A stretch of DNA of 64,000 nucleotides from a virus (IMGVR_UViG_3300042402_002564:66145-130144), one strand, 5' to 3'; positions 1-64,000 are shown, counted from the stretch's first letter. Program-made: numbers and translations. The notes: generated by a model not told the origin, from the letters alone.

Positions 1-11
1 AACGGTAAGTG

Positions 12-686
12 ATGCATAGAGTACATGAAGCATTTCCTCTGATTGTTTATCAGGGAATGGTGGAATCTCACGATAAAATTAAAATTTATTTAGAAGAACT
101 TCGTGATTATTGGTTTGATGGATATCAAAATGAAAGTCCAGAGTATTCTGGTAGAATTTTTGCACATCAAAATAAAATTTATCGTCCATTTTTTGAAGAA
201 CTTCGTACTCATGTAGATAATTATTTTGAATATCTTAATGTAGATTATTCAAAACTTGATTATCATATCATCAAATCTTGGGTAGGATATCATAAAGATG
301 ATGAGACTCCATCAATCAAACCTCATAATCACAATGCATCTGATTTGAGTTTTGTTTTTTATGTTAAAACTGATGAAACTTCGGATAAATTTTGTGTAGC
401 ACAAGAAAAAAATCTTAATGAGTGTGTTGGTGATATGTTCACTGAGGCATTGCAAAAGAATTTAATCACTGGATATAATCGTTATAATTGTAATGTATAC
501 AGTATTACTCCAATAGAGGGAAGTGTAGTAATCTTTCCTAGTAAAATTGGGCATTTTACTCAAAAATTTACTGAGAGGAAGGGTGAACGTCTTGTGATTC
601 CTGGTGATATTCGTGTTACTTTAAAACCAGAACATCCAGATTATCACCAAGGGTCTACTCACCCATCCCAGTGGTTACAACTTTAG
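12..686 (+). CDS. hypothetical protein, possible 2OG-Fe(II) oxygenase-like
   Basis: ORF track 9..686; ATG at 12; His-rich HNHNASD and GHFT segments resemble the double-stranded beta-helix oxygenases found elsewhere in the window; weak. Confidence 0.35.
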   Translation: MHRVHEAFPLIVYQGMVESHDKIKIYLEELRDYWFDGYQNESPEYSGRIFAHQNKIYRPFFEELRTHVDNYFEYLNVDYSKLDYHIIKSWVGYHKDDETPSIKPHNHNASDLSFVFYVKTDETSDKFCVAQEKNLNECVGDMFTEALQKNLITGYNRYNCNVYSITPIEGSVVIFPSKIGHFTQKFTERKGERLVIPGDIRVTLKPEHPDYHQGSTHPSQWLQL

Positions 687-1395
687 TGGGTTCATATTTT
701 GTATAAATTTTTTGAACGTTAGACATCCAAGGTTCATCTCTCATTTTCCAATCCATATCATAATCGAGTGTGATATGTGCTGAACCAATATACCTATCGA
801 TGTATGATTTGATTAGGGTTTCTCCAATAGAGACATCACCCCAATCATTATCATGCATTATTTTTATTTTTGTATATAATTTAAGATACTTCTTCATCCA
901 ATAATAATTACCGTGGGCAAAGTAATCAACATAAGAATCTTCTGGATTGCATGGTCCTGGATGAACCTTCCATACAGGTAAAACTAAATCTTTATCTGAT
1001 TGAAGATTGAAATTTTTTATTGATAAATCTGCTCTACATTTAATAATAATATCATATTCTTTTGGTTCAAAAAGATATAATCCAAGAAAGTTTGTATACC
1101 ACTGTCTTAGTATTCTATAAGACCATTCTCTTCCATGTGCTTCTAATCCATTTGATTTGAATTCAAAATTTGGAAGAGATTCTTTATCTCTAAACAAATA
1201 ATTTTTTGGTTTATATTTTTCTATTACTTTATTTACATTTACTTGGACTATTTCAGACCCCATGTAAAGTTCAGAGTAAGTATATGAACTAATATATACA
1301 TCTGCCGAATACTTATCAATTATATTTTGTTTTATGTTTTGGAAGTGGTTCTCCCAATTCCTCATATATCCAGTTAATAATAGAGCAACTTTCAT
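655..1395 (-). CDS. hypothetical protein (246 aa)
   Basis: only substantial minus-strand ORF; convergent with the upstream gene; no motif recognised. Confidence 0.5.
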   Translation of the reverse strand: MKVALLLTGYMRNWENHFQNIKQNIIDKYSADVYISSYTYSELYMGSEIVQVNVNKVIEKYKPKNYLFRDKESLPNFEFKSNGLEAHGREWSYRILRQWYTNFLGLYLFEPKEYDIIIKCRADLSIKNFNLQSDKDLVLPVWKVHPGPCNPEDSYVDYFAHGNYYWMKKYLKLYTKIKIMHDNDWGDVSIGETLIKSYIDRYIGSAHITLDYDMDWKMRDEPWMSNVQKIYTKYEPTKVVTTGMGE

Positions 1396-1441
1396 TTCGA
1401 TTAAAAATGTGATATATATAAATTTATAATGATAATTTAAA

Positions 1442-2218
1442 ATGTCTGAACTTGTAAATTTATTAACATTAGAAGCATCTCAGTTAGAACAAAATTCTGA
1501 AGGACTTCCAGAATATCGTGATAGAGCTGCTGGATTGGCTGCTTCTTATAGATTGCCATCAAAACAATTTGATGACTTGGCATTAAATCTTTTAACATCT
1601 GCAAATGCAGCAAAAGTTACTGCAGTATCTTTAGGTGGTAATACTGGATTAAATACTGCATGTTACACTGCAGATACATCTTGGATTACTTCTACATATG
1701 GAAGTCTTGTTGCTAGTGTTGGTGTTGCATCTGCAGCGTCTTTAGGTGTTGTTGGACTGGGTTCAATATCAATTGCTTATGGTGTAATTAAAGGTGATGT
1801 TCTAGAAGCATATACTTATCCAAAAGTGGAGAGTTTGGATGTAAGTGTTGAAAATCCATTTGTTGGTGAAGGATATGTTACTGTAAATTCTGGTAATTCT
1901 GGTATTGGTAAAGATACTAGATATACTATAAATGGTGGATCTGTGATTGGGAATGTTTTTGCAGTATCCGTGGCAGGAACTTGTGGTGGGTCTACTATTG
2001 CGAGTAATGTGTCACCACTAAAAATTCAATACACAAATTCATCTGCTGGAATTTCTTCTTATAATACTTTAGCAACTAAAGTAAAAAAATATAAGACTGA
2101 ATATGAATTTCATGTGTGGTCTTATAATAGGAAAATAAAAGAAAATGATGATGATTCTGCAGATCAAATTGTAGTTGCAGGAATTCTCACCGACCCTGTG
2201 TATGGTGGACCATACTAA
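1442..2218 (+). CDS. hypothetical Gly/Ser/Ala/Val-rich protein, possibly virion-associated
   Basis: 258-aa ORF; low-complexity G/S/A/V-rich composition typical of structural proteins. Confidence 0.5.
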   Translation: MSELVNLLTLEASQLEQNSEGLPEYRDRAAGLAASYRLPSKQFDDLALNLLTSANAAKVTAVSLGGNTGLNTACYTADTSWITSTYGSLVASVGVASAASLGVVGLGSISIAYGVIKGDVLEAYTYPKVESLDVSVENPFVGEGYVTVNSGNSGIGKDTRYTINGGSVIGNVFAVSVAGTCGGSTIASNVSPLKIQYTNSSAGISSYNTLATKVKKYKTEYEFHVWSYNRKIKENDDDSADQIVVAGILTDPVYGGPY

Positions 2219-2254
2219 GGGGGGGTTGACAACCCCCAAAGACCCTGCTATTAT
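2219..2254 (+). promoter_or_regulatory. sigma70-like promoter with -35 TTGACA inside a G7/C5 hairpin loop
   Basis: GGGGGGG-TTGACA-ACCCCC, 17-nt spacer, TATTAT at 2249-2254; same architecture recurs at 55399-55432. Confidence 0.45.
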
Positions 2255-2277
2255 ATGGAGGTAAACAACGCAAAACC

Positions 2278-2493
2278 TTGATAAATATGATTGATGAAAA
2301 CATTGATGAATATTTGACTCGTTGCGTTGTTGATACCAGTACACGAACCTTTTTAATTTACTCAAATCTGGGTGACGAAAAAGTAATTGAGTGTTCTAAT
2401 AGTGAAGAGTTCTTAAATGTTCTTTCTTTTGTGAGAGGTGTTCTTGGTGAAGACATTCTTGTTTATGCCGATCCTCTTGTAAAGAACAACTAG
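2278..2493 (+). CDS. hypothetical small protein (71 aa)
   Basis: ORF 24 nt downstream of the promoter at 2219-2254; ends 1 nt before the tRNA. Confidence 0.4.
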   Translation: MINMIDENIDEYLTRCVVDTSTRTFLIYSNLGDEKVIECSNSEEFLNVLSFVRGVLGEDILVYADPLVKNN

Positions 2494-2494
2494 T

Positions 2495-2566
2495 GCGGGT
2501 GTGGTGTAGCGGTAACATACCATCCTTCCAAGTTGTAGTCACGGGTTCGATCCCCGTCACCCGCTT
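2495..2566 (+). tRNA. tRNA, probably Gly (TCC), imperfect anticodon stem
   Basis: perfect 7-bp acceptor stem GCGGGTG/CACCCGC; T-arm ACGGG-TTCGATC-CCCGT; D-arm GTGT/ATAC; loop CTTCCAA gives anticodon TCC but the stem has 2 mismatches. Confidence 0.55.
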
Positions 2567-2636
2567 ACCAAAATTTGGATTTAATTCCATTTTTGGTCGA
2601 AAAAAATTCCGCCAAAATTTGCTAAAAAACCTTTTT

Positions 2637-2846
2637 ATGAATCCTTATAAAATTTCTTATAGGAACCTGTGCGAATCTGTAGTTAAAACAACTCCAGAAA
2701 ATGTTAAAGAAGCAAATGAAGGTTTATTTAACTGTACTATGACATTGCCATCTGCTGCTAAGCATTGTGGTATGTCTCAAAAAGAAATGAAATTAACTTT
2801 TTATGAATATTTAAAGTATAATCCTTCTACTTATAAATTTGATTGA
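2637..2846 (+). CDS. hypothetical small protein
   Basis: ATG at 2637 downstream of the tRNA; the 5' part of the track ORF (2493..) is the tRNA read as protein. Confidence 0.3.
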   Translation: MNPYKISYRNLCESVVKTTPENVKEANEGLFNCTMTLPSAAKHCGMSQKEMKLTFYEYLKYNPSTYKFD

Positions 2847-2899
2847 GGGGAATATCTAAAGGGATTGAGCATAACTCTCCGCCCCTCATATATAAATAA

Positions 2900-3181
2900 A
2901 TGGTGATTCTTATGAAGTATAGAATCGATACCACATATTGTTGGTATAATAAAGGAAGTATGATTGTAAAAATGTATTTTATCAATCACATACCATTCAC
3001 TTTTGATGAACTTCCATCTATCTCTTTAGAAGATCCAGAATTAATCTCTATCGCTGACAAAAATAGAAGATACGATCCAGAAGATTTGTATAAAACTTCT
3101 TTTTATTTAATTGATGAACAAGCACATCCATGCTTGTTTCCGATAGAACTGGAAAATCCAGAAGATCTTCCAGTAGATTAA
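2900..3181 (+). CDS. hypothetical protein (93 aa)
   Basis: ORF between the tRNA and the HNH gene; preceded by TATATAAATAA. Confidence 0.4.
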   Translation: MVILMKYRIDTTYCWYNKGSMIVKMYFINHIPFTFDELPSISLEDPELISIADKNRRYDPEDLYKTSFYLIDEQAHPCLFPIELENPEDLPVD

Positions 3182-3218
3182 TGTAGTAGACCTTATAAAT
3201 AAAACAACACGGTCTACC

Positions 3219-3635
3219 ATGTTAGGAACTTGCTCTTATTGTTCGCAAAAGTTTAAGTACAAACCATCACAACAAAGTGGTAAGTATTGCTCTAACACTT
3301 GTCAGCAAGAGATTCAAAAAAGACAAAGGATTTCTGAGTGGTTATCTGGGGGAAAACTTCCAGGTAAAACTACACTAAGAGAATATCTCACAGAAAAACA
3401 CGGCTATAAATGTTCGTGCTGTGGGATAACTGAATGGAACAATAACCCAATCAGTTTAGAGGTTGACCATATTGATGGAAACCCCTATAATGATAGTCCT
3501 GACAATCTCAGGTTTATCTGTCCTAACTGTCATTCTCAAACACCTACATATAAGGCAAAGAATAAAGGTAACGGCAGAGTTCATAGACGTGAGAAAGCAA
3601 AATTAGATTTTCATAAACAAAAAATATGCTCCTAA
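3219..3635 (+). CDS. HNH endonuclease (homing-endonuclease-like)
   Basis: EVDHIDGNPYNDSPDNLRFICPNCH HNH core plus N-terminal Cys pairs; sits between two tRNA genes. Confidence 0.8.
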   Translation: MLGTCSYCSQKFKYKPSQQSGKYCSNTCQQEIQKRQRISEWLSGGKLPGKTTLREYLTEKHGYKCSCCGITEWNNNPISLEVDHIDGNPYNDSPDNLRFICPNCHSQTPTYKAKNKGNGRVHRREKAKLDFHKQKICS

Positions 3636-3700
3636 AGCATTTAGTGGCGATGTACCTGACTTGTAATCAGGAGAGGATGGTTCAATTCCGTCTGGGAGCT
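3628..3700 (+). tRNA. tRNA-Thr (TGT)
   Basis: acceptor GCTCCTA/TGGGAGC; anticodon arm CCTGA-CTTGTAA-TCAGG; T-arm GATGG-TTCAATT-CCGTC. Confidence 0.8.
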
Positions 3701-3720
3701 TAAGTTTTATAAAACTTCAA

Positions 3721-3876
3721 ATGTCACTAATTTCACAACGAGATCGAGATGTTGCTATTGAAGCACTCAATTTTTATATCTTTAGTAAAGGTGTTGATTT
3801 TACTGAAGAAAAAAGAATGGAAATCAATGCCCTTATTAATTGGTTGAAGTTGGAGAAATCTAAGAATGAAAATTAA
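3721..3876 (+). CDS. hypothetical small protein (51 aa)
   Basis: ORF read from the sequence, below the track length cut-off; follows the tRNA. Confidence 0.25.
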   Translation: MSLISQRDRDVAIEALNFYIFSKGVDFTEEKRMEINALINWLKLEKSKNEN

Positions 3877-4092
3877 TTTGTGGTATTGTAAAGATATGAA
3901 TCAGTGGCGTTGGACATTGACTGATGATTATCGTCCCGTTGTCAAACAGGAATCTGGTCAGCAACCAGAATTAAGAGTTGCCATGAATGATATCGCAACT
4001 ACTGTAGAATATATGCTTGACAACCATTAAAATTTCTCTTATAATTAATAATGCGATACTAATTCGCAGTGACCCAAAAAGTGTGACGGTAG

Positions 4093-4118
4093 AACCCTCC
4101 TTGTGAGGGTTTTATTGT
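4093..4118 (+). terminator. rho-independent terminator
   Basis: AACCCTC-CTTGTG-GAGGGTT hairpin followed by TTTATT. Confidence 0.6.
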
Positions 4119-4179
4119 ATTTCTATTGCGGATTTTTAAGTGAATAAATAAAACATAATAGAAATCTTAGTATAATAAA

Positions 4180-7100
4180 ATGGGTCTCAGTCGCTTAGAT
4201 AATTTCTTAAAGAATAGTAGAGGTGATATTATATATGTTGATCCCTCAAGTATAGATTCAACTGACAGTATTGAGAATCAAGGTAATTCTCTAGTCAGAC
4301 CCTTTAAAACTATTCAAAGAGCTTTAATAGAAGCAGCAAGATTTTCATATCAAAGAGGTTTAGATAATGACCGATTTGGTAGAACAACAATTATTGTATA
4401 TCCAGGTGAGCATTTAATCGATAATAGACCTGGATGGATACCAATTCATGACAATCCAGTAGCTGGAAATAATTGGTTAACCAGAGGTGGTGCAGTATCT
4501 AATGAATTTCCAGAGTTTAACTTAAATTCCAACTTTGATATTAATAATGATACTAATGATCTTTATAAAATGAATAGTGTATTCGGGGGTATTATTATTC
4601 CTCGTGGTACATCTATTGTTGGTATGGATCTTAGGAAAACTAAAATTAGGGCTAAATTTATCCCTAATCCAGAAGATGATACTATTGATAGAACATCAAT
4701 CTTTAGAGTAACTGGTTCTTGTTATTTTTATCAGTTTACGTTTTTTGACGCAGACCCAAATAGTGTAGTATTTAAAGATTATGGTCCTACAAAGTTCGTT
4801 CCAAATTTTTCACACCATAAACTAACTTGTTTTGAATATGCTGATGGTGTAAATCCTGTTATTTTCGATGACCAATATATTACATATAAGACTACAAAAA
4901 CCGATCTAGATTTATATTATGATAAAATCGCACTTGCATATGGTTCATCTAGTGGAAGATTAATATCTCCAGATTTTCCAACTGATGGTGTAGATGTACA
5001 AACAAAAATTGATGAATATAGAATTGTTGGTTCAAAAGGTCAAAATGTTGGTATCACCAGCATTAAGGCGGGTGATGGTGTAGTATCTTCGACTACAATC
5101 ACCGTTGATATTGAAGAACCAATTGGTGGACTAGATGTAGATACTCCAATTAGAATCGAAGGTGTACCTACTGCTGGTTATAATGGACAATATGTTGTAA
5201 GCACATCTGAAAGTCCTACTCGAATTACCTATAAAACTTCTTCTTCTCCAGCAAATCCGCTTCCTACTATTGTAAGTGGAACACCTACATTAAACATTGT
5301 AGTTGATACTGTAACATCAGCTTCTCCATATATCTTTAACTGTTCTCTTAGATCAGTATTTGGTATGTGTGGTCTTCACGCTGATGGTAGTAAAGCCGAT
5401 GGATTTAAATCCATGGTTGTTGCCCAGTTTACTGGTATCGGTCTACAAAAAGACGATAATGCATTCTTAAAATATAATACTACCTCTGGTGTATATGAAG
5501 ACAAAACTGCAGTATCGAATATTCACACAAATTCTTCTGCGGTATATAAACCAGAATACGAAAACTTCCACATTAAAGCATCGAATGATGCATTCTTACA
5601 GTTAGTTTCTGTATTTGCTATTGGTTATGCAAATCACTTCTTAGCGGAAAGTGGTGGTGACCATTCTATTACAAACTCTAACTCAAACTTTGGTGCAAAA
5701 TCTCTTGTTGCTAGAGGATTTAAAAAAGAAGCGTTCTCAAGAGATGACACTGGATTTATAACTCATATTATTCCACCACAAGAAATTCAAAGTGAAGATA
5801 TTAATGTTGAGTATACTTCTATTGACGTAGAAACAACTGTAGGTATTGGAAGTACCACAAGATTATATCTTTATAATGAAACTGATTTAGATAATCCACC
5901 ACTATCAGTTGTTGATGGATACAGAATTGGTTCTAAAATAAATGATGAATTAAAGGTTCTTCTTAACATTAACGGGCAATCTACTACAAAAACATCTAAA
6001 ATTATAATGCCAAATACCCAGTCAACTGGGATTTATGAAAGTTCTTCTTATAAAGAAGCTGTTGTTGGTAGAACAAATATTGGTATTAATAGTATTTCTT
6101 CTAATACTTTTACTTTAACTGCACCTCACCAATTCATACAAGGCGAATCTTTAAGAGTTTTTAGTAGTGATGGTGAACTTCCTGATGGATTAAATCATAA
6201 TCAGGTTTATTATGCAATTACTGCTGGAATTAATTCTGACCAAATTAAACTTTCCCAAACATTTAACGATACAATTACTGAAGATGCAGTAACTGTTAAC
6301 AACAAAGGTGGCATTTTAACAATTGAAAGTAGAGTATCGGATAAAAAGTCTGGTGATATTGGGCATCCAATTCAGTTTGATAGTAATATTGGTCAATGGT
6401 ATCTTACTGTTAGTGGAATATCTAGTTACAATCAAATATACTCTAGTGTTGTTGGTCTTGGAACTACTACTCTTGGAAGAACAACACCAAGAACATTTAT
6501 CACTAGAAAGTCTGATACCAGATCATTAATTGATAAAATCTATAAAGTTCGTTATGTAATTCCAAAAGATTCTGCAGTTATTGCACGACCACCTAGAGAT
6601 GGATTCGTAATTCAAGAATCTAATACTACTATTGGTGCTACTCAAGAAGAAATTGGCAAGTACAATAGTGTTGATGCTGTAATTTTAAATAATTCTTCTG
6701 AATTAAGAAATTACAGATTTATATCTAATGCAGTTTGGGATTCTGTTGGTATTGCTACTCTTACAACTGAAGTTCCACACGAATTATCTGTAGGTTCATT
6801 AATTCAAATTAATAACATTAAGTCTGGATTTAACACTACAGGTGTTGGTAATAGTGGTTTTAATGGTGAATACTTTGTAACTTCAAAACTTTCGAGAAGA
6901 GAATTTACAATTGGATTAACTACAAATCCAGGACTATTCCAAAGTGACACCTCTATTAGAGACGTAGAGTTACCATATTATAAGAGAGTTAGATTTAATA
7001 ATACTTTTGTAGTATATAAGTCCGAAGAAATTCAGCAATATGTTCCAAATACAAAAGATGGTGTTTATCATTTAACTATTATTGATTCTTCAAATTCCCC

Positions 7101-10017
7101 ATCTGTTGAACCATTTACTCAACTAAGATTCTCTCAACCAGTAAAAAATCTTTATCCACAACTAGATAGAGATAATATTACTTCTGACCCAGATCCAACA
7201 GTATCTTTTGCATTACCTTCTCCATTAGGATTAGTCGAAGTTAATAATCCAGAGAATTCTGTTACTAGAGAAAGTATTGTAAAGAGCATTAATGATTTTG
7301 CTGTAGGATTTGGATTGACTGATATCCAATCTGCTACTGGATTTGCACATACATTATATACTAGAATTGACCATGGATTAAACAGAATTACTAGAGTTGG
7401 TATAGTAAGTGCTGGTGAAAATTATGGTTCTGGTTCTGGTTCTATTGAAACTCTTTATAATGCTAGGTTAGTAGGATTTGCTGGTTCAACAACTGGCAAC
7501 TATGCAACTGCAAATATTAAAGTTGATGCTTTAGGTAGAATAACTGATGTTAGAATTGTTGATGGTGGTTCTGCGTATGGAATTGGTAATACCCTTTCCG
7601 TGGTTGGTGTTGGTACAACATTAGGACATATTGTTGGTGTAGTATCTGTAACCCAAATTAATAATGATATTGGTAATGTAATTTCTATAAGTGGACTATA
7701 TGATAAAGTATTTGATACTTACAATAATCTTTATAGAATTACTGGAATTAACGTAGGGCAAACAAATCAAATTCAAGTTACTTCTTCTTCTGAAGTAGTT
7801 GCCCAATATCCATTTACTGGTTCTACTGCAATTGCTGGTGTTAATACTAATGGATTAAGTAAAATTAATGCAACTTTTTTAAATACTGTCGAGTCTTATG
7901 TAACTGGCAATTCTCTTGGAATCACTTCATTTACTTATAACAACTCTACTGGAATTGCTAGTGTAACAACATTACAATCTCATGGATTTGTAAATGGTAC
8001 AAAGTTTAAAATTGGTGGATTTAATCAAAGTCTTTATAATGGTGATTTTATTACCACAAAAATTGTTGGATTAAATGATTTTGAATTTAATATTGGTATA
8101 GGTACAACTTCTCCAGTATCTTCTGGAATAGCATACATTTATATTCCAGGATTTGCCGCACAAGGTGGATTATTGGCTGCGGATAATGAAGCAAATTCCA
8201 GTAGACTTGTTGCACAATATGCGGGTATTACAACTACTTTGGATGTTGCTTTAGTAGATCCAACAATCAATACATTGACAGTTACAAATGCATTAAACCG
8301 CAATTGGCAAGCTGGGGATTATATTATTGTAAACAAAGAAATAATGCGTATTAGTGAAACTGTCGTAATTGACACTGCAATAGATGTATTCCGTGGATTG
8401 TTTGGAACTTCAAAACAAGTACATCCTGCTGGATCTGTTGTTAGAAGAGTAAGATTTAAACCAATTGAATTTAGAAGAAACTCTATTCTACGTGCTTCTG
8501 GTCATACTTTTGAATATCTGGGTTATGGTCCAGGTAACTACTCTACAGCACTTCCAGAAAGACAAGATAGACAATTTATTGATGTTGAAAGAGTCTTATC
8601 ACAGTCTGTAAGTGATGATGGTGGAACTCCAATTTATAATGGATTGGACGATAATGGTAATACATATACAGTTAATAAACTAACAAATGCTTCTACTGGT
8701 CAAGATTTATTAACTAAAGCACCAATCCCAACTGTCAGGGGTGAAGATATTACATCGAATACACAAGCAGTTGGATTTGATGTAGATTCCACTGATGATT
8801 TAACAGTTGCTAGAGGTTTAAAGGTTGAGGGTGGTTCTGAGTCTACTATTATTTCTGAATTTAACGGTCCCGTAATCTTTACCGAAAAAATAACATCGAC
8901 TTCTGAAGATGGTATTTTGGCATCATCGTTATTCCTTCAAGGAGAATCGACAACTTCTAGAAAATATACCGTAGGAATTGCTACTCCACTATTATCTGGT
9001 AATGCTGGAGATATTGTTTATAAAGCAGATCCTAATGGCGGTGTTGCTGTTGGATGGGTTTATACTTTAGAGAATTCCTGGCAAGAATTTGGTCCTATTA
9101 AATCTGTAGGAACTGAAAGATATTGTGGTATCTTTAGTGGTGCATTTGTTGGTGATGGTTCTGGTCTTGATAATGTATCTGATGTTTGGGTGTTCGATGG
9201 TATTGGTATCTCTACCACAAGAGCTGTTGGTATGGGAACAACTACATCTGTTCCAAGCGTTGCACTATATGTTGGTGGTAATGCAATTTTTGCTGGTGTT
9301 ACAACAATTAGAACAAATCAGCTAACATTTGATGTTCCAAATGGATTCCTCGTTAATACAGGTATAACAACCTTTAATCAGCAAGTTAATGTTAATACAT
9401 TAAGAGCGATTGGTATTTCTACATTCCAAAATGACGTTATTATTACAACAAATCCAGCAACAACTGGAGATACTGCAGGTAACTTCTTAAGATTTGTTCA
9501 ATCTGATACCGCAATTACTTCTGCTTATCAATATGGGGGAATTAATTGGGAGGGTAATGATATTGGTAATACTGGAGTAAGAGGATACATTAGGGGTGTT
9601 GCCGAAGGTAGTACAGGACAGTTTGCTATTACATTTGGAACCCAACAGTCTGGTCCTTCCGCACCAATTGAACAATTAAGAATTGCTTCTGATGGTAATA
9701 TTACTGCTAGTGGAGAAATTACTGCACTATCTGATGAAAGATATAAGACAAATGTGAAGAATATTGATGACCCTCTCGCTAAAGTTTTACAACTTCGTGG
9801 TGTAGAATATGATAGAATCGATAAAGAACAACATACTATTGGACTTATTGCTCAAGAAGTAGAAAAAGTTCTTCCTGAATTGGTTCACGAAAATCATGAG
9901 GGAGTAAAATCAGTTGCATATCAAAACATGGTTGCACTTCTAATTGAGGCAATTAAAGAGCAACAAAAACAAATTAGTGATTTGAAAGAAGAGGTTGACA
10001 AATTGAAGAATGTTTAG
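4180..10017 (+). CDS. tail fibre / tailspike-like protein with C-terminal S74 intramolecular-chaperone domain
   Basis: 1945 aa; Gly/Thr/Ser/Asn-rich repetitive beta-rich sequence; the C-terminal ~110 aa (ERYKTNVKNIDD...GLIAQEVEKVLPELV...) match the autoproteolytic chaperone of endosialidase / T5 L-shaped fibre type proteins. Confidence 0.85.
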   Translation: MGLSRLDNFLKNSRGDIIYVDPSSIDSTDSIENQGNSLVRPFKTIQRALIEAARFSYQRGLDNDRFGRTTIIVYPGEHLIDNRPGWIPIHDNPVAGNNWLTRGGAVSNEFPEFNLNSNFDINNDTNDLYKMNSVFGGIIIPRGTSIVGMDLRKTKIRAKFIPNPEDDTIDRTSIFRVTGSCYFYQFTFFDADPNSVVFKDYGPTKFVPNFSHHKLTCFEYADGVNPVIFDDQYITYKTTKTDLDLYYDKIALAYGSSSGRLISPDFPTDGVDVQTKIDEYRIVGSKGQNVGITSIKAGDGVVSSTTITVDIEEPIGGLDVDTPIRIEGVPTAGYNGQYVVSTSESPTRITYKTSSSPANPLPTIVSGTPTLNIVVDTVTSASPYIFNCSLRSVFGMCGLHADGSKADGFKSMVVAQFTGIGLQKDDNAFLKYNTTSGVYEDKTAVSNIHTNSSAVYKPEYENFHIKASNDAFLQLVSVFAIGYANHFLAESGGDHSITNSNSNFGAKSLVARGFKKEAFSRDDTGFITHIIPPQEIQSEDINVEYTSIDVETTVGIGSTTRLYLYNETDLDNPPLSVVDGYRIGSKINDELKVLLNINGQSTTKTSKIIMPNTQSTGIYESSSYKEAVVGRTNIGINSISSNTFTLTAPHQFIQGESLRVFSSDGELPDGLNHNQVYYAITAGINSDQIKLSQTFNDTITEDAVTVNNKGGILTIESRVSDKKSGDIGHPIQFDSNIGQWYLTVSGISSYNQIYSSVVGLGTTTLGRTTPRTFITRKSDTRSLIDKIYKVRYVIPKDSAVIARPPRDGFVIQESNTTIGATQEEIGKYNSVDAVILNNSSELRNYRFISNAVWDSVGIATLTTEVPHELSVGSLIQINNIKSGFNTTGVGNSGFNGEYFVTSKLSRREFTIGLTTNPGLFQSDTSIRDVELPYYKRVRFNNTFVVYKSEEIQQYVPNTKDGVYHLTIIDSSNSPSVEPFTQLRFSQPVKNLYPQLDRDNITSDPDPTVSFALPSPLGLVEVNNPENSVTRESIVKSINDFAVGFGLTDIQSATGFAHTLYTRIDHGLNRITRVGIVSAGENYGSGSGSIETLYNARLVGFAGSTTGNYATANIKVDALGRITDVRIVDGGSAYGIGNTLSVVGVGTTLGHIVGVVSVTQINNDIGNVISISGLYDKVFDTYNNLYRITGINVGQTNQIQVTSSSEVVAQYPFTGSTAIAGVNTNGLSKINATFLNTVESYVTGNSLGITSFTYNNSTGIASVTTLQSHGFVNGTKFKIGGFNQSLYNGDFITTKIVGLNDFEFNIGIGTTSPVSSGIAYIYIPGFAAQGGLLAADNEANSSRLVAQYAGITTTLDVALVDPTINTLTVTNALNRNWQAGDYIIVNKEIMRISETVVIDTAIDVFRGLFGTSKQVHPAGSVVRRVRFKPIEFRRNSILRASGHTFEYLGYGPGNYSTALPERQDRQFIDVERVLSQSVSDDGGTPIYNGLDDNGNTYTVNKLTNASTGQDLLTKAPIPTVRGEDITSNTQAVGFDVDSTDDLTVARGLKVEGGSESTIISEFNGPVIFTEKITSTSEDGILASSLFLQGESTTSRKYTVGIATPLLSGNAGDIVYKADPNGGVAVGWVYTLENSWQEFGPIKSVGTERYCGIFSGAFVGDGSGLDNVSDVWVFDGIGISTTRAVGMGTTTSVPSVALYVGGNAIFAGVTTIRTNQLTFDVPNGFLVNTGITTFNQQVNVNTLRAIGISTFQNDVIITTNPATTGDTAGNFLRFVQSDTAITSAYQYGGINWEGNDIGNTGVRGYIRGVAEGSTGQFAITFGTQQSGPSAPIEQLRIASDGNITASGEITALSDERYKTNVKNIDDPLAKVLQLRGVEYDRIDKEQHTIGLIAQEVEKVLPELVHENHEGVKSVAYQNMVALLIEAIKEQQKQISDLKEEVDKLKNV

Positions 10018-10045
10018 TAAGATTTGACCATAACTATATGGTATT

Positions 10046-10885
10046 ATGAATTTTACTATATTATCAAATCCTCCATATCAAGACAATAATAAAGCAAAAA
10101 ATAATAAACTTTGGTATAAATTTATTGAGTTAGATATTAATCTTCTTCAGACTGGCGGAACTATGGCAAAAGTTACGCCAGCATCTTTCATTGGAACAAC
10201 GGGATTCGGTAAAAAGTTTTTTCAAAAATGTCAAACAATTTATAATTTGATTCAGATTGACTATACTTCTGATAAGTATTTCACTGAAGGAGTATCAATT
10301 TGCTCTTGGATTTTAAAAAAAGAACCATATAAAGGAACTACAAAAGTCATACATGAGACTGGAATTTATTATTTGGATTTGAGGGATGGTCTTCCTTTAT
10401 TTGGTGAAGAAAAAATATTGCATTCTATTTTTAACAAAATAGCAAACTCAAATCATCCAAGAATACCTCTTAAGATTGGTCAGGATATTCCAAATGATGA
10501 ATATTGTGATGATGGAAAATATGAGGTTTATGCCTCTGGTAAAAATATTAAAAGAACTAATGTTGTTCCAACAACTGGAGATTTATTGAAGTTTGTAGTT
10601 CCATACTCGTGCTCATATTCTGGTAGATTTATCACAAATGGATATGTTGGTATGTTAAACTCGTGGTGCCATATTAAAAATGAAGAGGAGGGAGACCTGC
10701 TATCAAAAATTTTTGATGTTCCTCTAATACAATTGTTTGTTGAAAATTATAAAACTACTGCTGGATTTGCTGCAGCAGTTAAAAATGCAGAAGTTCCTCT
10801 TTTAAAGAATTTTGAAAATGTGCATGAACAATTTGATTTTACACCTGAAGAACTTGAGTATTTAAAAGATAAAAATGTCATCTAA
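10046..10885 (+). CDS. DNA methyltransferase-like protein, NPPY (motif IV) part
   Basis: SNPPYQ at residues 7-12; overlaps the next ORF by 11 nt in another frame. Confidence 0.45.
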   Translation: MNFTILSNPPYQDNNKAKNNKLWYKFIELDINLLQTGGTMAKVTPASFIGTTGFGKKFFQKCQTIYNLIQIDYTSDKYFTEGVSICSWILKKEPYKGTTKVIHETGIYYLDLRDGLPLFGEEKILHSIFNKIANSNHPRIPLKIGQDIPNDEYCDDGKYEVYASGKNIKRTNVVPTTGDLLKFVVPYSCSYSGRFITNGYVGMLNSWCHIKNEEEGDLLSKIFDVPLIQLFVENYKTTAGFAAAVKNAEVPLLKNFENVHEQFDFTPEELEYLKDKNVI

Positions 10886-11294
10886 TAAAAATAAGCATAA
10901 TGAGTCTTTGGGGTCTAAAGTTGAAAGATCCGACCAAAGAATTTCAGAGACTGGTGAAGTTTTTACTCCACCAGATTTAGTTAATGAGTTGATTGAGTGT
11001 ATCGATGAAGATTTATTTAAAAATCCCAATTCAAAATTTCTTGATAACTCTGCTGGAAATGGAAATTTTATATTTGAATTAAAAACCAAATTATGTAAAT
11101 ATCATGATGAAGATTATGTGTTAAACAATATGCTATATGCTGTTGAATTGATGGAAGATAATCATAAAGAATTGTGTAAACGATTGGGGGTTCCTACAAC
11201 ACATCCACATTATGTTTGTGCGGATGCCCTTGAATATCACTATCGATTTGATGGTACAATAGGTCATCCTACCTTAGACCAATTTTTTAACTGA
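10875..11294 (+). CDS. N6-adenine methyltransferase-like protein, motif X + motif I part
   Basis: GEVFTPPDLVNELI (motif X-like) followed by LDNSAGNGNF (AdoMet motif I-like). Confidence 0.55.
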   Translation: MSSNKNKHNESLGSKVERSDQRISETGEVFTPPDLVNELIECIDEDLFKNPNSKFLDNSAGNGNFIFELKTKLCKYHDEDYVLNNMLYAVELMEDNHKELCKRLGVPTTHPHYVCADALEYHYRFDGTIGHPTLDQFFN

Positions 11295-11346
11295 CCACCT
11301 GCACCACCCGTGCGGGTAAATTTTGCTGTATAATAATTTTATTGAC

Positions 11347-12585
11347 ATGACACCCATGAAACTCCGAACTCATCAGTCCGAAGCACTCTCCATCATGAGC
11401 AATACCCCCAAAGGTACTATTGTGGTTCCTACTGGCGGTGGCAAGTCCCTGATTGCCATTATGGATGCTGTGCGTCAGTTTGAGCAAGGAAACAAAACCA
11501 TTGTGGTGGTTGCTCCTCGTCTCATGCTTGCACGTCAGTTGTCTGCTGAGTTTACAGAGCACATTACCAATGCTTCTGTGATGCATGTTCACTCTGGTAA
11601 TGATCTTCCTTATTTTACTACTACAAAACCCAAAGAGATCTTCTCTTGGTGCTATCGCACTAATGGTAATAAGTTGATTTTTACTACTTATCAATCTTTG
11701 TATCGTATTGAGCAGGCAGATATTGTAGTTGATACAATCTATTATGATGAAGCACACAACTCGGTCAAAAAGAGTTTTTACCCTACCGTCAAGCATTTCT
11801 CTTCTAATGCTAACCGCAGTTATTTCTTCACTGCTACTCCTAAGTATTCTGCTACTGCTTCCAAACCTGGAATGAACGATGTGGAAGTTTATGGTGGAAT
11901 CATTTACAATGTTGCTGCTACACGCCTCGTCAACAACGGTTCTATTCTTCCCCCTAAGATTAACGCAATTAATATCGGTGGTATCCGTCTGAAGGGCGAG
12001 GAGGCAGCAGAGAGGGACTGTATGACCCTTCTGGATACCCTGTACAATGAAGAGCACATGGAGAAGGTTTTGATTGCTGCTCCTAACACTAAAGTGATGA
12101 TCCGTATGCTTGCAGAGACTGATTTCTTGAAAGAAGTTCAGTCTATGGGTTATGACCTTCTTTGGATTACCAGCAAGCATGGTTCGTTCCTTAACGACAA
12201 AAAGATTTCCCGTGAGGAATTCTTTAATCTTGTTCGTGAGTTTGGTGCAGACCCTGACAAAAAGTTCATTGTTCTTCACTATTCCATTCTCAGCGAAGGA
12301 ATCTCTGTTCCTGGTCTGACTTCTTTGATTCTCATGCGTCAGATGAATGTGATTGAAATGTGTCAGTCTGTTGGTCGCGTCATTCGTCTTCATCTTGATG
12401 ATGTGAAGCGTATTCAAGAAGGAACTCTTGTTCCTGGTAAACTTCAGGATTACACTAAATCTTTTGGTTTAGTTCATGTTCCTGTCTACAACAATGTTGG
12501 AATTGCTACTGTGAAGCGTCTCCAAAGTATTGTTGATACTGTATTTGTTCAAGGTCAACCTGCAATCTCTACTATTAAACGATGA
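11347..12585 (+). CDS. SF2 DEAD/DEAH-box helicase
   Basis: Walker A VVPTGGGKS and Walker B/DEAH YYDEAHN; a TATAAT lies inside the track's 5' extension, so the start is set at ATG 11347; elevated GC. Confidence 0.7.
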   Translation: MTPMKLRTHQSEALSIMSNTPKGTIVVPTGGGKSLIAIMDAVRQFEQGNKTIVVVAPRLMLARQLSAEFTEHITNASVMHVHSGNDLPYFTTTKPKEIFSWCYRTNGNKLIFTTYQSLYRIEQADIVVDTIYYDEAHNSVKKSFYPTVKHFSSNANRSYFFTATPKYSATASKPGMNDVEVYGGIIYNVAATRLVNNGSILPPKINAINIGGIRLKGEEAAERDCMTLLDTLYNEEHMEKVLIAAPNTKVMIRMLAETDFLKEVQSMGYDLLWITSKHGSFLNDKKISREEFFNLVREFGADPDKKFIVLHYSILSEGISVPGLTSLILMRQMNVIEMCQSVGRVIRLHLDDVKRIQEGTLVPGKLQDYTKSFGLVHVPVYNNVGIATVKRLQSIVDTVFVQGQPAISTIKR

Positions 12586-12755
12586 AAGAAGGATTTATTA
12601 CAAAGGATGGATATGCCGCAGTTCCTTTCGGCAATCAACTCATGGTTATTTACAATGGACAGCAGTTGAAAGTTTGTAGAACTGAAAATTCTGCTAGAAA
12701 GTTTATTAAAGACCATTCATCTCAACCAAAGTCTGGAACTGTTTTTATTAATTGA
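12582..12755 (+). CDS. hypothetical small protein (57 aa)
   Basis: ATGA overlap with the helicase stop. Confidence 0.3.
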   Translation: MKEGFITKDGYAAVPFGNQLMVIYNGQQLKVCRTENSARKFIKDHSSQPKSGTVFIN

Positions 12756-12758
12756 ATT

Positions 12759-12953
12759 ATGAAATCTAAATTTATTTGCGTCTCTCCCATCACAGATAAG
12801 GCAAAAGAAAACTTTTCAACTATAATGAATTCTTTTCATTCTTGTCGAGTAAAACAAGAAAAAAAAGACATGATTTATCTTGAGTCTCTCAATAAAATGT
12901 ATTATTTTTGGGTAAATAAAAGTAAAGACCCTAACTGGAAAATTGAAAAATAA
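12759..12953 (+). CDS. small protein, paralog of 59574..59762
   Basis: C-terminal YFWVNKSKDPNWKIE versus HFWVNINKDPDWIVE in the GC-rich copy. Confidence 0.45.
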   Translation: MKSKFICVSPITDKAKENFSTIMNSFHSCRVKQEKKDMIYLESLNKMYYFWVNKSKDPNWKIEK

Positions 12954-13440
12954 TATGTGGAAGATAAAATATCTTGAACATGGTTATGCAGATTATTTTG
13001 ACAAATGGTTACCATTTTTTAAATATAAATCTGATTTAGTTCAAGATAATACGAACAATTGTTTATCTAAAAATTGCTTTGCAACAAAAAATCTGTTAAA
13101 ATTTGTGGGCGATAATGAATTTTTAGATATTATTGAAGAGTTAAAGTCTATTTGTGAGAAATGTGTAAATAAAGAACTAGAATACTTTTATTTGCATATG
13201 ATTGATTATGAAAATGGAGGTGAAATGTCATCCCACAAACATGATCATAATGAAGACTATAGTTTTATTCTTTATCTTAATTCTTGTGAAGATGGGGATA
13301 CCCTTCTTCATCTTGATCCTGAAATAAAAATAAAACCAGTTAAAGATAAAATGGTGTTATTTTCTTCAGATATTGTTCATTCTGCTATTTTTTCTAATAA
13401 AAAAAGAATTCTTGTTGGAGGATTAAAACTATGTCTTTAA
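12943..13440 (+). CDS. 2OG-Fe(II) oxygenase-like protein
   Basis: HKHDHNED then a distal IVHSA His; size and pattern match small phage P4H-like oxygenases. Confidence 0.45.
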   Translation: MKNNMWKIKYLEHGYADYFDKWLPFFKYKSDLVQDNTNNCLSKNCFATKNLLKFVGDNEFLDIIEELKSICEKCVNKELEYFYLHMIDYENGGEMSSHKHDHNEDYSFILYLNSCEDGDTLLHLDPEIKIKPVKDKMVLFSSDIVHSAIFSNKKRILVGGLKLCL

Positions 13441-14000
13441 ATCGTTCTTTTGAAATTCTTCATTTTTCCTATCGACATTGGCCTTCTTATCATGAACAGG
13501 GTTGTTATAATCTTAACCTTGTTTTTCGTGCGTCTGATGAAGATGATGAATATTACAGCACTAAAGATAGATTTATGTATGAAGCTGAAGAGTGGCATAA
13601 ATCTGAAATTGTTCAAGACCTTGAGTTAGAACAAAAATATGTTATGGGACTTAATGTTTTAGACGCAAGAACGGGTAAAGACCTATTAGATGGGTGGAAG
13701 GAAGAGAAAGAAAAAGAGGATTTTGATGAGAACGAACTTATTCCAATTGATATTGTGAATAAGGATGGTATAGAAAGAGAAGATGTTTATATCAAAGGAT
13801 ATCAAAGAAACGAAACTATGATGCTTAATTATATTGAAAAGTTTGATGTATTTCGTTTCTATGAATTTTTTGAAATTAATCCAGCAACTAAAGGTATTAT
13901 TGAGTATATTGAGGATTTGAAAAAAATGGAGAATACAGATCCATATTATGCTGGTCAATTTCTCAGGGCACTTAAATCTTTAGAACTTTGGTGGGATTAG
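13431..14000 (+). CDS. hypothetical acidic protein
   Basis: 189-aa ORF, overlap-coupled to its neighbours. Confidence 0.45.
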   Translation: MSLNRSFEILHFSYRHWPSYHEQGCYNLNLVFRASDEDDEYYSTKDRFMYEAEEWHKSEIVQDLELEQKYVMGLNVLDARTGKDLLDGWKEEKEKEDFDENELIPIDIVNKDGIEREDVYIKGYQRNETMMLNYIEKFDVFRFYEFFEINPATKGIIEYIEDLKKMENTDPYYAGQFLRALKSLELWWD

Positions 14001-14030
14001 TCAAATATATAATAAAGATGTTATTTTATA

Positions 14031-14276
14031 ATGTTAACTCAATTACAATTAATCTTTCTTACTATATTTGCACTTGTTGCCTATGCTATGGTAACAGATC
14101 CAAATATAGTAAGATTTTTTGATATTTGCATTAAATTGTTTAAAATAAATATCGAAAGATTAATTTGGATGATAAGATTTCATCCTTTAGTTACTACTAA
14201 TCCTGTGAGTCAATGGTTAATGATGCGTAAGTATATGAAGCAGGTGGAAGAAATGCAAAAAGATTTAAATAAGTGA
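14031..14276 (+). CDS. hypothetical small membrane protein
   Basis: N-terminal hydrophobic helix LIFLTIFALVAYAMV. Confidence 0.35.
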   Translation: MLTQLQLIFLTIFALVAYAMVTDPNIVRFFDICIKLFKINIERLIWMIRFHPLVTTNPVSQWLMMRKYMKQVEEMQKDLNK

Positions 14277-14282
14277 TTTTAT

Positions 14283-14999
14283 ATGGAAGAAGATTTAAGA
14301 ACTAAACATGCAGACATTTTAAAAGATCCAGAGGGTCCTTTGAATCATTATAATGTCATATATCCAGATGACCCTAGAACAGAAAATTATTTTGATTTCT
14401 GTGGGAATACCATCTATAGGGCATATAATGTATTGAGTTTGGAAGATAGGCAAGGACTATTGGAAGAAATTGATGATGAATTATCTAAAAATCCTAATTG
14501 GGATTTATCTGTAGAAGCTACTAAAGAACTTAGTATTAGAAAATTAAAAAATAAAGAGTGTTGGGTTAACTTCTTTAAGATGGTAAAACATCATTTGTAT
14601 AATTATGCAAAAGTAACAAATAATCCAAAAATTTTAGAATTAAAAATTCAATCTTATTGGGCGAAGAGATTGAGAGATGTCTCTGAAGAAAAATATGCAG
14701 AAGAATTGTATATAAACTACGGAAACACCCACAGTCATCAGCATTTTGATCTGGGATTAATTTTTTACCTACAAAATCCCTCAAGAATTTATGGAACAAT
14801 AATTGAAAATGATGGGAGGGAAGTTATAATTCCTGGGGATGAAAATTCTTTACTGTTACATCATTCTGCGGTGAATCATCAACCAGCACATCCACCTCCG
14901 ATGGTTGCAAAAGATTATTATAGATGTGTCATTGTTGCAGATTTTATGTATCCAGATAAAGATAAAAAAATGAGAATCGCAGATGACAGAAAAAGATAA
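14283..14999 (+). CDS. 2OG-Fe(II) oxygenase-like protein
   Basis: HQHFD (HxD) plus a distal LLLHHSAVNH. Confidence 0.4.
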   Translation: MEEDLRTKHADILKDPEGPLNHYNVIYPDDPRTENYFDFCGNTIYRAYNVLSLEDRQGLLEEIDDELSKNPNWDLSVEATKELSIRKLKNKECWVNFFKMVKHHLYNYAKVTNNPKILELKIQSYWAKRLRDVSEEKYAEELYINYGNTHSHQHFDLGLIFYLQNPSRIYGTIIENDGREVIIPGDENSLLLHHSAVNHQPAHPPPMVAKDYYRCVIVADFMYPDKDKKMRIADDRKR

Positions 15000-15216
15000 A
15001 AAAATCTATAAAAATATTTTTAAAAAAATATTAGATAATAAAAAAGATTCCATGACCTATGAAGAAGGAACATGGTTAATGGAAAGACCCGAATTGATGG
15101 ATTTGGCAAAAAAATTAAATGCCAAAGTGAAAATAATGGCTAGATTTCCAGAGTATAAAAATACAATAGAAGAAATACTTTTTATTCTTGACTTATCTGA
15201 CAGGTTTTTAAGATAA
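14983..15216 (+). CDS. hypothetical small protein
   Basis: ORF overlapping the previous stop. Confidence 0.3.
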   Translation: MTEKDKKIYKNIFKKILDNKKDSMTYEEGTWLMERPELMDLAKKLNAKVKIMARFPEYKNTIEEILFILDLSDRFLR

Positions 15217-15284
15217 GAACAACTTATATGGGGTTGTTTTTTAATCGATCTTTTGCTATCATAGGCAAATAACAAAGCAGAGTT

Positions 15285-16427
15285 ATGCACTACAAATTTC
15301 CAACAATTACAAATTTGGATCAGGTTAAAACTGCCATTGAAGGTTATGATGAATTTCGCGTAACTAACAAAGGATTTTATACCGTAGTGAATTATGCTGT
15401 AGCATTCGATAATACTTTTGATATTGTCGATGAGAATGATGTTAATGGAATGATACGTAGAGAATGTAGGGGATTAATTTTTGATGTTGATGGTAATTTA
15501 ATCTCTCGTCCTTATCATAAATTTTTTAATTTGAATGAAAGGAAAGAAACCCATATCGACACAGTTGGATTTGACCTCCACACTGTTCTTGAAAAGATGG
15601 ATGGATCTATGATTAGACCAATTCCTTCTGAATATGGATTTAGACTCGCCACTAAAGCTGGGATTACTGATGTTGCAATAAATGCTGAAATTTTTATTTC
15701 AGATAAACCAGAGTATGCAAATTTTATTAATCATTGTATTTCTAGAAATCTAACCCCAATTTTTGAATGGTGCTCTCGTAAAAACAGAATCGTAGTTGAT
15801 TATCCAGAAGATAAATTAGTTCTTACTGCTTTGAGAAGTATTAAAAATGGTTCTTATTGTTCGTATAATAACCTTCGTCTTTTATCTGAACATTATGATA
15901 TTCCTCTGGTTAAAAAATGGCCAGATAATATGGACATACAACAATTAGTTGAATATGTCCGTAATCTTGAAGATGAGGAAGGTATTGTTCTTCGTTTTGA
16001 TAATGGACATATGTTAAAAATCAAAGCAGAAGAATATGTTCTTCGTCATAAATCTAAAGAACAAATCAGTCAAGAAAAAAATGTCTTGGAAGTAATCATT
16101 GAAGATAAAGTTGATGATGTAATACCATTATTGAGTGATTCTGATGCCAACAGATTAAAATACTTCCAAAAGGCATTTTGGATTAATGTTGACGAGGTTG
16201 CTTTTAATTTAGCAGAAGTTTATCAAAAAGGAAAAAACTATAAAGATAAGAAATCTTTTGCTGTGGAGTTTGTTCAAAAACTTAGTCCTCACTTGCAACC
16301 ATTCATGTATGCAATGAATTCTGGAAAAGGTTCTAAGAGTCTTTTGATAGAATCTATTAAAAAGTCTACTACTTCACAAACTAAGATTGATCAATCACGT
16401 TGGATGTGGGGAAACCTAGTTTGGTAA
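15285..16427 (+). CDS. rnlA: ATP-dependent RNA ligase (T4 Rnl1-like)
   Basis: nucleotidyltransferase motif I EKMDGS (KxDG); ~380-aa size; sits next to the Pnk parts. Confidence 0.7.
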   Translation: MHYKFPTITNLDQVKTAIEGYDEFRVTNKGFYTVVNYAVAFDNTFDIVDENDVNGMIRRECRGLIFDVDGNLISRPYHKFFNLNERKETHIDTVGFDLHTVLEKMDGSMIRPIPSEYGFRLATKAGITDVAINAEIFISDKPEYANFINHCISRNLTPIFEWCSRKNRIVVDYPEDKLVLTALRSIKNGSYCSYNNLRLLSEHYDIPLVKKWPDNMDIQQLVEYVRNLEDEEGIVLRFDNGHMLKIKAEEYVLRHKSKEQISQEKNVLEVIIEDKVDDVIPLLSDSDANRLKYFQKAFWINVDEVAFNLAEVYQKGKNYKDKKSFAVEFVQKLSPHLQPFMYAMNSGKGSKSLLIESIKKSTTSQTKIDQSRWMWGNLVW

Positions 16428-16431
16428 ATTT

Positions 16432-16908
16432 ATGGAAAACGTATCAATAGAACCATATAAAACAATATTAGTTCTTAACGCAAGTTATGAACCAATAAAT
16501 TTTTGTAATTGGAAAAGAGCCGTTGTGCTTTTACTAAAAGAGAAAGCACAATTATTGTCATCTAGAGTCATACGATTGGTAAATTACATAAATTTACCAA
16601 TTTCTAAAATAATTTCATGCAAACCATCTAGGCATTTAATTTACAAAAGAGATGACCACAGATGTCAGTATTGTGGTTCTATAAAACAACTTACAATTGA
16701 CCACGTAATTCCAAAATCTAAAGGTGGTAAAGATACTTGGGAAAATTTAGTGGTTGCTTGTATGCCATGTAATACAAAAAAAGGTGATAGAACTCCAGAA
16801 GAATGGGGAACTCCTCTATATCAAAAACCAAAAGCATTATATAATAAAATGCTAATATCTTTAAAATCTTCTAATGTTCCTGAATGGAAGGAGTACGTTT
16901 ATGCCTGA
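16432..16908 (+). CDS. HNH endonuclease
   Basis: CQYCG...TIDHVIPKSKGG...WENLVVACMPCN HNH core. Confidence 0.75.
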   Translation: MENVSIEPYKTILVLNASYEPINFCNWKRAVVLLLKEKAQLLSSRVIRLVNYINLPISKIISCKPSRHLIYKRDDHRCQYCGSIKQLTIDHVIPKSKGGKDTWENLVVACMPCNTKKGDRTPEEWGTPLYQKPKALYNKMLISLKSSNVPEWKEYVYA

Positions 16909-17377
16909 ATGTGTAATGTTGTGTGGAATTCCTACTTGTGGGAAGTCCACATATGTTAAAAAATTACAATCTTTAAACTATTGGAAAGATGCTGTAGTAT
17001 TATCTACCGACAATTATATTGAGAAGCAGGCACAAAGGATGGGTCTGACTTATAATCAAATTTTTGATGATGTGATTGATGATGCAACTCGGGAACTTGA
17101 ACTTGAGTTCAATATGGCAAAGGACAAGGGAAAAGACATCATTTGGGATCAGACAAACTTATCAATTAAGTCCAGAAAGAAAAAACTTTCTAAACTTCCT
17201 TCCTATTACAGGAGAGAGGCGGTATACTTTGAAATAACATTGGAGGAAGCACTAAAACGAAATGAATGCCGTGAAGGCAAATTCATTCCCAAAAGTATTC
17301 TTCATAGAATGTACCATCAGTTTGAATTTCCAACCTTAGAAGAGGGATTTGATTATGTTGAAAAAATTAAAGTTTAA
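16901..17377 (+). CDS. pnk: polynucleotide 5'-kinase (T4 Pnk kinase domain as a separate ORF)
   Basis: P-loop GIPTCGKST and IWDQTNL (T4 Pnk has ISDTNL); ATG at 16901 overlaps the HNH stop. Confidence 0.7.
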   Translation: MPECVMLCGIPTCGKSTYVKKLQSLNYWKDAVVLSTDNYIEKQAQRMGLTYNQIFDDVIDDATRELELEFNMAKDKGKDIIWDQTNLSIKSRKKKLSKLPSYYRREAVYFEITLEEALKRNECREGKFIPKSILHRMYHQFEFPTLEEGFDYVEKIKV

Positions 17378-17582
17378 ATCTCCATACAATCATCATTTTG
17401 AATATACTAGCGATATTGAACGTATCGTAAAAATCTTTGCCGATCGTGGATATGAGATTTCACATCAAGATGCTGTTCATGCTTGGGAAGAATTTTCTGA
17501 CAGTATGTGTGCAGGTTGGATGTGCTTAGGTGAAGATGATGAAGTCTTTCAAGACGCATTTTATTATTTTGAGGAAGTTTGA
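17349..17582 (+). CDS. hypothetical small protein between the Pnk halves
   Basis: 77-aa ORF overlapping both flanking genes. Confidence 0.3.
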   Translation: MIMLKKLKFKSPYNHHFEYTSDIERIVKIFADRGYEISHQDAVHAWEEFSDSMCAGWMCLGEDDEVFQDAFYYFEEV

Positions 17583-18046
17583 TGGCAGAAAAAAAGAAAA
17601 ATTGTTTTATATTTGACTTAGATGGAACGATTTGTAATGTAAGTCATCGTAGACAATATGTTGTAACCAAACCACGTAACTGGGATGCTTGGAACAAAGG
17701 TCTCATTAATGATGTACCTAACGTAGCAGTTCAAAAGGTATTCCAAGCACTTCGCAATGCTAATGATTACGATACTGATTTGATTATTGTTTCTGGTCGC
17801 TCAGACGATTATAAAGAACAAACGGTCAAGTGGTTGACTGATAATGAAATCTTTTACGATGAAATTTATATGAGAAAGTATAAAGATCATCGGGATGATG
17901 CTGTTGTTAAAGCAGAAATTGCTGACGAAATTGAAAAAACTCACCAAATTCTTGGTGTGTTTGATGACCGTCAGAGGGTTGTGAATATGTGGATTGAGCG
18001 TGGTATCTGGGTGTTCGACGTTGGGCAAGGTAAGGGCAATTTTTGA
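17579..18046 (+). CDS. pnk: polynucleotide 3'-phosphatase (T4 Pnk HAD domain as a separate ORF)
   Basis: FIFDLDGT (DxDGT) and C-terminal FDDRQRVVNMWIERGIWVF (T4 has DDRTQVVEMWRRIGVECW). Confidence 0.7.
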   Translation: MMAEKKKNCFIFDLDGTICNVSHRRQYVVTKPRNWDAWNKGLINDVPNVAVQKVFQALRNANDYDTDLIIVSGRSDDYKEQTVKWLTDNEIFYDEIYMRKYKDHRDDAVVKAEIADEIEKTHQILGVFDDRQRVVNMWIERGIWVFDVGQGKGNF

Positions 18047-18090
18047 ACTGGCACATACAATCCCACATCTGAGTTTTTTTAACCTATAAT
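18045..18090 (+). promoter_or_regulatory. promoter-like region with GAACTGGCACA box and TATAAT
   Basis: GAACTGGCACA at 18045-18055, TATAAT at 18085-18090, ATG at 18112. Confidence 0.4.
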
Positions 18091-18111
18091 CATCTTGTAC
18101 GAAAATTAACA

Positions 18112-18399
18112 ATGAGTTTTTCCAAAACTGTTTCCGTTTTCGCTGCACTTGCAAGTATTTTTGCTGCTGGAGCTACTGGTTGGAAACTTGCAAATTCCCA
18201 ACAAGAAGTTCCTTTGAATCCATTAGACCAAAAAGTAATGGAGTTGGAAAAAAAGATTGAAGAAGTAACAACTGAAAAACCAATTGAGCAAGTGGTACAA
18301 CCACAAGTAGAATTGCAACCTAAACCAACTATACCTCCAGTACCACCACTACCCCCGCTTCCAGCACCTACAGAGGACACAAATGAACAAACTCCGTAA
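18112..18399 (+). CDS. small proline-rich protein with N-terminal signal/TM segment
   Basis: hydrophobic N-terminus VSVFAALASIFAAGA; C-terminal PPVPPLPPLPAP. Confidence 0.4.
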   Translation: MSFSKTVSVFAALASIFAAGATGWKLANSQQEVPLNPLDQKVMELEKKIEEVTTEKPIEQVVQPQVELQPKPTIPPVPPLPPLPAPTEDTNEQTP

Positions 18400-19426
18400 A
18401 CTTGCTTCCATCAAACCTATCACCTATATCAAACCGATTGAAGGTGCTGATGCTATTGAGTGTGCTATTGTTGATGGTGGTTGGCCTGTAGTTGTCAAAA
18501 AAGGTGAGTATAAGGTTGGGGATATTGCCATCTACCTTGAGATTGATAGTTGGGTGCCCCACAAACTTGCTCCATTCCTTAGTAAGGGTCAAGAACCCCG
18601 TGAGTATAATGGTGTAAAGGGTGAGCGTCTTCGTACTGTTAAACTTCGTGGTCAAGTTAGTCAGGGTCTTCTGCTGCCGATTGAACTTACGTTCTGGCGT
18701 GATATTGGCACGGACCTTACAGAATCTCTGGGTATTCAGAAGTGGGAACCGCCCATCCCTGCTCAACTTCAGGGTACGATGAAGGGTAACTTCCCACACT
18801 TCATTCCTAAAACTGATCAAGAGCGTTGCCAAAATCTTCGTAAAGACATCTTTGAGACTCATAAAGAGGAGATTTATGAAGTCACCGTCAAACTTGATGG
18901 TAGTAGCACCACTATCTATGTCAAAGATGGTGAGGTTGGTGTATGTTCGCGGAATATTGACCTCATTGAAACTGAGGGCAATAGTTTCTGGAAAGCAGCA
19001 CGGGAGCAGAATATTATCGAACCTCTTCTTGAATTGTGTAAAGAAAAGGGTGAAGAATATGCTATTCAAGGTGAATTGATTGGTGAAGGTATTCAGGGTA
19101 ATCCTGAAAAAATCAAAGGTCAACGATTCTATTTGTTTGATATTTACAGTATTACCTGTGGTGAATATTTTAAAGCAAATGTTCGATATAGTATTCTCGA
19201 TAAACTAAAGATGCTTGGTGCTGATATTGAGCACGTTCCTATTGTTGATGTTGATGTTCGTGTTGCTCAAGCATACGACAGTATTGATGACCTTCTTGAG
19301 TTTGCTGAGGGTCCATCGTTGAATCCTCAGACCAAACGTGAAGGTCTGGTCTTCAAATCGTGGGAAAGTGACTTTACTTTTAAAGCAATTTCTAACTCTT
19401 ATCTCCTAAAGCATAAAGACCGATGA
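18383..19426 (+). CDS. second RNA ligase (Rnl5/NgrRnl/DraRnl-like with N-terminal OB-like domain)
   Basis: VTVKLDGSS KxDG motif; N-terminal IKPIEGADAIE...VVKKGEYKVGD segment resembles the N-domain of Naegleria/Deinococcus-type ligases; elevated GC. Confidence 0.6.
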   Translation: MNKLRKLASIKPITYIKPIEGADAIECAIVDGGWPVVVKKGEYKVGDIAIYLEIDSWVPHKLAPFLSKGQEPREYNGVKGERLRTVKLRGQVSQGLLLPIELTFWRDIGTDLTESLGIQKWEPPIPAQLQGTMKGNFPHFIPKTDQERCQNLRKDIFETHKEEIYEVTVKLDGSSTTIYVKDGEVGVCSRNIDLIETEGNSFWKAAREQNIIEPLLELCKEKGEEYAIQGELIGEGIQGNPEKIKGQRFYLFDIYSITCGEYFKANVRYSILDKLKMLGADIEHVPIVDVDVRVAQAYDSIDDLLEFAEGPSLNPQTKREGLVFKSWESDFTFKAISNSYLLKHKDR

Positions 19427-20223
19427 AAGTAAAAGTTGTATCCGATTTACATTTAGAATGTTGTGAATACGGTCACGGTGTTCCTGACCTTGGAGAGGGA
19501 GAAGTCTTAATTCTTGGTGGTGATATTCTCTGTGCTCGACACTTCAAAAAAGACGGAAACCTTCACAAGGTTTATACCGACTTCTTGAAGAAGTGTGCCG
19601 ACAACTTCATGCACGTTCTGTATATCGCAGGAAATCATGAAGCATATGGATACAACTATGAAGGAACTTGGAATGTTCTCAAAGAAAACCTTCCCAATGG
19701 TATTCATCTGATGGAAGATAGTGTAGTGAAGATTGCGGACTGGGTTTTTATTGGTTCGACTTTTTGGACTGATTTCCGCAATGGAAATGCCCTGGAAATG
19801 ATGGAAGCAGCACAGTGTATGAATGATTATAAGACCATTCGCATTACTCCAAAGTATCGCAAGATGAATCCTGATGATACTTATGCCTTTCATAACAAAT
19901 CAAAGCAATTTCTACTGGATCAGTTAGAACTTTTTAAAAATCAAAAAATTTGGGTTCTCACGCACCATGCACCATCTTATCAATCAGTTCATGAGCAGTA
20001 TAAAACAAGTGGTATTGCGAATGGTGCATATGTCAGCGATCTTGATGATTTTATTTTAGAACATCCAGAGATTAGAATTTGGTCTCATGGACATACACAT
20101 AACTCATTTGATTACAAAATTGGTGATTGTAGAGTTGTCTGTAATCCCAGAGGGTACTATAATGGATATAATAATTCTGGTTTGAATTTAGATTTTGATC
20201 CAAATTTTGAAATTGAGTTATGA
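19423..20223 (+). CDS. calcineurin-like metallophosphoesterase
   Basis: VVSDLHLE, GNHE and GHTHNSFD metal-binding motifs. Confidence 0.7.
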   Translation: MKVKVVSDLHLECCEYGHGVPDLGEGEVLILGGDILCARHFKKDGNLHKVYTDFLKKCADNFMHVLYIAGNHEAYGYNYEGTWNVLKENLPNGIHLMEDSVVKIADWVFIGSTFWTDFRNGNALEMMEAAQCMNDYKTIRITPKYRKMNPDDTYAFHNKSKQFLLDQLELFKNQKIWVLTHHAPSYQSVHEQYKTSGIANGAYVSDLDDFILEHPEIRIWSHGHTHNSFDYKIGDCRVVCNPRGYYNGYNNSGLNLDFDPNFEIEL

Positions 20224-20417
20224 ATTATAAAACTTTTGATGATTGGTTTGATGAACTGGAAGGTTATTCTTATCGTTCTGAAAGATTTTGGGATGATTTT
20301 GAATACGCAGCAAAAACTAAAGATTATCCCATGATCAAAAAATGGTTGAAGACTGCATGGGAAGTGGGATATGAGACATCCGAAAATAAATTTTATGGTG
20401 GAACAAAAAATGATTGA
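20220..20417 (+). CDS. hypothetical small protein
   Basis: ATGA-coupled; ends with ...ND-stop inside an ATGATTGA junction. Confidence 0.4.
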   Translation: MNYKTFDDWFDELEGYSYRSERFWDDFEYAAKTKDYPMIKKWLKTAWEVGYETSENKFYGGTKND

Positions 20418-20577
20418 TACTGCTAGATTTCCTTATCCAAATTTCCCATTTAGATTAGAATACGAAGAAAACAAAGTTAAAAGAGTTTGTCATTTTGAGT
20501 GTAAAGAACATCTCAATAAATATTTGGAACGTCATAAACTTAAAAAGAATAAAGTTACAATCGAAACTCGTAAATGA
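20410..20577 (+). CDS. hypothetical small protein
   Basis: start inside the 8-nt ATGATTGA overlap; the track's upstream extension overlaps the previous gene. Confidence 0.35.
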   Translation: MIDTARFPYPNFPFRLEYEENKVKRVCHFECKEHLNKYLERHKLKKNKVTIETRK

Positions 20578-21407
20578 AAATATTTAAAGTCCCTCACATA
20601 GAATTACATGTAACGCATACTTGCAATTTTAGTTGTGAAGGATGTTCTCATTATTCTAATCATGGACATTCTGGGTCTTTAACTTTAAAAGAATGTGATG
20701 AATGGTTGTATTCTTGGAGTAGAAGATTACAACCAGAACTATTCACTATACTTGGTGGTGAGCCAACTCTTAATAAAAATTTGATTGATATAATTTATCT
20801 GGTTCGGATGATGTGGCCAGATACTGCAACTGCTATTGATCTTGTATCAAATGCTAGTTTTTTACATACACATCCAAATTTACCGCAGGCATTATTGGAT
20901 ACTGACAGTACTTTAGCAATATCTATTCATAGTAAAGTACATGCTGGATATGTAAATAAATTTAAAAAAGGTTATAGATTGACAAAAGAATGGAGAAAGC
21001 AATACGGAATTAATTTAGAATTTTGGGATTTTACCACAGATACCTGGACTCCTCAATATAATGGATTTGGGAATAATATGCTTCCCTATGAAGATAATAA
21101 TCCAAGAAAGAGTTGGGAGAAGTGTCTATCTAAAAAAGCTCTACAAATACATGAGGGTAAATTGTGGAAATGTCCACCATTGGCATATTTACCAATGCAA
21201 GCAAAAAAATATAATCTTGACAAAAAATGGGATCCTTATTTAAAATATAAACCATTAGATTCGGATTGTTCTGATCAAGAACTTGAAGAATTTTTAAATA
21301 AAGAAGATGAATGTTTTTGTTCTATGTGCCCTGCAAATATGGATAATCCTTATAAAAAAAATGATCCAACTCTTCCAGTAAGTTATTGGGAGAAGTTAAA
21401 TTCATGA
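20574..21407 (+). CDS. radical SAM protein
   Basis: CNFSCEGC (CX3CX2C) at residues 17-24 and a GGEPTL glycine motif. Confidence 0.65.
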   Translation: MKIFKVPHIELHVTHTCNFSCEGCSHYSNHGHSGSLTLKECDEWLYSWSRRLQPELFTILGGEPTLNKNLIDIIYLVRMMWPDTATAIDLVSNASFLHTHPNLPQALLDTDSTLAISIHSKVHAGYVNKFKKGYRLTKEWRKQYGINLEFWDFTTDTWTPQYNGFGNNMLPYEDNNPRKSWEKCLSKKALQIHEGKLWKCPPLAYLPMQAKKYNLDKKWDPYLKYKPLDSDCSDQELEEFLNKEDECFCSMCPANMDNPYKKNDPTLPVSYWEKLNS

Positions 21408-22828
21408 TTACCTGGGGAATATCATCAGAGAGTCATAATGCTGCACTTTCTGTATTTGTTAATGATAGTCTAGTCTTCGCAAGCGAAAGTGAAAGATTCA
21501 GTGGTATAAAAAATGATGCTTATTTAAATAATGGCATTATTGACTATGCACTAAAGTTTGGAAAACCAGAATTGGTATGCTGGTATGAGAATCCATATAA
21601 GAAAACGTTTAGACAACTTCTTGCAGGTCAAGGATGGATTCAGAACGTCAAAAAGTATGTTGATGTTCCAATCAAGTATTATGACCATCACTATACTCAT
21701 GCTTGTGCTGGTTACTTTACCAGTCAGTTTGACGAGTGTTGTGTGGTGGTTATTGATGCTATAGGAGAATTCCAAACACTTACTATCTGGGAAGCAAGAG
21801 GTAATAAATTAAAACTTAAATTTCAACGTAAATATCCACACAGCGTTGGACTTTGGTATTCTGCAATGACACAAAGGTGTGGATTAAAACCAAATGAAGA
21901 AGAGTATATCCTCATGGGCATGTCTGCTTATGGGGATAAAACACGTTATGAAGATGATATCTATAAAGATTTCATAGGATTTAGAACAGCAACCTTTAAA
22001 AAGAATTTACATAAAGGATGTGTTGATTGGAGACCAGATATTAAAAACACTTTTGATATCGCTGCTGCAACTCAAAACATTTATGAAACAATTTTTAGAG
22101 ATATTATGCAAGTAGCATCCAATAAAGTAAAAAGTAAAAATTTAGTTCTAATGGGTGGATGTGCGTTAAATTGTGTTGCAAATCCAATTGCATATTATTA
22201 TTTTGACAATTTATGGATTATGCCTGCACCTGGAGATAATGGGTCTGCCATTGGTTCTGTGCTTGCACATAAAAAGAAACATATTGATTGGCATGGACCT
22301 TATCTTGGATATTATATTAAATCAGTTGCATCAAACGAAGAAATTGTTAACCACTTAATGGATTATGGTCTTTGTGGAGTTGCAAGAGGTTGTGCAGAGT
22401 TTGGTCCTAGGGCACTGGGGAATCGTAGTTTATTTGCAGACCCTAGAGATCCACAAATTAAATCAATGGTCAACAATATTAAACAAAGACAACAGTTTAG
22501 GCCATTTGCACCAGTAATTATGGAAGAATATGTACACGATTACTTTAGAATGCCTACAAATTCTTCACCATACATGCAATATGCTGTAAAATGTAGATAT
22601 TCTAAAAAGTTTCCAGCAATTGTTCACATAGATAAAACAAGTAGAGTTCAAACTGTTAATAGACAACAAAATACAGAACTTTATGATCTTTTAAAGATGT
22701 GGAATGAAAAAACAGGTTGTCCTATGTTATTGAATACTAGTTTGAATATTAAAGGGAAACCGATGGTAAATGATGAAAAAGATTGTAAAGAATGGGAAGA
22801 AACTTATGGGGTTAAAATATTCTCATGA
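21404..22828 (+). CDS. carbamoyltransferase (NodU/CmcH/TobZ family)
   Basis: N-terminal ITWGISSESHNAALSVFVNDSLVFASESERFSGIKND matches the ILGIS...HDSAAAL...AAQEERFTRKKHD signature; ~475 aa; ATGA overlap with the rSAM stop. Confidence 0.7.
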   Translation: MITWGISSESHNAALSVFVNDSLVFASESERFSGIKNDAYLNNGIIDYALKFGKPELVCWYENPYKKTFRQLLAGQGWIQNVKKYVDVPIKYYDHHYTHACAGYFTSQFDECCVVVIDAIGEFQTLTIWEARGNKLKLKFQRKYPHSVGLWYSAMTQRCGLKPNEEEYILMGMSAYGDKTRYEDDIYKDFIGFRTATFKKNLHKGCVDWRPDIKNTFDIAAATQNIYETIFRDIMQVASNKVKSKNLVLMGGCALNCVANPIAYYYFDNLWIMPAPGDNGSAIGSVLAHKKKHIDWHGPYLGYYIKSVASNEEIVNHLMDYGLCGVARGCAEFGPRALGNRSLFADPRDPQIKSMVNNIKQRQQFRPFAPVIMEEYVHDYFRMPTNSSPYMQYAVKCRYSKKFPAIVHIDKTSRVQTVNRQQNTELYDLLKMWNEKTGCPMLLNTSLNIKGKPMVNDEKDCKEWEETYGVKIFS

Positions 22829-23562
22829 ATATTATAGATAATTTAAACAATAAAAACTTTTTTCCTATTGATAAACCAAATAACAAATTTTGGTATGACC
22901 AAGATACAAAAGAACGATATATTCATAATTTAAAAGTTCAACCAGAAGAATGGCATTATAGAGATAAAATAGTTTATTATTTGACAAATTCTTTTGGATA
23001 TAGAACTAAGCCATTTAAAGATATTGATTGGAGAAAATGTATTGTTTTATTTGGGTGTTCTTACATTTACGGTGTTGGTAGTGCAGAAGATGAAACTGTA
23101 ACTGGATATTTGGAACAAATAACTGGAATTCCTGTAATTAATATGGGAGCACCTGGATCTTCACCAACCTTTTCTTTACATAATTCTGGAATTTTGAGTG
23201 CAAAATATCCAAATCCAAAAGCAGTTGTTTATGGTTGGTCTTCTCAATATAGATGTCCTTTTTATACTAAAAATGAAGTTATTCATTGTGGTAATTGGTT
23301 AAAAGATTCTAAAAAAATGGGAGAATCGTGGAATAGTAATGAAGAACATCCTGCAGTAAATTTAAAATTATCATCTATTATTTCTAAAGAAATGTGGAAT
23401 AATAGAACAAAATATTATGAATTTACATTCTTTAAGACAGTTTCGGACGTTTTAAATTGTGATTATATAAAACAAGTTGATTATGCAAGAGATTTGGGAC
23501 ATTCTGGAAAAGAAACTAATAAAATTGCTGCTGAAACTATTGCTAAAAATTTGAACTTGTGA
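22825..23562 (+). CDS. hypothetical protein, possibly SGNH/GDSL-like hydrolase; paralog of 24018..24824
   Basis: shared block FGCSYIYGVG...ITGIPVINMGAPGSS with its paralog; GCS in the position of GDS. Confidence 0.4.
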   Translation: MNIIDNLNNKNFFPIDKPNNKFWYDQDTKERYIHNLKVQPEEWHYRDKIVYYLTNSFGYRTKPFKDIDWRKCIVLFGCSYIYGVGSAEDETVTGYLEQITGIPVINMGAPGSSPTFSLHNSGILSAKYPNPKAVVYGWSSQYRCPFYTKNEVIHCGNWLKDSKKMGESWNSNEEHPAVNLKLSSIISKEMWNNRTKYYEFTFFKTVSDVLNCDYIKQVDYARDLGHSGKETNKIAAETIAKNLNL

Positions 23563-23617
23563 TAAAATTTAATTTTTAAAACAAACACTATGGCAACAAG
23601 AACTTATACTCAAAAAG

Positions 23618-23908
23618 ATGGGACTATTTGGGAATGGAAAGAAACTTCCGAACTTCTCAGCATTCTTGCCCAAATCCATAGCCAAAAAAATAATGAGCAA
23701 CAAAAATCTAATTGACGAATCATTTTATATCAAACAATCCCAATGGGGAACATGGAGGTCATTTGATGTAAACGGGAAAGAATTAATCACTGCATTAAAT
23801 GAAGAGAATTGTATAAGTGCCACAAGATTTTACTTAAAAGGTGTGCAGGAAGGGTGGAGTAATGTTGATTCTGTTAAATATGAAGGCACTGTGGGTGGCA
23901 AATTATAA
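23618..23908 (+). CDS. hypothetical protein
   Basis: ORF between the paralogs; an alternative 40-aa frame starts at 23590. Confidence 0.3.
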   Translation: MGLFGNGKKLPNFSAFLPKSIAKKIMSNKNLIDESFYIKQSQWGTWRSFDVNGKELITALNEENCISATRFYLKGVQEGWSNVDSVKYEGTVGGKL

Positions 23909-24017
23909 TGAGTAATTTAATTCAAAAGATTATTATACATATTAGTGAATATATTGAAAAAATAAAACTAAAAAGATTAGAGAAAAAAATTAAAAAAGAA
24001 GATAACTTCATATATAA

Positions 24018-24824
24018 ATGATAAACCGATTTAACTTAAAATTTAATAATAGAAATATTATTAAATCAATTAGAAATAATCAATTTTTACCCCTTGCAAA
24101 TCATACAGTTTATAATGAAAATGGATATATACCTGCTAATAGGTTAACTCTAAAGGGAACTTGGGATTATTCTGGAACAGATAACCAAGAAAAATATTAT
24201 GAACATTTACAAACACAACCTGAAGATTGGTATTATCGTCATAATAAAGTAAAATATACTTTAAATTCTGAAGGATATAGAACTAAGGAATTTGATGAAT
24301 TAGATTGGAAAAATTCTATCGTTATGTTTGGGTGCTCGTATGTATTTGGAACTGGAGTTGATGATAAACATACTATTTCTTCTTTTTTAGAGGAGATAAC
24401 TGGTATTCCCGTTATTAACATGGGTGTAGGTGGGTCATCTATTCAATTGGCACTGCATAATTCCATGATTTTAAATGATCGTTATGGACCACCTGCAGCT
24501 GTTGTATATGGATGGACTTCATTAATGAGGTATCTTGTATATCACCCACTTTATTTTGATAATAAAATACCTACAGACAGCGTAAAAGTAAAACCTGCTG
24601 AGCATCTGGTTCCTTTTAACATGATGAATGTTAAAATAGTTCGTAATCTTTGGAAGGATAAATGTAAATATTATGAATTTAGTCTTTTTGATACGACAGC
24701 AAAAATTTTAAATTGCGACTTTTATCAACCAAAAGACGATTATGCAAGAGACTTAAGGCATTGTGGTATAGAATCAAATAAAGAATTTGCAGAACTTATA
24801 AATGTAAATTTATCACTATTATGA
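24018..24824 (+). CDS. hypothetical protein, paralog of 22825..23562
   Basis: FGCSYVFGTG...ITGIPVINMGVGGSS; same order of conserved blocks (EGYRTK, DW..IV.FGCSY, AVVYGW). Confidence 0.4.
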   Translation: MINRFNLKFNNRNIIKSIRNNQFLPLANHTVYNENGYIPANRLTLKGTWDYSGTDNQEKYYEHLQTQPEDWYYRHNKVKYTLNSEGYRTKEFDELDWKNSIVMFGCSYVFGTGVDDKHTISSFLEEITGIPVINMGVGGSSIQLALHNSMILNDRYGPPAAVVYGWTSLMRYLVYHPLYFDNKIPTDSVKVKPAEHLVPFNMMNVKIVRNLWKDKCKYYEFSLFDTTAKILNCDFYQPKDDYARDLRHCGIESNKEFAELINVNLSLL

Positions 24825-24963
24825 ACTATCACATATTAGACCCAACAACTCCCTGGTATGAATTTTTATCTTATCAAGAATGTTGTCTTAGTTTGGGAGT
24901 TCCTTGTAGAATGGGAAGTTTTTTAAGATATCATGCATATTTAAAAGAGATAGGGATAAAATA

Positions 24964-25236
24964 ATGATTAAAAATATATTCAATAAATTTTTTGATCGTT
25001 TTTTAAAAGATTATGACTTAAAAACTTATAATATAAATTTGGTAGATAGGAAGAATGAAAGAATTTCTCTCGCAGATGAAATTGCAAACCTTCATTCTAG
25101 AATAAGATATCTTGAAAGAGAAAATGTTTGTATGTCAAATGCAATGTATGAGATGGAGAACAGACTACAAGCACAAATTGACAAAATTAATCCTACAGTG
25201 TTAGATTTAAAGAACTTTAGTTTGGGAGACACTTAA
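24964..25236 (+). CDS. hypothetical small protein
   Basis: ORF; coiled-coil-like. Confidence 0.35.
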   Translation: MIKNIFNKFFDRFLKDYDLKTYNINLVDRKNERISLADEIANLHSRIRYLERENVCMSNAMYEMENRLQAQIDKINPTVLDLKNFSLGDT

Positions 25237-25427
25237 TGTACGAGTCTTTAACAGAATTCGAAAGAGCACTTGCTCGTTTTGGAGATAAAGTTCAACTGAT
25301 AGTTGGACTTGAAATTGGAGATAAAATGAGTCCTGAAATTGCATATCAGGAAATCAAAGAGATGTTGAAAGAACTTAAAAAACTTCGTAAAAAAGAAAAA
25401 TCTAATTGGGAAGAAGATGACAAATAA
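25236..25427 (+). CDS. hypothetical small protein
   Basis: start overlaps the previous stop. Confidence 0.35.
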   Translation: MYESLTEFERALARFGDKVQLIVGLEIGDKMSPEIAYQEIKEMLKELKKLRKKEKSNWEEDDK

Positions 25428-25599
25428 AAAAGATAGTTTAAGAGTAACTGAAGAAAAAGATGGTAGTTTTACCGTTGAATGGGACTCAGATGACCCAGCA
25501 TACTCTTGGTTAAGTACAAAAACAGAAGAGGAATTGACAGAAATTTTAACAGAGCAGATTGAAAATTATTTAAATCAACTTAAAAATAATGAGCGATAA
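25417..25599 (+). CDS. hypothetical small protein
   Basis: overlap-coupled ORF. Confidence 0.35.
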   Translation: MTNKKDSLRVTEEKDGSFTVEWDSDDPAYSWLSTKTEEELTEILTEQIENYLNQLKNNER

Positions 25600-25843
25600 A
25601 GTAATCAAATGGTCTTTACCTGTACAATATGATCCAGAATCTGGTGATTATTTTATCTCTTTTCCAGAAGATCTTTTACATGCTGCAAATTTAAAAGAAG
25701 GTGACCAAGTATTTTGGGTTGATAATGGCGACAAGACTTTTACAATAAAAAAAGTAAAAGAAGATGCACCAAAAACTTATCAGGATATGATTGCTGATGG
25801 GTGGGAAATGACTGTAGATGGATTCTGGATAAAGGAGAATTAA
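25589..25843 (+). CDS. hypothetical small protein
   Basis: overlap-coupled ORF. Confidence 0.35.
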   Translation: MSDKVIKWSLPVQYDPESGDYFISFPEDLLHAANLKEGDQVFWVDNGDKTFTIKKVKEDAPKTYQDMIADGWEMTVDGFWIKEN

Positions 25844-25888
25844 AATTACAATAAATAAGTAAATAAAAGAAAATAATATCGTTATAAA

Positions 25889-26449
25889 ATGGCAGTATTA
25901 ACCGCAACTGGTATTCTATTTAATGATAGTACGTCATTAAATTCAAGATATGATGTTATAGCACAATCATCAGTAGCAATTTTTTATCAAGCTTCGGCAC
26001 CTACTGGGTGGACTAAAGTAACAACACATAATGATAAGGCACTTAGAGTTGTTAGTGGGACTGGTGGCGGATTTGGATATGGTGGAGTATCTGGTGCAGG
26101 AGGAATAACATTTACTTCTGCATTCCCTTCTAATTTAAAAAATCTCAGTATTCCAATTAGTGTTAGTGCTGGAATTGCTGGAACAGTTGGTAATACAACT
26201 CTTTCTGTTTCGCAAATTCCAAATCATACTCACGATAGCTTAACTGGTGGCACTAGTTCTGCAGCATCTGGTGGTGCTTCATTTAGAACTCCAGGAACTA
26301 ATGCTACTGGTGGAGTAGTAAGTCCTACAGGAACAGGAGGAGCACACAACCACCCCTTTACGGGAAGTGTTGGGATTACTTCAACTGCAACTGGATCTTT
26401 GGATTTAAGAGTCCAATATATAGATGTAATTATCTGCAGCTTCGATTAA
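25889..26449 (+). CDS. tail-collar-domain fibre-like protein
   Basis: C-terminal IPNHTHD...GGAHNHPF...VQYIDVII matches the phage tail collar / MdpB-type motif (mPaHsH...ahnn...ylvlnyiI). Confidence 0.5.
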   Translation: MAVLTATGILFNDSTSLNSRYDVIAQSSVAIFYQASAPTGWTKVTTHNDKALRVVSGTGGGFGYGGVSGAGGITFTSAFPSNLKNLSIPISVSAGIAGTVGNTTLSVSQIPNHTHDSLTGGTSSAASGGASFRTPGTNATGGVVSPTGTGGAHNHPFTGSVGITSTATGSLDLRVQYIDVIICSFD

Positions 26450-26450
26450 T

Positions 26451-27008
26451 ATGGCATCTTTAACTAGTGGCGGGATAAGATTTAGTTTAACTGATTTCAC
26501 CAATATAATTGAATCTTTTTATTGGATGTATCCTGCGGGGACTAAAAAGGTATTTTATCAAGCAGAAGCACCAACTGGTTGGGTAAAAGATACAACTCAA
26601 AATAATAAAATGTTAAGAGTTGTTAGTGGAAGTGGTGGAGTTTCTGGTGGAACAATTTCAGCATCTAATGCCTTTATATCTACAGGAACTGAAGTATCTT
26701 TCCCATTTGCTGGTTCTTATCCCGCAAGTGGTACTGTTGGTAATACTACTCTTTCATTAGGACAACTTCCAAATCACACTCATGAAGGAACTATGGGTTC
26801 AAATGGAGGTTCTTCTGCAACTCCATTCAGTAATGCTGGTTCTAGAACTGTTTTTGGTAGTGTTGCGACTAGTGGTATGCTAGAATCTACTGGTGGAGGT
26901 TCTCATACACATCCTTGGTCTGGTACACTAAACTTAAATGCTAATATTACTAGCACTACAGATCTTAGTGTGCAATATGTTGATGTGATTATTTGCACAT
27001 TATCATAA
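26451..27008 (+). CDS. tail-collar-domain fibre-like protein (tandem paralog)
   Basis: LPNHTHEG...GGSHTHPW...VQYVDVII; starts 2 nt after the paralog. Confidence 0.5.
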   Translation: MASLTSGGIRFSLTDFTNIIESFYWMYPAGTKKVFYQAEAPTGWVKDTTQNNKMLRVVSGSGGVSGGTISASNAFISTGTEVSFPFAGSYPASGTVGNTTLSLGQLPNHTHEGTMGSNGGSSATPFSNAGSRTVFGSVATSGMLESTGGGSHTHPWSGTLNLNANITSTTDLSVQYVDVIICTLS

Positions 27009-27046
27009 ATATGTTATACTAATTATTAAAATCCCGTGTATTAATT

Positions 27047-27388
27047 ATGAAAATTGAGAATGGAAAATATTGTCCTCTTCTTAAAAAAGATTGTATTGGA
27101 TTGAAATGTTCTTGGTATACTCAAGTTAGAGGCGTAAATCCTAATACAGGGCAAGAAGTTGATGAATGGTCGTGTGCTATTACTTGGCTTCCTATGATGT
27201 TAATTGAAAATTCTCAGCAACAAAGGTCTACAGGTGCTGCTGTTGAATCATTTAGAAATGAAATGGTTAAAGCAAATCAAACCAACATTAATGTTTTATC
27301 TGCTGCAGCACAAATGCTTCAAGCAACTATGGATGAAAACACAAATAAAATTCTACCAACAGATGTAAAAGAGGTAACAGATCAATGA
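27047..27388 (+). CDS. hypothetical protein
   Basis: 113-aa ORF. Confidence 0.4.
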   Translation: MKIENGKYCPLLKKDCIGLKCSWYTQVRGVNPNTGQEVDEWSCAITWLPMMLIENSQQQRSTGAAVESFRNEMVKANQTNINVLSAAAQMLQATMDENTNKILPTDVKEVTDQ

Positions 27389-28161
27389 GAGTAACTGTTA
27401 TTTACCCTGACAAATTTATCAGTGTTGATGGCAAAGGAATGTATTTTGCTGAAAACTGGCCTTTTGAGGAAACTGATATTCACGCAATTCAGTGGAATGG
27501 AGATAAGGGGGAATTAGAATATACTACACCAATTCCAAATAAAGAAATTACAAATAAATCAGAAATTAAAAAATATGTAGATTTGTTCACTGAAGGATAT
27601 CAGAAGTGGATGAAGGAACAAGAGATTCTTGCAGAAATTGAAAAAGAAAAATTGATGACATGGGAAGATGCCATGAAGGAACTTGAACTTCAATTAGATG
27701 TGATGCAAAAGAATCATGAATTTGAATTGGAACAAATGCTAAAGGAACAAGATAAGCATTTGGAAGGAGTTAAAGAAGAATTCGAACTACAAGTAGAACA
27801 AATCTATAATAAAGTTCAAGAGAATCAACTTAATCTTTATTATGCAGAAAATGCAATTGAGGATGAATCTAAAGAAAAAAGTTATGACAGCATGACTATT
27901 TTTGATAGTAATATTGATCCATCTCTATTTGATGATAGCTTCGACCCAACAGAGGATGATAGTGAAGAAGATGGTGAAGAAACTGAAATTGAAGAGTCTT
28001 CAGATATTCAAGACTTTAAAAACTTTGATTTAAGTCTTCTGGAAGATGAATTTAACTTAGAAATGCTTTTTGAAGACGAAGACACCCCAATTGTAAATGA
28101 AATTGAAGAACTTATTGAACAAGAACAACAAGTAGACGCTGCAGAAATTCCAGACAATTAA
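27385..28161 (+). CDS. hypothetical protein with highly acidic C-terminus
   Basis: ATGA overlap; D/E-rich tail. Confidence 0.45.
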   Translation: MRVTVIYPDKFISVDGKGMYFAENWPFEETDIHAIQWNGDKGELEYTTPIPNKEITNKSEIKKYVDLFTEGYQKWMKEQEILAEIEKEKLMTWEDAMKELELQLDVMQKNHEFELEQMLKEQDKHLEGVKEEFELQVEQIYNKVQENQLNLYYAENAIEDESKEKSYDSMTIFDSNIDPSLFDDSFDPTEDDSEEDGEETEIEESSDIQDFKNFDLSLLEDEFNLEMLFEDEDTPIVNEIEELIEQEQQVDAAEIPDN

Positions 28162-28176
28162 TAAACTACTTTTATT

Positions 28177-29343
28177 ATGAATCAATCTTTAGTTGAAAAC
28201 GGATATATTATAATACCAAATTTTATATGTTCGGAACGTGCAAAAAATTTATCCAAAGAATTTGCACAAGTATGTAAAGAAAATAATATAGATGGAGATG
28301 AGCAAGTTCCGACTTCAAAATCTCAATATGACTATATTTCTTTTTTAGAATTACTTTGTGAAAAAACTCCTGAAGTATCATCTATTATTGGCGAAACTGT
28401 TTTACCAACTTATAGTTATGCTAGAGTATATGAAAAAGGAAGCACTTTACCATCGCATACTGACAGAAAAGAATGTGAAATATCAATAACTATCAATTTA
28501 GATTCTGATGTATCTTGGCCTATTTGGGTCATGACACCAGATAAAAAGCAAAAAAGAATCATTTTAAATCCAGGGGATGGTCTTCTTTACTTGGGCATAG
28601 ATATACCTCATTGGAGAGAAGAATTAAAAGGAAATTATTGCACTCAAGTATTTTTACATTATGTAAGAAGTAGAGGACCTAATGTTGCCTTGTATTTTGA
28701 TAAAGAGAATAGAAAATTTTGCAACTTCAATGAGATTAAAAAAAGTCCAGAAGTGATGATAAAAACTGAAAATTATAAGAGTAAAAATCCATTGGATGAA
28801 TACATTAAAATATATTACTCTGCAATTCCAGATTATGTTTGTGATTTGATTTTAGAAGAGTATAAAAATTGTGAAGATTGGAATCCAAGTAGAACAGGAA
28901 ACGGAGAAGTAAATAAATTCGTTCGCAATTGTGATACTATTGGATTGTCGATGGCAAATGTTATCAACAAAAATTTAGAAACCAGAAAGAAAATCGATAC
29001 CTTATTATTTGAACATTCTGGTAATACCCTTAAAAAATATGTTGAAGAATTTCCACACTGCCAATTAATTTCTGATAGTGGATATGATCTCTTGAGATAT
29101 GATATGGGAGGATATTATTCTATTCATACAGATTCTCATAAAACTACACCTAGAACAGTGTCCTGTTCTTTTAATTTGAATGATGATTATGAAGGTGGAG
29201 AATTTGCATTCTTTGATAGAGAATTAATCATTAAAGCACCAAAAGGGTCTGCAATTGTATTTCCATCGAATTTTATGTATCCTCATGAAATTATGGAAGT
29301 TAAATCTGGATCCAGATATTCTATTGTGACTTGGTTCGTTTAA
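28177..29343 (+). CDS. two-domain 2OG-Fe(II) oxygenase (P4H-like)
   Basis: HxD motifs in both halves (PSHTDRKE; SIHTDSHK) and a C-terminal PHEI...SRYSIVTWF (H...RxS). Confidence 0.55.
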   Translation: MNQSLVENGYIIIPNFICSERAKNLSKEFAQVCKENNIDGDEQVPTSKSQYDYISFLELLCEKTPEVSSIIGETVLPTYSYARVYEKGSTLPSHTDRKECEISITINLDSDVSWPIWVMTPDKKQKRIILNPGDGLLYLGIDIPHWREELKGNYCTQVFLHYVRSRGPNVALYFDKENRKFCNFNEIKKSPEVMIKTENYKSKNPLDEYIKIYYSAIPDYVCDLILEEYKNCEDWNPSRTGNGEVNKFVRNCDTIGLSMANVINKNLETRKKIDTLLFEHSGNTLKKYVEEFPHCQLISDSGYDLLRYDMGGYYSIHTDSHKTTPRTVSCSFNLNDDYEGGEFAFFDRELIIKAPKGSAIVFPSNFMYPHEIMEVKSGSRYSIVTWFV

Positions 29344-29401
29344 CCGAACATTGACAGAATAAAAATATTAATCTATTATTAAATTAACTTTATATTAACC
29401 A

Positions 29402-29623
29402 ATGGCACTATCAAAATCTGTTGAAGAATCTTTAAGAGAAGCAGAGTCTTCCCTTAGAAATGCCCTTGCTTTTGCAGCAAGACAAGAAAAACCCTTTGTT
29501 GGTAAGCATATTGCCTGTATGATTGCTGACCTTGATGCCCTTATTAAAACTGATGAATTAATGGATAAACTTGAGAGTAGACTAAAAGGAGATAAGGGGA
29601 CGTGGGGACCTTTTGGTGAATAA
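29402..29623 (+). CDS. hypothetical small protein
   Basis: ORF. Confidence 0.35.
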   Translation: MALSKSVEESLREAESSLRNALAFAARQEKPFVGKHIACMIADLDALIKTDELMDKLESRLKGDKGTWGPFGE

Positions 29624-29676
29624 TAAGATTTGTAACATCAATAATTAAGAGACTATTAAAAATTCCATAGATAATC

Positions 29677-29868
29677 ATGGAATGTGTTAAAATCAACACA
29701 GTTGCACAAAAACAAATGGAATTAACACAAGAAGAGTGGAACGAATTGGTTGCTCTTAAAGACGCAATTAATTACGATCCATCTCAAGTCCATTATGAAA
29801 AAATGGAAAGGTTTACTGAATTATTTGTTAAAACTTTGGAAGGTAAAGGTGACAATTGCCCAATGTGA
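29677..29868 (+). CDS. hypothetical small protein
   Basis: ORF. Confidence 0.35.
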   Translation: MECVKINTVAQKQMELTQEEWNELVALKDAINYDPSQVHYEKMERFTELFVKTLEGKGDNCPM

Positions 29869-29898
29869 TACATAATTAATAAAGGTATCATAAAATAA

Positions 29899-30312
29899 AT
29901 GGATACAAATCTTTTCACTCAAACTAGTGATGAAAAATCTATTTTGTTAAAAACAGGGTTCTTATGTTTAAAATTGACTAAAAATTATTTTAATGAAGTT
30001 TCTTCTATTGCTAAGAAATTAATTAGAGATAATATTGATGTAAGAAGTAACAAGTTCAAATTAAAAGAACTTGATAATTACCTTGATTTGGGTTCTTTTT
30101 TTATTGAGGAAACAAAAAAATATTATAAAGTTTATCAATTTACAGATGAATCTGATTCAAAAATTCACTGTTTTGTTGATAAAGAGAGTGGTTTAGTTTA
30201 TAAACCACTCAATAGAAATTCTCCTAATAAAAGAAGAGTGTATGAAATTGATAAGTGTATATTACATGCTGATTGGAGAGGGTATTATTTGAATGATGTG
30301 ACACCTCAGTAA
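29899..30312 (+). CDS. hypothetical protein, paralog of 33359..33814
   Basis: C-terminal KIHCFVDKESGLVYKP...HADWRGYYL versus SVHCFIDKKTGEVYKS...NADWAGSYL. Confidence 0.45.
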   Translation: MDTNLFTQTSDEKSILLKTGFLCLKLTKNYFNEVSSIAKKLIRDNIDVRSNKFKLKELDNYLDLGSFFIEETKKYYKVYQFTDESDSKIHCFVDKESGLVYKPLNRNSPNKRRVYEIDKCILHADWRGYYLNDVTPQ

Positions 30313-30320
30313 CTGTCCAC

Positions 30321-30343
30321 TGCCCCTTGACGGGGCATTTTTT
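30321..30343 (+). terminator. rho-independent terminator (doubles as a promoter)
   Basis: TGCCCC-TTGA-CGGGGCA hairpin plus T6; the loop TTGAC with a 17-nt spacer to TATATT at 30350-30355. Confidence 0.65.
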
Positions 30344-30357
30344 ATGGCGTATATTAC

Positions 30358-30666
30358 ATGAGTAAACCAAGCACACCAATGATTTCTCTTCCAAACTTTG
30401 CTGAATTTGCTGAGAGCGTCAATACTGATGAAGAATTGACCGAGAAAAATTATTGTGACCAACAATCGGTCACAATGGAGTTTACTTATGAAGAGCATGA
30501 CCTTCTAAATTCCATTCTTTGCCATGCATCCGATGCTATGGATCTTGCTATTCCTTTTGTTTATGAATTGGAAGAGGATTCGGAAATTCGCCAGCGTTAT
30601 CATCTGCTAGAACAAATGAAAAATCGTTCTTACGACCTCTGGAAAAACCGTTTCGGTAATAAGTGA
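30358..30666 (+). CDS. hypothetical protein
   Basis: ORF just downstream of the terminator/promoter; elevated GC. Confidence 0.45.
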   Translation: MSKPSTPMISLPNFAEFAESVNTDEELTEKNYCDQQSVTMEFTYEEHDLLNSILCHASDAMDLAIPFVYELEEDSEIRQRYHLLEQMKNRSYDLWKNRFGNK

Positions 30667-31148
30667 TGACTACTTGGAAAGCTGATGTATTTGTCAACTC
30701 TCAAGTTGGCAAAATTTCGACAGAAGTTGAAGCGGCAACTTTCTCTGGTGCTAAAGAACAAATCTATGCAAAGCATGGTGATGTTCAACAAATTTATAAT
30801 CTGAGGCAAGTATCTTCAGATTCTTCTTCTGGATTTACTTCATCTTCTGGAGGTAGTACGTCTGGTAGTATTGCCCTTGTAGGTCTTGTTGCTGCTGGTT
30901 GGGCATTTATTACGTTTACTCCTTGGATTCTCATGTTTGGTGGTGGAATAGCATCAACTTGGATTATTCAAAAACTTCTGAGAACTGATTTGGAATCTGC
31001 TTCGGATTCTGGTAATAATGGTGCTGTTGCATTAATTTTAGGCACAGCTATTTTGTTTGGTGGTGTTGGATTTGTGCAGGGAGAATCTATTCGCAAATCT
31101 TTTGAAACCCCAGAAGTTCCATCAACTCAAGTTCAAAAACAACAATGA
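30663..31148 (+). CDS. hypothetical membrane protein
   Basis: ATGA overlap; Ser/Gly-rich linker then three hydrophobic helices. Confidence 0.5.
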   Translation: MMTTWKADVFVNSQVGKISTEVEAATFSGAKEQIYAKHGDVQQIYNLRQVSSDSSSGFTSSSGGSTSGSIALVGLVAAGWAFITFTPWILMFGGGIASTWIIQKLLRTDLESASDSGNNGAVALILGTAILFGGVGFVQGESIRKSFETPEVPSTQVQKQQ

Positions 31149-31411
31149 AGTTTACTGATCTTAACTTTGAGGAACATTATTTTGGAGGTGTACATGCTGT
31201 TCATTTTTTTGAAAATGGATATGGTGTGAGTGTGGTTTGTTTTCCTGGATCATATGGTTATGAGCAGGGATTGTATGAAGTAGCAATTCTTAAAGGCAAT
31301 CCAGATAAATTTGAGTTGTGCTATGATACTCCCATCACTGATGATGTTTTTGGTCATCGTGATGAGAATGATGTAGAAAACATTATGAAAGAGGTTGCTG
31401 ATTTATCATGA
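31145..31411 (+). CDS. hypothetical protein
   Basis: ATGA overlap. Confidence 0.4.
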   Translation: MKFTDLNFEEHYFGGVHAVHFFENGYGVSVVCFPGSYGYEQGLYEVAILKGNPDKFELCYDTPITDDVFGHRDENDVENIMKEVADLS

Positions 31412-31569
31412 TTGCTCGTATTCTTGGTGTTGGGGCAGGAGTATTTCTAATCCTGTTCGTTCTTCTCTCAAGGGGACTTCCTGTGCTATTCTTCATCAAG
31501 ATGTTCCCCCTCATTCTTCTTGTTCTTGTAGCAGCAGCACTAATCTATGCTGGTGTTACTTCTGACTGA
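31408..31569 (+). CDS. hypothetical small membrane protein (53 aa)
   Basis: ATGA overlap; two hydrophobic helices; read from the sequence. Confidence 0.35.
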   Translation: MIARILGVGAGVFLILFVLLSRGLPVLFFIKMFPLILLVLVAAALIYAGVTSD

Positions 31570-31594
31570 TTGTTCTTTATCAATTAACTAAATT

Positions 31595-32413
31595 ATGTCT
31601 ACTACAAAAATTGCTCTGGGTGCTGGTGCTGCTGTTCTTGCTCTAGTGCTTACTGCTGGTCAATTCACCACCATCAACACTGGAGAAAATGGTCTCTACG
31701 TTGGATTTGATGGTCAGGTGAAGAATGAAGTGCTGACGCCTGGTATTAAATACGATGGTTTCGGTTCTATCAAAGTCTTCAACACTCGTAAGATTACGGT
31801 ACAATCTAACGATTTGACTCCGAAGACTAAAGACAACACCATCATGAAAGATATGGATGTTGTGGTTACTTACAGCATTGCTCCCACTTCACTCTATAGC
31901 TTCTATACTGGTTACGATATGAGTAACCATGGTGTCAGTGAGAATGGACAGATTGAACTGATGTCCACGTTTATCAAGCGTCTGATTACGTCTGCCGTGA
32001 ACCAATCGGTTGACGAATATGCTGCCCTGGATGTGAACAGCAGTCTGGATAAGATTCAAGATACCATCAAACAGAATCTGAACCTTGCCCTGGAGAAGAA
32101 CAACCTTGCTGGTAAGATTGATATTGAATCCGTTGTGGTTGTAAAAGCAGACTTGCCTGAGGATCTGGTTGCTGCTGTGAATCGTGTGGTGACTGCTCAA
32201 TCTGCTGAAAAGGAGCAAATTGTGAAGAACCGTACTGCTGAACTGAAAGCAAACGAGAACAAGTCTCTTGCTTCTACTATCACTCCTCAGTACCTTGAGT
32301 ACCAACGTAATGAAATCATGAAGGAAGCATTCAAGAATGGTGGCATTGAAAAGATGATCATTGTGAATGGTTCTTCGATGAACTTCCTGCCTGGTGGTCT
32401 GACTGGTAAGTGA
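31595..32413 (+). CDS. SPFH / band-7 (prohibitin/stomatin-like) protein
   Basis: N-terminal TM helix then the typical PG..Y......V.....I.V.S.DL.T.D...V...V.YSI block; elevated GC. Confidence 0.55.
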   Translation: MSTTKIALGAGAAVLALVLTAGQFTTINTGENGLYVGFDGQVKNEVLTPGIKYDGFGSIKVFNTRKITVQSNDLTPKTKDNTIMKDMDVVVTYSIAPTSLYSFYTGYDMSNHGVSENGQIELMSTFIKRLITSAVNQSVDEYAALDVNSSLDKIQDTIKQNLNLALEKNNLAGKIDIESVVVVKADLPEDLVAAVNRVVTAQSAEKEQIVKNRTAELKANENKSLASTITPQYLEYQRNEIMKEAFKNGGIEKMIIVNGSSMNFLPGGLTGK

Positions 32414-32415
32414 TT

Positions 32416-32583
32416 ATGATTGAACTCCTCGCTAGTGCTATTATTGCTTCAAGCAATCAATCTGAGCAAATCAACCGATTCTGTGCTTATGTTGTTGGTA
32501 TTCCATATGCTAGTGATAACTTCACCGACGAGGAGTGGGGGAGGTTTGAATACTGTAGGGAACACTTAAAAATTACTGATTAA
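32416..32583 (+). CDS. hypothetical small protein (55 aa)
   Basis: read from the sequence; starts 3 nt after the previous stop. Confidence 0.3.
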   Translation: MIELLASAIIASSNQSEQINRFCAYVVGIPYASDNFTDEEWGRFEYCREHLKITD

Positions 32584-32590
32584 CTTTATT

Positions 32591-32620
32591 GGGGAGAATG
32601 AACTTCTCCCCCTTTATCTT
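32591..32620 (+). other. GC hairpin GGGGAGAA-TGAAC-TTCTCCCC (terminator-like or leader structure)
   Basis: 8-bp perfect stem followed by CTTTATCTT; abuts the next ATG. Confidence 0.4.
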
Positions 32621-33289
32621 ATGTACGAATTTAATGATTTTACTTTTAAATGTTGTGTTTGGTATTATGCCAAAAGATTGGGAGTAATTGATGCTTTAAC
32701 CTGGGAAATAATCATTGCCAAATCAACAAATAGTCAATGGATTCCTGGGGATCATTTTATGGCAGATGTTGTAAATTCAGAATATCTCTGCAACGTCAAG
32801 TCATTAAAAAAGAAATTTGCTAAAGGCGATAAACAATCTTTAACTTACGTTCAATGTAGGGCACCAATTACCAAAGACAGGACATTATTGGACGATGAGT
32901 TGGGAAATGAAATTATTTCAACTTTAATTAAAAAAAAGCAAGAAAGTTTTGAACAATTTTCTTGTAATGTAATGAAGGATTATATGATTCAACATTGCAG
33001 AGATGGTGAAAAATATTTTGCTAGAGTATTCTTGTGTGACCATCCAAATTTTAATGAGTATGATTTGCAATGGAAAGATGGTGAAGGTAAATTAGAAGGT
33101 TCAAAAACTTGGTTTTTAAAACGTGCATATGGAGATTCTAAGCACGGTCAAAACTGCGTTCACATTAAAAAGGTTTTTGAAAAATCTATGTTAATTGCGG
33201 ATATTGTTGTTGAATGTCCAGATGAACACAATGTTTCCAATGAATTAATTGTTGAAGAATATATGAAATATCACCAGGGGGACGGATGA
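32621..33289 (+). CDS. hypothetical protein (222 aa)
   Basis: ORF. Confidence 0.45.
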   Translation: MYEFNDFTFKCCVWYYAKRLGVIDALTWEIIIAKSTNSQWIPGDHFMADVVNSEYLCNVKSLKKKFAKGDKQSLTYVQCRAPITKDRTLLDDELGNEIISTLIKKKQESFEQFSCNVMKDYMIQHCRDGEKYFARVFLCDHPNFNEYDLQWKDGEGKLEGSKTWFLKRAYGDSKHGQNCVHIKKVFEKSMLIADIVVECPDEHNVSNELIVEEYMKYHQGDG

Positions 33290-33358
33290 ACCACTGTCCA
33301 CTGGAACGAACCAACCTGAGAACTTTGCCCTATAATAACTTCAGTTCAAACAAAGGAC

Positions 33359-33814
33359 ATGACCACCACCTTCGCTGAATACTCTGCTTCTGCTGAGGCA
33401 AGGAAGGACATTGCAACTGCTGTTCTGGGTCATACGTATGCTCTCTGTGAGGCACTGCGTCAGAACTACATTGACTATTCCATTCGTAGTCATGAACGTT
33501 CTTTACAGCGTCTTGAGGGTAATACTGACACTGGTATTAAATATCACAAAGAACAGATTGCTAAACTCAAGCAAGGAACTTGTGATTACGATTTCTACCC
33601 CGAGTCTGGTAGAAAGTATCATAAGGTAATCATGAATGCCAATGGTAATAAGTCCGTTCATTGCTTCATCGACAAGAAAACTGGTGAAGTCTACAAGTCT
33701 GCATCATGGAAGGCACCTGCCAAGGGTGTGCGATATGATCTGCGTATCATCAATCAGCGTGAGTGGTTGCTTCAAAATGCTGATTGGGCAGGTAGTTATC
33801 TTTATATGCGTTGA
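33359..33814 (+). CDS. hypothetical protein, paralog of 29899..30312
   Basis: shared C-terminal block; higher-GC copy. Confidence 0.45.
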   Translation: MTTTFAEYSASAEARKDIATAVLGHTYALCEALRQNYIDYSIRSHERSLQRLEGNTDTGIKYHKEQIAKLKQGTCDYDFYPESGRKYHKVIMNANGNKSVHCFIDKKTGEVYKSASWKAPAKGVRYDLRIINQREWLLQNADWAGSYLYMR

Positions 33815-33878
33815 ATATGACAAAAACTGACAAACTTATCTTCATCTCTTCGTTTATTTGGTTTCTTCACTGGGGCAC

Positions 33879-34331
33879 ATGTATTACCTCGAAACTTCTG
33901 GTTATGGCTATCGAAAGCGAGTCTGTGAGAGCGTTACCGATTGGTTTATGAATCGGTATATGCCAAGACATCACATTGGTCTTCGCATTGTCCACAAAGG
34001 ACTTAAACGAGAATTTGTCTATGGTTATTGTGACGTTGATGGTGAAATTAAACGTCCTCGTGACTTTTTGATTGAACTACAATCGCATATGGACCTTGAG
34101 ACCTATACAAAAACTTTAATTCATGAGTTAGTTCATGTTCGTCAATGGGTTTTTGGTGATCTCCGTGATAAAAGGGGAAAGATGTATTATGGTTCCGTAA
34201 AAGTGGAAGAACTAGATTATGAAGATCAACCACATGAGATTGAAGCGAGAGAGCAGGAAGAAACTTTGTATATTACCTATTTGATAGAGACTGGGCAGAT
34301 GAAATTTAAATCATCCAAATCTAGACTTTGA
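33879..34331 (+). CDS. putative Zn-metallopeptidase-like protein (HExxH)
   Basis: TLIHELVHVRQW HExxH motif; the track's 5' extension begins with TTG, so ATG 33879 is used. Confidence 0.4.
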   Translation: MYYLETSGYGYRKRVCESVTDWFMNRYMPRHHIGLRIVHKGLKREFVYGYCDVDGEIKRPRDFLIELQSHMDLETYTKTLIHELVHVRQWVFGDLRDKRGKMYYGSVKVEELDYEDQPHEIEAREQEETLYITYLIETGQMKFKSSKSRL

Positions 34332-34336
34332 ACTAT

Positions 34337-34362
34337 AAGGGTGGAATATTCCACCCTTTTTT
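34337..34362 (+). terminator. rho-independent terminator
   Basis: AAGGGTGGAAT/ATTCCACCCTT hairpin then T6. Confidence 0.65.
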
Positions 34363-34399
34363 GTTAAATAATTAATGAATATTAGTAGTAGATGTATAA

Positions 34400-35344
34400 A
34401 TGGAGAAGATAATTTATTGTATTATCAATAAAAATATGAACTCCGAAGATACTGCTTTTGGGAATAGGATGTATATATGGACTCAACTTTATTATGTGTC
34501 TTATAGAACTAATTTTGAGTATAAAATTGCGGTTCAAAAAGAGAAATGGCCAGAATTAAAATTTTTAAATTTACCAAATACCATTGCATTAAAAGAAGAA
34601 TATTTTTGTAAAAATGAAAAAGTATATAAAATTAGTGAAAGTCACCTTAAACTAATAATTCATAAAAATAATATTGAGTATTTAAAAACTAATAATTATT
34701 GGTATCTAGATGAATGGTTGATCTATGAAGGTCAATATGATAAACTCAATCTTCCAAATCCATATTCTTTGATAAAATTTAAAAATCCATCTATAAATGA
34801 TATTTTGAGTGAATATTTCAAATCTTTTGTTTCTATTCACATTAGAAGATATCACGGAACATATTATACTGAAGATGATTTGAGTGAAATGCCTTTAAAT
34901 TTAAGGGAACAATATTTAAAAGAATCTTATTTTCCAACAACATTAACACATTACACTTATATAAAAGATGCTGTTTATTTTAAAATAATAGAAAAATTAA
35001 TAAATTCCAATGAAAATGTAAAAATTTACATTAGCACCGATTTACCTTTAAAATTTTATAAACACTATAAAACAAGATACTTTAAAAAAAATATAAAAGA
35101 TAAGTATGATTACTACGAAAAATTTAAGAACATTTTAAAGCAATGTTTTACTGATGATTATATTGATAATAATAAGAAAATAGTTGAAGATTTATTAGAC
35201 TTTTTTGTTATTGCTTATTCTAAATTTATCATTATGCCAAATTACTCTACTTGGAGCAGAATTGCTAAAAAAGTCAAAAATACTAAATGTCTCAACTTAC
35301 CTATTTCCGAGGTTGCACTAGAACTTTTACAATTTAGGATATGA
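34400..35344 (+). CDS. GT11-like glycosyltransferase (divergent fucosyltransferase-like)
   Basis: SIHIRRYHG (HxRR motif I-like) and C-terminal NYSTWSRIA (SxFSWWAA-like). Confidence 0.4.
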   Translation: MEKIIYCIINKNMNSEDTAFGNRMYIWTQLYYVSYRTNFEYKIAVQKEKWPELKFLNLPNTIALKEEYFCKNEKVYKISESHLKLIIHKNNIEYLKTNNYWYLDEWLIYEGQYDKLNLPNPYSLIKFKNPSINDILSEYFKSFVSIHIRRYHGTYYTEDDLSEMPLNLREQYLKESYFPTTLTHYTYIKDAVYFKIIEKLINSNENVKIYISTDLPLKFYKHYKTRYFKKNIKDKYDYYEKFKNILKQCFTDDYIDNNKKIVEDLLDFFVIAYSKFIIMPNYSTWSRIAKKVKNTKCLNLPISEVALELLQFRI

Positions 35345-35480
35345 CACTTAAAAAAGTGACCATTGAACCTTTAAATAGGTGTTAAAGATAGTATACTATG
35401 AGAGGTTCGATAGAAATGAACCCATTTATTGACAAACCCCAACATTTAACCTAGACTAAAAAAGTTCTTTAAATCAAAAA

Positions 35481-35714
35481 ATGAAGTATCTCTACATCGT
35501 TGACTATTGGATTCCATTTCCTTCCTCTGAATATGGTGGTCTCTTTAACGTAATTGCTGAAAGCGATACTGAGTGCCATGATATTCTTTTAGATTGGAGA
35601 GAAGAATATGATAGTGAATATGATAGTCGTATTATGGAACGAGTTGTTTCTGCACCTAAGTTCTTACTCGCAGAAAATCAAGAGTCCCGAATTGTAGAAA
35701 GTTTTACCACTTGA
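35481..35714 (+). CDS. hypothetical small protein
   Basis: ORF. Confidence 0.3.
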   Translation: MKYLYIVDYWIPFPSSEYGGLFNVIAESDTECHDILLDWREEYDSEYDSRIMERVVSAPKFLLAENQESRIVESFTT

Positions 35715-35876
35715 TATGACACACCATAACGTCTCTCACGCAAACAACATTCTTAAAGAGTTGAAAGAACAACATCAAAAAAGAATTGAATATCTAGAAA
35801 GTAAAATTGAAGACATGCAAACTGAGATTGAAATTCTCAACACCTATCAAAATAGAATTTACGACTGTTAATCATT

Positions 35877-36074
35877 ATGAATCTTGAATTAAATGAAATC
35901 CGAGAAGATTGTATTACAAATGTAGAAAACTATTTTTGTAGTAGGATTATTGATCATATGGATTGTGGCAATCTCTTTGATGCCCAAGCAATTCACGAAG
36001 AATTTGTGATTGATGAAGAAGATATTCCCAAAAATTGGTTGTTTTTGAACGACCTTACTGGTGATGATTATTGA
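35877..36074 (+). CDS. hypothetical small protein
   Basis: ORF. Confidence 0.3.
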   Translation: MNLELNEIREDCITNVENYFCSRIIDHMDCGNLFDAQAIHEEFVIDEEDIPKNWLFLNDLTGDDY

Positions 36075-36366
36075 AGAAGGAAAATTGGTCAAATACAAAG
36101 ATTATGTTGGAAAAATCAAATTTATTACAACAGAATATTTGACTATATGTAATCCTGGTTCTCGTTGGGACATTTGTGTTGTTGTTTATTCTACAGATTT
36201 TCATTTAATTCATGAAGTACCAAGTAACGTATAAAAATCCTAAAAATAAAGAGGGATTTTACTCAAACCAAAAAGCAGTATTTTTAGATGTGTCTGATGC
36301 AATTATGTGGCAAGAACATGTTAAAAAACAAGGGGCAATTGATATTGAAATGGTAGTTGACTTCTC

Positions 36367-36558
36367 ATGAAACTCATTCAAACTTGTGGTTCTTATAATC
36401 CAGATGATGGGTACTCTATTTGTATTGCCCTTAGTGAAAGACATGTCATTACATTAGATGGACTGAATGAAGAAGATATGTTAGAATTAAAGTCTTGCAT
36501 TGATTGCATGATTTTTGATCTATATGAAGAAGAAGAACTTTATGAAGGAGAATTCTAA
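36367..36558 (+). CDS. hypothetical small protein
   Basis: ORF. Confidence 0.3.
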   Translation: MKLIQTCGSYNPDDGYSICIALSERHVITLDGLNEEDMLELKSCIDCMIFDLYEEEELYEGEF

Positions 36559-36766
36559 GTCCTTTTGGAGATGGTGGGCAAAGGCATTAGGGGAGAAAGC
36601 TTCTAAATGCGATCGAGAGTCGGATACTGTTGCACGTATCCGAACTTTTATTTTTTTAACTTACTTGATTACTAACTTTTTTATTGTGGCTGGAGTTATC
36701 AGACATTGGAATGATTCACCTATAGAAATTAAAATTGAAGTTCTTGATGACCCCAAAATGATCTAA
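36542..36766 (+). CDS. hypothetical small membrane protein
   Basis: ATG at 36542; C-terminal hydrophobic helix. Confidence 0.3.
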   Translation: MKENSKSFWRWWAKALGEKASKCDRESDTVARIRTFIFLTYLITNFFIVAGVIRHWNDSPIEIKIEVLDDPKMI

Positions 36767-36809
36767 CAATAGTCATTATTAAATAAATAAATTATCGTTT
36801 TATATTAAT

Positions 36810-37910
36810 ATGATTAAAATAAGATTAGAGCACAATGCAACTGGAAATGGATTGGGTTATCAAATATCTTCATATGTTTTGCTTAAAAGTCTTGCAAAAC
36901 ACTTTGGGTATGAATACGGTACTGATGAGTTCGAATTCTTAAATTTAAGATCAACTTTTGAGGGTGTCTCCTTTGATGGTACAACAAGACCTGACACAGA
37001 ATACGATAAGTTTCTTGAATTTTCGGATAATGAGTCTTTTGATACTATTGTAAGTAAAGGTCTTGAAGATGAAAGTTTGATATTTGGATATCCAAGTCCA
37101 ACAAATTTTTACAAAAAGGAATACTTTGAAGAAGTAAAAAAAGATTTGGTATTTCGTAAAATTATAAAAGATAAGTGTTCAGAATTTGTTAATAAATTTG
37201 AAGGACAAGAAATCATATCCTTACACATAAGAAGGGGAGATTTTTTAGATCCAATTAGCGGAATGTTTGTTTGTGGTGATGATTATTATCAGAACGCATT
37301 AAAACTTCTTCCAGAAGATGCAAAAGTTTTTATATTCACAAATGATAAAGAATATGTAAAAAATAATCCACTCTATCAAGATGACAGATTTGTATTGATA
37401 ACTGATATCTACAATGACAACCAACCAATTAATTGTGATTATGGCCAATTAATTGATAAAATGCTTGATTTTAGTGGTCATTCTAGATTTAATTATAAGT
37501 TTGTTATCTCTCAAATTGCAGCAAAAGAAGTACGTACCATAAAATCTATTGTCGATGAACTTCATCCAAAATATTTGGAAAAACTAAAAAATAAACTATA
37601 TAATCATTCATTTGATTTGTGTTTGATGACAATGTGTGATTATCACATTTCAGCAAATAGCACATTTGGTATGTGGGGAACGACATTATCTAATAGTAAA
37701 AAAGTCATATATCCAAAGTATTGGATGCATGGACATGTACCAAATCCTTTGGAACTTGAGAGAAAATTGGATCTTGGTGATTATGACCAGACTAAAGATA
37801 TTGGTGGAGAATTCATGCGTGACCAACAAAAGAATTCTATTGGTATTGAAAATCCAGACCAAATTATAAGTCAACTAGAAAGTGAAATAAATACTATAAA
37901 GGGTGTATAG
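36810..37910 (+). CDS. alpha-1,2-fucosyltransferase-like glycosyltransferase (GT11)
   Basis: SLHIRRGDFLD (GT11 motif I HxRRGD) and C-terminal NSTFGMWGTTLSNSK (GT11 C-terminal motif). Confidence 0.55.
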   Translation: MIKIRLEHNATGNGLGYQISSYVLLKSLAKHFGYEYGTDEFEFLNLRSTFEGVSFDGTTRPDTEYDKFLEFSDNESFDTIVSKGLEDESLIFGYPSPTNFYKKEYFEEVKKDLVFRKIIKDKCSEFVNKFEGQEIISLHIRRGDFLDPISGMFVCGDDYYQNALKLLPEDAKVFIFTNDKEYVKNNPLYQDDRFVLITDIYNDNQPINCDYGQLIDKMLDFSGHSRFNYKFVISQIAAKEVRTIKSIVDELHPKYLEKLKNKLYNHSFDLCLMTMCDYHISANSTFGMWGTTLSNSKKVIYPKYWMHGHVPNPLELERKLDLGDYDQTKDIGGEFMRDQQKNSIGIENPDQIISQLESEINTIKGV

Positions 37911-37914
37911 AATC

Positions 37915-38121
37915 ATGTCAGAAAGAGCAGAACGTTTATCTAATCTTTATTTAAATACTTTGGCTCTCACTTCTAGAAGAACCAGGTTAAAAAAACATCA
38001 AGTTGGTGCTAAAGCACTTGCAACCTTTTTGTCTGCAGTTATTGATGAATGTGAAACAATGACTATGAAAACCAGTAAGGAAATTTATCAGATTATAGAT
38101 GAGCTTGAAAACATTGATTAA
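37915..38121 (+). CDS. hypothetical small protein
   Basis: ATG 37915; the track extension begins with GTG. Confidence 0.35.
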   Translation: MSERAERLSNLYLNTLALTSRRTRLKKHQVGAKALATFLSAVIDECETMTMKTSKEIYQIIDELENID

Positions 38122-38209
38122 TCAGACAGTGTGCCTGGTGTCACAGACAAACCCAACGAAGCAAGTCTAGCCCCTATACTGTGGGAGTAATCGACGGAGC
38201 ACTCCTACG

Positions 38210-38401
38210 ATGTCTCTCTCCTTCCCATCTAGGTCGCATCATACCGCAGCACTGTACGATGCCTGTAAACTAATTGTAGACACATATAACAATACAGATC
38301 TTCTTGATCTTTATGAGGAAAAAGGTCTTGGTGATGCTTATCAATTATCATCAACATGTCGGGAAATCATCAATCTTATTGTTGAGGGGTCTATCAAATG
38401 A
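38210..38401 (+). CDS. hypothetical small protein
   Basis: ORF; higher GC. Confidence 0.35.
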   Translation: MSLSFPSRSHHTAALYDACKLIVDTYNNTDLLDLYEEKGLGDAYQLSSTCREIINLIVEGSIK

Positions 38402-38574
38402 AACCCTATCCTCTTGGTTTGGACAATCCCTACGTTATCCGTGGTATTATTGGTAGTTCGCGGTGGGGATTGTATCGTCGTGAACCGTTTGAGAAAGTTG
38501 CTGAATTTGCTTCTCAAACACAAGCATACGATGCCCGTCGTGCTATTTTAAAAATTCAGGGTTATGATTCATGA
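38398..38574 (+). CDS. hypothetical small protein (58 aa)
   Basis: ATGA overlap; read from the sequence. Confidence 0.3.
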   Translation: MKPYPLGLDNPYVIRGIIGSSRWGLYRREPFEKVAEFASQTQAYDARRAILKIQGYDS

Positions 38575-38711
38575 AGTATTTTATTGGTTTTGGACTTTTT
38601 GCAATGGTTGGATGGAATGTTTTTTTGATTCAACGCGATCAAAGTCTTTTCAAAACATATGATGCTTGCACACAATTTACATATCATCCTGATTGCCCTT
38701 ACAACAAATGA
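38571..38711 (+). CDS. hypothetical small membrane protein (46 aa)
   Basis: ATGA overlap; hydrophobic N-terminus. Confidence 0.3.
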   Translation: MKYFIGFGLFAMVGWNVFLIQRDQSLFKTYDACTQFTYHPDCPYNK

Positions 38712-38890
38712 AACCTAAATTTCGCACTGTATTAGAAATGGCACTTGAAGAAGGTGTTCGATTTGGTTGGAACCGTGCCCATAAACACAATTCTAATCCT
38801 GATGTAGATGCTGCTGCTGATGCCATTGTGTCGGAGATTATGAACTCTCTTGACACTTGGTTTGAGATGGAGGATGGAGTTTACAAATGA
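38708..38890 (+). CDS. hypothetical small protein
   Basis: ATGA overlap at both ends. Confidence 0.35.
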   Translation: MKPKFRTVLEMALEEGVRFGWNRAHKHNSNPDVDAAADAIVSEIMNSLDTWFEMEDGVYK

Positions 38891-39486
38891 AATATAAAGA
38901 ATATAATGAACTTGAAGAAAAAGATATTGATTTGATTTGTGATTATCTTTTGAATCCTTCAACTAATGCAAATCAAGATAAGCAACGAAGAAAAGAACTT
39001 TACGATTTAAATATTGTAAAAAAAACAAAAACCAATGAAACAAATCAGAAGTATTTGAGTGGTCCTCTTGGTGAAGCGATTGTTCGATTATACTTTGATA
39101 AAATTGATAAAATTTTTATTCCTAAACCACCAGAAGTAAAATATTTTAATTCACAAAAAGAATTGATTGTTCTTCGTCCTGATGGTTTGCATGTTAGGGG
39201 AGAGTATAACATTTGGATTGAATCTAAAATGAGGTCATATTTTTCTGATGGAACAGCACATGAAAAAATTCATGGTGTCCCAGAAAAATATTGTCATATG
39301 CATGGAAAACTAATGCTATTTCTTCTTGCTGATGATGAGCATAAGTATAATAAAAATTGGACTAAACTTCGTCGCGGAGAAATCTTACCACAGAATAAAT
39401 GTGAAGAATATCATATGTTGGGAGATTTAGAGGTTCTTGACTCTATTGTTCTTGGAACAGAAGTTGCAAAAGTTTTAAAAGCATAA
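38887..39486 (+). CDS. hypothetical protein (199 aa)
   Basis: ATGA overlap. Confidence 0.45.
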   Translation: MKYKEYNELEEKDIDLICDYLLNPSTNANQDKQRRKELYDLNIVKKTKTNETNQKYLSGPLGEAIVRLYFDKIDKIFIPKPPEVKYFNSQKELIVLRPDGLHVRGEYNIWIESKMRSYFSDGTAHEKIHGVPEKYCHMHGKLMLFLLADDEHKYNKNWTKLRRGEILPQNKCEEYHMLGDLEVLDSIVLGTEVAKVLKA

Positions 39487-39511
39487 TAAAATAGTAAAAA
39501 TATCATTAATC

Positions 39512-40324
39512 ATGAACAAATCCTTTCTCAAATGGGCAGGAAATAAGTATCGGGTTCTTCAACATATTTTACCCGAAATTCAATTCCCCAATCAATTTAT
39601 TGAACCTTTTATTGGGTCTGCCTCTGTAACTCTTAATGTTTGTGCAGATACTTATGTGATTAATGATTTTAATAATGATTTAATTTCATTATATTCTTTT
39701 ATACTTCACGATAATTCATTTATTGATGATTGTGAAAATTATTTTTATAATAAAAACACTGAGGAATTATATTATTCTTGTCGTGAGGAGTTTAATACAA
39801 CCGATGACAAAAGACTTAAAGCAATGTTGTTTGTCTATTTGAATCGTCATTGTTTCAATGGACTTACACGTTATAATAAATCTGGTCAGTTTAATGTTCC
39901 TTATGGAAAATATAAGTCTCTTTATTTTCCAAAAAAAGAGATGGAAAACTTTAAGACAAATTTAAATCAAAGAAGTATTCAGTTATTTTCTGGTGATTTT
40001 GCAAATCCGAAAATTTATACTAATCTAACTGAGGATACAGTTGTTTATTTTGACCCCCCATATCTACCACTGACGAATACCGCAAATTTTAGTGATTATG
40101 CAACTGGTGGATTCTCTTATGATGACCAAGTAAGACTTAAAAATTTGGCATTAGGTCTACAATCTCAGGGAGTAAAAGTTATTATTAGTAATCATGATAC
40201 TGAGGTGTCTAGAGAATTATATTCTTCTGCTTCTAGAATTCACAGTTTTAATGTTGGTAGATTTATTGCAGCAAAAGGAGTGTCAAGGCAACCCGTTAAA
40301 GAAATACTTGCTGTTTTTTGTTGA
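39512..40324 (+). CDS. dam: DNA adenine methyltransferase Dam (GATC, D12 class)
   Basis: near-collinear with E. coli/T4 Dam: FLKWAGNKYRVL, EPFIGSASV, LFVYLNRHCFNGLTRYNKSGQFNVPYGKYK, YFDPPYLPL. Confidence 0.9.
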   Translation: MNKSFLKWAGNKYRVLQHILPEIQFPNQFIEPFIGSASVTLNVCADTYVINDFNNDLISLYSFILHDNSFIDDCENYFYNKNTEELYYSCREEFNTTDDKRLKAMLFVYLNRHCFNGLTRYNKSGQFNVPYGKYKSLYFPKKEMENFKTNLNQRSIQLFSGDFANPKIYTNLTEDTVVYFDPPYLPLTNTANFSDYATGGFSYDDQVRLKNLALGLQSQGVKVIISNHDTEVSRELYSSASRIHSFNVGRFIAAKGVSRQPVKEILAVFC

Positions 40325-40347
40325 GACTCAGACCAATTATCGATCTG

Positions 40348-40378
40348 GCACACCCCACCTTCACAGGTGGGGTGTTTT
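40348..40378 (+). terminator. rho-independent terminator
   Basis: GCACACCCCACC-TTCACA-GGTGGGGTGT then TTTTGCTTT; TATAAT follows at 40383-40388. Confidence 0.6.
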
Positions 40379-40410
40379 GCTTTATAATATCAACAGTTAA
40401 ATCAAAATCC

Positions 40411-40614
40411 ATGTCCAGCAACTCTTCCTCTTCCTCCAGCGGTATCGGTTTTCCTGGTCTGCTGACTGTTCTGTTTATTGGTCTGAAACTTACTGGTCAT
40501 ATTACTTGGCCCTGGGTCTGGGTTCTTTCTCCCCTGTGGATTAGTGCTTTGATTGGTCTTACTATTATTGCTATCATTTTGATTGTTGGTGTTGCCTCTG
40601 GCATCTGGAAGTGA
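40411..40614 (+). CDS. small two-TM membrane protein (holin-like topology)
   Basis: ATG 40411 after the terminator/TATAAT; Ser-rich N-terminus and two hydrophobic helices. Confidence 0.45.
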   Translation: MSSNSSSSSSGIGFPGLLTVLFIGLKLTGHITWPWVWVLSPLWISALIGLTIIAIILIVGVASGIWK

Positions 40615-40784
40615 TACGAAAAATTCTTAATCAGTTTCCTGCTCGCTATGGATCTTATTCTGCTGAAGGTAACAAAATCCGTAGGACATTCTCCAACGGT
40701 TTTAGTTACATCGTAGAAGAATGTAAGTCACCACAAGAAGCACAACGCATCGTAAAAGATCTCAATCAACTTTTAAGCAAATGA
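40611..40784 (+). CDS. hypothetical small protein (GTG start)
   Basis: GTGA overlap with the upstream stop; ends in the ATGACTGA junction. Confidence 0.3.
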   Translation: MIRKILNQFPARYGSYSAEGNKIRRTFSNGFSYIVEECKSPQEAQRIVKDLNQLLSK

Positions 40785-41068
40785 CTGAAACCAAAACCTA
40801 TCCCTATCTGAAGTACATTCCACACTTTGTTGCACTTAGAATAGTTGTACTTGGTCCGTTTGCCATTGCACAAGCAACGGCAGAGTTCATCTCCAACTCT
40901 CTGGACAAAGTGTGCCATAAGATTGATAAATTTCTTCCATCACCTTATGTTGAAAAGCAAGTAGAATGGGATCAGTTGCCCAAACGAAATCAAGAAGCGA
41001 TTGAACAACTTGCAAAAGCACGGGACACTACCAAAGAACGAATTCTCATTCAAACTGTGAAACCATGA
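40781..41068 (+). CDS. small-gene array protein
   Basis: ATGACTGA start context. Confidence 0.4.
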   Translation: MTETKTYPYLKYIPHFVALRIVVLGPFAIAQATAEFISNSLDKVCHKIDKFLPSPYVEKQVEWDQLPKRNQEAIEQLAKARDTTKERILIQTVKP

Positions 41069-41322
41069 CTAAAATCCAACTCAAAGCAATCACAGTTACA
41101 TACACCAGAACTCTCACAGTTTCTCCCACAACTGAAATGTTTGAGGACTGGGAGGATTATCCAGATCAAGAAGCATTTGAGAGTTTAGTGCTTAATGAAT
41201 TGTTTGATAAAATCCATTATGAGATGGGAGGACCTGCAAATCCTATGCCTTACACTAATGTAGAGCAGTTTGAAACCGTTGAGATTGACTGGGGGAGTGA
41301 TGAAGAGGAGGATGAAGAATGA
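41065..41322 (+). CDS. small-gene array protein
   Basis: ATGACTAA start context, ATGA overlap. Confidence 0.4.
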   Translation: MTKIQLKAITVTYTRTLTVSPTTEMFEDWEDYPDQEAFESLVLNELFDKIHYEMGGPANPMPYTNVEQFETVEIDWGSDEEEDEE

Positions 41323-41597
41323 CTGAAGAACTCCCAGTATCAAACGAATTCGTCACATTTGTAAGAATTCAACTTGACCACGAACAAAAGCAACAACTCA
41401 ATCGTTTCCTAAATCTCCATTATCTTGGTGATGTGAATTGTAATGAGTATGATGAGAACTTCAAACTTGTTCCCAAATACCCAGAGAAAGAAACAGAAGA
41501 GTTCAAAGATGCTATGTGGAGAGCAGGTATGTGTGTAGATTATCAAGTCAAAGTGGTTTATGATGTGAATGGTGGTTGTAAATTGGAGTTGCTATGA
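41319..41597 (+). CDS. small-gene array protein
   Basis: ATGACTGA start context, ATGA overlap. Confidence 0.4.
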   Translation: MTEELPVSNEFVTFVRIQLDHEQKQQLNRFLNLHYLGDVNCNEYDENFKLVPKYPEKETEEFKDAMWRAGMCVDYQVKVVYDVNGGCKLELL

Positions 41598-41851
41598 AGT
41601 TATTTCAATACGATAAAAAGGTTTGGGATGATGGTGATACTGACCGCACTTGGCAGTTTGGTATCATCAACAATAAAACATTACTCTGGGTTCATTATGA
41701 AAATCCCAGTCGTTTAGTTTTTAGTGATGGTGGATTACACATCCTATTCTCATTCTTTACTAATTCTTTATTTGGTGTAGATTTTCAAGTTGCTAAGATT
41801 GGTTTGAGTTTCAACTTTTTTACTGAATACTTTGATGGGTGGGATGAATGA
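41594..41851 (+). CDS. small-gene array protein
   Basis: ATGA overlap. Confidence 0.4.
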   Translation: MKLFQYDKKVWDDGDTDRTWQFGIINNKTLLWVHYENPSRLVFSDGGLHILFSFFTNSLFGVDFQVAKIGLSFNFFTEYFDGWDE

Positions 41852-42063
41852 CTGACGAACAAATCCTTGAACTTGTGAGATTTCACTTTGAAGAGGGTGG
41901 GTTGAGAGACGATGGTAGTTGTTCTGAATATTTCGGAACTCCTGAAGATTTTATTGAGTTTGCCCAAGCAATTTATGAAATGGGTAATGAAAATGGTTGG
42001 GAAAGTCACCAAGAAAGTGTATACTTGAACTCCTCTTATCCTACTGATTATAACTATGACTGA
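41848..42063 (+). CDS. small-gene array protein
   Basis: ATGACTGA start; ends ...NYD-stop in an 8-nt overlap. Confidence 0.4.
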   Translation: MTDEQILELVRFHFEEGGLRDDGSCSEYFGTPEDFIEFAQAIYEMGNENGWESHQESVYLNSSYPTDYNYD

Positions 42064-42232
42064 CGCAGCATACAAAGTTTGGGAAGCATTCAAAGGTGAA
42101 TTGATTGTTGAACCCACAGATGATATGAAAGAAGCACTTGCTACTGCTATCCGTGAGATTGCTGACCAACTTTATTTTGACCCTGATGTAGATTATCTAA
42201 ATCGTCTTTCCTATAATGTGGAGGCACTATGA
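42056..42232 (+). CDS. small-gene array protein (58 aa)
   Basis: start inside the ATGACTGA 8-nt overlap; read from the sequence. Confidence 0.35.
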   Translation: MTDAAYKVWEAFKGELIVEPTDDMKEALATAIREIADQLYFDPDVDYLNRLSYNVEAL

Positions 42233-42435
42233 CTGAACGAGCACAAAAGATTATGAAAGCATACGAAGCAGAGGATACTTACAACTTTCCAAAAGATGGA
42301 GTTGTTGCTGTTATTCGTGCTATTGTGAATGAACATCAATACTATCAGTGTTGTAGAGACCAGGATATAGAAGATATGGTAGTTGATGCTCGGGTGCTCT
42401 ATGACCTTGCTGATGAATTGGAGGAACTGAAATGA
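42229..42435 (+). CDS. small-gene array protein
   Basis: ATGACTGA start, ATGA overlap. Confidence 0.4.
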   Translation: MTERAQKIMKAYEAEDTYNFPKDGVVAVIRAIVNEHQYYQCCRDQDIEDMVVDARVLYDLADELEELK

Positions 42436-42671
42436 CTGAAACCGACATCTCTAAAGTTCTCATAGAAGGAGAATACGCAACCATTATGGGTGTGAAATAT
42501 AAGAGAGTGGAAGAACCAAAGACACCAGCAGAAGAGGCATATAAAGATTGGTGGGGGGAATATCCTCCAACCAGTCCAGATGCTGATAGAAGAGACATAG
42601 CAAGGTGGCATGGTTTTCAAGCAGGTTATTATGCCTCACAAGAACCCAAAAAAGAGACACAAAATGACTGA
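42432..42671 (+). CDS. small-gene array protein
   Basis: ATGACTGA start; ends ...QND-stop. Confidence 0.4.
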   Translation: MTETDISKVLIEGEYATIMGVKYKRVEEPKTPAEEAYKDWWGEYPPTSPDADRRDIARWHGFQAGYYASQEPKKETQND

Positions 42672-42852
42672 CGAACAACTACTCAATTCACTACAAGGAA
42701 CTATGGCTAAGATTGACCCGTATTCAGTTAAAAAAGAAGCAATTGATGAATATCTTATAGACACAATTGAGGAACGACTTACTCGTATTGAAGATAAAGT
42801 TGATTTACTCATTACTCAACTTAAAATAGAGTTTTATAAGAAAAATGACTGA
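42664..42852 (+). CDS. small-gene array protein
   Basis: 8-nt ATGACTGA overlap; the track's 5' extension overlaps the previous gene. Confidence 0.4.
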   Translation: MTDEQLLNSLQGTMAKIDPYSVKKEAIDEYLIDTIEERLTRIEDKVDLLITQLKIEFYKKND

Positions 42853-43399
42853 ACCAACACTAAAAATAGGACCATCAGGGTATAAACTGAACCCAGAGAA
42901 ACTGAAAGGAGCACCTCAAAGTATTCTTCCTTATGTTTGTGGTGCCTTTTATTACACCGAAGATTTTGAGTATTTTGATGTAATCAAACCTTATCTTGAT
43001 ATTCCAGAGAAACCTAAAACTCTGGAAGAAATCTCACAAGAGTTTGATGAGAAGATTGATAAACGAATTGAGAGTATCAAGCATAAGTTTGCTGAACTCA
43101 AATGTCATCAAGAGTATCTTTACAATCAAAGGTTCAATAGAATTATTGAGGACTTTGAGTATGCGAAGAAGAACGGACAATTCCCACTAAAACCTAAATT
43201 TACTATAGGCACTACTCTTTCTGCGAATAGTAATATTACTTCCACTTTTGTAATCAAACAAGGAAATAAACACGAAGGGTATTATACAATTGGAAATGGT
43301 TATTTGAGGTTTTATATGCCTTATAAACCAAATGCTATTACTCGTTGGTTTATGAATAAATGTCTTTCTATTAGATGGGTGGATGAGAAAAATGACTAA
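42845..43399 (+). CDS. small-gene array protein (184 aa)
   Basis: 8-nt ATGACTGA overlap at its start; ends ...KND-stop. Confidence 0.45.
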   Translation: MTEPTLKIGPSGYKLNPEKLKGAPQSILPYVCGAFYYTEDFEYFDVIKPYLDIPEKPKTLEEISQEFDEKIDKRIESIKHKFAELKCHQEYLYNQRFNRIIEDFEYAKKNGQFPLKPKFTIGTTLSANSNITSTFVIKQGNKHEGYYTIGNGYLRFYMPYKPNAITRWFMNKCLSIRWVDEKND

Positions 43400-43595
43400 A
43401 CTATCAGCAGCAGACCTTATGGTAATCCATAATACTCTTTATAAAAGTTTGAGTGTCGTTGGAAATAGTATTTGGACACAAGAAACCAGAGAAAGAGTTA
43501 TGGATAAGGTGTCTATTATTATGGAAAATATGAACGCAGAAGTTGTCTGTGGTGATGTAGAACCTATTGTAGTGAGTGGAGATGTTGGTGGATAG
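43392..43595 (+). CDS. small-gene array protein
   Basis: 8-nt ATGACTAA overlap. Confidence 0.4.
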   Translation: MTKLSAADLMVIHNTLYKSLSVVGNSIWTQETRERVMDKVSIIMENMNAEVVCGDVEPIVVSGDVGG

Positions 43596-43736
43596 TATTG
43601 AAGAAATTCAAAAATACTTGGATGATAATAACATCACCTTTGAAGAGTATATGAGAGAAAATATGATTACTGATGAAGACAGGAAATATTTTGATAAGAT
43701 ATGGGTGGATGCGATTTATAAGAACTTGGGTGAGGA

Positions 43737-43800
43737 CACTTGAAGAACTGGCACAGGGGATGCTCTGGGTGCCTCTGTGGGTGCTATAATACTTTCATAC
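43737..43800 (+). promoter_or_regulatory. promoter cassette, copy 1 (GAACTGGCACA box ... TATAAT)
   Basis: GAACTGGCACA at 43745-43755, TATAAT at 43785-43790; ~88% identical to 44034-44097. Confidence 0.5.
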
Positions 43801-43814
43801 ACAAAGGAACTCAA

Positions 43815-44033
43815 ATGTTTTCTGAAGAAACTCAAGGCAAACTCTATAAACTTAAGGAAGAACTCAATTTTTCATCTTCTACTGTTACAGAAGTTTATAA
43901 ACTGATGAAGGATGCTTATAGAGAAGGATTTGATTATGGATGTGTTCGGTCAAGTGAAGAAATGGTTTCTCTTGGTGTTCTTGCTGATATGACCGTTCAA
44001 CAACTTGCTAATCTAATTGGAAGGGAGGACTGA
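43815..44033 (+). CDS. small-gene array protein
   Basis: ATG 43815 downstream of promoter cassette copy 1. Confidence 0.4.
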   Translation: MFSEETQGKLYKLKEELNFSSSTVTEVYKLMKDAYREGFDYGCVRSSEEMVSLGVLADMTVQQLANLIGRED

Positions 44034-44097
44034 CACTTGAAGAACTGGTACAGGGGATGCTCTGGGTGCCTCTGGATGCCCTATAATACTCTCATAC
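44034..44097 (+). promoter_or_regulatory. promoter cassette, copy 2
   Basis: GAACTGGTACA at 44042-44052, TATAAT at 44082-44087. Confidence 0.5.
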
Positions 44098-44110
44098 ACA
44101 CAGACACCTG

Positions 44111-44302
44111 ATGACTGACTTCTCTCAAGAACAATTTGTTGATTTGGGACAAACACTCTATGTTGAGTGGTTGAAAACTTGTTCTAATATGCAAAGTGCT
44201 ACTGAACAAGAACGACGAGAAGTGTTCAAGTTTGGTGCTGAACTTGCATTTGAGGCAGCAGAAGAGTTTGCTAAAGTATTCCATAATCAAGAGGAGAACT
44301 GA
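44111..44302 (+). CDS. small-gene array protein
   Basis: ATGACTGA start downstream of cassette copy 2. Confidence 0.4.
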   Translation: MTDFSQEQFVDLGQTLYVEWLKTCSNMQSATEQERREVFKFGAELAFEAAEEFAKVFHNQEEN

Positions 44303-44303
44303 A

Positions 44304-44630
44304 ATGTCTATCAGAGCAACTGAACTTCTCAAACTCTTTTCTAAAGCAAAACAACTTGATTTAAGTGTTGAGGTTTATGAGGACAAAGATGATGATTATG
44401 TAATTCGCATTTACGAAATGTTCCGTTCAGAAGGATTTGATGAAAAAATGTTCATCACTCAAAAGGGTGAGAGCAACTGGAATAAGGCATCATACACTAT
44501 TGATGGTATGATGGATATTCTTGATGTACAGTTGGAAGAAAAACGACAAGAGAAAATCAAAGAACAAAAACGACAAGAACTTCTTGCTCGTTTGACTGAT
44601 GAAGAAAAAAAACTTCTGGGGGTAAAATGA
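44304..44630 (+). CDS. small-gene array protein
   Basis: ATG 44304, 1 nt after the upstream stop. Confidence 0.4.
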   Translation: MSIRATELLKLFSKAKQLDLSVEVYEDKDDDYVIRIYEMFRSEGFDEKMFITQKGESNWNKASYTIDGMMDILDVQLEEKRQEKIKEQKRQELLARLTDEEKKLLGVK

Positions 44631-44854
44631 CTACCGAAGAAAAACTCACACTTCTCCTCAAGGTTCTCAAAGAAGTAGCAGAGGTAAAACACTGCTATGA
44701 AGGTCTATTTGGAGATGATTATACTCCAAGTGCTGGTAGTTATGATGATGCCTTTGAAGATGGTTGTGCTTATGGTGAGATTACCTTTGCCCGCACTATG
44801 TTAGAATGTATTGGTGAAAAGTTTGAATACCCTTGTATGAAAGAAAATGACTGA
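44627..44854 (+). CDS. small-gene array protein
   Basis: ATGA overlap; ends ...END-stop. Confidence 0.4.
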   Translation: MTTEEKLTLLLKVLKEVAEVKHCYEGLFGDDYTPSAGSYDDAFEDGCAYGEITFARTMLECIGEKFEYPCMKEND

Positions 44855-45032
44855 ACGAGTAAAATTCAAAAGTATCACACGAGTAATTGACCCAAAGACC
44901 CGTATTCATTATCTTGATGCTGTTGATGAGAACGGGTATCACTGGATGGCACAAATGGATCATAAAACTGAACCACACCTGTGCTATACTAAGGTATGGT
45001 ATAAAGACCCGCAACAACCTTATGACGTTTGA
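44847..45032 (+). CDS. small-gene array protein
   Basis: 8-nt ATGACTGA overlap. Confidence 0.4.
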   Translation: MTERVKFKSITRVIDPKTRIHYLDAVDENGYHWMAQMDHKTEPHLCYTKVWYKDPQQPYDV

Positions 45033-45291
45033 AGAAATCCTAGAAGAATACGGACAGGAAGTATTAGACACATACTACGAACTGTTCCCAGACAAGAATG
45101 TATCAAAGTTTGGTGATAGGTGTTGTGGTTTTGTTGGTTCTTATGATGACTTTTTAGAAGATGTTTATCATTCAACGGGTAGTGATGAACTGGAAACAAT
45201 TGATGATTTTGCTAATGGAGTGTTTTTAGAGTATTATTACTATGATGAAGGCACAGGTGTTGGATTTGTATTTTATAATGAGGAACGATGA
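45022..45291 (+). CDS. small-gene array protein
   Basis: ATGACGTTTGA-type overlap; the track's 5' extension overlaps the previous gene. Confidence 0.35.
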   Translation: MTFEEILEEYGQEVLDTYYELFPDKNVSKFGDRCCGFVGSYDDFLEDVYHSTGSDELETIDDFANGVFLEYYYYDEGTGVGFVFYNEER

Positions 45292-45470
45292 GGATTGAAA
45301 TTAACCATATTCCTCAAGACGATCAATATTTTATGAAAATCTATGATGGTCCAGATGGGGTGGATGAAGATAGTTTTGTTTGTCGCAATCTTGGGGAATG
45401 TTTTGAGCAGATTATAATGTGGAGAACACTAAACGCACAACAGTATGTTGGAGGAACTGAAAATGACTGA
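45288..45470 (+). CDS. small-gene array protein
   Basis: ATGA overlap; ends ...END-stop. Confidence 0.4.
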   Translation: MRIEINHIPQDDQYFMKIYDGPDGVDEDSFVCRNLGECFEQIIMWRTLNAQQYVGGTEND

Positions 45471-46194
45471 ATTTCAACCAACTCCACAAACACCAGAGCA
45501 AGTTGCTGATGGACTTCGTGATGCCTTTAGACAAGCAATCAAAGATGGTGTGATGGATGCTACTCCTTATCTTAAACAAATGACTTTCAAATCTGATATT
45601 GAAAAGACAGAAGCAGAAATAAAAGTGCTTCAAAAGAAACTGGAACTCCTCAAGGAGATTGAGAAACATAAATCTCAACCCAAAATGGAATTTAGTTTTG
45701 GTGGTAAGTTTGAGGTCGTCTCTTATAATGATGAGGTTTATTATCGTCTTGAATTTCCTGATGAATTTTATTGGTATAAAAAAAAGTATTCTGATGAGGG
45801 TTTGCTGATGGTTGCTATTATTGATGGTGAAACTCTTCGTCTTCTTGAAGGTGTATGGTTTAATGATGTGAAGAAGGGGAAGTATGATGATGAACCTTAT
45901 TGTCCTGATGAACCTCCTGAATATGATGAAGTAGAGTGGGATGAGAAAGACAACCCAAAACCTATGGATGAGGTTGTGAATAGGTTGATAAAACAACACC
46001 AAGCACAAAAACTCTACAATAGATTGTATGATGAACTTGGTTGTAATTTTGATACTCGTGAACAGATTGTAAATTTGGTTGAAGAATGGTTGCCTGAACC
46101 ACAATCTGCTGCAGGAAGTCAAAATGTAGATACTGAATTGCTTGTTGATGGATTTAATGATTGTTTGCGTAAAATCAAGGGGATGCTACGATGA
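45463..46194 (+). CDS. small-gene array protein (243 aa)
   Basis: 8-nt ATGACTGA overlap; GGAGGAACTGAAAATGACTGAA is duplicated at 42418. Confidence 0.45.
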   Translation: MTEFQPTPQTPEQVADGLRDAFRQAIKDGVMDATPYLKQMTFKSDIEKTEAEIKVLQKKLELLKEIEKHKSQPKMEFSFGGKFEVVSYNDEVYYRLEFPDEFYWYKKKYSDEGLLMVAIIDGETLRLLEGVWFNDVKKGKYDDEPYCPDEPPEYDEVEWDEKDNPKPMDEVVNRLIKQHQAQKLYNRLYDELGCNFDTREQIVNLVEEWLPEPQSAAGSQNVDTELLVDGFNDCLRKIKGMLR

Positions 46195-46382
46195 CTGAAC
46201 GCAACTTTGCCAAAGAACTTTGCCATCACCGCTATATTGATATGGAGGATGGGAATGATACTGAAACTATTTGCTATCCTTCTTTGATTTGTATTATCAC
46301 CGAGTTGTGTGATAGGATTGAGAAACTTGAAAAGAAGTTAGAAAAACAAGAAGAGTATGCTGCGGAGCAAAATGAACAATGA
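46191..46382 (+). CDS. small-gene array protein
   Basis: ATGACTGA start, ATGA overlap. Confidence 0.4.
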   Translation: MTERNFAKELCHHRYIDMEDGNDTETICYPSLICIITELCDRIEKLEKKLEKQEEYAAEQNEQ

Positions 46383-46788
46383 TATGCCTTGGGTTAATCT
46401 CACACAAGAAGAAGTAGAAGAACTCCGCAACAAAAAACACGAACTCACTGAATACGGCAAAGAGAAACTGAGGAAACTTATGATGAATCAAGAACCATAT
46501 CCAGACGAAATGTTTGAAGAGGCAGAACGTCGTGAGAAGAGTAATCGTGTTCTTCAACGGTATAATGACTTCTACAATATGGAATGTGCTGGACTTCCTC
46601 ACGGCACACCTATCACACCAGAACATCAACAAATGATTGCATTTCAATCTATGATTGATGCTCTACGGTGTGAGAACCTCAATCGTGAGTATAATGAGAT
46701 TGCAATTAGTGATATTGAGGATTTGATTGCACGATTGGATGAACAAGCAACTGCATTTCTTGAAAGAGTGAGAAAGAACAATGAGTGA
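46372..46788 (+). CDS. small-gene array protein
   Basis: 11-nt overlap (alternative start at 46384). Confidence 0.4.
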   Translation: MNNDMPWVNLTQEEVEELRNKKHELTEYGKEKLRKLMMNQEPYPDEMFEEAERREKSNRVLQRYNDFYNMECAGLPHGTPITPEHQQMIAFQSMIDALRCENLNREYNEIAISDIEDLIARLDEQATAFLERVRKNNE

Positions 46789-47083
46789 CAAACCATTCTA
46801 TCGTTTCTTTGCGATTGATTATTGTGCGACTGGTGAAGGTCGTTCATTCTGGTTGAAGATCTGTCGCAACTATCAAAGAGTTGATGATAGAGACCGTGAA
46901 TATGAAAAGTTTGCAAAGTTTGTTGATTGCGATCATTATATGCACGGATTTGATGAACTCACAGAGAGGGAGTTTCTGGACAAATACACAAGGTTCATTC
47001 CATATTTTGTCGCAGAAATGATGCAAAGGAAAGACCAACCAGCATTCACTTGGGAAACACATTTACACTTTAATTACTCATAA
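46781..47083 (+). CDS. small-gene array protein
   Basis: ATGA overlap. Confidence 0.4.
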   Translation: MSDKPFYRFFAIDYCATGEGRSFWLKICRNYQRVDDRDREYEKFAKFVDCDHYMHGFDELTEREFLDKYTRFIPYFVAEMMQRKDQPAFTWETHLHFNYS

Positions 47084-47086
47084 TAT

Positions 47087-47383
47087 ATGTCTAAAAACTC
47101 TATGGAGAAAACTAAAATGAAAATCGAAACGAAGCGTCAACGACTATTTGATTTTATTACTACATGGGAATCTGCTGTTTTTACTGAAAAAGAACATAAA
47201 GATAGGTTCTATACGTATCTTGGTTTGATTATTCAGTCTAGACTGATGAGTGACTTTGTACATCTCAATTCCGAAGATTATCCTGCATATGGAATTTTAG
47301 GTGATATTCCACTTTATGAACATATGAATGATTATGATATTGATGAAATTTATAACAAATGCTTAAAAAAGACTAACGAGTAA
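47087..47383 (+). CDS. small-gene array protein
   Basis: ORF. Confidence 0.4.
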   Translation: MSKNSMEKTKMKIETKRQRLFDFITTWESAVFTEKEHKDRFYTYLGLIIQSRLMSDFVHLNSEDYPAYGILGDIPLYEHMNDYDIDEIYNKCLKKTNE

Positions 47384-47385
47384 AA

Positions 47386-47556
47386 ATGGAAGTCACTGAA
47401 CATAATGTTGATGCTGATTGGAACCATCATGAGATTGAAGCATTGATGGCACTGGTCAAAGGTCAAATGTTACGGGATGACAACGATAAGTTTATTCATT
47501 TGTTTTATGCCAAAATCTATGGTAAACTGATGGGAATGAAGCACGAGTTACTATGA
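47386..47556 (+). CDS. small-gene array protein (56 aa)
   Basis: read from the sequence; ATGA overlap with the next gene. Confidence 0.3.
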   Translation: MEVTEHNVDADWNHHEIEALMALVKGQMLRDDNDKFIHLFYAKIYGKLMGMKHELL

Positions 47557-47771
47557 CCAAACTCTGTAAAGATTGTAAGTGGTATCGTAAATCTTGGATA
47601 GAACATATCTTTTTTAGAACCAATAGGTATGATATGTGTGCCTCTCCAAATACCACTGACGACCTTGTAACTGGTCGTAGACAACGATTTTGTGATATGT
47701 TGAGGTCAACTAGATGGGAGATTCTTGATTATTCTTGTGGTCCTGATGGTAGATATTGGGAGGCAAAATGA
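47553..47771 (+). CDS. small Cys-rich protein
   Basis: CKDCKWY...C...C pattern. Confidence 0.4.
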   Translation: MTKLCKDCKWYRKSWIEHIFFRTNRYDMCASPNTTDDLVTGRRQRFCDMLRSTRWEILDYSCGPDGRYWEAK

Positions 47772-47938
47772 AAGCATTTAAAATATGTTTTGAGTTGTGG
47801 AAGCAACTGATGACTTATGATGGTCGTGACCCTGAATGGGACTTTGAAGATTATCAAGGTATTTTTTGGGATTATCTAAACTACTCTTACATTAGAACAG
47901 AGTGGAGTATCAAGAGTGAATGGGAGTGGAAAAAATGA
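47756..47938 (+). CDS. small-gene array protein
   Basis: overlap-coupled. Confidence 0.35.
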   Translation: MGGKMKAFKICFELWKQLMTYDGRDPEWDFEDYQGIFWDYLNYSYIRTEWSIKSEWEWKK

Positions 47939-48123
47939 CTAAATTAGTAAATTGGACTGAAAACCCAGATGAGATTGTACTGGAAGAGGTGAAGTTGTTT
48001 CATCTGGAAAGTATGAATGAACGAGCACTGTGGATTGGTGTTTATGGACAAGATGGTAAGATTTATCATTTGAATATCACTGGTGATCAACTAAAATACT
48101 ACTGGAGTGATGAAACAGTTTGA
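47935..48123 (+). CDS. small-gene array protein
   Basis: ATGACTAA start, ATGA overlap. Confidence 0.4.
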   Translation: MTKLVNWTENPDEIVLEEVKLFHLESMNERALWIGVYGQDGKIYHLNITGDQLKYYWSDETV

Positions 48124-48154
48124 GTAACTAAATATCTAAAAAAGCATTTATAAA

Positions 48155-48583
48155 ATGGCAATCAATAATACAACTTACCGATTACTTGTAGAGAAATTGG
48201 GAAACTCAGATCCTTCCTTATTTGTTGGTAATGAGGGAGAGGTATTTTATGATCCTGATGCAATATCTCCTATTTTTAAATTATCTGATGGATCTACTCC
48301 TGGTGGAATTCCATTTGATCCAAGTGTTATTCAAGACTTAAACGTTACCGATTATCTGCACATTGCTGGTATTGGTGTATCCCCACCACCATCAACTCAA
48401 ACAAAACTTTTTGTTGGTGGTGAATCGGAAATTGCTAGTAATTTAAGCGTGAGTGGAATTGTAACTTCTTTTGGTGGATTTATTAGTGGAATAAGCACTG
48501 CAGCAGTTGAAATTACTATTTCTGGAAACAGATTAGTATTTACTGCTGCAGGAATTGGATCTACATCTTTTATATTGTCCTGA
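48155..48583 (+). CDS. hypothetical protein, possibly structural
   Basis: Gly/Ser/Ile-rich 142-aa ORF followed by a terminator. Confidence 0.4.
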   Translation: MAINNTTYRLLVEKLGNSDPSLFVGNEGEVFYDPDAISPIFKLSDGSTPGGIPFDPSVIQDLNVTDYLHIAGIGVSPPPSTQTKLFVGGESEIASNLSVSGIVTSFGGFISGISTAAVEITISGNRLVFTAAGIGSTSFILS

Positions 48584-48607
48584 TCCACTTACAAAACTGC
48601 ACATCAG

Positions 48608-48630
48608 GTGCCTTGCGAGGCACTTTTTTT
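48608..48630 (+). terminator. rho-independent terminator
   Basis: GGTGCCT-TGCG-AGGCACC hairpin plus T7; TATAAT downstream at 48635-48640. Confidence 0.65.
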
Positions 48631-48662
48631 ATGCTATAATTGCTTTATGAAATCAAAGACCG

Positions 48663-48962
48663 ATGACTCTCCTTGACCGCTACAAAAACTGGACTCGCAA
48701 ACAGTACAACAAACACTATTTTGAGTATGATTTCAAACCCCATTTCAAGTGGAATCCATTTGACACTGATAATGATTGGGTCTATGATAATGAGAAGTGG
48801 AGAAACTTCATTTGGGGGTGGCAGAGTGTGGGATATGCCTGGGAAGCATGGAGTTATTGGATGAGGGATATGAAGTATCAATATAAACTTCCTCATGCGA
48901 TTTGGTCAGAACTAAATGATGGTTATATGGCAATGTACATTTACTCCTGGACAAAGAAATGA
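48663..48962 (+). CDS. hypothetical Trp/Tyr-rich protein
   Basis: 99-aa ORF, W/Y-rich. Confidence 0.4.
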   Translation: MTLLDRYKNWTRKQYNKHYFEYDFKPHFKWNPFDTDNDWVYDNEKWRNFIWGWQSVGYAWEAWSYWMRDMKYQYKLPHAIWSELNDGYMAMYIYSWTKK

Positions 48963-49166
48963 AGATTTTTTATTATTTTTATCAAGAAGATTATGGTCAT
49001 GAACTATATCTAAATATCTTCGCTTTTAAGATGTTTAATATATTTCAATTAGAATTCATGTGGGATGCTTGTCCAACATGGATCCCCTATCTTACGCTAT
49101 CTTTTTTGGGACATTATGGTAGTCTTATTGGTATTACATTAGGATTTGGTAAATTAAGGTTCTCTT

Positions 49167-49439
49167 TTGACTTCCTTGCCTACCAACCCAAAAACTTGGA
49201 TTATCTTCGTAGGTAGTATGGCAAAGATTAAATACTTCTTCTTAGATTTGTGGTATAAGTATAAATCATGGAGATTTGAACGTAAGTGTATTAAACATCT
49301 TGGTATGAAGCCACAAAAAATGTATGTGACCAAAGAGCAATATGATGCTTTGGTTGAAGCAATCAACAAACCACCAGACCCTAAAGTAGTAGAAAGATTT
49401 AAAGAAATTATGAATAGAAAAGCACCTTGGGAAGATTAG
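49167..49439 (+). CDS. hypothetical small protein
   Basis: ORF; the competing 48959..49216 frame is less convincing. Confidence 0.3.
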   Translation: MTSLPTNPKTWIIFVGSMAKIKYFFLDLWYKYKSWRFERKCIKHLGMKPQKMYVTKEQYDALVEAINKPPDPKVVERFKEIMNRKAPWED

Positions 49440-49619
49440 TATGAAGGTTCCAACTAAAGCAGAACTAATACATCTTAAAATTCAAGCAGCAATGCGAGAG
49501 AAGAATTTTCCTGATGATGAGATTAAATACTTAGGTGAACGTGAAGGAACACATTGGTATCTTGTTGCTGGGAAATATGAAGTTCCAGTAGAAGATATTG
49601 TCGAATTTGAGGGAACATA
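49440..49619 (+). CDS. hypothetical small protein (59 aa)
   Basis: read from the sequence; adjacent-coupled. Confidence 0.3.
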
Positions 49620-49994
49620 ATGAACAATCAATACGATAGAGAAGAAGAACAAATAGAGTATACATTTAATGTAAACACTTCTGGAATGATTGAGATTGAA
49701 TCCAAATCAATTCCAACTACAGAAACAATTATTAACAATGCTGCAGAGAAGGCAGCAAAAATTTTAAATGTTGACATAACCAATATAGATAAGATTAAGT
49801 TTTTAAGATTGTATCTTGCACTTTACTCATTGTGTGGATATAATAAAGAAAATCAATCTGAGGGAGATAATATGATGCGTTGGTGGTTAAATACTGATAA
49901 TAAACATCTTGGTTATGTTCCAGCAAATTATCTTCAACATCCAATTCAAATGGATGAAATTATTCGTTACTTAGAATCATTTAACAATCATTAA
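49620..49994 (+). CDS. hypothetical protein
   Basis: ORF. Confidence 0.4.
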   Translation: MNNQYDREEEQIEYTFNVNTSGMIEIESKSIPTTETIINNAAEKAAKILNVDITNIDKIKFLRLYLALYSLCGYNKENQSEGDNMMRWWLNTDNKHLGYVPANYLQHPIQMDEIIRYLESFNNH

Positions 49995-50001
49995 TTCAAT
50001 T

Positions 50002-50322
50002 ATGCTCTCTACACAATACCGTCTTAAACTTCAGGCAATCTGCGATAAAATTGTTAATCAAGAATCTGTAGATTTACATGATATGATTTGGGCAGAGAAA
50101 CTTGCAAAAGTAAATCGAACTGCTGCAACAATGCTACGTCAGGCACGAAGAACCGCAGAGAATCCAGATATGCAAGAAGGAGATTTAGATGATTTTTTAA
50201 ATCAACTTGATATTGGTGGTATTGGGCATGAGCGTAAAGGTATTCGCAGATTTGATACTGTTGATGAAATTGTAGACTTTTTTACGGAGGATAAACCCGA
50301 TGACTGGAGACAGAGAGACTAA
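50002..50322 (+). CDS. hypothetical protein
   Basis: ORF. Confidence 0.4.
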   Translation: MLSTQYRLKLQAICDKIVNQESVDLHDMIWAEKLAKVNRTAATMLRQARRTAENPDMQEGDLDDFLNQLDIGGIGHERKGIRRFDTVDEIVDFFTEDKPDDWRQRD

Positions 50323-50548
50323 ATCAACTGAGAGTTATGAACAACTTATTGAAAGGTTCAATAAGAGGACAACTCAATTAGAGATACGAAAAGAACAACT
50401 TCATCCCATGTATTCTGAATACGTTCAAATTGAAAGAGATTTAGAACGTTTACGTGGTTCCTTACAGGTTGCCGAATATCTTGCTTATGGTACATTACCA
50501 GGTGATGGTAATCATGATGGTATGAGACATCATAAACCGAGGAGATGA
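50300..50548 (+). CDS. hypothetical small protein
   Basis: ORF; ATGACTGG start. Confidence 0.35.
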   Translation: MTGDRETKSTESYEQLIERFNKRTTQLEIRKEQLHPMYSEYVQIERDLERLRGSLQVAEYLAYGTLPGDGNHDGMRHHKPRR

Positions 50549-50552
50549 TGTC

Positions 50553-50753
50553 ATGAAGACACTTCAAGATTTTTTGTCAGAGGAAGAAAAGTCTTCCAAA
50601 AGAACAGCAGAATATCAAAATGAACCAAAGGGTAATGAGAAGTGCTCTAATTGTAATATGTGGCGAGAACCAAATGAATGTACTGCTGTAAAAGGAAAAA
50701 TCTCTCCCGATGGTTGGTGTAAGTGGCATCAGTATGACCGAAAAAATCAGTGA
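50553..50753 (+). CDS. small Cys-rich protein
   Basis: CSNCNMW...C...C..H pattern. Confidence 0.35.
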   Translation: MKTLQDFLSEEEKSSKRTAEYQNEPKGNEKCSNCNMWREPNECTAVKGKISPDGWCKWHQYDRKNQ

Positions 50754-50970
50754 TTGGGATTTAATGAAGAAGGGAGATTCTGTAACTTTTCTCAGTTGTA
50801 GTACCTTCCAAATTCAATGGGGTAATAATGACGACCCATATCCAATTTTAGAAGAAGGTAAGATTTATACTGTTGAAGATGTAAGAATACATAGTTTACA
50901 CACCAAAATCAAACTAATTGGTTATGATGGGTGGTATAATAGTGTTTGTTTTATAAGGAACGAATTATGA
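50734..50970 (+). CDS. hypothetical small protein
   Basis: ATG 50734. Confidence 0.35.
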   Translation: MTEKISDWDLMKKGDSVTFLSCSTFQIQWGNNDDPYPILEEGKIYTVEDVRIHSLHTKIKLIGYDGWYNSVCFIRNEL

Positions 50971-51191
50971 ATGCAATTTTATGGAGTGGTACATTAGACA
51001 ATCGTTATGAATGTACTGTAGAGCATACATCTCAATACAAAGGTCAATTACGTATCTTTGATAATCAGAACAACTCAGTTCTTTTGATTGAAGAAGTTGG
51101 TGTATCTTATGGTGCAACCTTTGGTGCTGATATGGGTGATGTATCTGATTGGCAAAATCGCTGTGCAGAGTTTATTGATTCAATGACATGA
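50967..51191 (+). CDS. hypothetical small protein
   Basis: ATGA overlap. Confidence 0.35.
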   Translation: MNAILWSGTLDNRYECTVEHTSQYKGQLRIFDNQNNSVLLIEEVGVSYGATFGADMGDVSDWQNRCAEFIDSMT

Positions 51192-51727
51192 GTGATATTC
51201 AAATTTATGATGATTATCTACCAGAGAATTATTTTAATCATCTACAAAATATTCTATTGCATAAAGACCCAAACTTTGCATGGTATTATAATGATAATGT
51301 AGTCGATGAGAATGATCAGGACTTCCAATTTGTACATGTGTTCTATAAGAATCATGTACCAAATAGTCCTTATTTTAATGAACTCTCATTTGCGATTCAA
51401 TCATTAAATCCATTGTCATTGATACGCATTAAGGCAAATCTATTACCACGTACACCAGAACATATTGAACATGGTATGCATGTAGATGTTCCTGATTCTG
51501 ATTGTTCACATCTAAAGACTGCAATTCTATACATGAATACCAATAATGGTTATACACTGTTTGAGGATGGTACAAAGGTCAATAGTGTGGCAAATCGTAT
51601 GGTCATCTTCCCTACGCAAATGCATCATACTGGTGCCACATGTACGGATGAGAAGGTAAGAATAGTCATTAACTTTAATTACCTGTGCCAATCACAATTC
51701 AATTTACCAGGAATTCAAAATGGATAA
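51188..51727 (+). CDS. 2OG-Fe(II) oxygenase
   Basis: HGMHVDVPD (HxD) and a distal QMHHTG. Confidence 0.55.
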   Translation: MSDIQIYDDYLPENYFNHLQNILLHKDPNFAWYYNDNVVDENDQDFQFVHVFYKNHVPNSPYFNELSFAIQSLNPLSLIRIKANLLPRTPEHIEHGMHVDVPDSDCSHLKTAILYMNTNNGYTLFEDGTKVNSVANRMVIFPTQMHHTGATCTDEKVRIVINFNYLCQSQFNLPGIQNG

Positions 51728-52190
51728 TTTAGAGCAAAATGCCTTATGGGTCATCATGGACCCCTGGTATCCTACACCATACAAATGGGATTTAGAACAA
51801 TATCCAAACATTGATGAATTGAATGAAGTTGTATTGGATAGAATTATAGATTATATTCCAAACTTAAAGCATGTTTGTATCTCCTGCCCATTAACCATTA
51901 TGGAGGACGATAAGGTTAAAGCAGTCACAGCACATCCAAAAGTATCTCATCTTCATAATTTAGAAAACAGTGTATTTAAGTTATACTTTTATATGAAGAA
52001 GCATAATCTGAAGTCCATTGTGTATTGTGGATTTCATTATGGACGTTGTATTTTAGACAAAGACGACGGGGCAATGAATATGTCAAAGCATTGTGATGTA
52101 TGGGTTAAAAAAGACTTATGTGGATTGTATCCAGAAGATGATTGGGAATCAACAGACAAAGAAACACTTAAGTATGCAAAAATAATTTGA
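51720..52190 (+). CDS. isochorismatase-like cysteine hydrolase (nicotinamidase-like)
   Basis: ALWVIMDPW resembles the ALLVIDMQNDF entry motif; IVYCGFHYGRCILDKDDG resembles the catalytic Cys region. Confidence 0.4.
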   Translation: MDNLEQNALWVIMDPWYPTPYKWDLEQYPNIDELNEVVLDRIIDYIPNLKHVCISCPLTIMEDDKVKAVTAHPKVSHLHNLENSVFKLYFYMKKHNLKSIVYCGFHYGRCILDKDDGAMNMSKHCDVWVKKDLCGLYPEDDWESTDKETLKYAKII

Positions 52191-52218
52191 TTCAAAATAA
52201 ATACTTCTTAAAAAGTAT

Positions 52219-53184
52219 ATGAGTAAGACCTATACAGAGAGAATGCAGTATTTAAACCGAACTGGTTTGTTCAGTGGTATTACTCATGCCCTTTTAGAAG
52301 ATAAGGTTAGGAATAATTTTTATAGTGATATTTTAAAAAGTGCAAAAGGTAAACGTGTTGTTGATGTAGGTTCTGGGAGTGGACTCTTAGGATTCCTAGC
52401 ATTAAAGCACGGGGCAGAACATGTTACTTTTATAGAACAGGATAAGGTATCATCAAATCATATTATGAATGTGATTCGTAGGATGAAGATTGATGAATCA
52501 AAGTATCGTGTGATTAATGATGAATTTGTTGCAAGTCGTTGGGATGAATATGAACTCATTAATCCTGATATGATTGTACATGAAATTATTGGTAATTTTA
52601 TTTGGAATGAAACAATGACTTGTGCATTTGATGTTCATTTACCAAATGTAGAGATTATACCAAGTTCTTATCAATTAAAGTATAGTATTGTTCCACTTAC
52701 TGATGAAGGATTTAAATTCTTTTGTGATTATGAGAATAGGAATGCAAAGAATAAACCAGACCTTGATGTTGATTTAGTAGGGTCTGTATTTGTTGATTAT
52801 TATACAAAGGTCTTAAGTCTTTATAATACTGAGGTTAGTACAAAACCATCAATATTGAATCATATAAGAGATAAGGATATTTTAAATGATATCTATTCTA
52901 AGGCAATTCATCATTATGACCATGTAGTGAATATTAATGATGAGAATGACTTTAATCATAAAAGAAGAGTTAAATTCAAGTTACCTAAAACAAAACGTCC
53001 TTATTTAATTCTATGTGAACCATTTGTTCATCATGGTGAGTATACACTTGAGTTTAAGTCTACCTCATCATTTAATGGTTATAATCAACCTATCTTAGTT
53101 CCACCTAATTTAAAGTGTAAGTATTATGAATATGTTTTTGATATTCAACATACTTATACGAAGATAGATAATTATTATGCGTAA
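52219..53184 (+). CDS. class I SAM methyltransferase, PRMT-like
   Basis: motif I VVDVGSGSGLLGFLALKHGA, post-I TFIEQ, and IVHEIIGNFIWNE with E-x8-E spacing identical to the PRMT double-E loop. Confidence 0.55.
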   Translation: MSKTYTERMQYLNRTGLFSGITHALLEDKVRNNFYSDILKSAKGKRVVDVGSGSGLLGFLALKHGAEHVTFIEQDKVSSNHIMNVIRRMKIDESKYRVINDEFVASRWDEYELINPDMIVHEIIGNFIWNETMTCAFDVHLPNVEIIPSSYQLKYSIVPLTDEGFKFFCDYENRNAKNKPDLDVDLVGSVFVDYYTKVLSLYNTEVSTKPSILNHIRDKDILNDIYSKAIHHYDHVVNINDENDFNHKRRVKFKLPKTKRPYLILCEPFVHHGEYTLEFKSTSSFNGYNQPILVPPNLKCKYYEYVFDIQHTYTKIDNYYA

Positions 53185-53194
53185 GATGTTTTAA

Positions 53195-54160
53195 ATGGCA
53201 AAATATTCGGAACGAATGATTCATGAGAATCAAAGACCAAATGGTTATAATGGCATTTGTTTTGGTCTATTAGAAGATGCCGCAAGAAATAAGTTTTATG
53301 ATGAATCACTCAAAAGAGCAAAGGGTAAACGTGTTGTTGATGTAGGTTCTGGTAGTGGATTGTTAGGGTTTTTAGCATTAAAACACGGGGCAAAGCATGT
53401 TACTTTTATTGAGCAGAATATTGTATCTTATTCTCATATCAGAAGAGTATCTGAAATCATGAAGATTGATAAGTCCCGTTATCGTATCATTAATGATGAA
53501 TTTGTTGCAAGTCGTTGGGATGAATATGATTTAAAAAACCCCGATATGATTGTACATGAATTAGTTGGTAGTTATATTTGGAATGATACAATTGGACAAG
53601 CATTTAATCAGTTTATACCAAACGTAGAGATTATACCAAATTTATATGAATTAAAGTTTAGTATTATTCCTTTAAGCGAATCTGGTTTTAATTACCTTCG
53701 TAAGTATCAGAATGAGAAGTCTATTGAGAAGAGAAGATTCCTTGATGTACGTGTTCCTATTGATAAGAAGTTTATTGCTTATTATGAAAATGTTTTAAAT
53801 GATTATGATTATGAGATAGGTATCGTTCCTAGAATAATGAGGTCATTGCATGATGAGTTGTTTAATAAACTATACTCAAAGGATAGAATAGAGTATTATA
53901 CACATGTATTTGATATTAATAAAGAGAAGGATTATAAGAGTAATACTATTGCATCGTTTAATTTACCTAAGACAGATAATCCTTATTTAATCTTTATTCA
54001 TCCGTATCTTCACTCTAAGAAGAATACATTAGACTTTGTAGAGAGTACCTCTTTTAGTGGTCATCGTAAACCTATACTGATTCCACCTAAAGCGAATTGT
54101 AATAAGTTAAGGTATGATGTATTGAAGAATTATATGACGATTGATGATGTAAAAGTATAG
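53195..54160 (+). CDS. class I SAM methyltransferase, PRMT-like (tandem paralog)
   Basis: VVDVGSGSGLLGFLALKHGA, TFIEQ, IVHELVGSYIWND (E-x8-D). Confidence 0.55.
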   Translation: MAKYSERMIHENQRPNGYNGICFGLLEDAARNKFYDESLKRAKGKRVVDVGSGSGLLGFLALKHGAKHVTFIEQNIVSYSHIRRVSEIMKIDKSRYRIINDEFVASRWDEYDLKNPDMIVHELVGSYIWNDTIGQAFNQFIPNVEIIPNLYELKFSIIPLSESGFNYLRKYQNEKSIEKRRFLDVRVPIDKKFIAYYENVLNDYDYEIGIVPRIMRSLHDELFNKLYSKDRIEYYTHVFDINKEKDYKSNTIASFNLPKTDNPYLIFIHPYLHSKKNTLDFVESTSFSGHRKPILIPPKANCNKLRYDVLKNYMTIDDVKV

Positions 54161-54445
54161 TTTTTAATGTTTTTATATTAAAAAATGTATTAAAAAACAT
54201 ATATTAGTGTTTTTAATGTGGTATTATACTAGTGTTATATGGTAGTCTTATACTCTTATAATCTCTCTTATATCCATTATAATCGTGCCAGATCCTTTGA
54301 GTTTTATGCTTATTATACCTCTGGATCCTTGTGATCTTAGGCTGCGTATTATAGCACAACCGCGAAAAAATGTCAAGACCCCCGCTCCAAAAACATAAGG
54401 ACGCGGCATTTTACCATAAGACGCCCCGTGTGTCAACTCCCAGAA

Positions 54446-54688
54446 TCTCGACGAGAATACACGGTTATATCTCGACTAGATTACATCACGATATAACAGT
54501 ATCATTATATCTTATAATCTCGACGAGTATATCACATAAGATCTCGTCGAGTCATATTACAATATAACATTAGTATTATATCATACAATCTCGACGATAC
54601 ATTGTCACAGTATCATAACATAACTTCATAATTAGTCATAATTATCTCGACGAGTATCATATATACCATCAATAAGATCTCGACGAGA
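54446..54688 (+). repeat. cluster of 7 copies of the palindrome TCTCG(A/T)CGAGA in an AT-rich intergenic region
   Basis: copies start at 54446, 54470, 54518, 54543, 54589, 54645, 54678; arms TCTCG/CGAGA are perfect reverse complements. Confidence 0.7.
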
Positions 54689-54704
54689 TGTGCGTCAGAT
54701 TCCC

Positions 54705-54733
54705 TTGACAGGTCTTGCTGCATCATGTACAAT
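54705..54733 (+). promoter_or_regulatory. sigma70-consensus promoter
   Basis: TTGACA 54705-54710, 17-nt spacer, TACAAT 54728-54733. Confidence 0.55.
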
Positions 54734-54757
54734 GTACACAGTTCGCACAAAGTTCTC

Positions 54758-54928
54758 ATGGGTAACACCGCATTTATGGAAGCACAAAAGCATAAGTATC
54801 GCGTCACTCTAGAACTCGACGTTCTTGGTGACTTCGACCCCCATAATATTAATTGGGAGAAGCTCTTTGACCTTAATCCTACAGAGAGTGTGAAGTCTTA
54901 TGTGGAGGACTTGGACTATCCTTGGTAA
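54758..54928 (+). CDS. hypothetical small protein
   Basis: in-frame ATG downstream of the promoter. Confidence 0.35.
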   Translation: MGNTAFMEAQKHKYRVTLELDVLGDFDPHNINWEKLFDLNPTESVKSYVEDLDYPW

Positions 54929-55148
54929 CAGAATATTATACCATAAGGGCATCTAATGCGTCAAGTGCTGACGCACCCTTATGTGTATAAGTATTTCAAA
55001 GCTGGGGAAGTGACGATGTATTGTCGTCTGCAGGGATACCCTTCCCCTCTTCTGGTTGTCTGCAAATGATACATCAGAACGCCCGCAAAACCTGCATTGG
55101 GTGCCAGTTTGGTGAACCGTCCACCTGTGGCACAAAGACCCAGAAGAT
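54929..55148 (+). other. GC-rich intergenic region with nested hairpins (candidate structured RNA)
   Basis: ATAAGGG[GCGTCA-AGTGC-TGACGC]CCCTTAT nested stems; GGGGAAG[GACGA-TGTATTG-TCGTC]...CTTCCCC; GTGGCACA box at 55127. Confidence 0.35.
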
Positions 55149-55184
55149 GTGGTGTACAGTTGCTGGGCAAACGCAATTCGACCG

Positions 55185-55388
55185 ATGATTTTTTTGACAT
55201 CTACCAATCATGGTTGTGTGTATACTCTGTCTCAAGAGGACGGTGATGAGTTGTACTTTGCACCCATCTATGCAAACGGAACTATTAATCTGGAGGAGTT
55301 TGCTCCTGTGGATATGAGTACTGTTGACATGGATGACATGGAGGTGTATGATATCCGTAACCGACTGGTTGCCATGTCCAATATTTGA
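55185..55388 (+). CDS. hypothetical small protein
   Basis: ATG 55185; the track's GTG extension begins at 55149. Confidence 0.3.
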   Translation: MIFLTSTNHGCVYTLSQEDGDELYFAPIYANGTINLEEFAPVDMSTVDMDDMEVYDIRNRLVAMSNI

Positions 55389-55432
55389 ACTGGCACAAGG
55401 GGGTTGACAAGACCCCCACCATCGGTTAAATT
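55387..55432 (+). promoter_or_regulatory. GAACTGGCACA box + hairpin-embedded -35 promoter
   Basis: GAACTGGCACA 55387-55397; GGGGG-TTGACAAGA-CCCCC with TTGACA at 55404-55409; TAAATT at 55427-55432. Confidence 0.5.
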
Positions 55433-55458
55433 TAAATCGTTCACCACTCAACCAAACA

Positions 55459-55917
55459 ATGGGAACCCGCTCTCGCATCGGTTACGAACTTCCTGATCAC
55501 TCCGTGGTTAGTGTTTACTGCCACTGGGATGGTTATGTAGAGAACAACGGTCGCATTCTGGTAGAGCACTATCAGAACCGCGATGATGTACAAGAACTGA
55601 TTGATGGTGGTTCTATGTCTTCTCTTCGCACAACTCATCTGTGGGAGACTGCAGCAGTACGTGATGAGGATGGTAAGATTGTAGAGAACCCTGATGGTAG
55701 TTGGGTTATGTCTCCAACCCGCGATGCACAACCTCTTTATCACACTGAGCGTGGTGAAGATCTGAATGTGGATCACACTTCATTTGATAAGTTTGTATCA
55801 GGTGATTGGGGTGAGGATTATGCTTACCTGTACGACCTCAACGGTAACTGGAAAGCATATAAGATTGGGTGGGGACCTGTTGAGCGTGTGGACATCCCCA
55901 ACTACGTGACAGCGTAG
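55459..55917 (+). CDS. hypothetical protein (152 aa)
   Basis: ORF downstream of the promoter; GC-rich codon usage. Confidence 0.45.
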   Translation: MGTRSRIGYELPDHSVVSVYCHWDGYVENNGRILVEHYQNRDDVQELIDGGSMSSLRTTHLWETAAVRDEDGKIVENPDGSWVMSPTRDAQPLYHTERGEDLNVDHTSFDKFVSGDWGEDYAYLYDLNGNWKAYKIGWGPVERVDIPNYVTA

Positions 55918-55989
55918 GAACTGGCACACGGGTCCTGGGTCATGACCTAAAACTGACCTATACTTCTCTCAGTTCACACCACTCCGCTA

Positions 55990-56202
55990 ATGGCACTCTC
56001 AAATCAATCCATGAATAAAATTGCAAGTGCAATGGTTCAAGAGGTTGTTGAGGAACTTTATGAGTCCGATGAATGGATGGATTTCCTCTATACTAACATC
56101 GGTGGTATCATTGTTGGCAAACTTGGTCAAATTGATGATACTGTCCTGGCAGAATTGATTATGGGTGTTGCAGACCGTATTAGTCTCAAAGCACACACAT
56201 AA
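55990..56202 (+). CDS. hypothetical small protein
   Basis: ORF; GAACTGGCACA box upstream at 55918. Confidence 0.4.
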   Translation: MALSNQSMNKIASAMVQEVVEELYESDEWMDFLYTNIGGIIVGKLGQIDDTVLAELIMGVADRISLKAHT

Positions 56203-56280
56203 TCTCGACTAGATGCGTGTCACGTATCAAATCAATCTCGACGAGATACGTGACACATCATTTGACATCATCTCGATTAT
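56203..56280 (+). repeat. palindrome cluster (TCTCGACTAGA, TCTCGACGAGA, partial TCTCGATTA) flanked by the 12-bp inverted repeat GTGTCACGTATC/GATACGTGACAC
   Basis: copies at 56203 and 56236; inverted-repeat arms at 56215-56226 and 56244-56255. Confidence 0.6.
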
Positions 56281-56304
56281 ATGTTATCATATAATCAACC
56301 ACAT

Positions 56305-56388
56305 GGGGATGTGGTGGAATCGGTAGACACAACAGACTTAAAATCTGTCGGAGGCAACTCTGTGGGGGTTCAAGTCCCCCCGTCCCTA
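56305..56388 (+). tRNA. tRNA-Leu (TAA), type II
   Basis: acceptor GGGGATG/CGTCCCT (2 G-U pairs); anticodon arm ACAGA-CTTAAAA-TCTGT; long variable arm; T-arm GGGGG-TTCAAGT-CCCCC. Confidence 0.8.
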
Positions 56389-56448
56389 TTACCACTCTCA
56401 AGGTATATTATACCTGAGGTGGTCCAAACTCTTCTCCTAGAGGCACTC

Positions 56449-56589
56449 ATGCACGAATCCACGCTTGATTTGTTTTGCTCTCATGATAATGATAATTTGG
56501 ATATTGATGATGCTTTCATGTGTGCATTTGAGGAAGAAGCGTCTAAACTGGAAATCACAGTAGATTATTATATCGCAGAGTTCCTATAA
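56449..56589 (+). CDS. hypothetical small protein (46 aa)
   Basis: in-frame ATG after the tRNA; the upstream part of the track ORF is the tRNA read as protein. Confidence 0.25.
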   Translation: MHESTLDLFCSHDNDNLDIDDAFMCAFEEEASKLEITVDYYIAEFL

Positions 56590-56669
56590 TATAATGGGGA
56601 AGGTGTTTGCCCTAAAAGTTACACTGTTAGATATTAATATTCTATAAAACTAGTGGGTGGATATTATAC

Positions 56670-56699
56670 AGACCTGGGGTGGTGCCCAGGTCTTTTTTT
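56670..56699 (+). terminator. rho-independent terminator
   Basis: AGACCTGGG-GTGGTG-CCCAGGTCT then T7. Confidence 0.7.
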
Positions 56700-56716
56700 A
56701 TGTTTTGTAACAGACC

Positions 56717-56744
56717 TCGACAGGGGGTGCTGGTGTGGTATGAT
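56717..56744 (+). promoter_or_regulatory. promoter (TCGACA ... extended -10 TGGTATGAT), copy 1 of a duplicated promoter/leader
   Basis: GTGGTATGATTTGA and leader AGTCAACACGGGA recur at 56887-56900 and 61725-61737. Confidence 0.45.
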
Positions 56745-56769
56745 TTGAGAGTCAACACGGGAACCTCCC

Positions 56770-56901
56770 ATGTCTCTGGTTTGTGCCTCTGACCTTGCCA
56801 CCCGCCGCCTGGTGTGGGTGAAGAACAACACCGCCACTGGTGTGCCAGCTGCCGCACCGTCCGTCGTCTGGGCAGAGTTCGGTCGCCGTGGTATGATTTG
56901 A
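56770..56901 (+). CDS. hypothetical small protein (43 aa)
   Basis: ATG follows the conserved leader GAACCTCCC; its 3' end carries the next TGGTATGAT -10. Confidence 0.3.
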   Translation: MSLVCASDLATRRLVWVKNNTATGVPAAAPSVVWAEFGRRGMI

Positions 56902-56920
56902 TAGTTCGCAACCGAACCTC

Positions 56921-57112
56921 ATGACCGTCCGCACCAACGTCCTTCCCCTGGATCTCTGCACTGTCACCCTCACCGAGGCACAGTGGAGCACGATCCGAAC
57001 TGCTGTGCTCTGCCTCGCTTGTGATTGCCGCATCGCTGGCAAGACCACTGACGCAGACTACTATCTGAACGCCTACAACAACCTGAAGGCAGCGATGGGG
57101 ATGGACGCCTGA
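56921..57112 (+). CDS. hypothetical small Cys-containing protein
   Basis: ATG follows the second copy of the GAACCTC leader. Confidence 0.35.
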   Translation: MTVRTNVLPLDLCTVTLTEAQWSTIRTAVLCLACDCRIAGKTTDADYYLNAYNNLKAAMGMDA

Positions 57113-57116
57113 CCTA

Positions 57117-57160
57117 GTGGCACAGGGGGACTTGCAAAGGTCCCCCACACCCCCTACACT
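57117..57160 (+). promoter_or_regulatory. GTGGCACA box + hairpin-embedded -35 promoter
   Basis: GGGGGAC-TTGCAAAG-GTCCCCC hairpin; 17-nt spacer to TACACT at 57155-57160. Confidence 0.45.
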
Positions 57161-57184
57161 ACATTTGTTCATTCAAAAACACCA

Positions 57185-57649
57185 ATGCCAATCAATCTCA
57201 CCAAAGAAGACCTCAACTTCTACGAAGAAAACTATTCTAATGTCATGCAACTTGGCATGATTAACACCTTCGATGAGCGGAGTGATCGGATTCGCTTCCG
57301 TTCGATTGCAAAGGCAATTCAGGAGCAAATTGATTCTCTGCAAGTTGAGGATCAAAAGCGTGTTCCTTTTACAAAGGATGAGATTGTACCTGTTTTTGAA
57401 GAGTATCTGTGTTCTTATACTCTCAACGGTCAAGTGAAAGTTTTTGACCGCAAACTTGCTGCTTCTGGTATTCAATCGTTCCGAAAGAATCCTGTTGCTT
57501 CGGTGATGGGTATTCATGGTCAGATTGCATACTACGATCAATACAACGATGTTATCACCAAATCGTTTGATCGTGCTGGTAACACTCTGAAGGAGATGCT
57601 CCGCCAGTATAATGAAATGATGGGTGTTGAGCGGTTCGCCCTGGACTGA
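57185..57649 (+). CDS. hypothetical protein (154 aa)
   Basis: ORF downstream of the promoter. Confidence 0.45.
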   Translation: MPINLTKEDLNFYEENYSNVMQLGMINTFDERSDRIRFRSIAKAIQEQIDSLQVEDQKRVPFTKDEIVPVFEEYLCSYTLNGQVKVFDRKLAASGIQSFRKNPVASVMGIHGQIAYYDQYNDVITKSFDRAGNTLKEMLRQYNEMMGVERFALD

Positions 57650-57727
57650 TTAACAACCCTTATGGGTCAGGGGGTTGACTCCTGACCCATTCCATCCCAT
57701 ACTGTCTTTGTTCACCACTTGAACCTC

Positions 57728-57868
57728 ATGCCCGAAATCACCTGGATTAACGACATTCCGATGCCCACAATGTGGGAAGAAGATTATCAAGAAACAGAGT
57801 ATAAAGATTACGAGGAATCTGATTGGTATAATGACCCTAACTGTGTCATGTCCCGCCATCATTATTGA
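57728..57868 (+). CDS. hypothetical small protein (46 aa)
   Basis: read from the sequence; follows the GAACCTC leader; promoter TTGACT-N17-CATACT at 57679-57707 lies in a GGGTCAGG/CCTGACCC hairpin. Confidence 0.3.
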   Translation: MPEITWINDIPMPTMWEEDYQETEYKDYEESDWYNDPNCVMSRHHY

Positions 57869-57871
57869 ACA

Positions 57872-58006
57872 ATGATTGAAGTTCTTGCCGCTTACGTTGT
57901 CGGAATGATGCAGGTTGCACCTAATCTCATTCAGACAGATTACCTCAACGAAGACAAGCAAATCATTTCCGTCACTGAAGTAATCCAAGAGGTTCCACAA
58001 TCATGA
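57872..58006 (+). CDS. hypothetical small protein (44 aa)
   Basis: starts 3 nt after the upstream stop. Confidence 0.3.
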   Translation: MIEVLAAYVVGMMQVAPNLIQTDYLNEDKQIISVTEVIQEVPQS

Positions 58007-58149
58007 CACTCACACACCTCAACTATCAAGAGATTGATGCCCTGATGGCAATTCTTGAGAGTAGTGATTGGCATTATCTGACTGAACTTGTGGATGCAGA
58101 CATTCCGCTTCTGTATGACAAACTCACCGAAATGAGGGATGAACTGTGA
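58003..58149 (+). CDS. hypothetical small protein (48 aa)
   Basis: ATGA overlap. Confidence 0.3.
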   Translation: MTLTHLNYQEIDALMAILESSDWHYLTELVDADIPLLYDKLTEMRDEL

Positions 58150-58313
58150 CTGAAACTCTCCGACAGTATCACTTCACTGACGAACAGATTGACTTCCTGA
58201 TGCGAATTGTGCGGAACAATGCACAATTTGAAGATGGTGAAGACCGTGAGTTCATGGAAGAACTTGCCAATCAAATTGAAGATCAAATCGTCAACCATCC
58301 TGACAACGACTGA
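58146..58313 (+). CDS. hypothetical small protein (55 aa, GTG start)
   Basis: GTGACTGAA start overlapping the upstream TGA. Confidence 0.3.
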   Translation: MTETLRQYHFTDEQIDFLMRIVRNNAQFEDGEDREFMEELANQIEDQIVNHPDND

Positions 58314-58513
58314 TGACACCTAACGCACCCTACGGTTGCCAAACCTATAAAGATCTGCTGGTCATGTTACAATCTATGACAGCAGAGCAGTTGGACTGCA
58401 CTCCTACGGTGTATGATCCTGATGCGGATGAGTATTATCCTATCACCACACTTCTCACCGCATCTGACACCAACGACGTGTTAGACTCTGATCATCCCTA
58501 CCTCTCCTTCTGA
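58313..58513 (+). CDS. hypothetical small protein
   Basis: track ORF; TGATG overlap. Confidence 0.35.
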   Translation: MTPNAPYGCQTYKDLLVMLQSMTAEQLDCTPTVYDPDADEYYPITTLLTASDTNDVLDSDHPYLSF

Positions 58514-58689
58514 TGAACCGTTCTGAACTGCAAGACCAACTCATTCAGCAGATGTTGGATGACATGGATCTCAAGACAATGACCCAACTCTGTTATGATT
58601 ATCTGGATGAGGGTTATGGTAAGTATTCTGATGAGGAATTGATCACTGAATGTGAAGAATACTACCCCGATTTGCTTGAAAATCAATAA
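58513..58689 (+). CDS. hypothetical small acidic protein (58 aa)
   Basis: TGATG overlap; read from the sequence. Confidence 0.3.
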   Translation: MNRSELQDQLIQQMLDDMDLKTMTQLCYDYLDEGYGKYSDEELITECEEYYPDLLENQ

Positions 58690-58778
58690 AGTATAAATTA
58701 TTACAGGATGGGTTGGTATCCTGATTGTCACCGATACCATAAAACTCTACAGAGTCTTTCCCGTCCTACCCAATCCCT

Positions 58779-58824
58779 GAACTGGCACAGACCCCTTGAC
58801 AGGGTGCCAGGAATCGCTTAATCT
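58779..58824 (+). promoter_or_regulatory. GAACTGGCACA box + sigma70-like promoter
   Basis: GAACTGGCACA 58779-58789; TTGACA 58796-58801 flanked by ACCCC/GGGT; TAATCT at 58819-58824. Confidence 0.5.
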
Positions 58825-58894
58825 AAGAAAACAAGCGGGGGTGAAGCATCCCGCTCAAAACACTTCACTCAAACCCTTACAATGTGATTTAATT

Positions 58895-59122
58895 ATGTCT
58901 CAGTTCGCTTTTACTTCTTCCGCCATCGAAAGCATCTCTGATGTGAATGATGGTAAAGTGACTATCACCTTCAACGGTGGTCGTGAGTATACCTACGGTG
59001 TGCAAGATGTTGAGATGTTCGTGTCTCAACTGAGCACCGTGATTGCCGAACAGCAGTCCGTGGGTCGTTTTGTAAATAATGCTATCAAAACGGAACAACT
59101 GCTCGCAGTGACCGCCGCCTGA
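58895..59122 (+). CDS. hypothetical small protein
   Basis: ATG 58895 downstream of the promoter. Confidence 0.4.
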   Translation: MSQFAFTSSAIESISDVNDGKVTITFNGGREYTYGVQDVEMFVSQLSTVIAEQQSVGRFVNNAIKTEQLLAVTAA

Positions 59123-59175
59123 TAGTATAATACGGGGGGAGGCAACTCCTCCCATCACACTACTCCCAAAGAACA

Positions 59176-59340
59176 ATGACTGATTACTTCGACCCTAACG
59201 AACAGTTTTCAATCCTTGATCTTATTGATGATTCACAACCTTATGAAGATTTCTCTCCTGAGGTTAGACAAATGCTTAACGAAGTTGAGTATTACGATGA
59301 CTACTCTTATGGGGTAGAAGTCGATAATGATTACGACTAA
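59176..59340 (+). CDS. hypothetical small acidic protein (54 aa)
   Basis: ATGACTGA start context; read from the sequence. Confidence 0.35.
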   Translation: MTDYFDPNEQFSILDLIDDSQPYEDFSPEVRQMLNEVEYYDDYSYGVEVDNDYD

Positions 59341-59398
59341 TCTCGACTAGTTAATCATCATAATCTCGTCGAGATCACGTCATTAAATCTCGACGAGA
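59341..59398 (+). repeat. palindrome cluster (TCTCGACTAG, TCTCGTCGAGA, TCTCGACGAGA)
   Basis: copies at 59341, 59365, 59388, directly after the 59176 ORF stop. Confidence 0.6.
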
Positions 59399-59434
59399 TA
59401 CGCACACAAATCACTTGAAATTCTTCTCTTTAAC

Positions 59435-59569
59435 ATGGAAAATCGTTCGCTCCTGCTTTCGCTTCTTCGTAAAGGTCAAACTGGTGAAGAAATTCTCCAG
59501 ATTCTGGAAACTATCATTGGCAGCGATGATGATAGTGATGGTCCTACCCTAAACCCCATCGATTTCTGA
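59435..59569 (+). CDS. hypothetical small protein (44 aa)
   Basis: read from the sequence. Confidence 0.3.
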   Translation: MENRSLLLSLLRKGQTGEEILQILETIIGSDDDSDGPTLNPIDF

Positions 59570-59573
59570 TACA

Positions 59574-59762
59574 ATGGAAACTGCATTTGTGACACCCGTA
59601 TCTAAGAAAGCAAAAAACCGTTTTGCTAATCTTATGGGTGGACTTGATGAGTGTATTGTAGAACAACACAAAGGAGACAAAGTGTTCCTCACAAGTGCAA
59701 ACGGTAAAAACCATTTCTGGGTTAACATTAACAAAGATCCAGACTGGATTGTAGAGTTCTAA
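59574..59762 (+). CDS. small protein, paralog of 12759..12953
   Basis: shared C-terminal HFWVNINKDPDWIVE block. Confidence 0.45.
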   Translation: METAFVTPVSKKAKNRFANLMGGLDECIVEQHKGDKVFLTSANGKNHFWVNINKDPDWIVEF

Positions 59763-59773
59763 GATTATACCAT

Positions 59774-59799
59774 CCCCCGCCAAGTGCGGGGGTTTTTTT
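59774..59799 (+). terminator. rho-independent terminator
   Basis: CCCCCGC-CAAGT-GCGGGGG then T7. Confidence 0.7.
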
Positions 59800-59975
59800 A
59801 TACTTTATAGTATGCTTCCCACCCCTCCCGCCCTCTAGCGTAGGGGCGATGCCCCCCTGAAGTCAACCCCTGAGCCATAAGCATTTCTGATGCAACCCAT
59901 AAGCGAGACTGATAGGAAAACCCGTTGCAGGGTGCCGCCGATGCTGTAGGATTCTGGCAACGCCAACCCACCCCC

Positions 59976-60590
59976 ATGGCACACACCGACTCCATCATCG
60001 CCACCTATTTCCAGAGCAACACTCTGGATCGCCAGACTGGTGCCCAATGGTATAACAACGCTTATGGCGTTTGTGTTACTTTGGGTGAAAAGTATGGTGT
60101 CCATTCTGACATCGTTGCAGGTGTTATCGCTGCACTTTCTCCTAACAACAAATGGGAGAGAAATGTAGAGGATGCTGAGGCAATGATCAAAGCATGGGCA
60201 TACGAAATCTCCTATGATTCGGTTGCAGTTTGTTCCTACTCTGCCAACAAAGACAAGGCACAAACTATTCTCGATTTGCAACTTAATCGTGAGCAGATTG
60301 TTAAAGTTTTGCGTGGCAACAAAACTATTGCTTTCTTCCTTTGTATTGCTAACAATGGTGATAGCGATTCTCCCTGCATTGATGGTCACGCTTACAACAT
60401 TTGGAACGGAACTGTAACTAACCTGAAAGAGGTTCCTTCTATGTCAGACAAGACTTTCCGCATGATTCAAGATGCCTACCGTGACGCCGCTAAGTTAATC
60501 TCTGAGGTGACGGGTTTGCATTATTCAGCGGCACAAGTGCAAGCGATCACCTGGGTTACGTATCGCAGGATACACAAAAACCTAGTGTGA
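59976..60590 (+). CDS. hypothetical protein (~205 aa)
   Basis: ATG 59976 downstream of the CTGTAGGAT promoter at 59944; perfect hairpin GGGGCATCG-CTGG-CGATGCCCC at 60603-60624 follows the stop. Confidence 0.45.
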   Translation: MAHTDSIIATYFQSNTLDRQTGAQWYNNAYGVCVTLGEKYGVHSDIVAGVIAALSPNNKWERNVEDAEAMIKAWAYEISYDSVAVCSYSANKDKAQTILDLQLNREQIVKVLRGNKTIAFFLCIANNGDSDSPCIDGHAYNIWNGTVTNLKEVPSMSDKTFRMIQDAYRDAAKLISEVTGLHYSAAQVQAITWVTYRRIHKNLV

Positions 60591-60628
60591 CGGATTGTTA
60601 CAGGGGCATCGCTGGCGATGCCCCCCAT

Positions 60629-60670
60629 GCTGTAGGATACTCTCAAGCGGGGCAAACGGACCCCGCACAA
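60629..60670 (+). repeat. 42-nt promoter/leader repeat, copy 1 (CTGTAGGATACTCTCAAGCGGGGCAAACGGACCCCGCACAA)
   Basis: near-identical copy at 61358-61399; contains hairpin GCGGGG-CAAACGGA-CCCCGC. Confidence 0.55.
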
Positions 60671-60683
60671 TCGGAAACCCGAA

Positions 60684-60854
60684 ATGTTCACTTCCTGGTC
60701 TGCTGCTCCTAAAGGCACTGGCATGGATCACCTGGAATTTTTCACCAGTGAAGAACACGCCGTAGATGTTGCCTACGATTGGAGTATTGAACTCGGTGGC
60801 AAACCCATTGTAATCTACTGTAACGAACAGGAATGGATGGAAATCACCGCCTGA
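60684..60854 (+). CDS. hypothetical small protein (56 aa)
   Basis: read from the sequence; downstream of repeat copy 1; GNRA hairpin AGGGGGA-GAAA-TCCCCCT at 60867-60884 follows. Confidence 0.3.
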   Translation: MFTSWSAAPKGTGMDHLEFFTSEEHAVDVAYDWSIELGGKPIVIYCNEQEWMEITA

Positions 60855-60905
60855 TTTGAAACACTTAGGGGGAGAAATCCCCCTCCCATTCTTCACTCTG
60901 AAACA

Positions 60906-61076
60906 ATGAAATTCGGTGCAATTGGTGTAACGATTCGCTACCAAACTCCCTACAATTCTTGTGAATGGAGAGAGCAAACGTTTGCTACAATTGATGAGGC
61001 AAACCGCATGGTAGATTTCTATCGTTCCTGTGGTTCTCCCGCTGAGGTTGTTACTTTCCGTGAGGCACAAAAATGA
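60906..61076 (+). CDS. hypothetical small protein (56 aa)
   Basis: read from the sequence. Confidence 0.3.
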   Translation: MKFGAIGVTIRYQTPYNSCEWREQTFATIDEANRMVDFYRSCGSPAEVVTFREAQK

Positions 61077-61183
61077 AAACATTTGCCCTCATTTTTGCGG
61101 TTATGTTTTTAATGTCTCCAGCAGTTAGAAACACTACCGCGAACACTTTACACACCGCTGCCACCATCATTTCAGCAGAATGA
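61073..61183 (+). CDS. hypothetical very small protein with signal-peptide-like N-terminus (36 aa)
   Basis: ATGA overlap; MKTFALIFAVMFLMSPA. Confidence 0.25.
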   Translation: MKTFALIFAVMFLMSPAVRNTTANTLHTAATIISAE

Positions 61184-61347
61184 CACACTATCCCTCCCGC
61201 CTTCGTTTCAAACTACCTGCCGAAAGAATCGCTGAGCTGGTAGAAAAGAATTGCACCGTCCTAAGTGATAGTGAATGGATGCAATTTTTTGAAGAAATCA
61301 ACATTATTTCGGATTGTAACGAAACGCCCGAACTGGTCACCCCCTGA
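61180..61347 (+). CDS. hypothetical small protein (55 aa)
   Basis: ATGA overlap. Confidence 0.3.
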   Translation: MTHYPSRLRFKLPAERIAELVEKNCTVLSDSEWMQFFEEINIISDCNETPELVTP

Positions 61348-61357
61348 CCCCCCTGAC

Positions 61358-61399
61358 CCTGTAGGATACTCTCAAGCGAGGCAAACGGACCTCGCCCAA
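61358..61399 (+). repeat. 42-nt promoter/leader repeat, copy 2
   Basis: CTGTAGGATACTCTCAAGCGAGGCAAACGGACCTCGCCCAA; preceded by tandem CCCCTGACC x2 and AACTGGTCAC. Confidence 0.55.
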
Positions 61400-61413
61400 C
61401 CCACACCAGACCG

Positions 61414-61674
61414 ATGCTCGCATCCATCATCCGCACCGCCATCCGCACCCGCCTGATCAACGATGGCCCCCAGACCTGCTCCGACCTTGTGCGGGCAATG
61501 GGTTTGGATCCTCGCCGTCACAAGGGCACCATCCACGCCCTTATGGTCGATCTGGAAAAGGCAGGCACCCTGTCCGCCACCCGTTCCGATAATGGCAAGC
61601 GGGATCTGTGGTTTGTGAACTTTGAGCAAATCCGCAAGCGGGACCGCATCATCGCCGCCCTCTCTGGAGTGTGA
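61414..61674 (+). CDS. winged-helix (wHTH) DNA-binding regulator-like protein
   Basis: 86 aa; TCSDLVRAMGLD...IHALMVDLEKAGTL recognition-helix-like pattern; GC ~60%; hairpin GGGGGCAC-GATAGG-GTGCCCCC at 61687-61708 follows. Confidence 0.45.
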   Translation: MLASIIRTAIRTRLINDGPQTCSDLVRAMGLDPRRHKGTIHALMVDLEKAGTLSATRSDNGKRDLWFVNFEQIRKRDRIIAALSGV

Positions 61675-61746
61675 ACGATTGTTAACGGGGGCACGATAGG
61701 GTGCCCCCACCCTGTAGAATTTAAAAGTCAACACGGGACACACCCC

Positions 61747-61986
61747 ATGACCGCCTACGCTTTCACCGACCGCCAGCAGATTGACGAAAATCCTAAAGTC
61801 GATTTCGTCGATACTGTTACCGTCAACCTGAAAGTTTCGCCCCGCGAACTTAAGTTAATGTGTGATGCGTTGATTGAATCTGACCGCTATATGTGTCAGG
61901 AAGGCAAACTACAATCGGCAGATCTCCGCCGATGGGATGCAATCCTCGATTATATTAAGGATCGGGCATTCAACGACGCTTACTGA
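61747..61986 (+). CDS. hypothetical small protein
   Basis: follows TAGAAT (61715-61720) and the AGTCAACACGGGA leader; GNRA hairpin GGGGGGA-GAAA-TCCCCCC at 61994-62011 follows. Confidence 0.4.
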   Translation: MTAYAFTDRQQIDENPKVDFVDTVTVNLKVSPRELKLMCDALIESDRYMCQEGKLQSADLRRWDAILDYIKDRAFNDAY

Positions 61987-62036
61987 TACAATCGGGGGGA
62001 GAAATCCCCCCTTCTCAAACCACCTCACCTAGAACC

Positions 62037-62363
62037 ATGTTCCCCACCGTTCTTCTCAACAATCCGATGATTGAAAAGTATAACGAACTGCGTCAGGAAG
62101 TTCTTTCTAACGACACTGTGCAGCAGGTTCTTTATACTCTCGCCACCGTGCTAGGTGTTATCGTTGGTGTCACCCTTTGGTGTTACAAACGCATTGCACA
62201 ATGGTATAACGAAGGTGGCAAAGATTCTTTCTACTTTGGTATCAACACCAGGGCAGGAAAGGATGATGAACAGTTCGGCATTGGTATATTCAAACTCTAC
62301 GTGGGTTTGTATAACAATGTCCTACACATTGGGTTCACAGATCACAATGGGTGCCTGCCCTAA
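62037..62363 (+). CDS. hypothetical membrane protein
   Basis: one clear TM helix (TLATVLGVIVGVTLWCY). Confidence 0.4.
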   Translation: MFPTVLLNNPMIEKYNELRQEVLSNDTVQQVLYTLATVLGVIVGVTLWCYKRIAQWYNEGGKDSFYFGINTRAGKDDEQFGIGIFKLYVGLYNNVLHIGFTDHNGCLP

Positions 62364-62597
62364 GTGACACTTATGGGGTGCTGAGTTCTTTATACTTAGC
62401 ACCCCTACATTCGTGCGTAAGTGTAAATGTGACAGTCTGTGACAGACAGTTGACGGTATAACGGTATCGTGATAACGGCGGGCCGTGCCCCCTACCCCCC
62501 CCTTAGCTAAAATTGATGACTCCCCTAACCTACAGAGGTGACAAAACGAGTGAGTGATTTCATGTTCATAAGAAAAAATTTTACAGAAAAATTTCGC

Positions 62598-62760
62598 CTC
62601 ATAAGGTCGATAAAAACCCTCACAAGGGTCTCCGAGAATCCTCACATAAGTATCCGTATGCAACTAAAGTATGTTATAATGTGTCTCCGAGAGTCTCTAT
62701 GGATTCTCATATCACACGCCCTTAAAAATTTTTCGAGGGGTCTCAAAGGGGTGATATATA
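62598..62760 (+). promoter_or_regulatory. AT-rich regulatory region with CCTCAYAAGG x3, GTCTCCGAGA x2 and a TATAAT
   Basis: repeats at 62598, 62618, 62641; GGTCTCCGAGA 62627 and GTGTCTCCGAGAG 62681; TATAAT 62675-62680. Confidence 0.4.
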
Positions 62761-62784
62761 GTGATGTAATGAGAAGGTGGTGAG

Positions 62785-62949
62785 ATGGACGACAAAATCT
62801 ATCACATTTATAACAAAGAGAATCAGTGTGTATCTCCATGTTTATCTGAGGAAGAATTCAGTGATACATGGAAAGAACTCACAGAAGATTCTTATGAATA
62901 TGAAGAACTCGAAGCTTCTTATTCAAAGCAAGAGGAAGCGTCTTATTGA
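62785..62949 (+). CDS. hypothetical small acidic protein (54 aa)
   Basis: read from the sequence. Confidence 0.3.
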   Translation: MDDKIYHIYNKENQCVSPCLSEEEFSDTWKELTEDSYEYEELEASYSKQEEASY

Positions 62950-62997
62950 CAACTTCCAAATAAAACGATAAAATTGATCTGAAGGTACTTTAAACTT

Positions 62998-63765
62998 ATG
63001 GCAAAAGGATTCACAGTAAAGGCCACTGCCCCTACAAAACCAAAGGAGGAGTGGGACTATGAAGCAATTAAAGAACGAATGAGGGGGAAGAGCATTGTTT
63101 TTTGCCTCCCAGGTCGTGGATGTTCTTATACATTCCTAAAAGCATTTGTACAACTTTGTTTTGATCTTGTACAAAACGGAATGGCAATTCAAATTTCTCA
63201 AGATTATTCTTCGATGGTAAACTTTGCACGTTGCAAAGTTCTTGGTGCAAACGTTCTCAGAGGTCCGAAGCAAGTTCCCTGGGATGGTAAACTACAATAT
63301 GATTATCAACTCTGGATTGATAATGACATTGTGTTTAACTCAGAAAAGTTCTGGCAACTGTGTGACCTCGCAGTTCCCGCAGAAGGAGATGAAAAAGAAA
63401 TCGTTGCTGGATGGTATGCAACCGAAGATGGTCACACAACCTCAGTTGCTCACTGGTTAGAAGAAGATGATTTCCGTCGTAACGGTGGAGTCATGAATCA
63501 TGAAACCGTTGAATCGATTCAGAAGCGTCGTAAACCATTTACAGTTGACTACACTGGATTTGGTTGGGTTATGATTCGTAAAGGTGTATTTGAGCGTCTT
63601 GAATATCCTTGGTTCGCTCCTAAGATGCAAGTCTTTGAATCTGGGGCAGTACAAGATATGTGTGGAGAGGATGTGTCGTTCTGTCTCGATGCAAAAGAGG
63701 CAGGCATTGAAACATGGTGTGACCCACGAATTCGTGTTGGACACGAGAAGACTCGCGTTATCTGA
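62998..63765 (+). CDS. putative GT-A-fold glycosyltransferase
   Basis: C-terminal GEDVSFCLDAKEAGIETWCDPRIRVGH resembles the GT2 ED..LC.R...G ... H motif. Confidence 0.4.
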   Translation: MAKGFTVKATAPTKPKEEWDYEAIKERMRGKSIVFCLPGRGCSYTFLKAFVQLCFDLVQNGMAIQISQDYSSMVNFARCKVLGANVLRGPKQVPWDGKLQYDYQLWIDNDIVFNSEKFWQLCDLAVPAEGDEKEIVAGWYATEDGHTTSVAHWLEEDDFRRNGGVMNHETVESIQKRRKPFTVDYTGFGWVMIRKGVFERLEYPWFAPKMQVFESGAVQDMCGEDVSFCLDAKEAGIETWCDPRIRVGHEKTRVI

Positions 63766-63920
63766 TGAAGAGGTTTAATGTAATTTTTAGAGGTGAGGTA
63801 TTGGCAGCGAATCTTTCATATGAAGATGCTGCTGATGCCCTTCACGAACTTGCATTAAAATACTTTGAATCTTATGATAACTTTAATCCTGAAGATATAA
63901 CAATGGAGGAACTTGACTAA
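63765..63920 (+). CDS. hypothetical small protein (51 aa)
   Basis: TGATG overlap; read from the sequence. Confidence 0.3.
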   Translation: MKRFNVIFRGEVLAANLSYEDAADALHELALKYFESYDNFNPEDITMEELD

Positions 63921-64000
63921 TGGCTATTAAAAAATCTCTGAGTGGCAATAAGTTTGTACTTGAATCCACACCCAAAAAGTCTCGACAAGGTGATGGTAAA
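63920..64000 (+). CDS. hypothetical protein, 5' partial (runs off the window)
   Basis: TAATG overlap; ORF open to the window end. Confidence 0.3.
   Translation, partial: MAIKKSLSGNKFVLESTPKKSRQGDGK

Follow-up and report, generated by a model that had tools for sequence, protein, structure and literature searches.

A virus-only cassette of radical-SAM, carbamoyltransferase and SGNH-like genes in a marine T4-like phage

Gene content and layout

The window, a 64,000-nucleotide stretch of DNA, comes from a marine T4-like phage. An earlier note on this DNA had described four genes on the plus strand, and all four are present where it placed them. They encode a twitch-type, SpeY-like radical-SAM (rSAM) enzyme of 277 residues (20574..21407), an ATP- and carbamoyl-phosphate-dependent O-carbamoyltransferase (CT) of the NodU/CmcH/TobZ type with 474 residues (21404..22828), and two SGNH-like proteins, paralog A of 245 residues (22825..23562) and paralog B of 268 residues (24018..24824). 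The paralogs, which are 41% identical, are related as had been claimed but are not strictly tandem, as a conserved 41-residue ORF (23590..23715) and the gene for a DUF7468 small protein (23693..23908), both also on the plus strand, lie between them. Orthologs of the 41-residue ORF in relatives (L007, L020, L013, L010 and L004) align to the consensus MA.RTFTQK.G..WEWEETPE..ALKQLH..NEQ..N. The DUF7468 protein matches PF24272 at 8.6e-25, and the position of its gene is conserved in L004, L007, L013 and L020. Its reading frame opens at 23618; because the orthologs are 69-71 residues long and the Pfam match spans residues 30-96, the likely start is 23693.

Packing is tight, although not as uniform as first described. 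Every junction from 15285 to 23562 had been said to overlap, and 4-nt ATGA overlaps do join a 68-residue ORF to rSAM, rSAM to CT and CT to paralog A. However, a 4-nt gap separates the Rnl1 and HNH genes, a 65-nt gap separates the HAD gene from a 95-residue ORF, and the 8-nt overlap of the HNH and kinase genes arises solely with an alternative start at 16901. Sigma-70 promoter-like sites (64, against a shuffled expectation of 69.3) and terminator-like sites (6, against 4.6) are neutral on a single transcription unit. Genes packed closely in a hypervariable region of a phage need not share a pathway. No signal peptide, hydrophobic N-terminus or membrane segment was found on any cassette protein; the rSAM, CT and SGNH-like enzymes all look cytoplasmic.

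The three enzyme classes

The assignment of a CX3CX2C radical-SAM protein is borne out by the cluster motif C17-x3-C21-x2-C24 and by a score of 31.0 bits against Pfam Radical_SAM (PF04055; gathering cutoff 29.5). These cysteines and a GGEP motif (G61-G62-E63-P64) are invariant across 31 rSAM sequences, and four additional cysteines (C184, C200, C249 and C252) are also invariant. With a partial TIM barrel and a short C-terminal twitch domain for a Cys-ligated auxiliary [4Fe-4S] cluster, the protein belongs with the SpeY/BtrN twitch enzymes. The closest known system is SpeY (PDB 7WZV), a twitch rSAM dehydrogenase of spectinomycin biosynthesis, with BtrN more distant; the structural score is 21.9 for SpeY, compared with 13.6, 12.2 and 11.0 for the RiPP maturases SuiB, SkfB and CteB. 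Identity to SpeY is only 20%; the similarity is structural and does not fix the reaction. SpeY is an actinomycete enzyme, whereas the window rSAM is viral, partnered with CT and SGNH-like proteins and, unlike SpeY, has no aminocyclitol pathway genes near it. Assignment as viperin or pVip was rejected for want of a full-length match to viperin models, and as an anaerobic RNR activase (NrdG) on scores of 20.7 bits for TIGR02495 (cutoff 131) and 19.1 for TIGR02491 (cutoff 126). The earlier note had offered such an activase beside a capsule CT, with no co-conservation, as grounds for abandoning its proposal; neither these scores nor the co-conservation described below agrees with that account.

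The CT matches both Carbam_trans_N (PF02543; E 1.5e-36, 127 bits) and Carbam_trans_C (PF16861; E 1.3e-51, 175 bits), as well as phrog_1601 in PHROGs (3e-102). Its nearest solved relatives are the small-molecule/sugar O-carbamoyltransferases NovN (2e-44 against the PDB), TobZ (2e-32) and GdmN. It is not NodU proper, scoring 144.8 bits against the NCBIfam equivalog NF041651, for which the cutoff is 1000. In TobZ-type enzymes the N-domain is reportedly Kae1-like and the C-domain YrdC-like, and the window CT has this architecture together with metal- and carbamoyl-phosphate/ATP-binding motifs. A CT of about 475 residues had thus been correctly recognised, but the YrdC-like part that was assigned to its N-domain is the C-domain. 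The sequence carries HHYTH, VIDAIGE and PGDNG (an HxxxH / D / GDxG metal motif) and EFGPRALGNRS. With TobZ, NovN, GdmN, NodU and CmcH it shares the two domains, the metal motif and EFGPRALGNRS with G421 and R423, but it is about 100 residues shorter (474 versus 570-700), and the W408 of that group is replaced by Val (L, V or I across the CT clade). G421 and R423 are kept in all 41 CTs of the clade.

For the SGNH-like protein, the SGNH fold is predicted with high confidence, and the Ser-Gly-Asn-His set is invariant. The family has the superfamily's flavodoxin-like fold, and its Ser, Gly, Asn and His fall in the expected order in blocks I, II, III and V. As in SGNH/GDSL hydrolases (CE2/CE3, CgnD), Ser (GCS), Gly (NMG), Asn (HN) and Asp-x-x-His agree in order and identity; those hydrolases, however, have GDS in place of GCS and lack the conserved N-terminal extension of about 70 residues (W43, Y52, N55 and R60). 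The best structural match is CgnD, the peptide hydrolase of a RiPP (crocagin) pathway, and many carbohydrate esterases are among the structural neighbours. The family matches no Pfam, NCBIfam or PHROGs model, comprises 8,338 cluster representatives found only in viruses, and is absent from the 185,579 bacterial and archaeal genomes searched. The SGNH-like model also hits a 602-residue viral protein that carries a radical SAM annotation and looks like a natural rSAM/SGNH-like fusion.

Conservation across viral loci and the RNA-repair neighbours

The three genes form a conserved, virus-only cassette. Among 80 viral (IMG/VR) loci, which are similarity-ranked and partly redundant so that percentages are descriptive only, an rSAM gene lies within 6 kb of an SGNH-like gene in 65 (81%), and a CT is present in 33 (41%), always in the order rSAM-CT-SGNH. 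In an abundant Tara lineage the SGNH-like gene follows rSAM directly, without CT. In the Ralstonia jumbo phage RsoM2USA all three enzyme classes recur as a single co-oriented cluster, again with the small hydrolase-like gene expanded: three DUF6071 proteins, an N-twitch rSAM (NF033640) and a CT 46% identical to that of the window. Its rSAM, however, is of a different subfamily, and DUF6071 is tied weakly to the window family. Neither window paralog matched DUF6071 (PF19547) in Pfam; hhalign aligns the family with the RsoM2USA trio at E 0.0012 and a probability of 19%, with blocks I and II in register, so a remote kinship is possible. Another locus, L018, bridges the window and RsoM2USA types: its N-twitch rSAM is 35% identical to that of RsoM2USA, while its CT (69% identical) and four SGNH-like paralogs are of the window type. 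Paralog B is closest to these four tandem copies. All genes of the RsoM2USA cluster are annotated as hypothetical.

Cyanomyoviruses are among the most abundant ocean viruses. Genes for oxygenases and carbamoyltransferases, along with 'LPS-like' genes, crowd their hypervariable regions and have lacked assigned roles ever since the first genomes appeared (PMC3037559). The cassette defines a testable unit, a twitch rSAM with a large, unmodelled, virus-only SGNH-like family and an optional CT between them, and this unit recurs in phages as different as marine T4-like ones and a soil jumbo phage. Finding its substrate would explain what thousands of 'hypothetical' viral proteins do, and may uncover radical sugar chemistry of a new sort or a decoration of virions or DNA not seen before. 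The suggestion that the window holds an undescribed system is supported in the form of a coherent multi-enzyme module with three co-conserved classes.

The further claim, that an operon shared with RNA-repair genes implies a nucleic-acid pathway, did not survive comparison. On that view the cassette would be an accessory to RNA or tRNA modification or repair, working on tRNA of the host or phage alongside the neighbouring RNA ligases, kinase/phosphatase and phosphoesterase. CT domains share Kae1/YrdC ancestry, and same-strand tight packing with the repair genes in the window is in keeping with such a role. A phage CT that modifies 5hmC also acts on RNA (PMC8670742). The link fails, however, because related contigs keep rSAM-CT-SGNH without the ligase, kinase and phosphoesterase genes. 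In the synteny map, L007, L013, L004 and L010 all retain the cassette with its flanking backbone but lack any equivalent of Rnl1, the PNK-like kinase, the HAD (HAD_PNKP) phosphatase, the Rnl2-like ligase and the phosphoesterase; the HNH gene amid these repair genes does have an equivalent in relatives. The HNH endonuclease gene is thus the resident one, and the repair genes on either side of it are consistent with a mobile insertion: they were inserted around it and are unrelated to the cassette. The cassette occurs in genomes lacking repair genes, as the earlier note had agreed would count against it; no repair gene accompanies it in L007, L004-6, L013/14, L018/19 and 30 of the 80 IMG/VR loci. 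None of the 33 CT-bearing loci was recovered via a repair gene, and no co-conservation with RNA ligase plus kinase/phosphatase was seen in syntenic relatives or related-flank gene lists. The tRNA role is largely refuted by this comparative context, and we regard it as very improbable.

Candidate substrates and proposed chemistry

More distant family members keep company with sugar enzymes. The rSAM ortholog of S-SCSM2R (41% identical) lies amid five glycosyltransferases, a DegT-like aminotransferase and an amidinotransferase; L017 has two GT7 genes, DegT and an epimerase/dehydratase, and L009 an epimerase/dehydratase. Among 106 unassigned neighbours are three epimerase/dehydratases, three UDP-Glc/GDP-Man dehydrogenases and one aminotransferase. 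On this evidence, together with the solved relatives of the CT, the carbohydrate esterases among the structural neighbours of the SGNH-like protein, the gene coupling and the lack of export signals, our best explanation, held tentatively and at not quite an even chance, is that the cassette carries out virus-specific cytoplasmic tailoring of sugar-like hydroxyls, on a sugar, cyclitol, nucleotide-sugar or carrier-attached sugar. The rSAM, using SAM and its [4Fe-4S] clusters, would abstract hydrogen and convert a secondary alcohol to a ketone, or would catalyse a related radical rearrangement. The CT would use ATP to turn carbamoyl phosphate into a carbamoyl-adenylate and would O-carbamoylate a hydroxyl, and the SGNH-like proteins would serve as deacylases or acyl (ester) transferases with a Ser-His(-Asp) triad, their copy number (1, 2 or 4) perhaps matching different positions or substrates. 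The final acceptor may be a metabolite in free form, a glycan of the virion or the host, or a sugar linked to DNA. Counting against a sugar substrate are the lack of any glycosyltransferase or nucleotide-sugar gene within about 9 kb in the window, L004, L007 and L013, the top match to CgnD, and the many rSAM/SPASM neighbours. The sole glycosyltransferase of the window is a GT11-like ORF 12 kb from the cassette.

Hypermodification of phage DNA, in which the CT would carbamoylate a hydroxymethyl-pyrimidine, either directly or on an attached sugar, and the rSAM and SGNH-like proteins would elaborate or edit the adduct, is an unlikely alternative. Radical-SAM enzymes do occur in thymidine hypermodification pathways, the CT and rSAM genes of AG-345-D19 lie directly after thyX, and one dCMP-deaminase domain is found among the 106 neighbours. 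In addition, a phage NodU/TobZ-type CT was shown by experiment to carbamoylate 5hmC in DNA, RNA and dNTPs, giving 5-carbamoyloxymethylcytosine (MetaGPA, eLife 2021, PMC8670742), and this enzyme, like the window CT, is aliphatic at the W408 position. The two are only 24% identical, however, no nearer than the window CT is to TobZ or NovN, and at TobZ positions 408/421/423 the 5hmC enzyme reads I/C/T, compared with V/G/R in the window CT and W/G/R in the solved small-molecule CTs. The partner of the 5hmC enzyme is thymidylate-synthase-like; the window CT has none nearby, and a ThyA-family (Thymidylat_synt) dCMP hydroxymethylase is absent from window ORFs of at least 150 residues and from the Pfam list of every related flank. 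CTs on unmodified contigs adjoin glycosyltransferases in the MetaGPA study, the text of which does not list the residues of the modified CT clade and contains neither 'radical SAM' nor 'SGNH' (PMC8670742). The rSAM and SGNH core pair also persists without CT in the most abundant lineage.

Peptide or protein tailoring, whether RiPP-like or of a virion protein, would have the rSAM modify a peptide and the CT carbamoylate a residue that is hydroxylated, with a CgnD-like hydrolase role for the SGNH-like protein, in parallel with crocagin biosynthesis (2OG oxygenase, CgnD and carbamoyltransferase). In its favour, 2OG-Fe(II) oxygenases abound in the region, the annotation of the S-SCSM2R ortholog reads 'SkfB/NifB/PqqE family maturase', and rSAM/SPASM genes number as many as five or six in more distant loci. 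Of the 106 neighbours, 28 are additional radical-SAM proteins, seven of them with SPASM domains, which is in keeping with peptide chemistry as well. The 41-residue ORF, always directly downstream of an SGNH-like gene in cyanomyovirus-like lineages, could be seen as a substrate, but it has no Cys or leader/core pattern and was not found in L018. The rSAM scores far lower against peptide maturases than against SpeY and, judging from its length and model, 277 residues are too few for a peptide-recognition (RRE) domain. The CgnD match (13.9, 14% identity) is barely above generic GDSL esterases (12.6), and the sugar-nucleotide enzymes of the more distant loci would be left unexplained; we think this reading has little chance of being correct.

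Remodelling of the host envelope, by O-acyl or carbamoyl changes to LPS, capsule or peptidoglycan that block superinfection, is more doubtful still. NodU-type CTs decorate oligosaccharides. Such a role was proposed for cyanophage 'LPS genes', clusters of which are documented with function unknown (PMC3037559). The cassette proteins, however, have none of the export features sought above, and absence from the bacterial and archaeal genomes searched is unusual for host-acquired envelope enzymes. Since rSAM and ATP/carbamoyl-phosphate chemistry need the cytoplasm, only cytoplasmic precursors could be modified, and envelope remodelling then merges with sugar tailoring. The fallback of the earlier note, a glycan carbamoylation/deacylation module, is the better-supported direction because of the SpeY-like rSAM and the sugar-enzyme neighbourhoods, although its LPS or polysaccharide acceptor is not borne out. 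A bolder reading, rather unlikely as it stands, has the cassette produce a previously undescribed adduct, a sugar or nucleoside both oxidised and carbamoylated, which would be placed on phage DNA or the virion as a novel form of viral camouflage; the virus-only SGNH-like protein would be a dedicated acyl- or carbamoyl-handling enzyme obligate with the twitch rSAM.

Layout of the cassette and its upstream genes

The four cassette genes are present on the plus strand where the earlier note had placed them: a radical-SAM protein (rSAM; 20574-21407, 277 aa) with the motif C17-x3-C21-x2-C24, which passes Pfam PF04055 (31.0 bits; cutoff 29.5); a carbamoyltransferase (CT; 21404-22828, 474 aa) matching Carbam_trans_N (E 1.5e-36), Carbam_trans_C (1.3e-51) and phrog_1601 (3e-102); and two SGNH-like paralogs, A (22825-23562, 245 aa) and B (24018-24824, 268 aa), which are 41% identical (E 3e-65). 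Between the paralogs, on the same strand, lie a conserved 41-aa ORF (23590-23715) and then a gene with a DUF7468 match. All genes across 15285-24824 are on the plus strand, but the proposal that every junction overlaps held only in part: ATGA overlaps join an upstream 68-aa ORF to the rSAM, the rSAM to the CT, and the CT to paralog A, while gaps of 4 nt after Rnl1, 65 nt after the HAD phosphatase, and 55 and 109 nt around the DUF7468 gene break the run. A promoter and terminator scan of the region gave no informative signal. The window is AT-rich, with a GC content of 30-36% along most of the sequence, and carries three tRNA genes; a near-identity DNA search of GenBank phages with the region returned no match and no close relative.

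Upstream, at 15285-20223 on the plus strand, is a set of RNA-repair genes encoding an Rnl1-like ligase, a PNK-like kinase, a HAD_PNKP phosphatase, a PHA02142/Rnl2-type ligase and a metallophosphoesterase, split by an HNH endonuclease gene (16432-16908). In a protein-level synteny map, window segments 10046-15216 and 20574-30312 were collinear with five related contigs, in which none of the five repair genes had a counterpart, while the HNH gene had orthologs 61-63% identical in contigs L013 and L004. Because the HNH gene has orthologs and the repair genes lack counterparts, this comparison suggests that the repair genes were recently inserted, in association with the HNH gene already resident there, into a hypervariable stretch. 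The close relative L007 retains the order rSAM-CT-paralog-DUF7468 with quite different upstream genes, and the cassette is likewise kept in contigs L004-6, L013/14 and L018/19 behind upstream genes that differ from those of the window. The earlier note had taken a shared operon with the repair genes to indicate a nucleic-acid pathway, an argument that falls away since the cassette recurs in all of these contigs without them, an outcome that the note itself had listed as refuting.

The cassette proteins and their co-occurrence

Neither paralog matched any Pfam, PHROG or NCBIfam model, and GenBank phages gave no tblastn match to paralog A. In a 28-sequence alignment, S79 (GCS), G108 (NMG), N120 (HN) and R222-D223-x-x-H226 were invariant, and these are the SGNH tetrad plus an aspartate in the correct order. 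The predicted structure was very confident (pLDDT 95.5), and a conserved N-terminal extension of about 70 residues (W43, Y52, N55, R60) was specific to the family. None of the cassette proteins had a signal-peptide-like N-terminus. A word-indexed protein search had indicated a tiny family of 30 clusters; this was overturned by an exhaustive profile (HMM) search, which found 8,338 representatives at E <= 1e-3, 2,705 at <= 1e-10 and 572 at <= 1e-30. The SGNH-like family is thus large and covered by no model. A scan of IMG/VR confirmed 247 loci, and no relative was found in GTDB (185,579 species genomes of bacteria and archaea), although divergent cellular members could be missed because this second scan was pattern-based. 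As found here, the family appears to be virus-only and obligately coupled to twitch radical-SAM proteins. An uncultured Caudovirales phage encodes a 602-aa protein (BFVD A0A6J5LTW5) that is annotated as radical-SAM and matches the SGNH-like model over 183 columns (Foldseek E 2e-9); it is apparently a natural rSAM/SGNH-like fusion.

The rSAM most closely resembled SpeY, the twitch radical-SAM dehydrogenase of spectinomycin biosynthesis (PDB 7WZV; structural score 21.9), with SuiB (13.6), BlsE (12.4), viperin (12.4), SkfB (12.2) and BtrN (12.1) well below; the sequence profile concurred (E 7e-16), aligning C184 and C200 with SpeY cysteines. Across 31 family members CX3CX2C and GGEP were invariant, as were four further cysteines (C184, C200, C249, C252). 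That the rSAM might be an anaerobic RNR activase, as the earlier note had allowed, was not supported: NrdG models scored far under their cutoffs, as did those for viperin, MoaA and QueE. PADLOC gave no defence-system match apart from generic rSAM similarity to pVip, and the neighbourhood of a bacterial rSAM homolog held no informative clue. Related contigs carry a second SpeY-like rSAM (rSAM-1, ~272 aa, ~50% identical to that of the window) directly upstream of, and overlapping, the ortholog of window ORF 14283-14999 (window site 14276-14283). The window has lost rSAM-1 but retains this 238-aa partner, which is 54-73% identical to its orthologs, matches no family and does not belong to the SGNH-like proteins. 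Two candidates for SGNH-like membership in other contigs were tested and rejected: the gene paired with the second rSAM in L013 (7809-8570), and a 232-aa ORF in L004 that proved to be an rSAM fragment.

The nearest solved relatives of the CT were NovN (2e-44), the carbamoyltransferase 7xb6, GdmN and TobZ (2e-32); NovN, GdmN and TobZ are O-carbamoyltransferases acting on sugar or natural-product hydroxyls. In a cyanomyovirus comparative study the CT was listed only as a sporadic gene, with no role given (PMC3037559). In Marine virus AG-345-D19 (MH319720.1, 8528-10774) two separate ORFs make up the CT and their order is permuted: the YrdC-like domain, normally C-terminal, precedes the N-terminal Kae1-like one, with thyX directly before and a SpeY-like rSAM after.

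Co-occurrence within 6 kb was surveyed with HMMs of the families defined here at the 80 best viral loci, a similarity-ranked and partly redundant set whose counts are descriptive only. The invariable order rSAM-CT-SGNH was seen at 30 loci, CT-SGNH on truncated contigs at 3, and at least one rSAM without CT at 32; the SGNH-like gene stood alone at 15, mostly on short contigs. In the most abundant Tara lineage the ortholog of the window rSAM (64-66% identical) is followed directly by an SGNH-like gene (hhalign E 8e-75), with no CT; therefore, the conserved core is the rSAM and the SGNH-like gene, with the CT an optional insert. Contigs L018/19 combine an N-terminal-twitch rSAM, a CT 69% identical to that of the window and four tandem SGNH-like paralogs. 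Their rSAM is 35% identical to that of Ralstonia jumbo phage RsoM2USA, which also encodes the best GenBank match for the window CT (46%) and in which three DUF6071 paralogs with 'NGCSM' and a C-terminal His lie upstream of the CT. Pairwise BLAST and single-sequence hhalign between the window paralogs and DUF6071 proteins gave nothing; profile-profile hhalign between the families gave a weak match (E 0.0012, probability 19%) with blocks I and II in register.

Candidate substrates

Some relatives of these genes have sugar enzymes as neighbours. The best GenBank rSAM ortholog (41%), in S-SCSM2R, is surrounded by genes for five glycosyltransferases, a DegT-like aminotransferase and an amidinotransferase; the more distant SGNH-like member in L017 accompanies two GT7 glycosyltransferases, a DegT aminotransferase and an epimerase/dehydratase, and that in L009 an epimerase/dehydratase. 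A Pfam scan of 106 otherwise unassigned same-strand neighbours found Radical_SAM in 28 (7 with SPASM), 2OG oxygenases in 4, NAD epimerase/dehydratase and UDP-Glc/GDP-Man dehydrogenase in 3 each, APS kinase in 2 and an aminotransferase in 1. These sugar-enzyme neighbours, the SpeY-like fold of the rSAM and the resemblance of the CT to TobZ and NovN jointly favour chemistry on sugar-type hydroxyls. Against it, no glycosyltransferase lies within about 9 kb of the cassette in the window or its nearest relatives; the window's sole glycosyltransferase candidate is the GT11-like ORF 36810-37910. Of the readings considered, the earlier note's fallback, a glycan-type carbamoylation/deacylation (tailoring) module, has the best support, held tentatively and at somewhat short of an even chance. 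The cassette would then comprise tailoring enzymes of known superfamilies and an unmodelled, apparently virus-only SGNH-like family; no paper on a phage cassette of rSAM, CT and SGNH-like genes was found in the literature.

It is unlikely that the CT instead acts on a hydroxymethyl-pyrimidine, or a sugar on one, in phage DNA. This reading has a direct phage precedent, as the MetaGPA study described a phage CT that converts 5hmC into 5-carbamoyloxymethylcytosine in DNA, with a co-occurring thymidylate-synthase-like hydroxymethylase as its signature, while CTs on unmodified contigs adjoin glycosyltransferases (PMC8670742). However, the window CT shares only 24% identity with the 5hmC enzyme, and neither the scanned ORFs of the window nor the related flanks yielded a thymidylate-synthase homolog. 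At the discriminating positions named in that study (TobZ W408, G421 and R423; PMC8670742), the solved small-molecule CTs have W/G/R, the 5hmC enzyme I/C/T and the window CT V/G/R, with the canonical G421 and R423 kept in 41 of 41 CTs of its clade. Modification of a peptide or protein is another live rival, about as unlikely as DNA modification. The structural match of the SGNH-like protein to CgnD, 2OG oxygenase genes and many rSAM/SPASM genes in the neighbourhoods, and the conserved 41-aa ORF speak for it, but the ORF is not supported as a RiPP precursor because it has no Cys and no leader/core pattern.

Further features of the window and related contigs

The 41-aa ORF is hydrophilic, carries a WEWEETPE motif and shares 23 nt with the beginning of the DUF7468 gene. 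Every cyanomyovirus-like relative, the CT-less lineage among them, has this ORF downstream of its SGNH-like gene. The same hypervariable region of related cyanomyovirus-like contigs (L010-L012, 2658-2951; L004/L013, ~805-1239) encodes a SET-domain protein, faint JmjC-like matches and many 2OG-Fe(II) oxygenases, which hints at possible protein-modifying activities. In uncultured viral contigs (L048-L099 and P0021, ERZ1305449), four to six radical-SAM/SPASM genes surround one SGNH-like gene in the recurrent order [~326 aa]-[SGNH-like]-[~197 aa]-[~320-360 aa]-[N-twitch rSAM]-[rSAM], some with UDP-sugar dehydrogenase or epimerase genes as well; no system like these operons is known to have been described.

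Elsewhere in the window, adjacent paralogous ORFs of ~185 aa (25889-26449 and 26451-27008), kept in all related contigs, are Gly/Ser/Thr-rich and have the common motifs APTGW, LRVVSG, GNTTLS..Q.PNHTH and QY.DVIIC, with no Pfam match. A Dam-type N6-adenine DNA methyltransferase is encoded at 39512-40324, and tandem 321-aa paralogs at 52219-53184 and 53195-54160 have weak methyltransferase-fold matches (Cons_hypoth95/MTS). Across 54001-64000 the GC content is 0.41-0.49, up from about 0.30-0.36, and the GC skew changes sign; together these shifts suggest another genome module or a switch in gene orientation.

What the first reader, a model, noticed from the sequence alone, without database searches (positions are those of the whole stretch)
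54446..54688. Clustered palindromic 11-13-mer TCTCG(A/T)CGAGA, 7 copies in 240 bp, recurring at two further sites
The motif has perfect 5-bp arms around a central A/T. It occurs 7 times in the AT-rich gap between the methyltransferase paralogs and the GC-rich island (54446-54688), 2-3 times at 56203-56277 (there nested in a 12-bp inverted repeat GTGTCACGTATC/GATACGTGACAC just upstream of tRNA-Leu), and 3 times at 59341-59398. Spacing is irregular (24-56 bp), so it is not a CRISPR array. It looks like an iteron/operator array for a sequence-specific DNA-binding protein, an origin, or a homing/recombination site family. A wHTH regulator-like gene sits in the same island (61414-61674).
Basis: seen in the sequence. 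Interest (0 to 1): 0.65.

Follow-up and report, generated by a model that had tools for sequence, protein, structure and literature searches.

The report
Palindromic operator-like repeats in cyanophage
A 13-base palindrome (ATCTCG-A/T-CGAGAT) is repeated twelve and a half times at three gene boundaries of a T4-like cyanophage; it most likely marks binding sites for an unidentified protein that controls early promoters, and I found no published description of it although the model phage P-SSM2 carries it.

Summary
TCTCGWCGAGA occurs 5 times exactly and 11 times with at most 1 mismatch (0.5 expected). All copies lie in three intergenic clusters: 54445-54689, 56202-56282 and 59340-59399. The full motif is the 13-mer ATCTCG(A/T)CGAGAT.

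The window is a freshwater T4-like cyanomyovirus. The big array fills the gap between divergent consensus sigma-70 promoters, at the start of a GC-richer island of small early-type genes.

The same arrays occur at the syntenic place in isolates S-SRM01, S-T4 and P-SSM2 and in dozens of uncultured contigs. They are absent from Bellamy, S-SM2, S-B05 and P-TIM68 and from most close relatives. In the complete S-SRM01 genome the motif is confined to three clusters within 5.4 kb.

The two half-sites vary independently and symmetrically, with no compensatory changes. This argues for reading on duplex DNA by a dimer rather than for a hairpin. In relatives the motif is fused to the -35 or -10 elements of promoters, the position of a repressor operator.

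Best explanation (about 0.45): operator-like protein-binding sites built into PeSL-like regulatory cassettes. The binding protein is not identified. Rivals are recombination linkers, origin iterons and an RNA element. New variant of a known kind; moderate interest.

The parts
54445..54457 (+). site 1, ATCTCGACGAGAA (1 mismatch); centre lies 15 bp upstream of the -35 of the leftward promoter
54469..54481 (+). site 2, ATCTCGACTAGAT (CTAG half-site variant)
54517..54529 (+). site 3, ATCTCGACGAGTA
54541..54553 (+). site 4, ATCTCGTCGAGTC (T centre; the centre is A in near-identical contig L339)
54588..54600 (+). site 5, ATCTCGACGATAC
54644..54656 (+). site 6, ATCTCGACGAGTA
54677..54689 (+). site 7, perfect ATCTCGACGAGAT; centre lies 22 bp upstream of the -35 at 54705
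54408..54436 (-). leftward sigma-70-type promoter TTGACA-17-TAAAAT (11 of 12 matches, TG before the -10)
54348..54376 (-). leftward consensus promoter TTGACA-17-TATAAT (12 of 12); conserved in relatives with and without the motif
54705..54733 (+). rightward promoter TTGACA-17-TACAAT (11 of 12), opening the early-gene island
54161..54444 (.). non-coding hub left of the array: AT-rich block (25% GC in 54161-54340), TTATAAG-type repeats and the two leftward promoters; origin-like in relatives
54758..54928 (+). first gene after the array (phrog_12516). The ORF-list start at 54725 overlaps the -10, so the real start is probably the ATG at 54758
56202..56214 (+). site 8, ATCTCGACTAGAT; overlaps the TAA stop of gene 55990-56202
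56235..56247 (+). site 9, perfect; centre lies 21 bp upstream of the -35 at 56262; overlaps the 3' arm of the 12-bp inverted repeat
56217..56256 (+). 12-bp inverted repeat GTGTCACGTATC / GATACGTGACAC enclosing site 9 (folds to -22.7 kcal/mol, z -3.4)
56262..56290 (+). promoter TTGACA-17-TATCAT ahead of tRNA-Leu; its spacer contains the half-site ATCTCGAT (56270-56277)
56304..56389 (+). tRNA-Leu(UAA). The same pairing of motif cluster and tRNA occurs in L007 (tRNA-Leu) and L076 (tRNA-Met followed by tRNA-Leu)
59340..59352 (+). site 10, ATCTCGACTAGTT; overlaps the TAA stop of ORF 59176-59340
59363..59375 (+). site 11, perfect with T centre; homology to the closest relative L133 resumes exactly here
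59387..59399 (+). site 12, perfect; 36 bp upstream of the ATG at 59435; no credible promoter in between
61414..61674 (+). candidate binder only: small basic winged-helix protein (AlphaFold2 pLDDT 79.6; matches MarR, PadR and Z-alpha folds)
25589..25843 (+). candidate binder only: AbrB/MazE-like protein (PF04014, E=5e-5, 23.6 bits, just under the 24.7 cut-off)

Best explanation
The 13-bp palindromes are recognition sites on double-stranded DNA for a dimeric sequence-specific protein. They act as operators and are built into the intergenic regulatory cassettes of a mobile, GC-richer early-gene island found in a subgroup of T4-like cyanophages.

In this window:
- seven sites fill the 245 bp between two leftward and one rightward consensus sigma-70 promoters;
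- two and a half sites sit at the tRNA-Leu promoter, with the half-site inside its -35/-10 spacer;
- three sites lie between two small genes.

Occupancy of the sites, probably cooperative along an array, would time or shut off host-RNA-polymerase transcription from this hub.

Shown: the sites, their clustering, their conservation across phages, their symmetric degeneracy, and their fixed geometry relative to promoters in relatives.

Inferred: that a protein binds them, that the effect is repression, and that the shared sites also serve as recombination linkers between cassettes. The binding protein is not identified.
For: - Enrichment far above chance, confined to three intergenic clusters.
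- The same arrays sit at the syntenic locus in S-SRM01, S-T4 and P-SSM2 and in about 85 uncultured loci of ~40% GC. Flanking positions carry almost no information, while motif positions carry 0.9-2.4 bits.
- 67% of 527 copies lie outside any ORF of at least 60 aa.
- In the complete S-SRM01 genome, all 11 clustered copies lie within 85,569-90,995.
- Half-site variants ATCTAG and CTAGAT occur at similar rates and independently: CG 144, AG 39, CT 28, AT 10 against 8.4 expected. Adjacent copies show no covariation. A single motif folds to only -2.1 kcal/mol. Together these favour duplex reading over a hairpin.
- Promoter geometry in relatives is sharp. The -35 hexamer starts 4-6 nt before motif position 1 at 25 sites, so the motif fills the spacer; this occurs in 18 of 56 large arrays. 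A second peak of 9 sites has the -10 fused to a half-site.
- In the window, full sites are centred 21-22 bp upstream of the -35 at 54705 and 56262, and a half-site lies in the 56262 spacer.
- Site spacings cluster near 24, 32-33, 42-43, 51-53 and 62-65 bp.
- Small DNA-binding-fold genes occur only in motif-bearing loci: an AbrB-like 58-aa gene in 27 of 35 against 0 of 26, and the winged-helix gene in 10 of 85 against 0 of 51.
Against: - No candidate protein covers all motif-bearing lineages. The window lineage lacks the 58-aa AbrB-like gene. The winged-helix gene was not found in the S-SRM01 genome or in the P-SSM2 and S-T4 stretches searched.
- That AbrB-like family is very acidic and matches Pfam only weakly. 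S-CAM7 has the gene but no motif within 12 kb on either side.
- The gene associations may only reflect a shared island gene pool.
- Cluster 59340-59399 and several clusters in relatives have no promoter and lie between co-oriented genes.
- Sites are polar with respect to genes. The left outer AT is kept in 76% of copies against 41% for the right, and the first copy abuts the upstream stop codon. A symmetric operator does not need either property.
- The 10-bp periodicity is only marginal after related spacers are collapsed (p about 0.02-0.05).
- In the window the full sites lie upstream of the promoters, not over them.
Confidence: 0.45

Rival explanations
1. The repeats are PeSL-type linkers with no dedicated binding protein. 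They are shared intergenic 'punctuation' whose main role is to supply homology for the phage recombination machinery, so that gene cassettes are exchanged and shuffled. Neighbouring copies may also pair into stem-loops that attenuate read-through transcription.
For: - The first copy begins 0-4 nt after, and often overlaps, the stop codon of many unrelated upstream genes; the last copy lies just before the next start codon or tRNA.
- Sites are co-oriented with genes.
- Copy number ranges from 2 to 9.
- Presence is patchy among close relatives: 4 of 80.
- The motif-bearing region is a GC-richer island in both the window and S-SRM01.
- Compared with the closest relative L133, the window has an extra cassette (59107-59362) whose right border is a motif copy.
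- Contigs of relatives often end in this region.
- True PeSL-like elements (a stop-codon hairpin plus GGGGG-TTGACA-CCCCC) lie in the same island.
- PeSLs are defined and shown to recombine in PMC2839356.
- Adjacent copies can form 12-13 bp stems (-21 to -23 kcal/mol).
Against: - 13 bp is very short for homologous recombination.
- A second indel against L133 (57994-58819) has no motif at its borders.
- Arrays are identical in five independent assemblies, so no rapid copy-number change is seen.
- A linker does not need to be a palindrome with symmetric half-site degeneracy, nor to sit at a fixed register with -35 and -10 elements.
- No covariation supports the stems between copies, and no T-run follows them.
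Confidence: 0.25
2. The big array is the iteron set of the phage replication origin, and the two smaller clusters are auxiliary control sites of the incA/incC type. An initiator binds the palindromes next to the AT-rich region, and the leftward promoter supplies activating or primer transcription, as in lambda ori or T4 oriF/oriG.
For: - The array adjoins a conserved non-coding hub: consensus promoters firing into a block of 25% GC.
- In relatives the same hub carries DnaA boxes (TTWTCCACA; 0.8 per kb against 0.074 per kb in the background) or ATTCTCAAT inverted repeats, about 10-fold enriched.
- The motif is confined to one ~5 kb region of a 241-kb genome.
- From general knowledge: lambda iterons have dyad symmetry and lie inside a gene. 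Here the distal copies in relatives lie inside a small ORF.
Against: - The hub exists without the motif in Bellamy and S-SM2, so the motif is not needed for whatever the hub does.
- The window has no DnaA box.
- Spacing is irregular, and no initiator gene was found.
- Cumulative GC skew in S-SRM01 is monotonic, with no turning point at the locus.
- Small clusters sit at ordinary gene junctions.
Confidence: 0.12
3. The element acts in RNA. Transcribed copies fold, alone or in pairs, into hairpins that serve as processing, stabilising or translational-control signals in polycistronic early mRNAs and tRNA precursors.
For: - Copies are co-oriented with transcription and lie in intercistronic spacers and tRNA 5' leaders.
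- Cluster regions fold better than shuffles (z -3.4 to -4.3).
- CA-rich leaders and ATCTAGAT lie next to start codons in relatives.
Against: - Single variants that break the pair are common (30%) and show no compensation within a copy or between copies.
- The variants are transversions with no G-U pattern.
- A single hairpin is only -2.1 kcal/mol.
- The big array lies upstream of all three promoters around it, so much of it may not be transcribed.
- No Rfam family matches.
Confidence: 0.08
4. The palindromes are targets or decoys for a nuclease, such as a homing endonuclease, a restriction enzyme or a host defence system.
For: - GIY-YIG endonuclease genes lie next to the hub in 26 of 85 motif-bearing loci and in 0 of 51 motif-free loci.
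- An HNH gene abuts the third cluster in S-SRM01.
- The motif is a short palindrome containing TCGA.
Against: - The window, S-SRM01 (at the hub) and P-SSM2 have no endonuclease gene next to the arrays.
- From general knowledge, homing endonucleases recognise long asymmetric sites, not tandem 13-mers.
- Arrays are conserved rather than avoided.
Confidence: 0.05

Closest known systems
PeSL (promoter-early stem-loop) mobile regulatory cassettes of T4-type phages (Arbiol, Comeau, Kutateladze, Adamia, Krisch 2010; PMC2839356)
   Same: - Both are intergenic elements running from a stop codon to the next start, in regions of small non-essential genes of T4-type phages.
- Both combine sigma-70-like early promoters with a dyad-symmetric element placed between, over or upstream of the -35 and -10 boxes.
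- Both are associated with cassette indels.
- The authors themselves speculated that a DNA-binding protein recognises the dyad.
   Different: - The dyad here is a specific 13-bp sequence with a weak hairpin (-2.1 kcal/mol), not a stable GGGG/CCCC stem.
- It occurs in tandem arrays of 2-9 copies.
- It sometimes occurs with no promoter.
- It is confined to one ~5 kb region rather than spread through the hyperplastic region.
- Terminator activity and mini-circles were not tested.
Lambdoid operators OL/OR (general knowledge)
   Same: - Imperfect palindromes in groups of three or more.
- About 24 bp centre to centre for several pairs.
- Located at divergent promoters.
- Repeated at sites a few kb apart.
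- Overlap -35, spacer or -10 elements in relatives.
   Different: - 13 bp rather than 17 bp.
- Up to 9 sites with irregular spacing.
- No adjacent repressor gene identified.
- The phage is of a strictly lytic type (T4-like).
Iteron origins (lambda ori, P1 incC/incA, plasmid iterons) and T4 oriF/oriG (general knowledge)
   Same: - A repeat array next to an AT-rich region and a promoter.
- DnaA boxes in relatives.
- Extra clusters 2-5 kb away, resembling control loci.
- Copies inside a coding sequence in relatives, as in lambda gene O.
   Different: - No initiator gene.
- Irregular spacing.
- The hub exists without the motif in related phages.
- No replication evidence.
Repeat arrays bound by small ribbon-helix-helix or AbrB-fold proteins (omega of pSM19035, ParR/parC, MetJ boxes, MraZ; general knowledge)
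   Same: Arrays of short sites upstream of and over promoters, bound cooperatively by very small dimeric proteins that are hard to detect by sequence. AbrB/MazE-like small genes are enriched in motif-bearing loci.
   Different: In those systems the sites are contiguous 7-11 bp units. Here, 13-bp palindromes are separated by 8-50 bp of unconserved spacer. No partition genes were seen.
REP/BIME extragenic palindromes (general knowledge)
   Same: Imperfect palindromes clustered just after stop codons and oriented relative to genes.
   Different: REPs are 20-40 nt, occur in hundreds of copies genome-wide, and are associated with RAYT transposases. Here there are 12 copies in one region, and no tyrosine transposase was noted among the gene products examined.

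Membership tests
PeSL regulatory cassette | Intergenic element, from stop codon to next start, in a plastic region of a T4-type phage | tested here: met
   The window is a Kyanoviridae-type phage. The clusters begin at stop codons and end before the next gene or tRNA.
PeSL regulatory cassette | Contains a strong sigma-70-like early promoter | tested here: inconclusive
   Consensus-like promoters lie at 54705 and 56262. None is credible at cluster 59340-59399. All are sequence matches only; no activity data.
PeSL regulatory cassette | Stable stem-loop acting as a terminator or attenuator | tested here: inconclusive
   A single motif folds to -2.1 kcal/mol. Pairs of copies form 12-13 bp stems of -21 to -23 kcal/mol. 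There is no covariation and no T-run.
PeSL regulatory cassette | Recombination between elements creates indels or mini-circles | tested here: inconclusive
   One cassette indel against L133 ends at a motif copy; another does not. Mini-circles cannot be tested with these tools.
Repressor-operator system (lambda-like) | Dyad-symmetric sites read on duplex DNA | tested here: met
   Symmetric, independent half-site variants with no compensatory changes.
Repressor-operator system (lambda-like) | Sites overlap core promoter elements | tested here: inconclusive
   Met in relatives: the -35 is fused to the motif at 25 sites and the -10 at 9 sites. In the window only the half-site at 56270 lies in a spacer; full sites are centred about 50-57 bp upstream of the inferred transcription starts.
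Repressor-operator system (lambda-like) | Cognate DNA-binding protein encoded by the phage | tested here: inconclusive
   Winged-helix protein 61414-61674 and AbrB-like proteins are candidates. None is present in all motif-bearing lineages.
Iteron-type replication origin | Regularly spaced direct repeats of about 17-22 bp | tested here: not met
   The repeats are 13-bp palindromes at 24-56 bp spacing in the window and 13-117 bp in relatives.
Iteron-type replication origin | Adjacent AT-rich unwinding region and DnaA boxes | tested here: inconclusive
   An AT-rich block is present (25% GC). DnaA boxes are enriched in relatives but absent in the window.
Iteron-type replication origin | Initiator (Rep) gene next to the iterons | tested here: not met
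   No Rep, helicase-loader or primase family was found among the island products with Pfam or PHROGs.
CRISPR array | Repeats of 23-50 bp with regular spacers of similar length, often next to cas genes | tested here: not met
   The repeat is 13 bp with spacers of 8-43 bp, and Pfam found no Cas family among the 40 window products scanned.
REP/BIME elements | Many copies dispersed genome-wide | tested here: not met
   There are no copies at 1 mismatch or fewer outside the three clusters in 64 kb. In S-SRM01 all clustered copies lie within 5.4 kb of a 241-kb genome.
Known RNA family (Rfam) | Match to a curated covariance model | tested here: not met
   Only the tRNA passes. The other hits are far below the gathering scores.

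The most novel reading that the evidence does not exclude
The arrays and the conserved non-coding hub beside them (divergent consensus promoters, DnaA boxes or inverted repeats, AT-rich block) are the long-sought origin-plus-early-switch region of T4-like cyanophages. The 13-bp palindrome would then be the operator or iteron of a so far unrecognised small DNA-binding protein that travels with a mobile early-gene island between marine and freshwater phages. This would make early-gene shut-off and replication initiation in cyanomyoviruses, which lack MotA and AsiA according to my own knowledge, directly testable in P-SSM2.
Probability: 0.2. Interest if true: 0.75.

Novelty: new variant of a known kind. 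Interest (0 to 1): 0.55.

Why it matters
T4-like cyanophages are among the most abundant viruses in oceans and lakes. How they control their early genes and start replication is largely unknown. To my knowledge they lack the T4 regulators MotA and AsiA, and only a skew-based origin prediction exists, for Syn9 (PMC2984593).

This motif gives a concrete, sequence-defined handle. It sits at a conserved divergent-promoter hub. It is fused to promoter elements in many phages. It is present in the cultured model phages P-SSM2, S-T4 and S-SRM01, so binding, transcription and replication tests are feasible now.

It also marks a GC-richer, patchily distributed early-gene island shared by marine and freshwater phages. 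That bears on how cassettes move between phage genomes.

I found no mention of the motif in the held literature.

Tried and rejected
- **Close DNA relatives among deposited phages:** none for the array region.
- **T7-like or N4-like phage-polymerase promoter:** considered because of an IMG/VR contig of 47,325 bp and the DUF7178 gene shared with podoviruses. Rejected because that contig is 64% GC, a chance match.
- **High-GC matches:** viral loci above 50% GC were set aside as presumed chance matches because they hold few copies. In the bacterial genome scan every one of the 80 listed hits is a single match, mostly in high-GC actinobacteria, with no arrays.
- **The array as a protein-coding repeat:** true for the 3' copies in relatives, where a small acidic ORF reads GAT CTC GAC GAG as DLDE. 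In the window all three frames are interrupted and no homolog exists.
- **RNA or ssDNA hairpin:** no covariation within or between copies.
- **Rfam:** nothing.
- **GC skew as an origin signal:** monotonic.
- **Helical phasing:** clear in the raw counts but only marginal after related spacers are collapsed.
- **phrog_12516, the first gene after the array, as binder:** it is also present in motif-free phages, and the window copy resembles the motif-free type.
- **Autoregulatory motif at the winged-helix gene:** none.
- **Copy-number polymorphism among near-identical strains:** none.
- **Syn9 transcriptome paper (Doron 2016):** not held.
- **S-CAM7:** has the AbrB-like gene but no motif within 12 kb on either side.

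Full report
**Observation.** The 11-mer TCTCGWCGAGA occurs 5 times exactly in the 64-kb window, against 0.01 expected. With one mismatch allowed it occurs 11 times, against 0.52 expected; no shuffle reached 11. Every copy lies in one of three places: 54445-54689 (seven copies), 56202-56282 (two copies and a half-site) and 59340-59399 (three copies). The conserved unit is the 13-mer ATCTCG(A/T)CGAGAT. ATCTCG[AT]C occurs 12 times on the + strand, only in the clusters. The minor corrections are that only four copies are perfect 13-mers and that the copy at 56270 is a half-site.

**What the window is.** The gene content is that of a T4-like cyanomyovirus: a tail-fibre-like giant protein, RNA ligases, a carbamoyltransferase, 2OG-Fe(II) oxygenases and two tandem PF03602 methyltransferases. 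Gene 62998-63765 is 88% identical in protein to Synechococcus phages Bellamy and S-SM2, where it lies just upstream of the baseplate genes. A 2.3-kb stretch holding the big array and the second cluster (54101-56420) recurs at 100% identity in a JGI metagenome contig and in four NCBI metagenome assemblies. The region 54690-62997 is 45.7% GC against 33.7% upstream. It consists of small + strand genes of unknown function.

**Local anatomy.**
- The big array fills the space between divergent promoters. On the - strand these are TTGACA-17-TAAAAT (54436 to 54408) and a perfect TTGACA-17-TATAAT (54376 to 54348). On the + strand it is TTGACA-17-TACAAT (54705-54733).
- To the left lies a non-coding stretch that is 25% GC in 54161-54340.
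- The array has stop codons in all three frames.
- The second cluster starts on the TAA stop of gene 55990-56202. It ends in a TTGACA-17-TATCAT promoter whose spacer holds the half-site, just before tRNA-Leu.
- The third cluster starts on the TAA stop of ORF 59176-59340 and ends 36 bp before the next ATG. The only promoter-like match there would place its -10 inside that ORF, so it is not credible.
- At 54705 and 56262, a full site is centred 21-22 bp upstream of the -35.

**Relatives.**
- A pattern scan of viral contigs returned more than 120 loci. They fall into two classes: high-GC loci with few copies (chance matches) and loci of about 40% GC with up to 17 copies.
- In 542 distinct copies the flanks carry almost no information, while the motif positions do. 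Positions 8-10, which were not part of the search seed, read G (or T in 21%), A (96%) and G (86%).
- 67% of 527 copies lie outside any ORF of at least 60 aa.
- Three cultured phages carry the arrays at the syntenic locus: S-SRM01 (freshwater), S-T4 and P-SSM2.
- Bellamy, S-SM2, S-B05 and P-TIM68 have the homologous first gene but not the motif, and Bellamy and S-SM2 also keep the conserved leftward promoter.
- Of the 80 contigs closest to the window by the 62998 gene, only four have clusters.
- In the complete S-SRM01 genome (240,842 bp), the 11 clustered copies all lie in 85,569-90,995. They form three clusters, as in the window. That region is also GC-richer there (0.41-0.45 against 0.356).
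- A scan of bacterial and archaeal genomes gave only single matches, mostly in high-GC organisms.

**DNA or RNA?** The common variants are ATCTAG in the left half and its mirror CTAGAT in the right half, at similar rates. The combinations are those expected from independence: CG 144, AG 39, CT 28, AT 10 against 8.4 expected. Adjacent copies do not covary at the centre or at the variant positions. One motif folds to only -2.1 kcal/mol. Neighbouring copies can pair into 12-13 bp stems, but that holds for any repeated palindrome. No Rfam family matches. This pattern fits a dimer reading two equivalent half-sites on duplex DNA and does not fit a selected hairpin.

Two features are not explained by a symmetric site. 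In gene orientation the left outer AT is kept in 76% of copies against 41% for the right. The first copy of a cluster also abuts or overlaps the stop codon of many unrelated upstream genes.

**Relation to promoters.** Across about 480 distinct sites, promoter-like pairs show a sharp preferred register. The -35 hexamer starts 5 nt before motif position 1 (25 sites at offsets -6 to -4), giving TTGACATCTCGWCGAG...TATAAT with the motif filling the spacer. This occurs in 18 of 56 large arrays. A second peak (9 sites) has the -10 fused to a half-site. Examples are in L006, L052, L062, L086, S-SRM01 and P-SSM2. These are classical operator positions. Site-to-site distances peak at 24, 32-33, 42-43, 51-53 and 62-65 bp. 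The roughly 10-bp periodicity is only marginal once related spacers are collapsed.

**Who binds?** An association test compared ORF families in 85 motif-bearing and 51 motif-free loci. The top hits were a small acidic ORF that overlaps the arrays (71/0), an AbrB/MazE-like 58-aa protein (26/0) and a GIY-YIG endonuclease (26/0).
- The AbrB-like gene sits immediately upstream of the 62998 homolog in 27 of 35 motif-bearing loci and in 0 of 26 motif-free loci. It corresponds to S-SRM01 QPX48150 ('DNA-binding domain-containing protein') and P-SSM2 PSSM2_102.
- The window lineage lacks that gene. The family is very acidic with weak Pfam support. S-CAM7 has it without nearby motifs.
- The window has a different AbrB/MazE-like ORF at 25589-25843 (PF04014, E=5e-5).
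Its AlphaFold2 model (pLDDT 79.6) has a winged-helix topology and matches MarR, PadR, Z-alpha and TFE winged helices.
- That gene occurs in 10 of 85 motif-bearing and 0 of 51 motif-free loci. It was not found in the S-SRM01 genome or in the P-SSM2 and S-T4 stretches searched, and it has no motif at its own promoter.

No single candidate covers all lineages. The associations may simply reflect a shared island gene pool.

**Cassette behaviour.** The island also contains true PeSL-like elements. One is a gene end inside a hairpin (GTGNCAG...CTGGCAC). It is followed by GGGGG-TTGACA-CCCCC (55375-55440), as described for T4-type phages in PMC2839356. Compared with the closest relative contig, the window has an extra unit at 59107-59362: a PeSL-like leader, ORF 59176-59340 and one motif copy. 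Homology resumes exactly at the next motif copy. Another indel has no motif at its borders. Arrays are identical in five assemblies; the only change in a sixth is the centre base of copy 4.

**Origin question.** Left of the big arrays, relatives carry lineage-specific tandem repeats. Next come either DnaA boxes (about 11-fold enriched) or ATTCTCAAT inverted repeats (about 10-fold enriched), and then a conserved AT-rich block. This resembles an origin with a promoter firing into it. Against that reading, the hub exists without the motif in Bellamy and S-SM2, the window has no DnaA box, no initiator gene was found, and GC skew is uninformative.

**Verdict.** The best-supported reading (about 0.45) is operator-like protein-binding sites built into PeSL-like regulatory cassettes at a divergent early-promoter hub. 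A probable secondary role is as recombination linkers; as the sole role, that model rates about 0.25. Origin iterons (0.12), an RNA element (0.08) and a nuclease target (0.05) are less likely, and chance is excluded. I found no description of the motif in the held literature. It is a new variant of a known kind and is testable in P-SSM2, S-T4 and S-SRM01.

Noticed in passing
window 54161-54444; L001 ~10980-11300; L002 ~10720-11030; about 45 IMG/VR loci: A conserved non-coding hub lies left of the array. A leftward consensus promoter fires into lineage-variable tandem repeats (TTATAAG-type in the window) and a conserved AT-rich block. Relatives add DnaA boxes (TTTTCCACA; 0.8 per kb against 0.074 per kb in the background) or ATTCTCAAT/ATTGAGAAT inverted repeats. 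It looks like a replication origin or a small leftward RNA gene, and it is also present in phages without the palindrome.
   Followed up: partly
L125 5843-5980 (S-SRM01 85,650-85,787); L212 11879-12034 (P-SSM2 PSSM2_098); L062; L086: In most relatives (71 of 85 loci) the last 3-4 motif copies lie inside a conserved small acidic Asp/Tyr-rich ORF (MYDDYDLDYT...DLDEDYARDGQDYESLAYRHYA). There the motif is read as Asp-Leu-Asp-Glu. All five differences between S-SRM01 and L086 in the C-terminal stretch I compared by eye are synonymous. The ORF has its own promoter with the motif in the spacer. The window lacks this ORF.
   Followed up: partly
window 55375-55440, 55905-55990, 59107-59175: A second type of intergenic cassette resembles the PeSLs of T4-type phages. 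The stop codon is embedded in a hairpin (GTGNCAG..stop..CTGGCAC), followed by a G-run/C-run stem around a TTGACA promoter. In relatives these hairpins are interleaved with the palindrome copies.
   Followed up: partly
window 54690-62997; S-SRM01 86-93 kb: The motif-bearing region is a compositional island in both phages: 45.7% against 33.7% GC here, and 0.41-0.45 against 0.356 in S-SRM01, with near-zero GC skew. Its small genes are shared patchily among marine and freshwater phages.
   Followed up: partly
window 61414-61674: Small basic protein with 347 close homologs in metagenomes. It is predicted to be a winged helix with a C-terminal helix (pLDDT 79.6). It has no Pfam family, and some JGI records call it a transcriptional regulator.
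   Followed up: yes
window 25589-25843: An 84-aa ORF with an AbrB/MazE (SpoVT-AbrB) domain, just under the Pfam cut-off. It is 57% identical to the C-terminal part of S-SRM01 QPX48095, which is annotated as an AbrB/MazE/SpoVT DNA-binding protein.
   Followed up: partly
L007, L029, L030, L033, L064, L100 and others (left of the hub): GIY-YIG homing-endonuclease genes are inserted beside the hub and transcribed leftward. They occur in 26 of 85 motif-bearing loci and in no motif-free locus. S-SRM01 has an HNH gene abutting its third cluster.
   Followed up: no
window 56304-56389; L007 13641-13725; L076 2920-3119; L050; L023: tRNA-Leu(UAA), sometimes with tRNA-Met, recurs in this island. In the window, L007 and L076 it is directly preceded by a motif cluster, and the last copy lies only 6-26 nt from the tRNA 5' end.
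   Followed up: partly
window 54725-54928: The ORF-list start (ATG at 54725) overlaps the -10 box of the 54705 promoter. The real start of this conserved first gene (phrog_12516) is probably the ATG at 54758.
   Followed up: no
window 59107-59362 vs L133 1037-1054: There is a cassette insertion relative to the closest relative contig: a leader, ORF 59176-59340 (Asp/Tyr-rich C-terminus YYDDYSYGVEVDNDYD) and one motif copy. A four-gene block at 57994-58819 is also absent from L133.
   Followed up: partly
L132-L211, L335-L338: Many metagenomic contigs of relatives start or end within a few kb of this region. Several start 390-590 bp upstream of the first island gene. This suggests that assemblies break at the repeats or at the hypervariable island.
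   Followed up: no
window 52219-53184 and 53195-54160: Two tandem 321-aa paralogs with a PF03602 (RsmD-like methyltransferase) domain lie directly upstream of the hub. No link to the TCGA-containing motif was tested.
   Followed up: no
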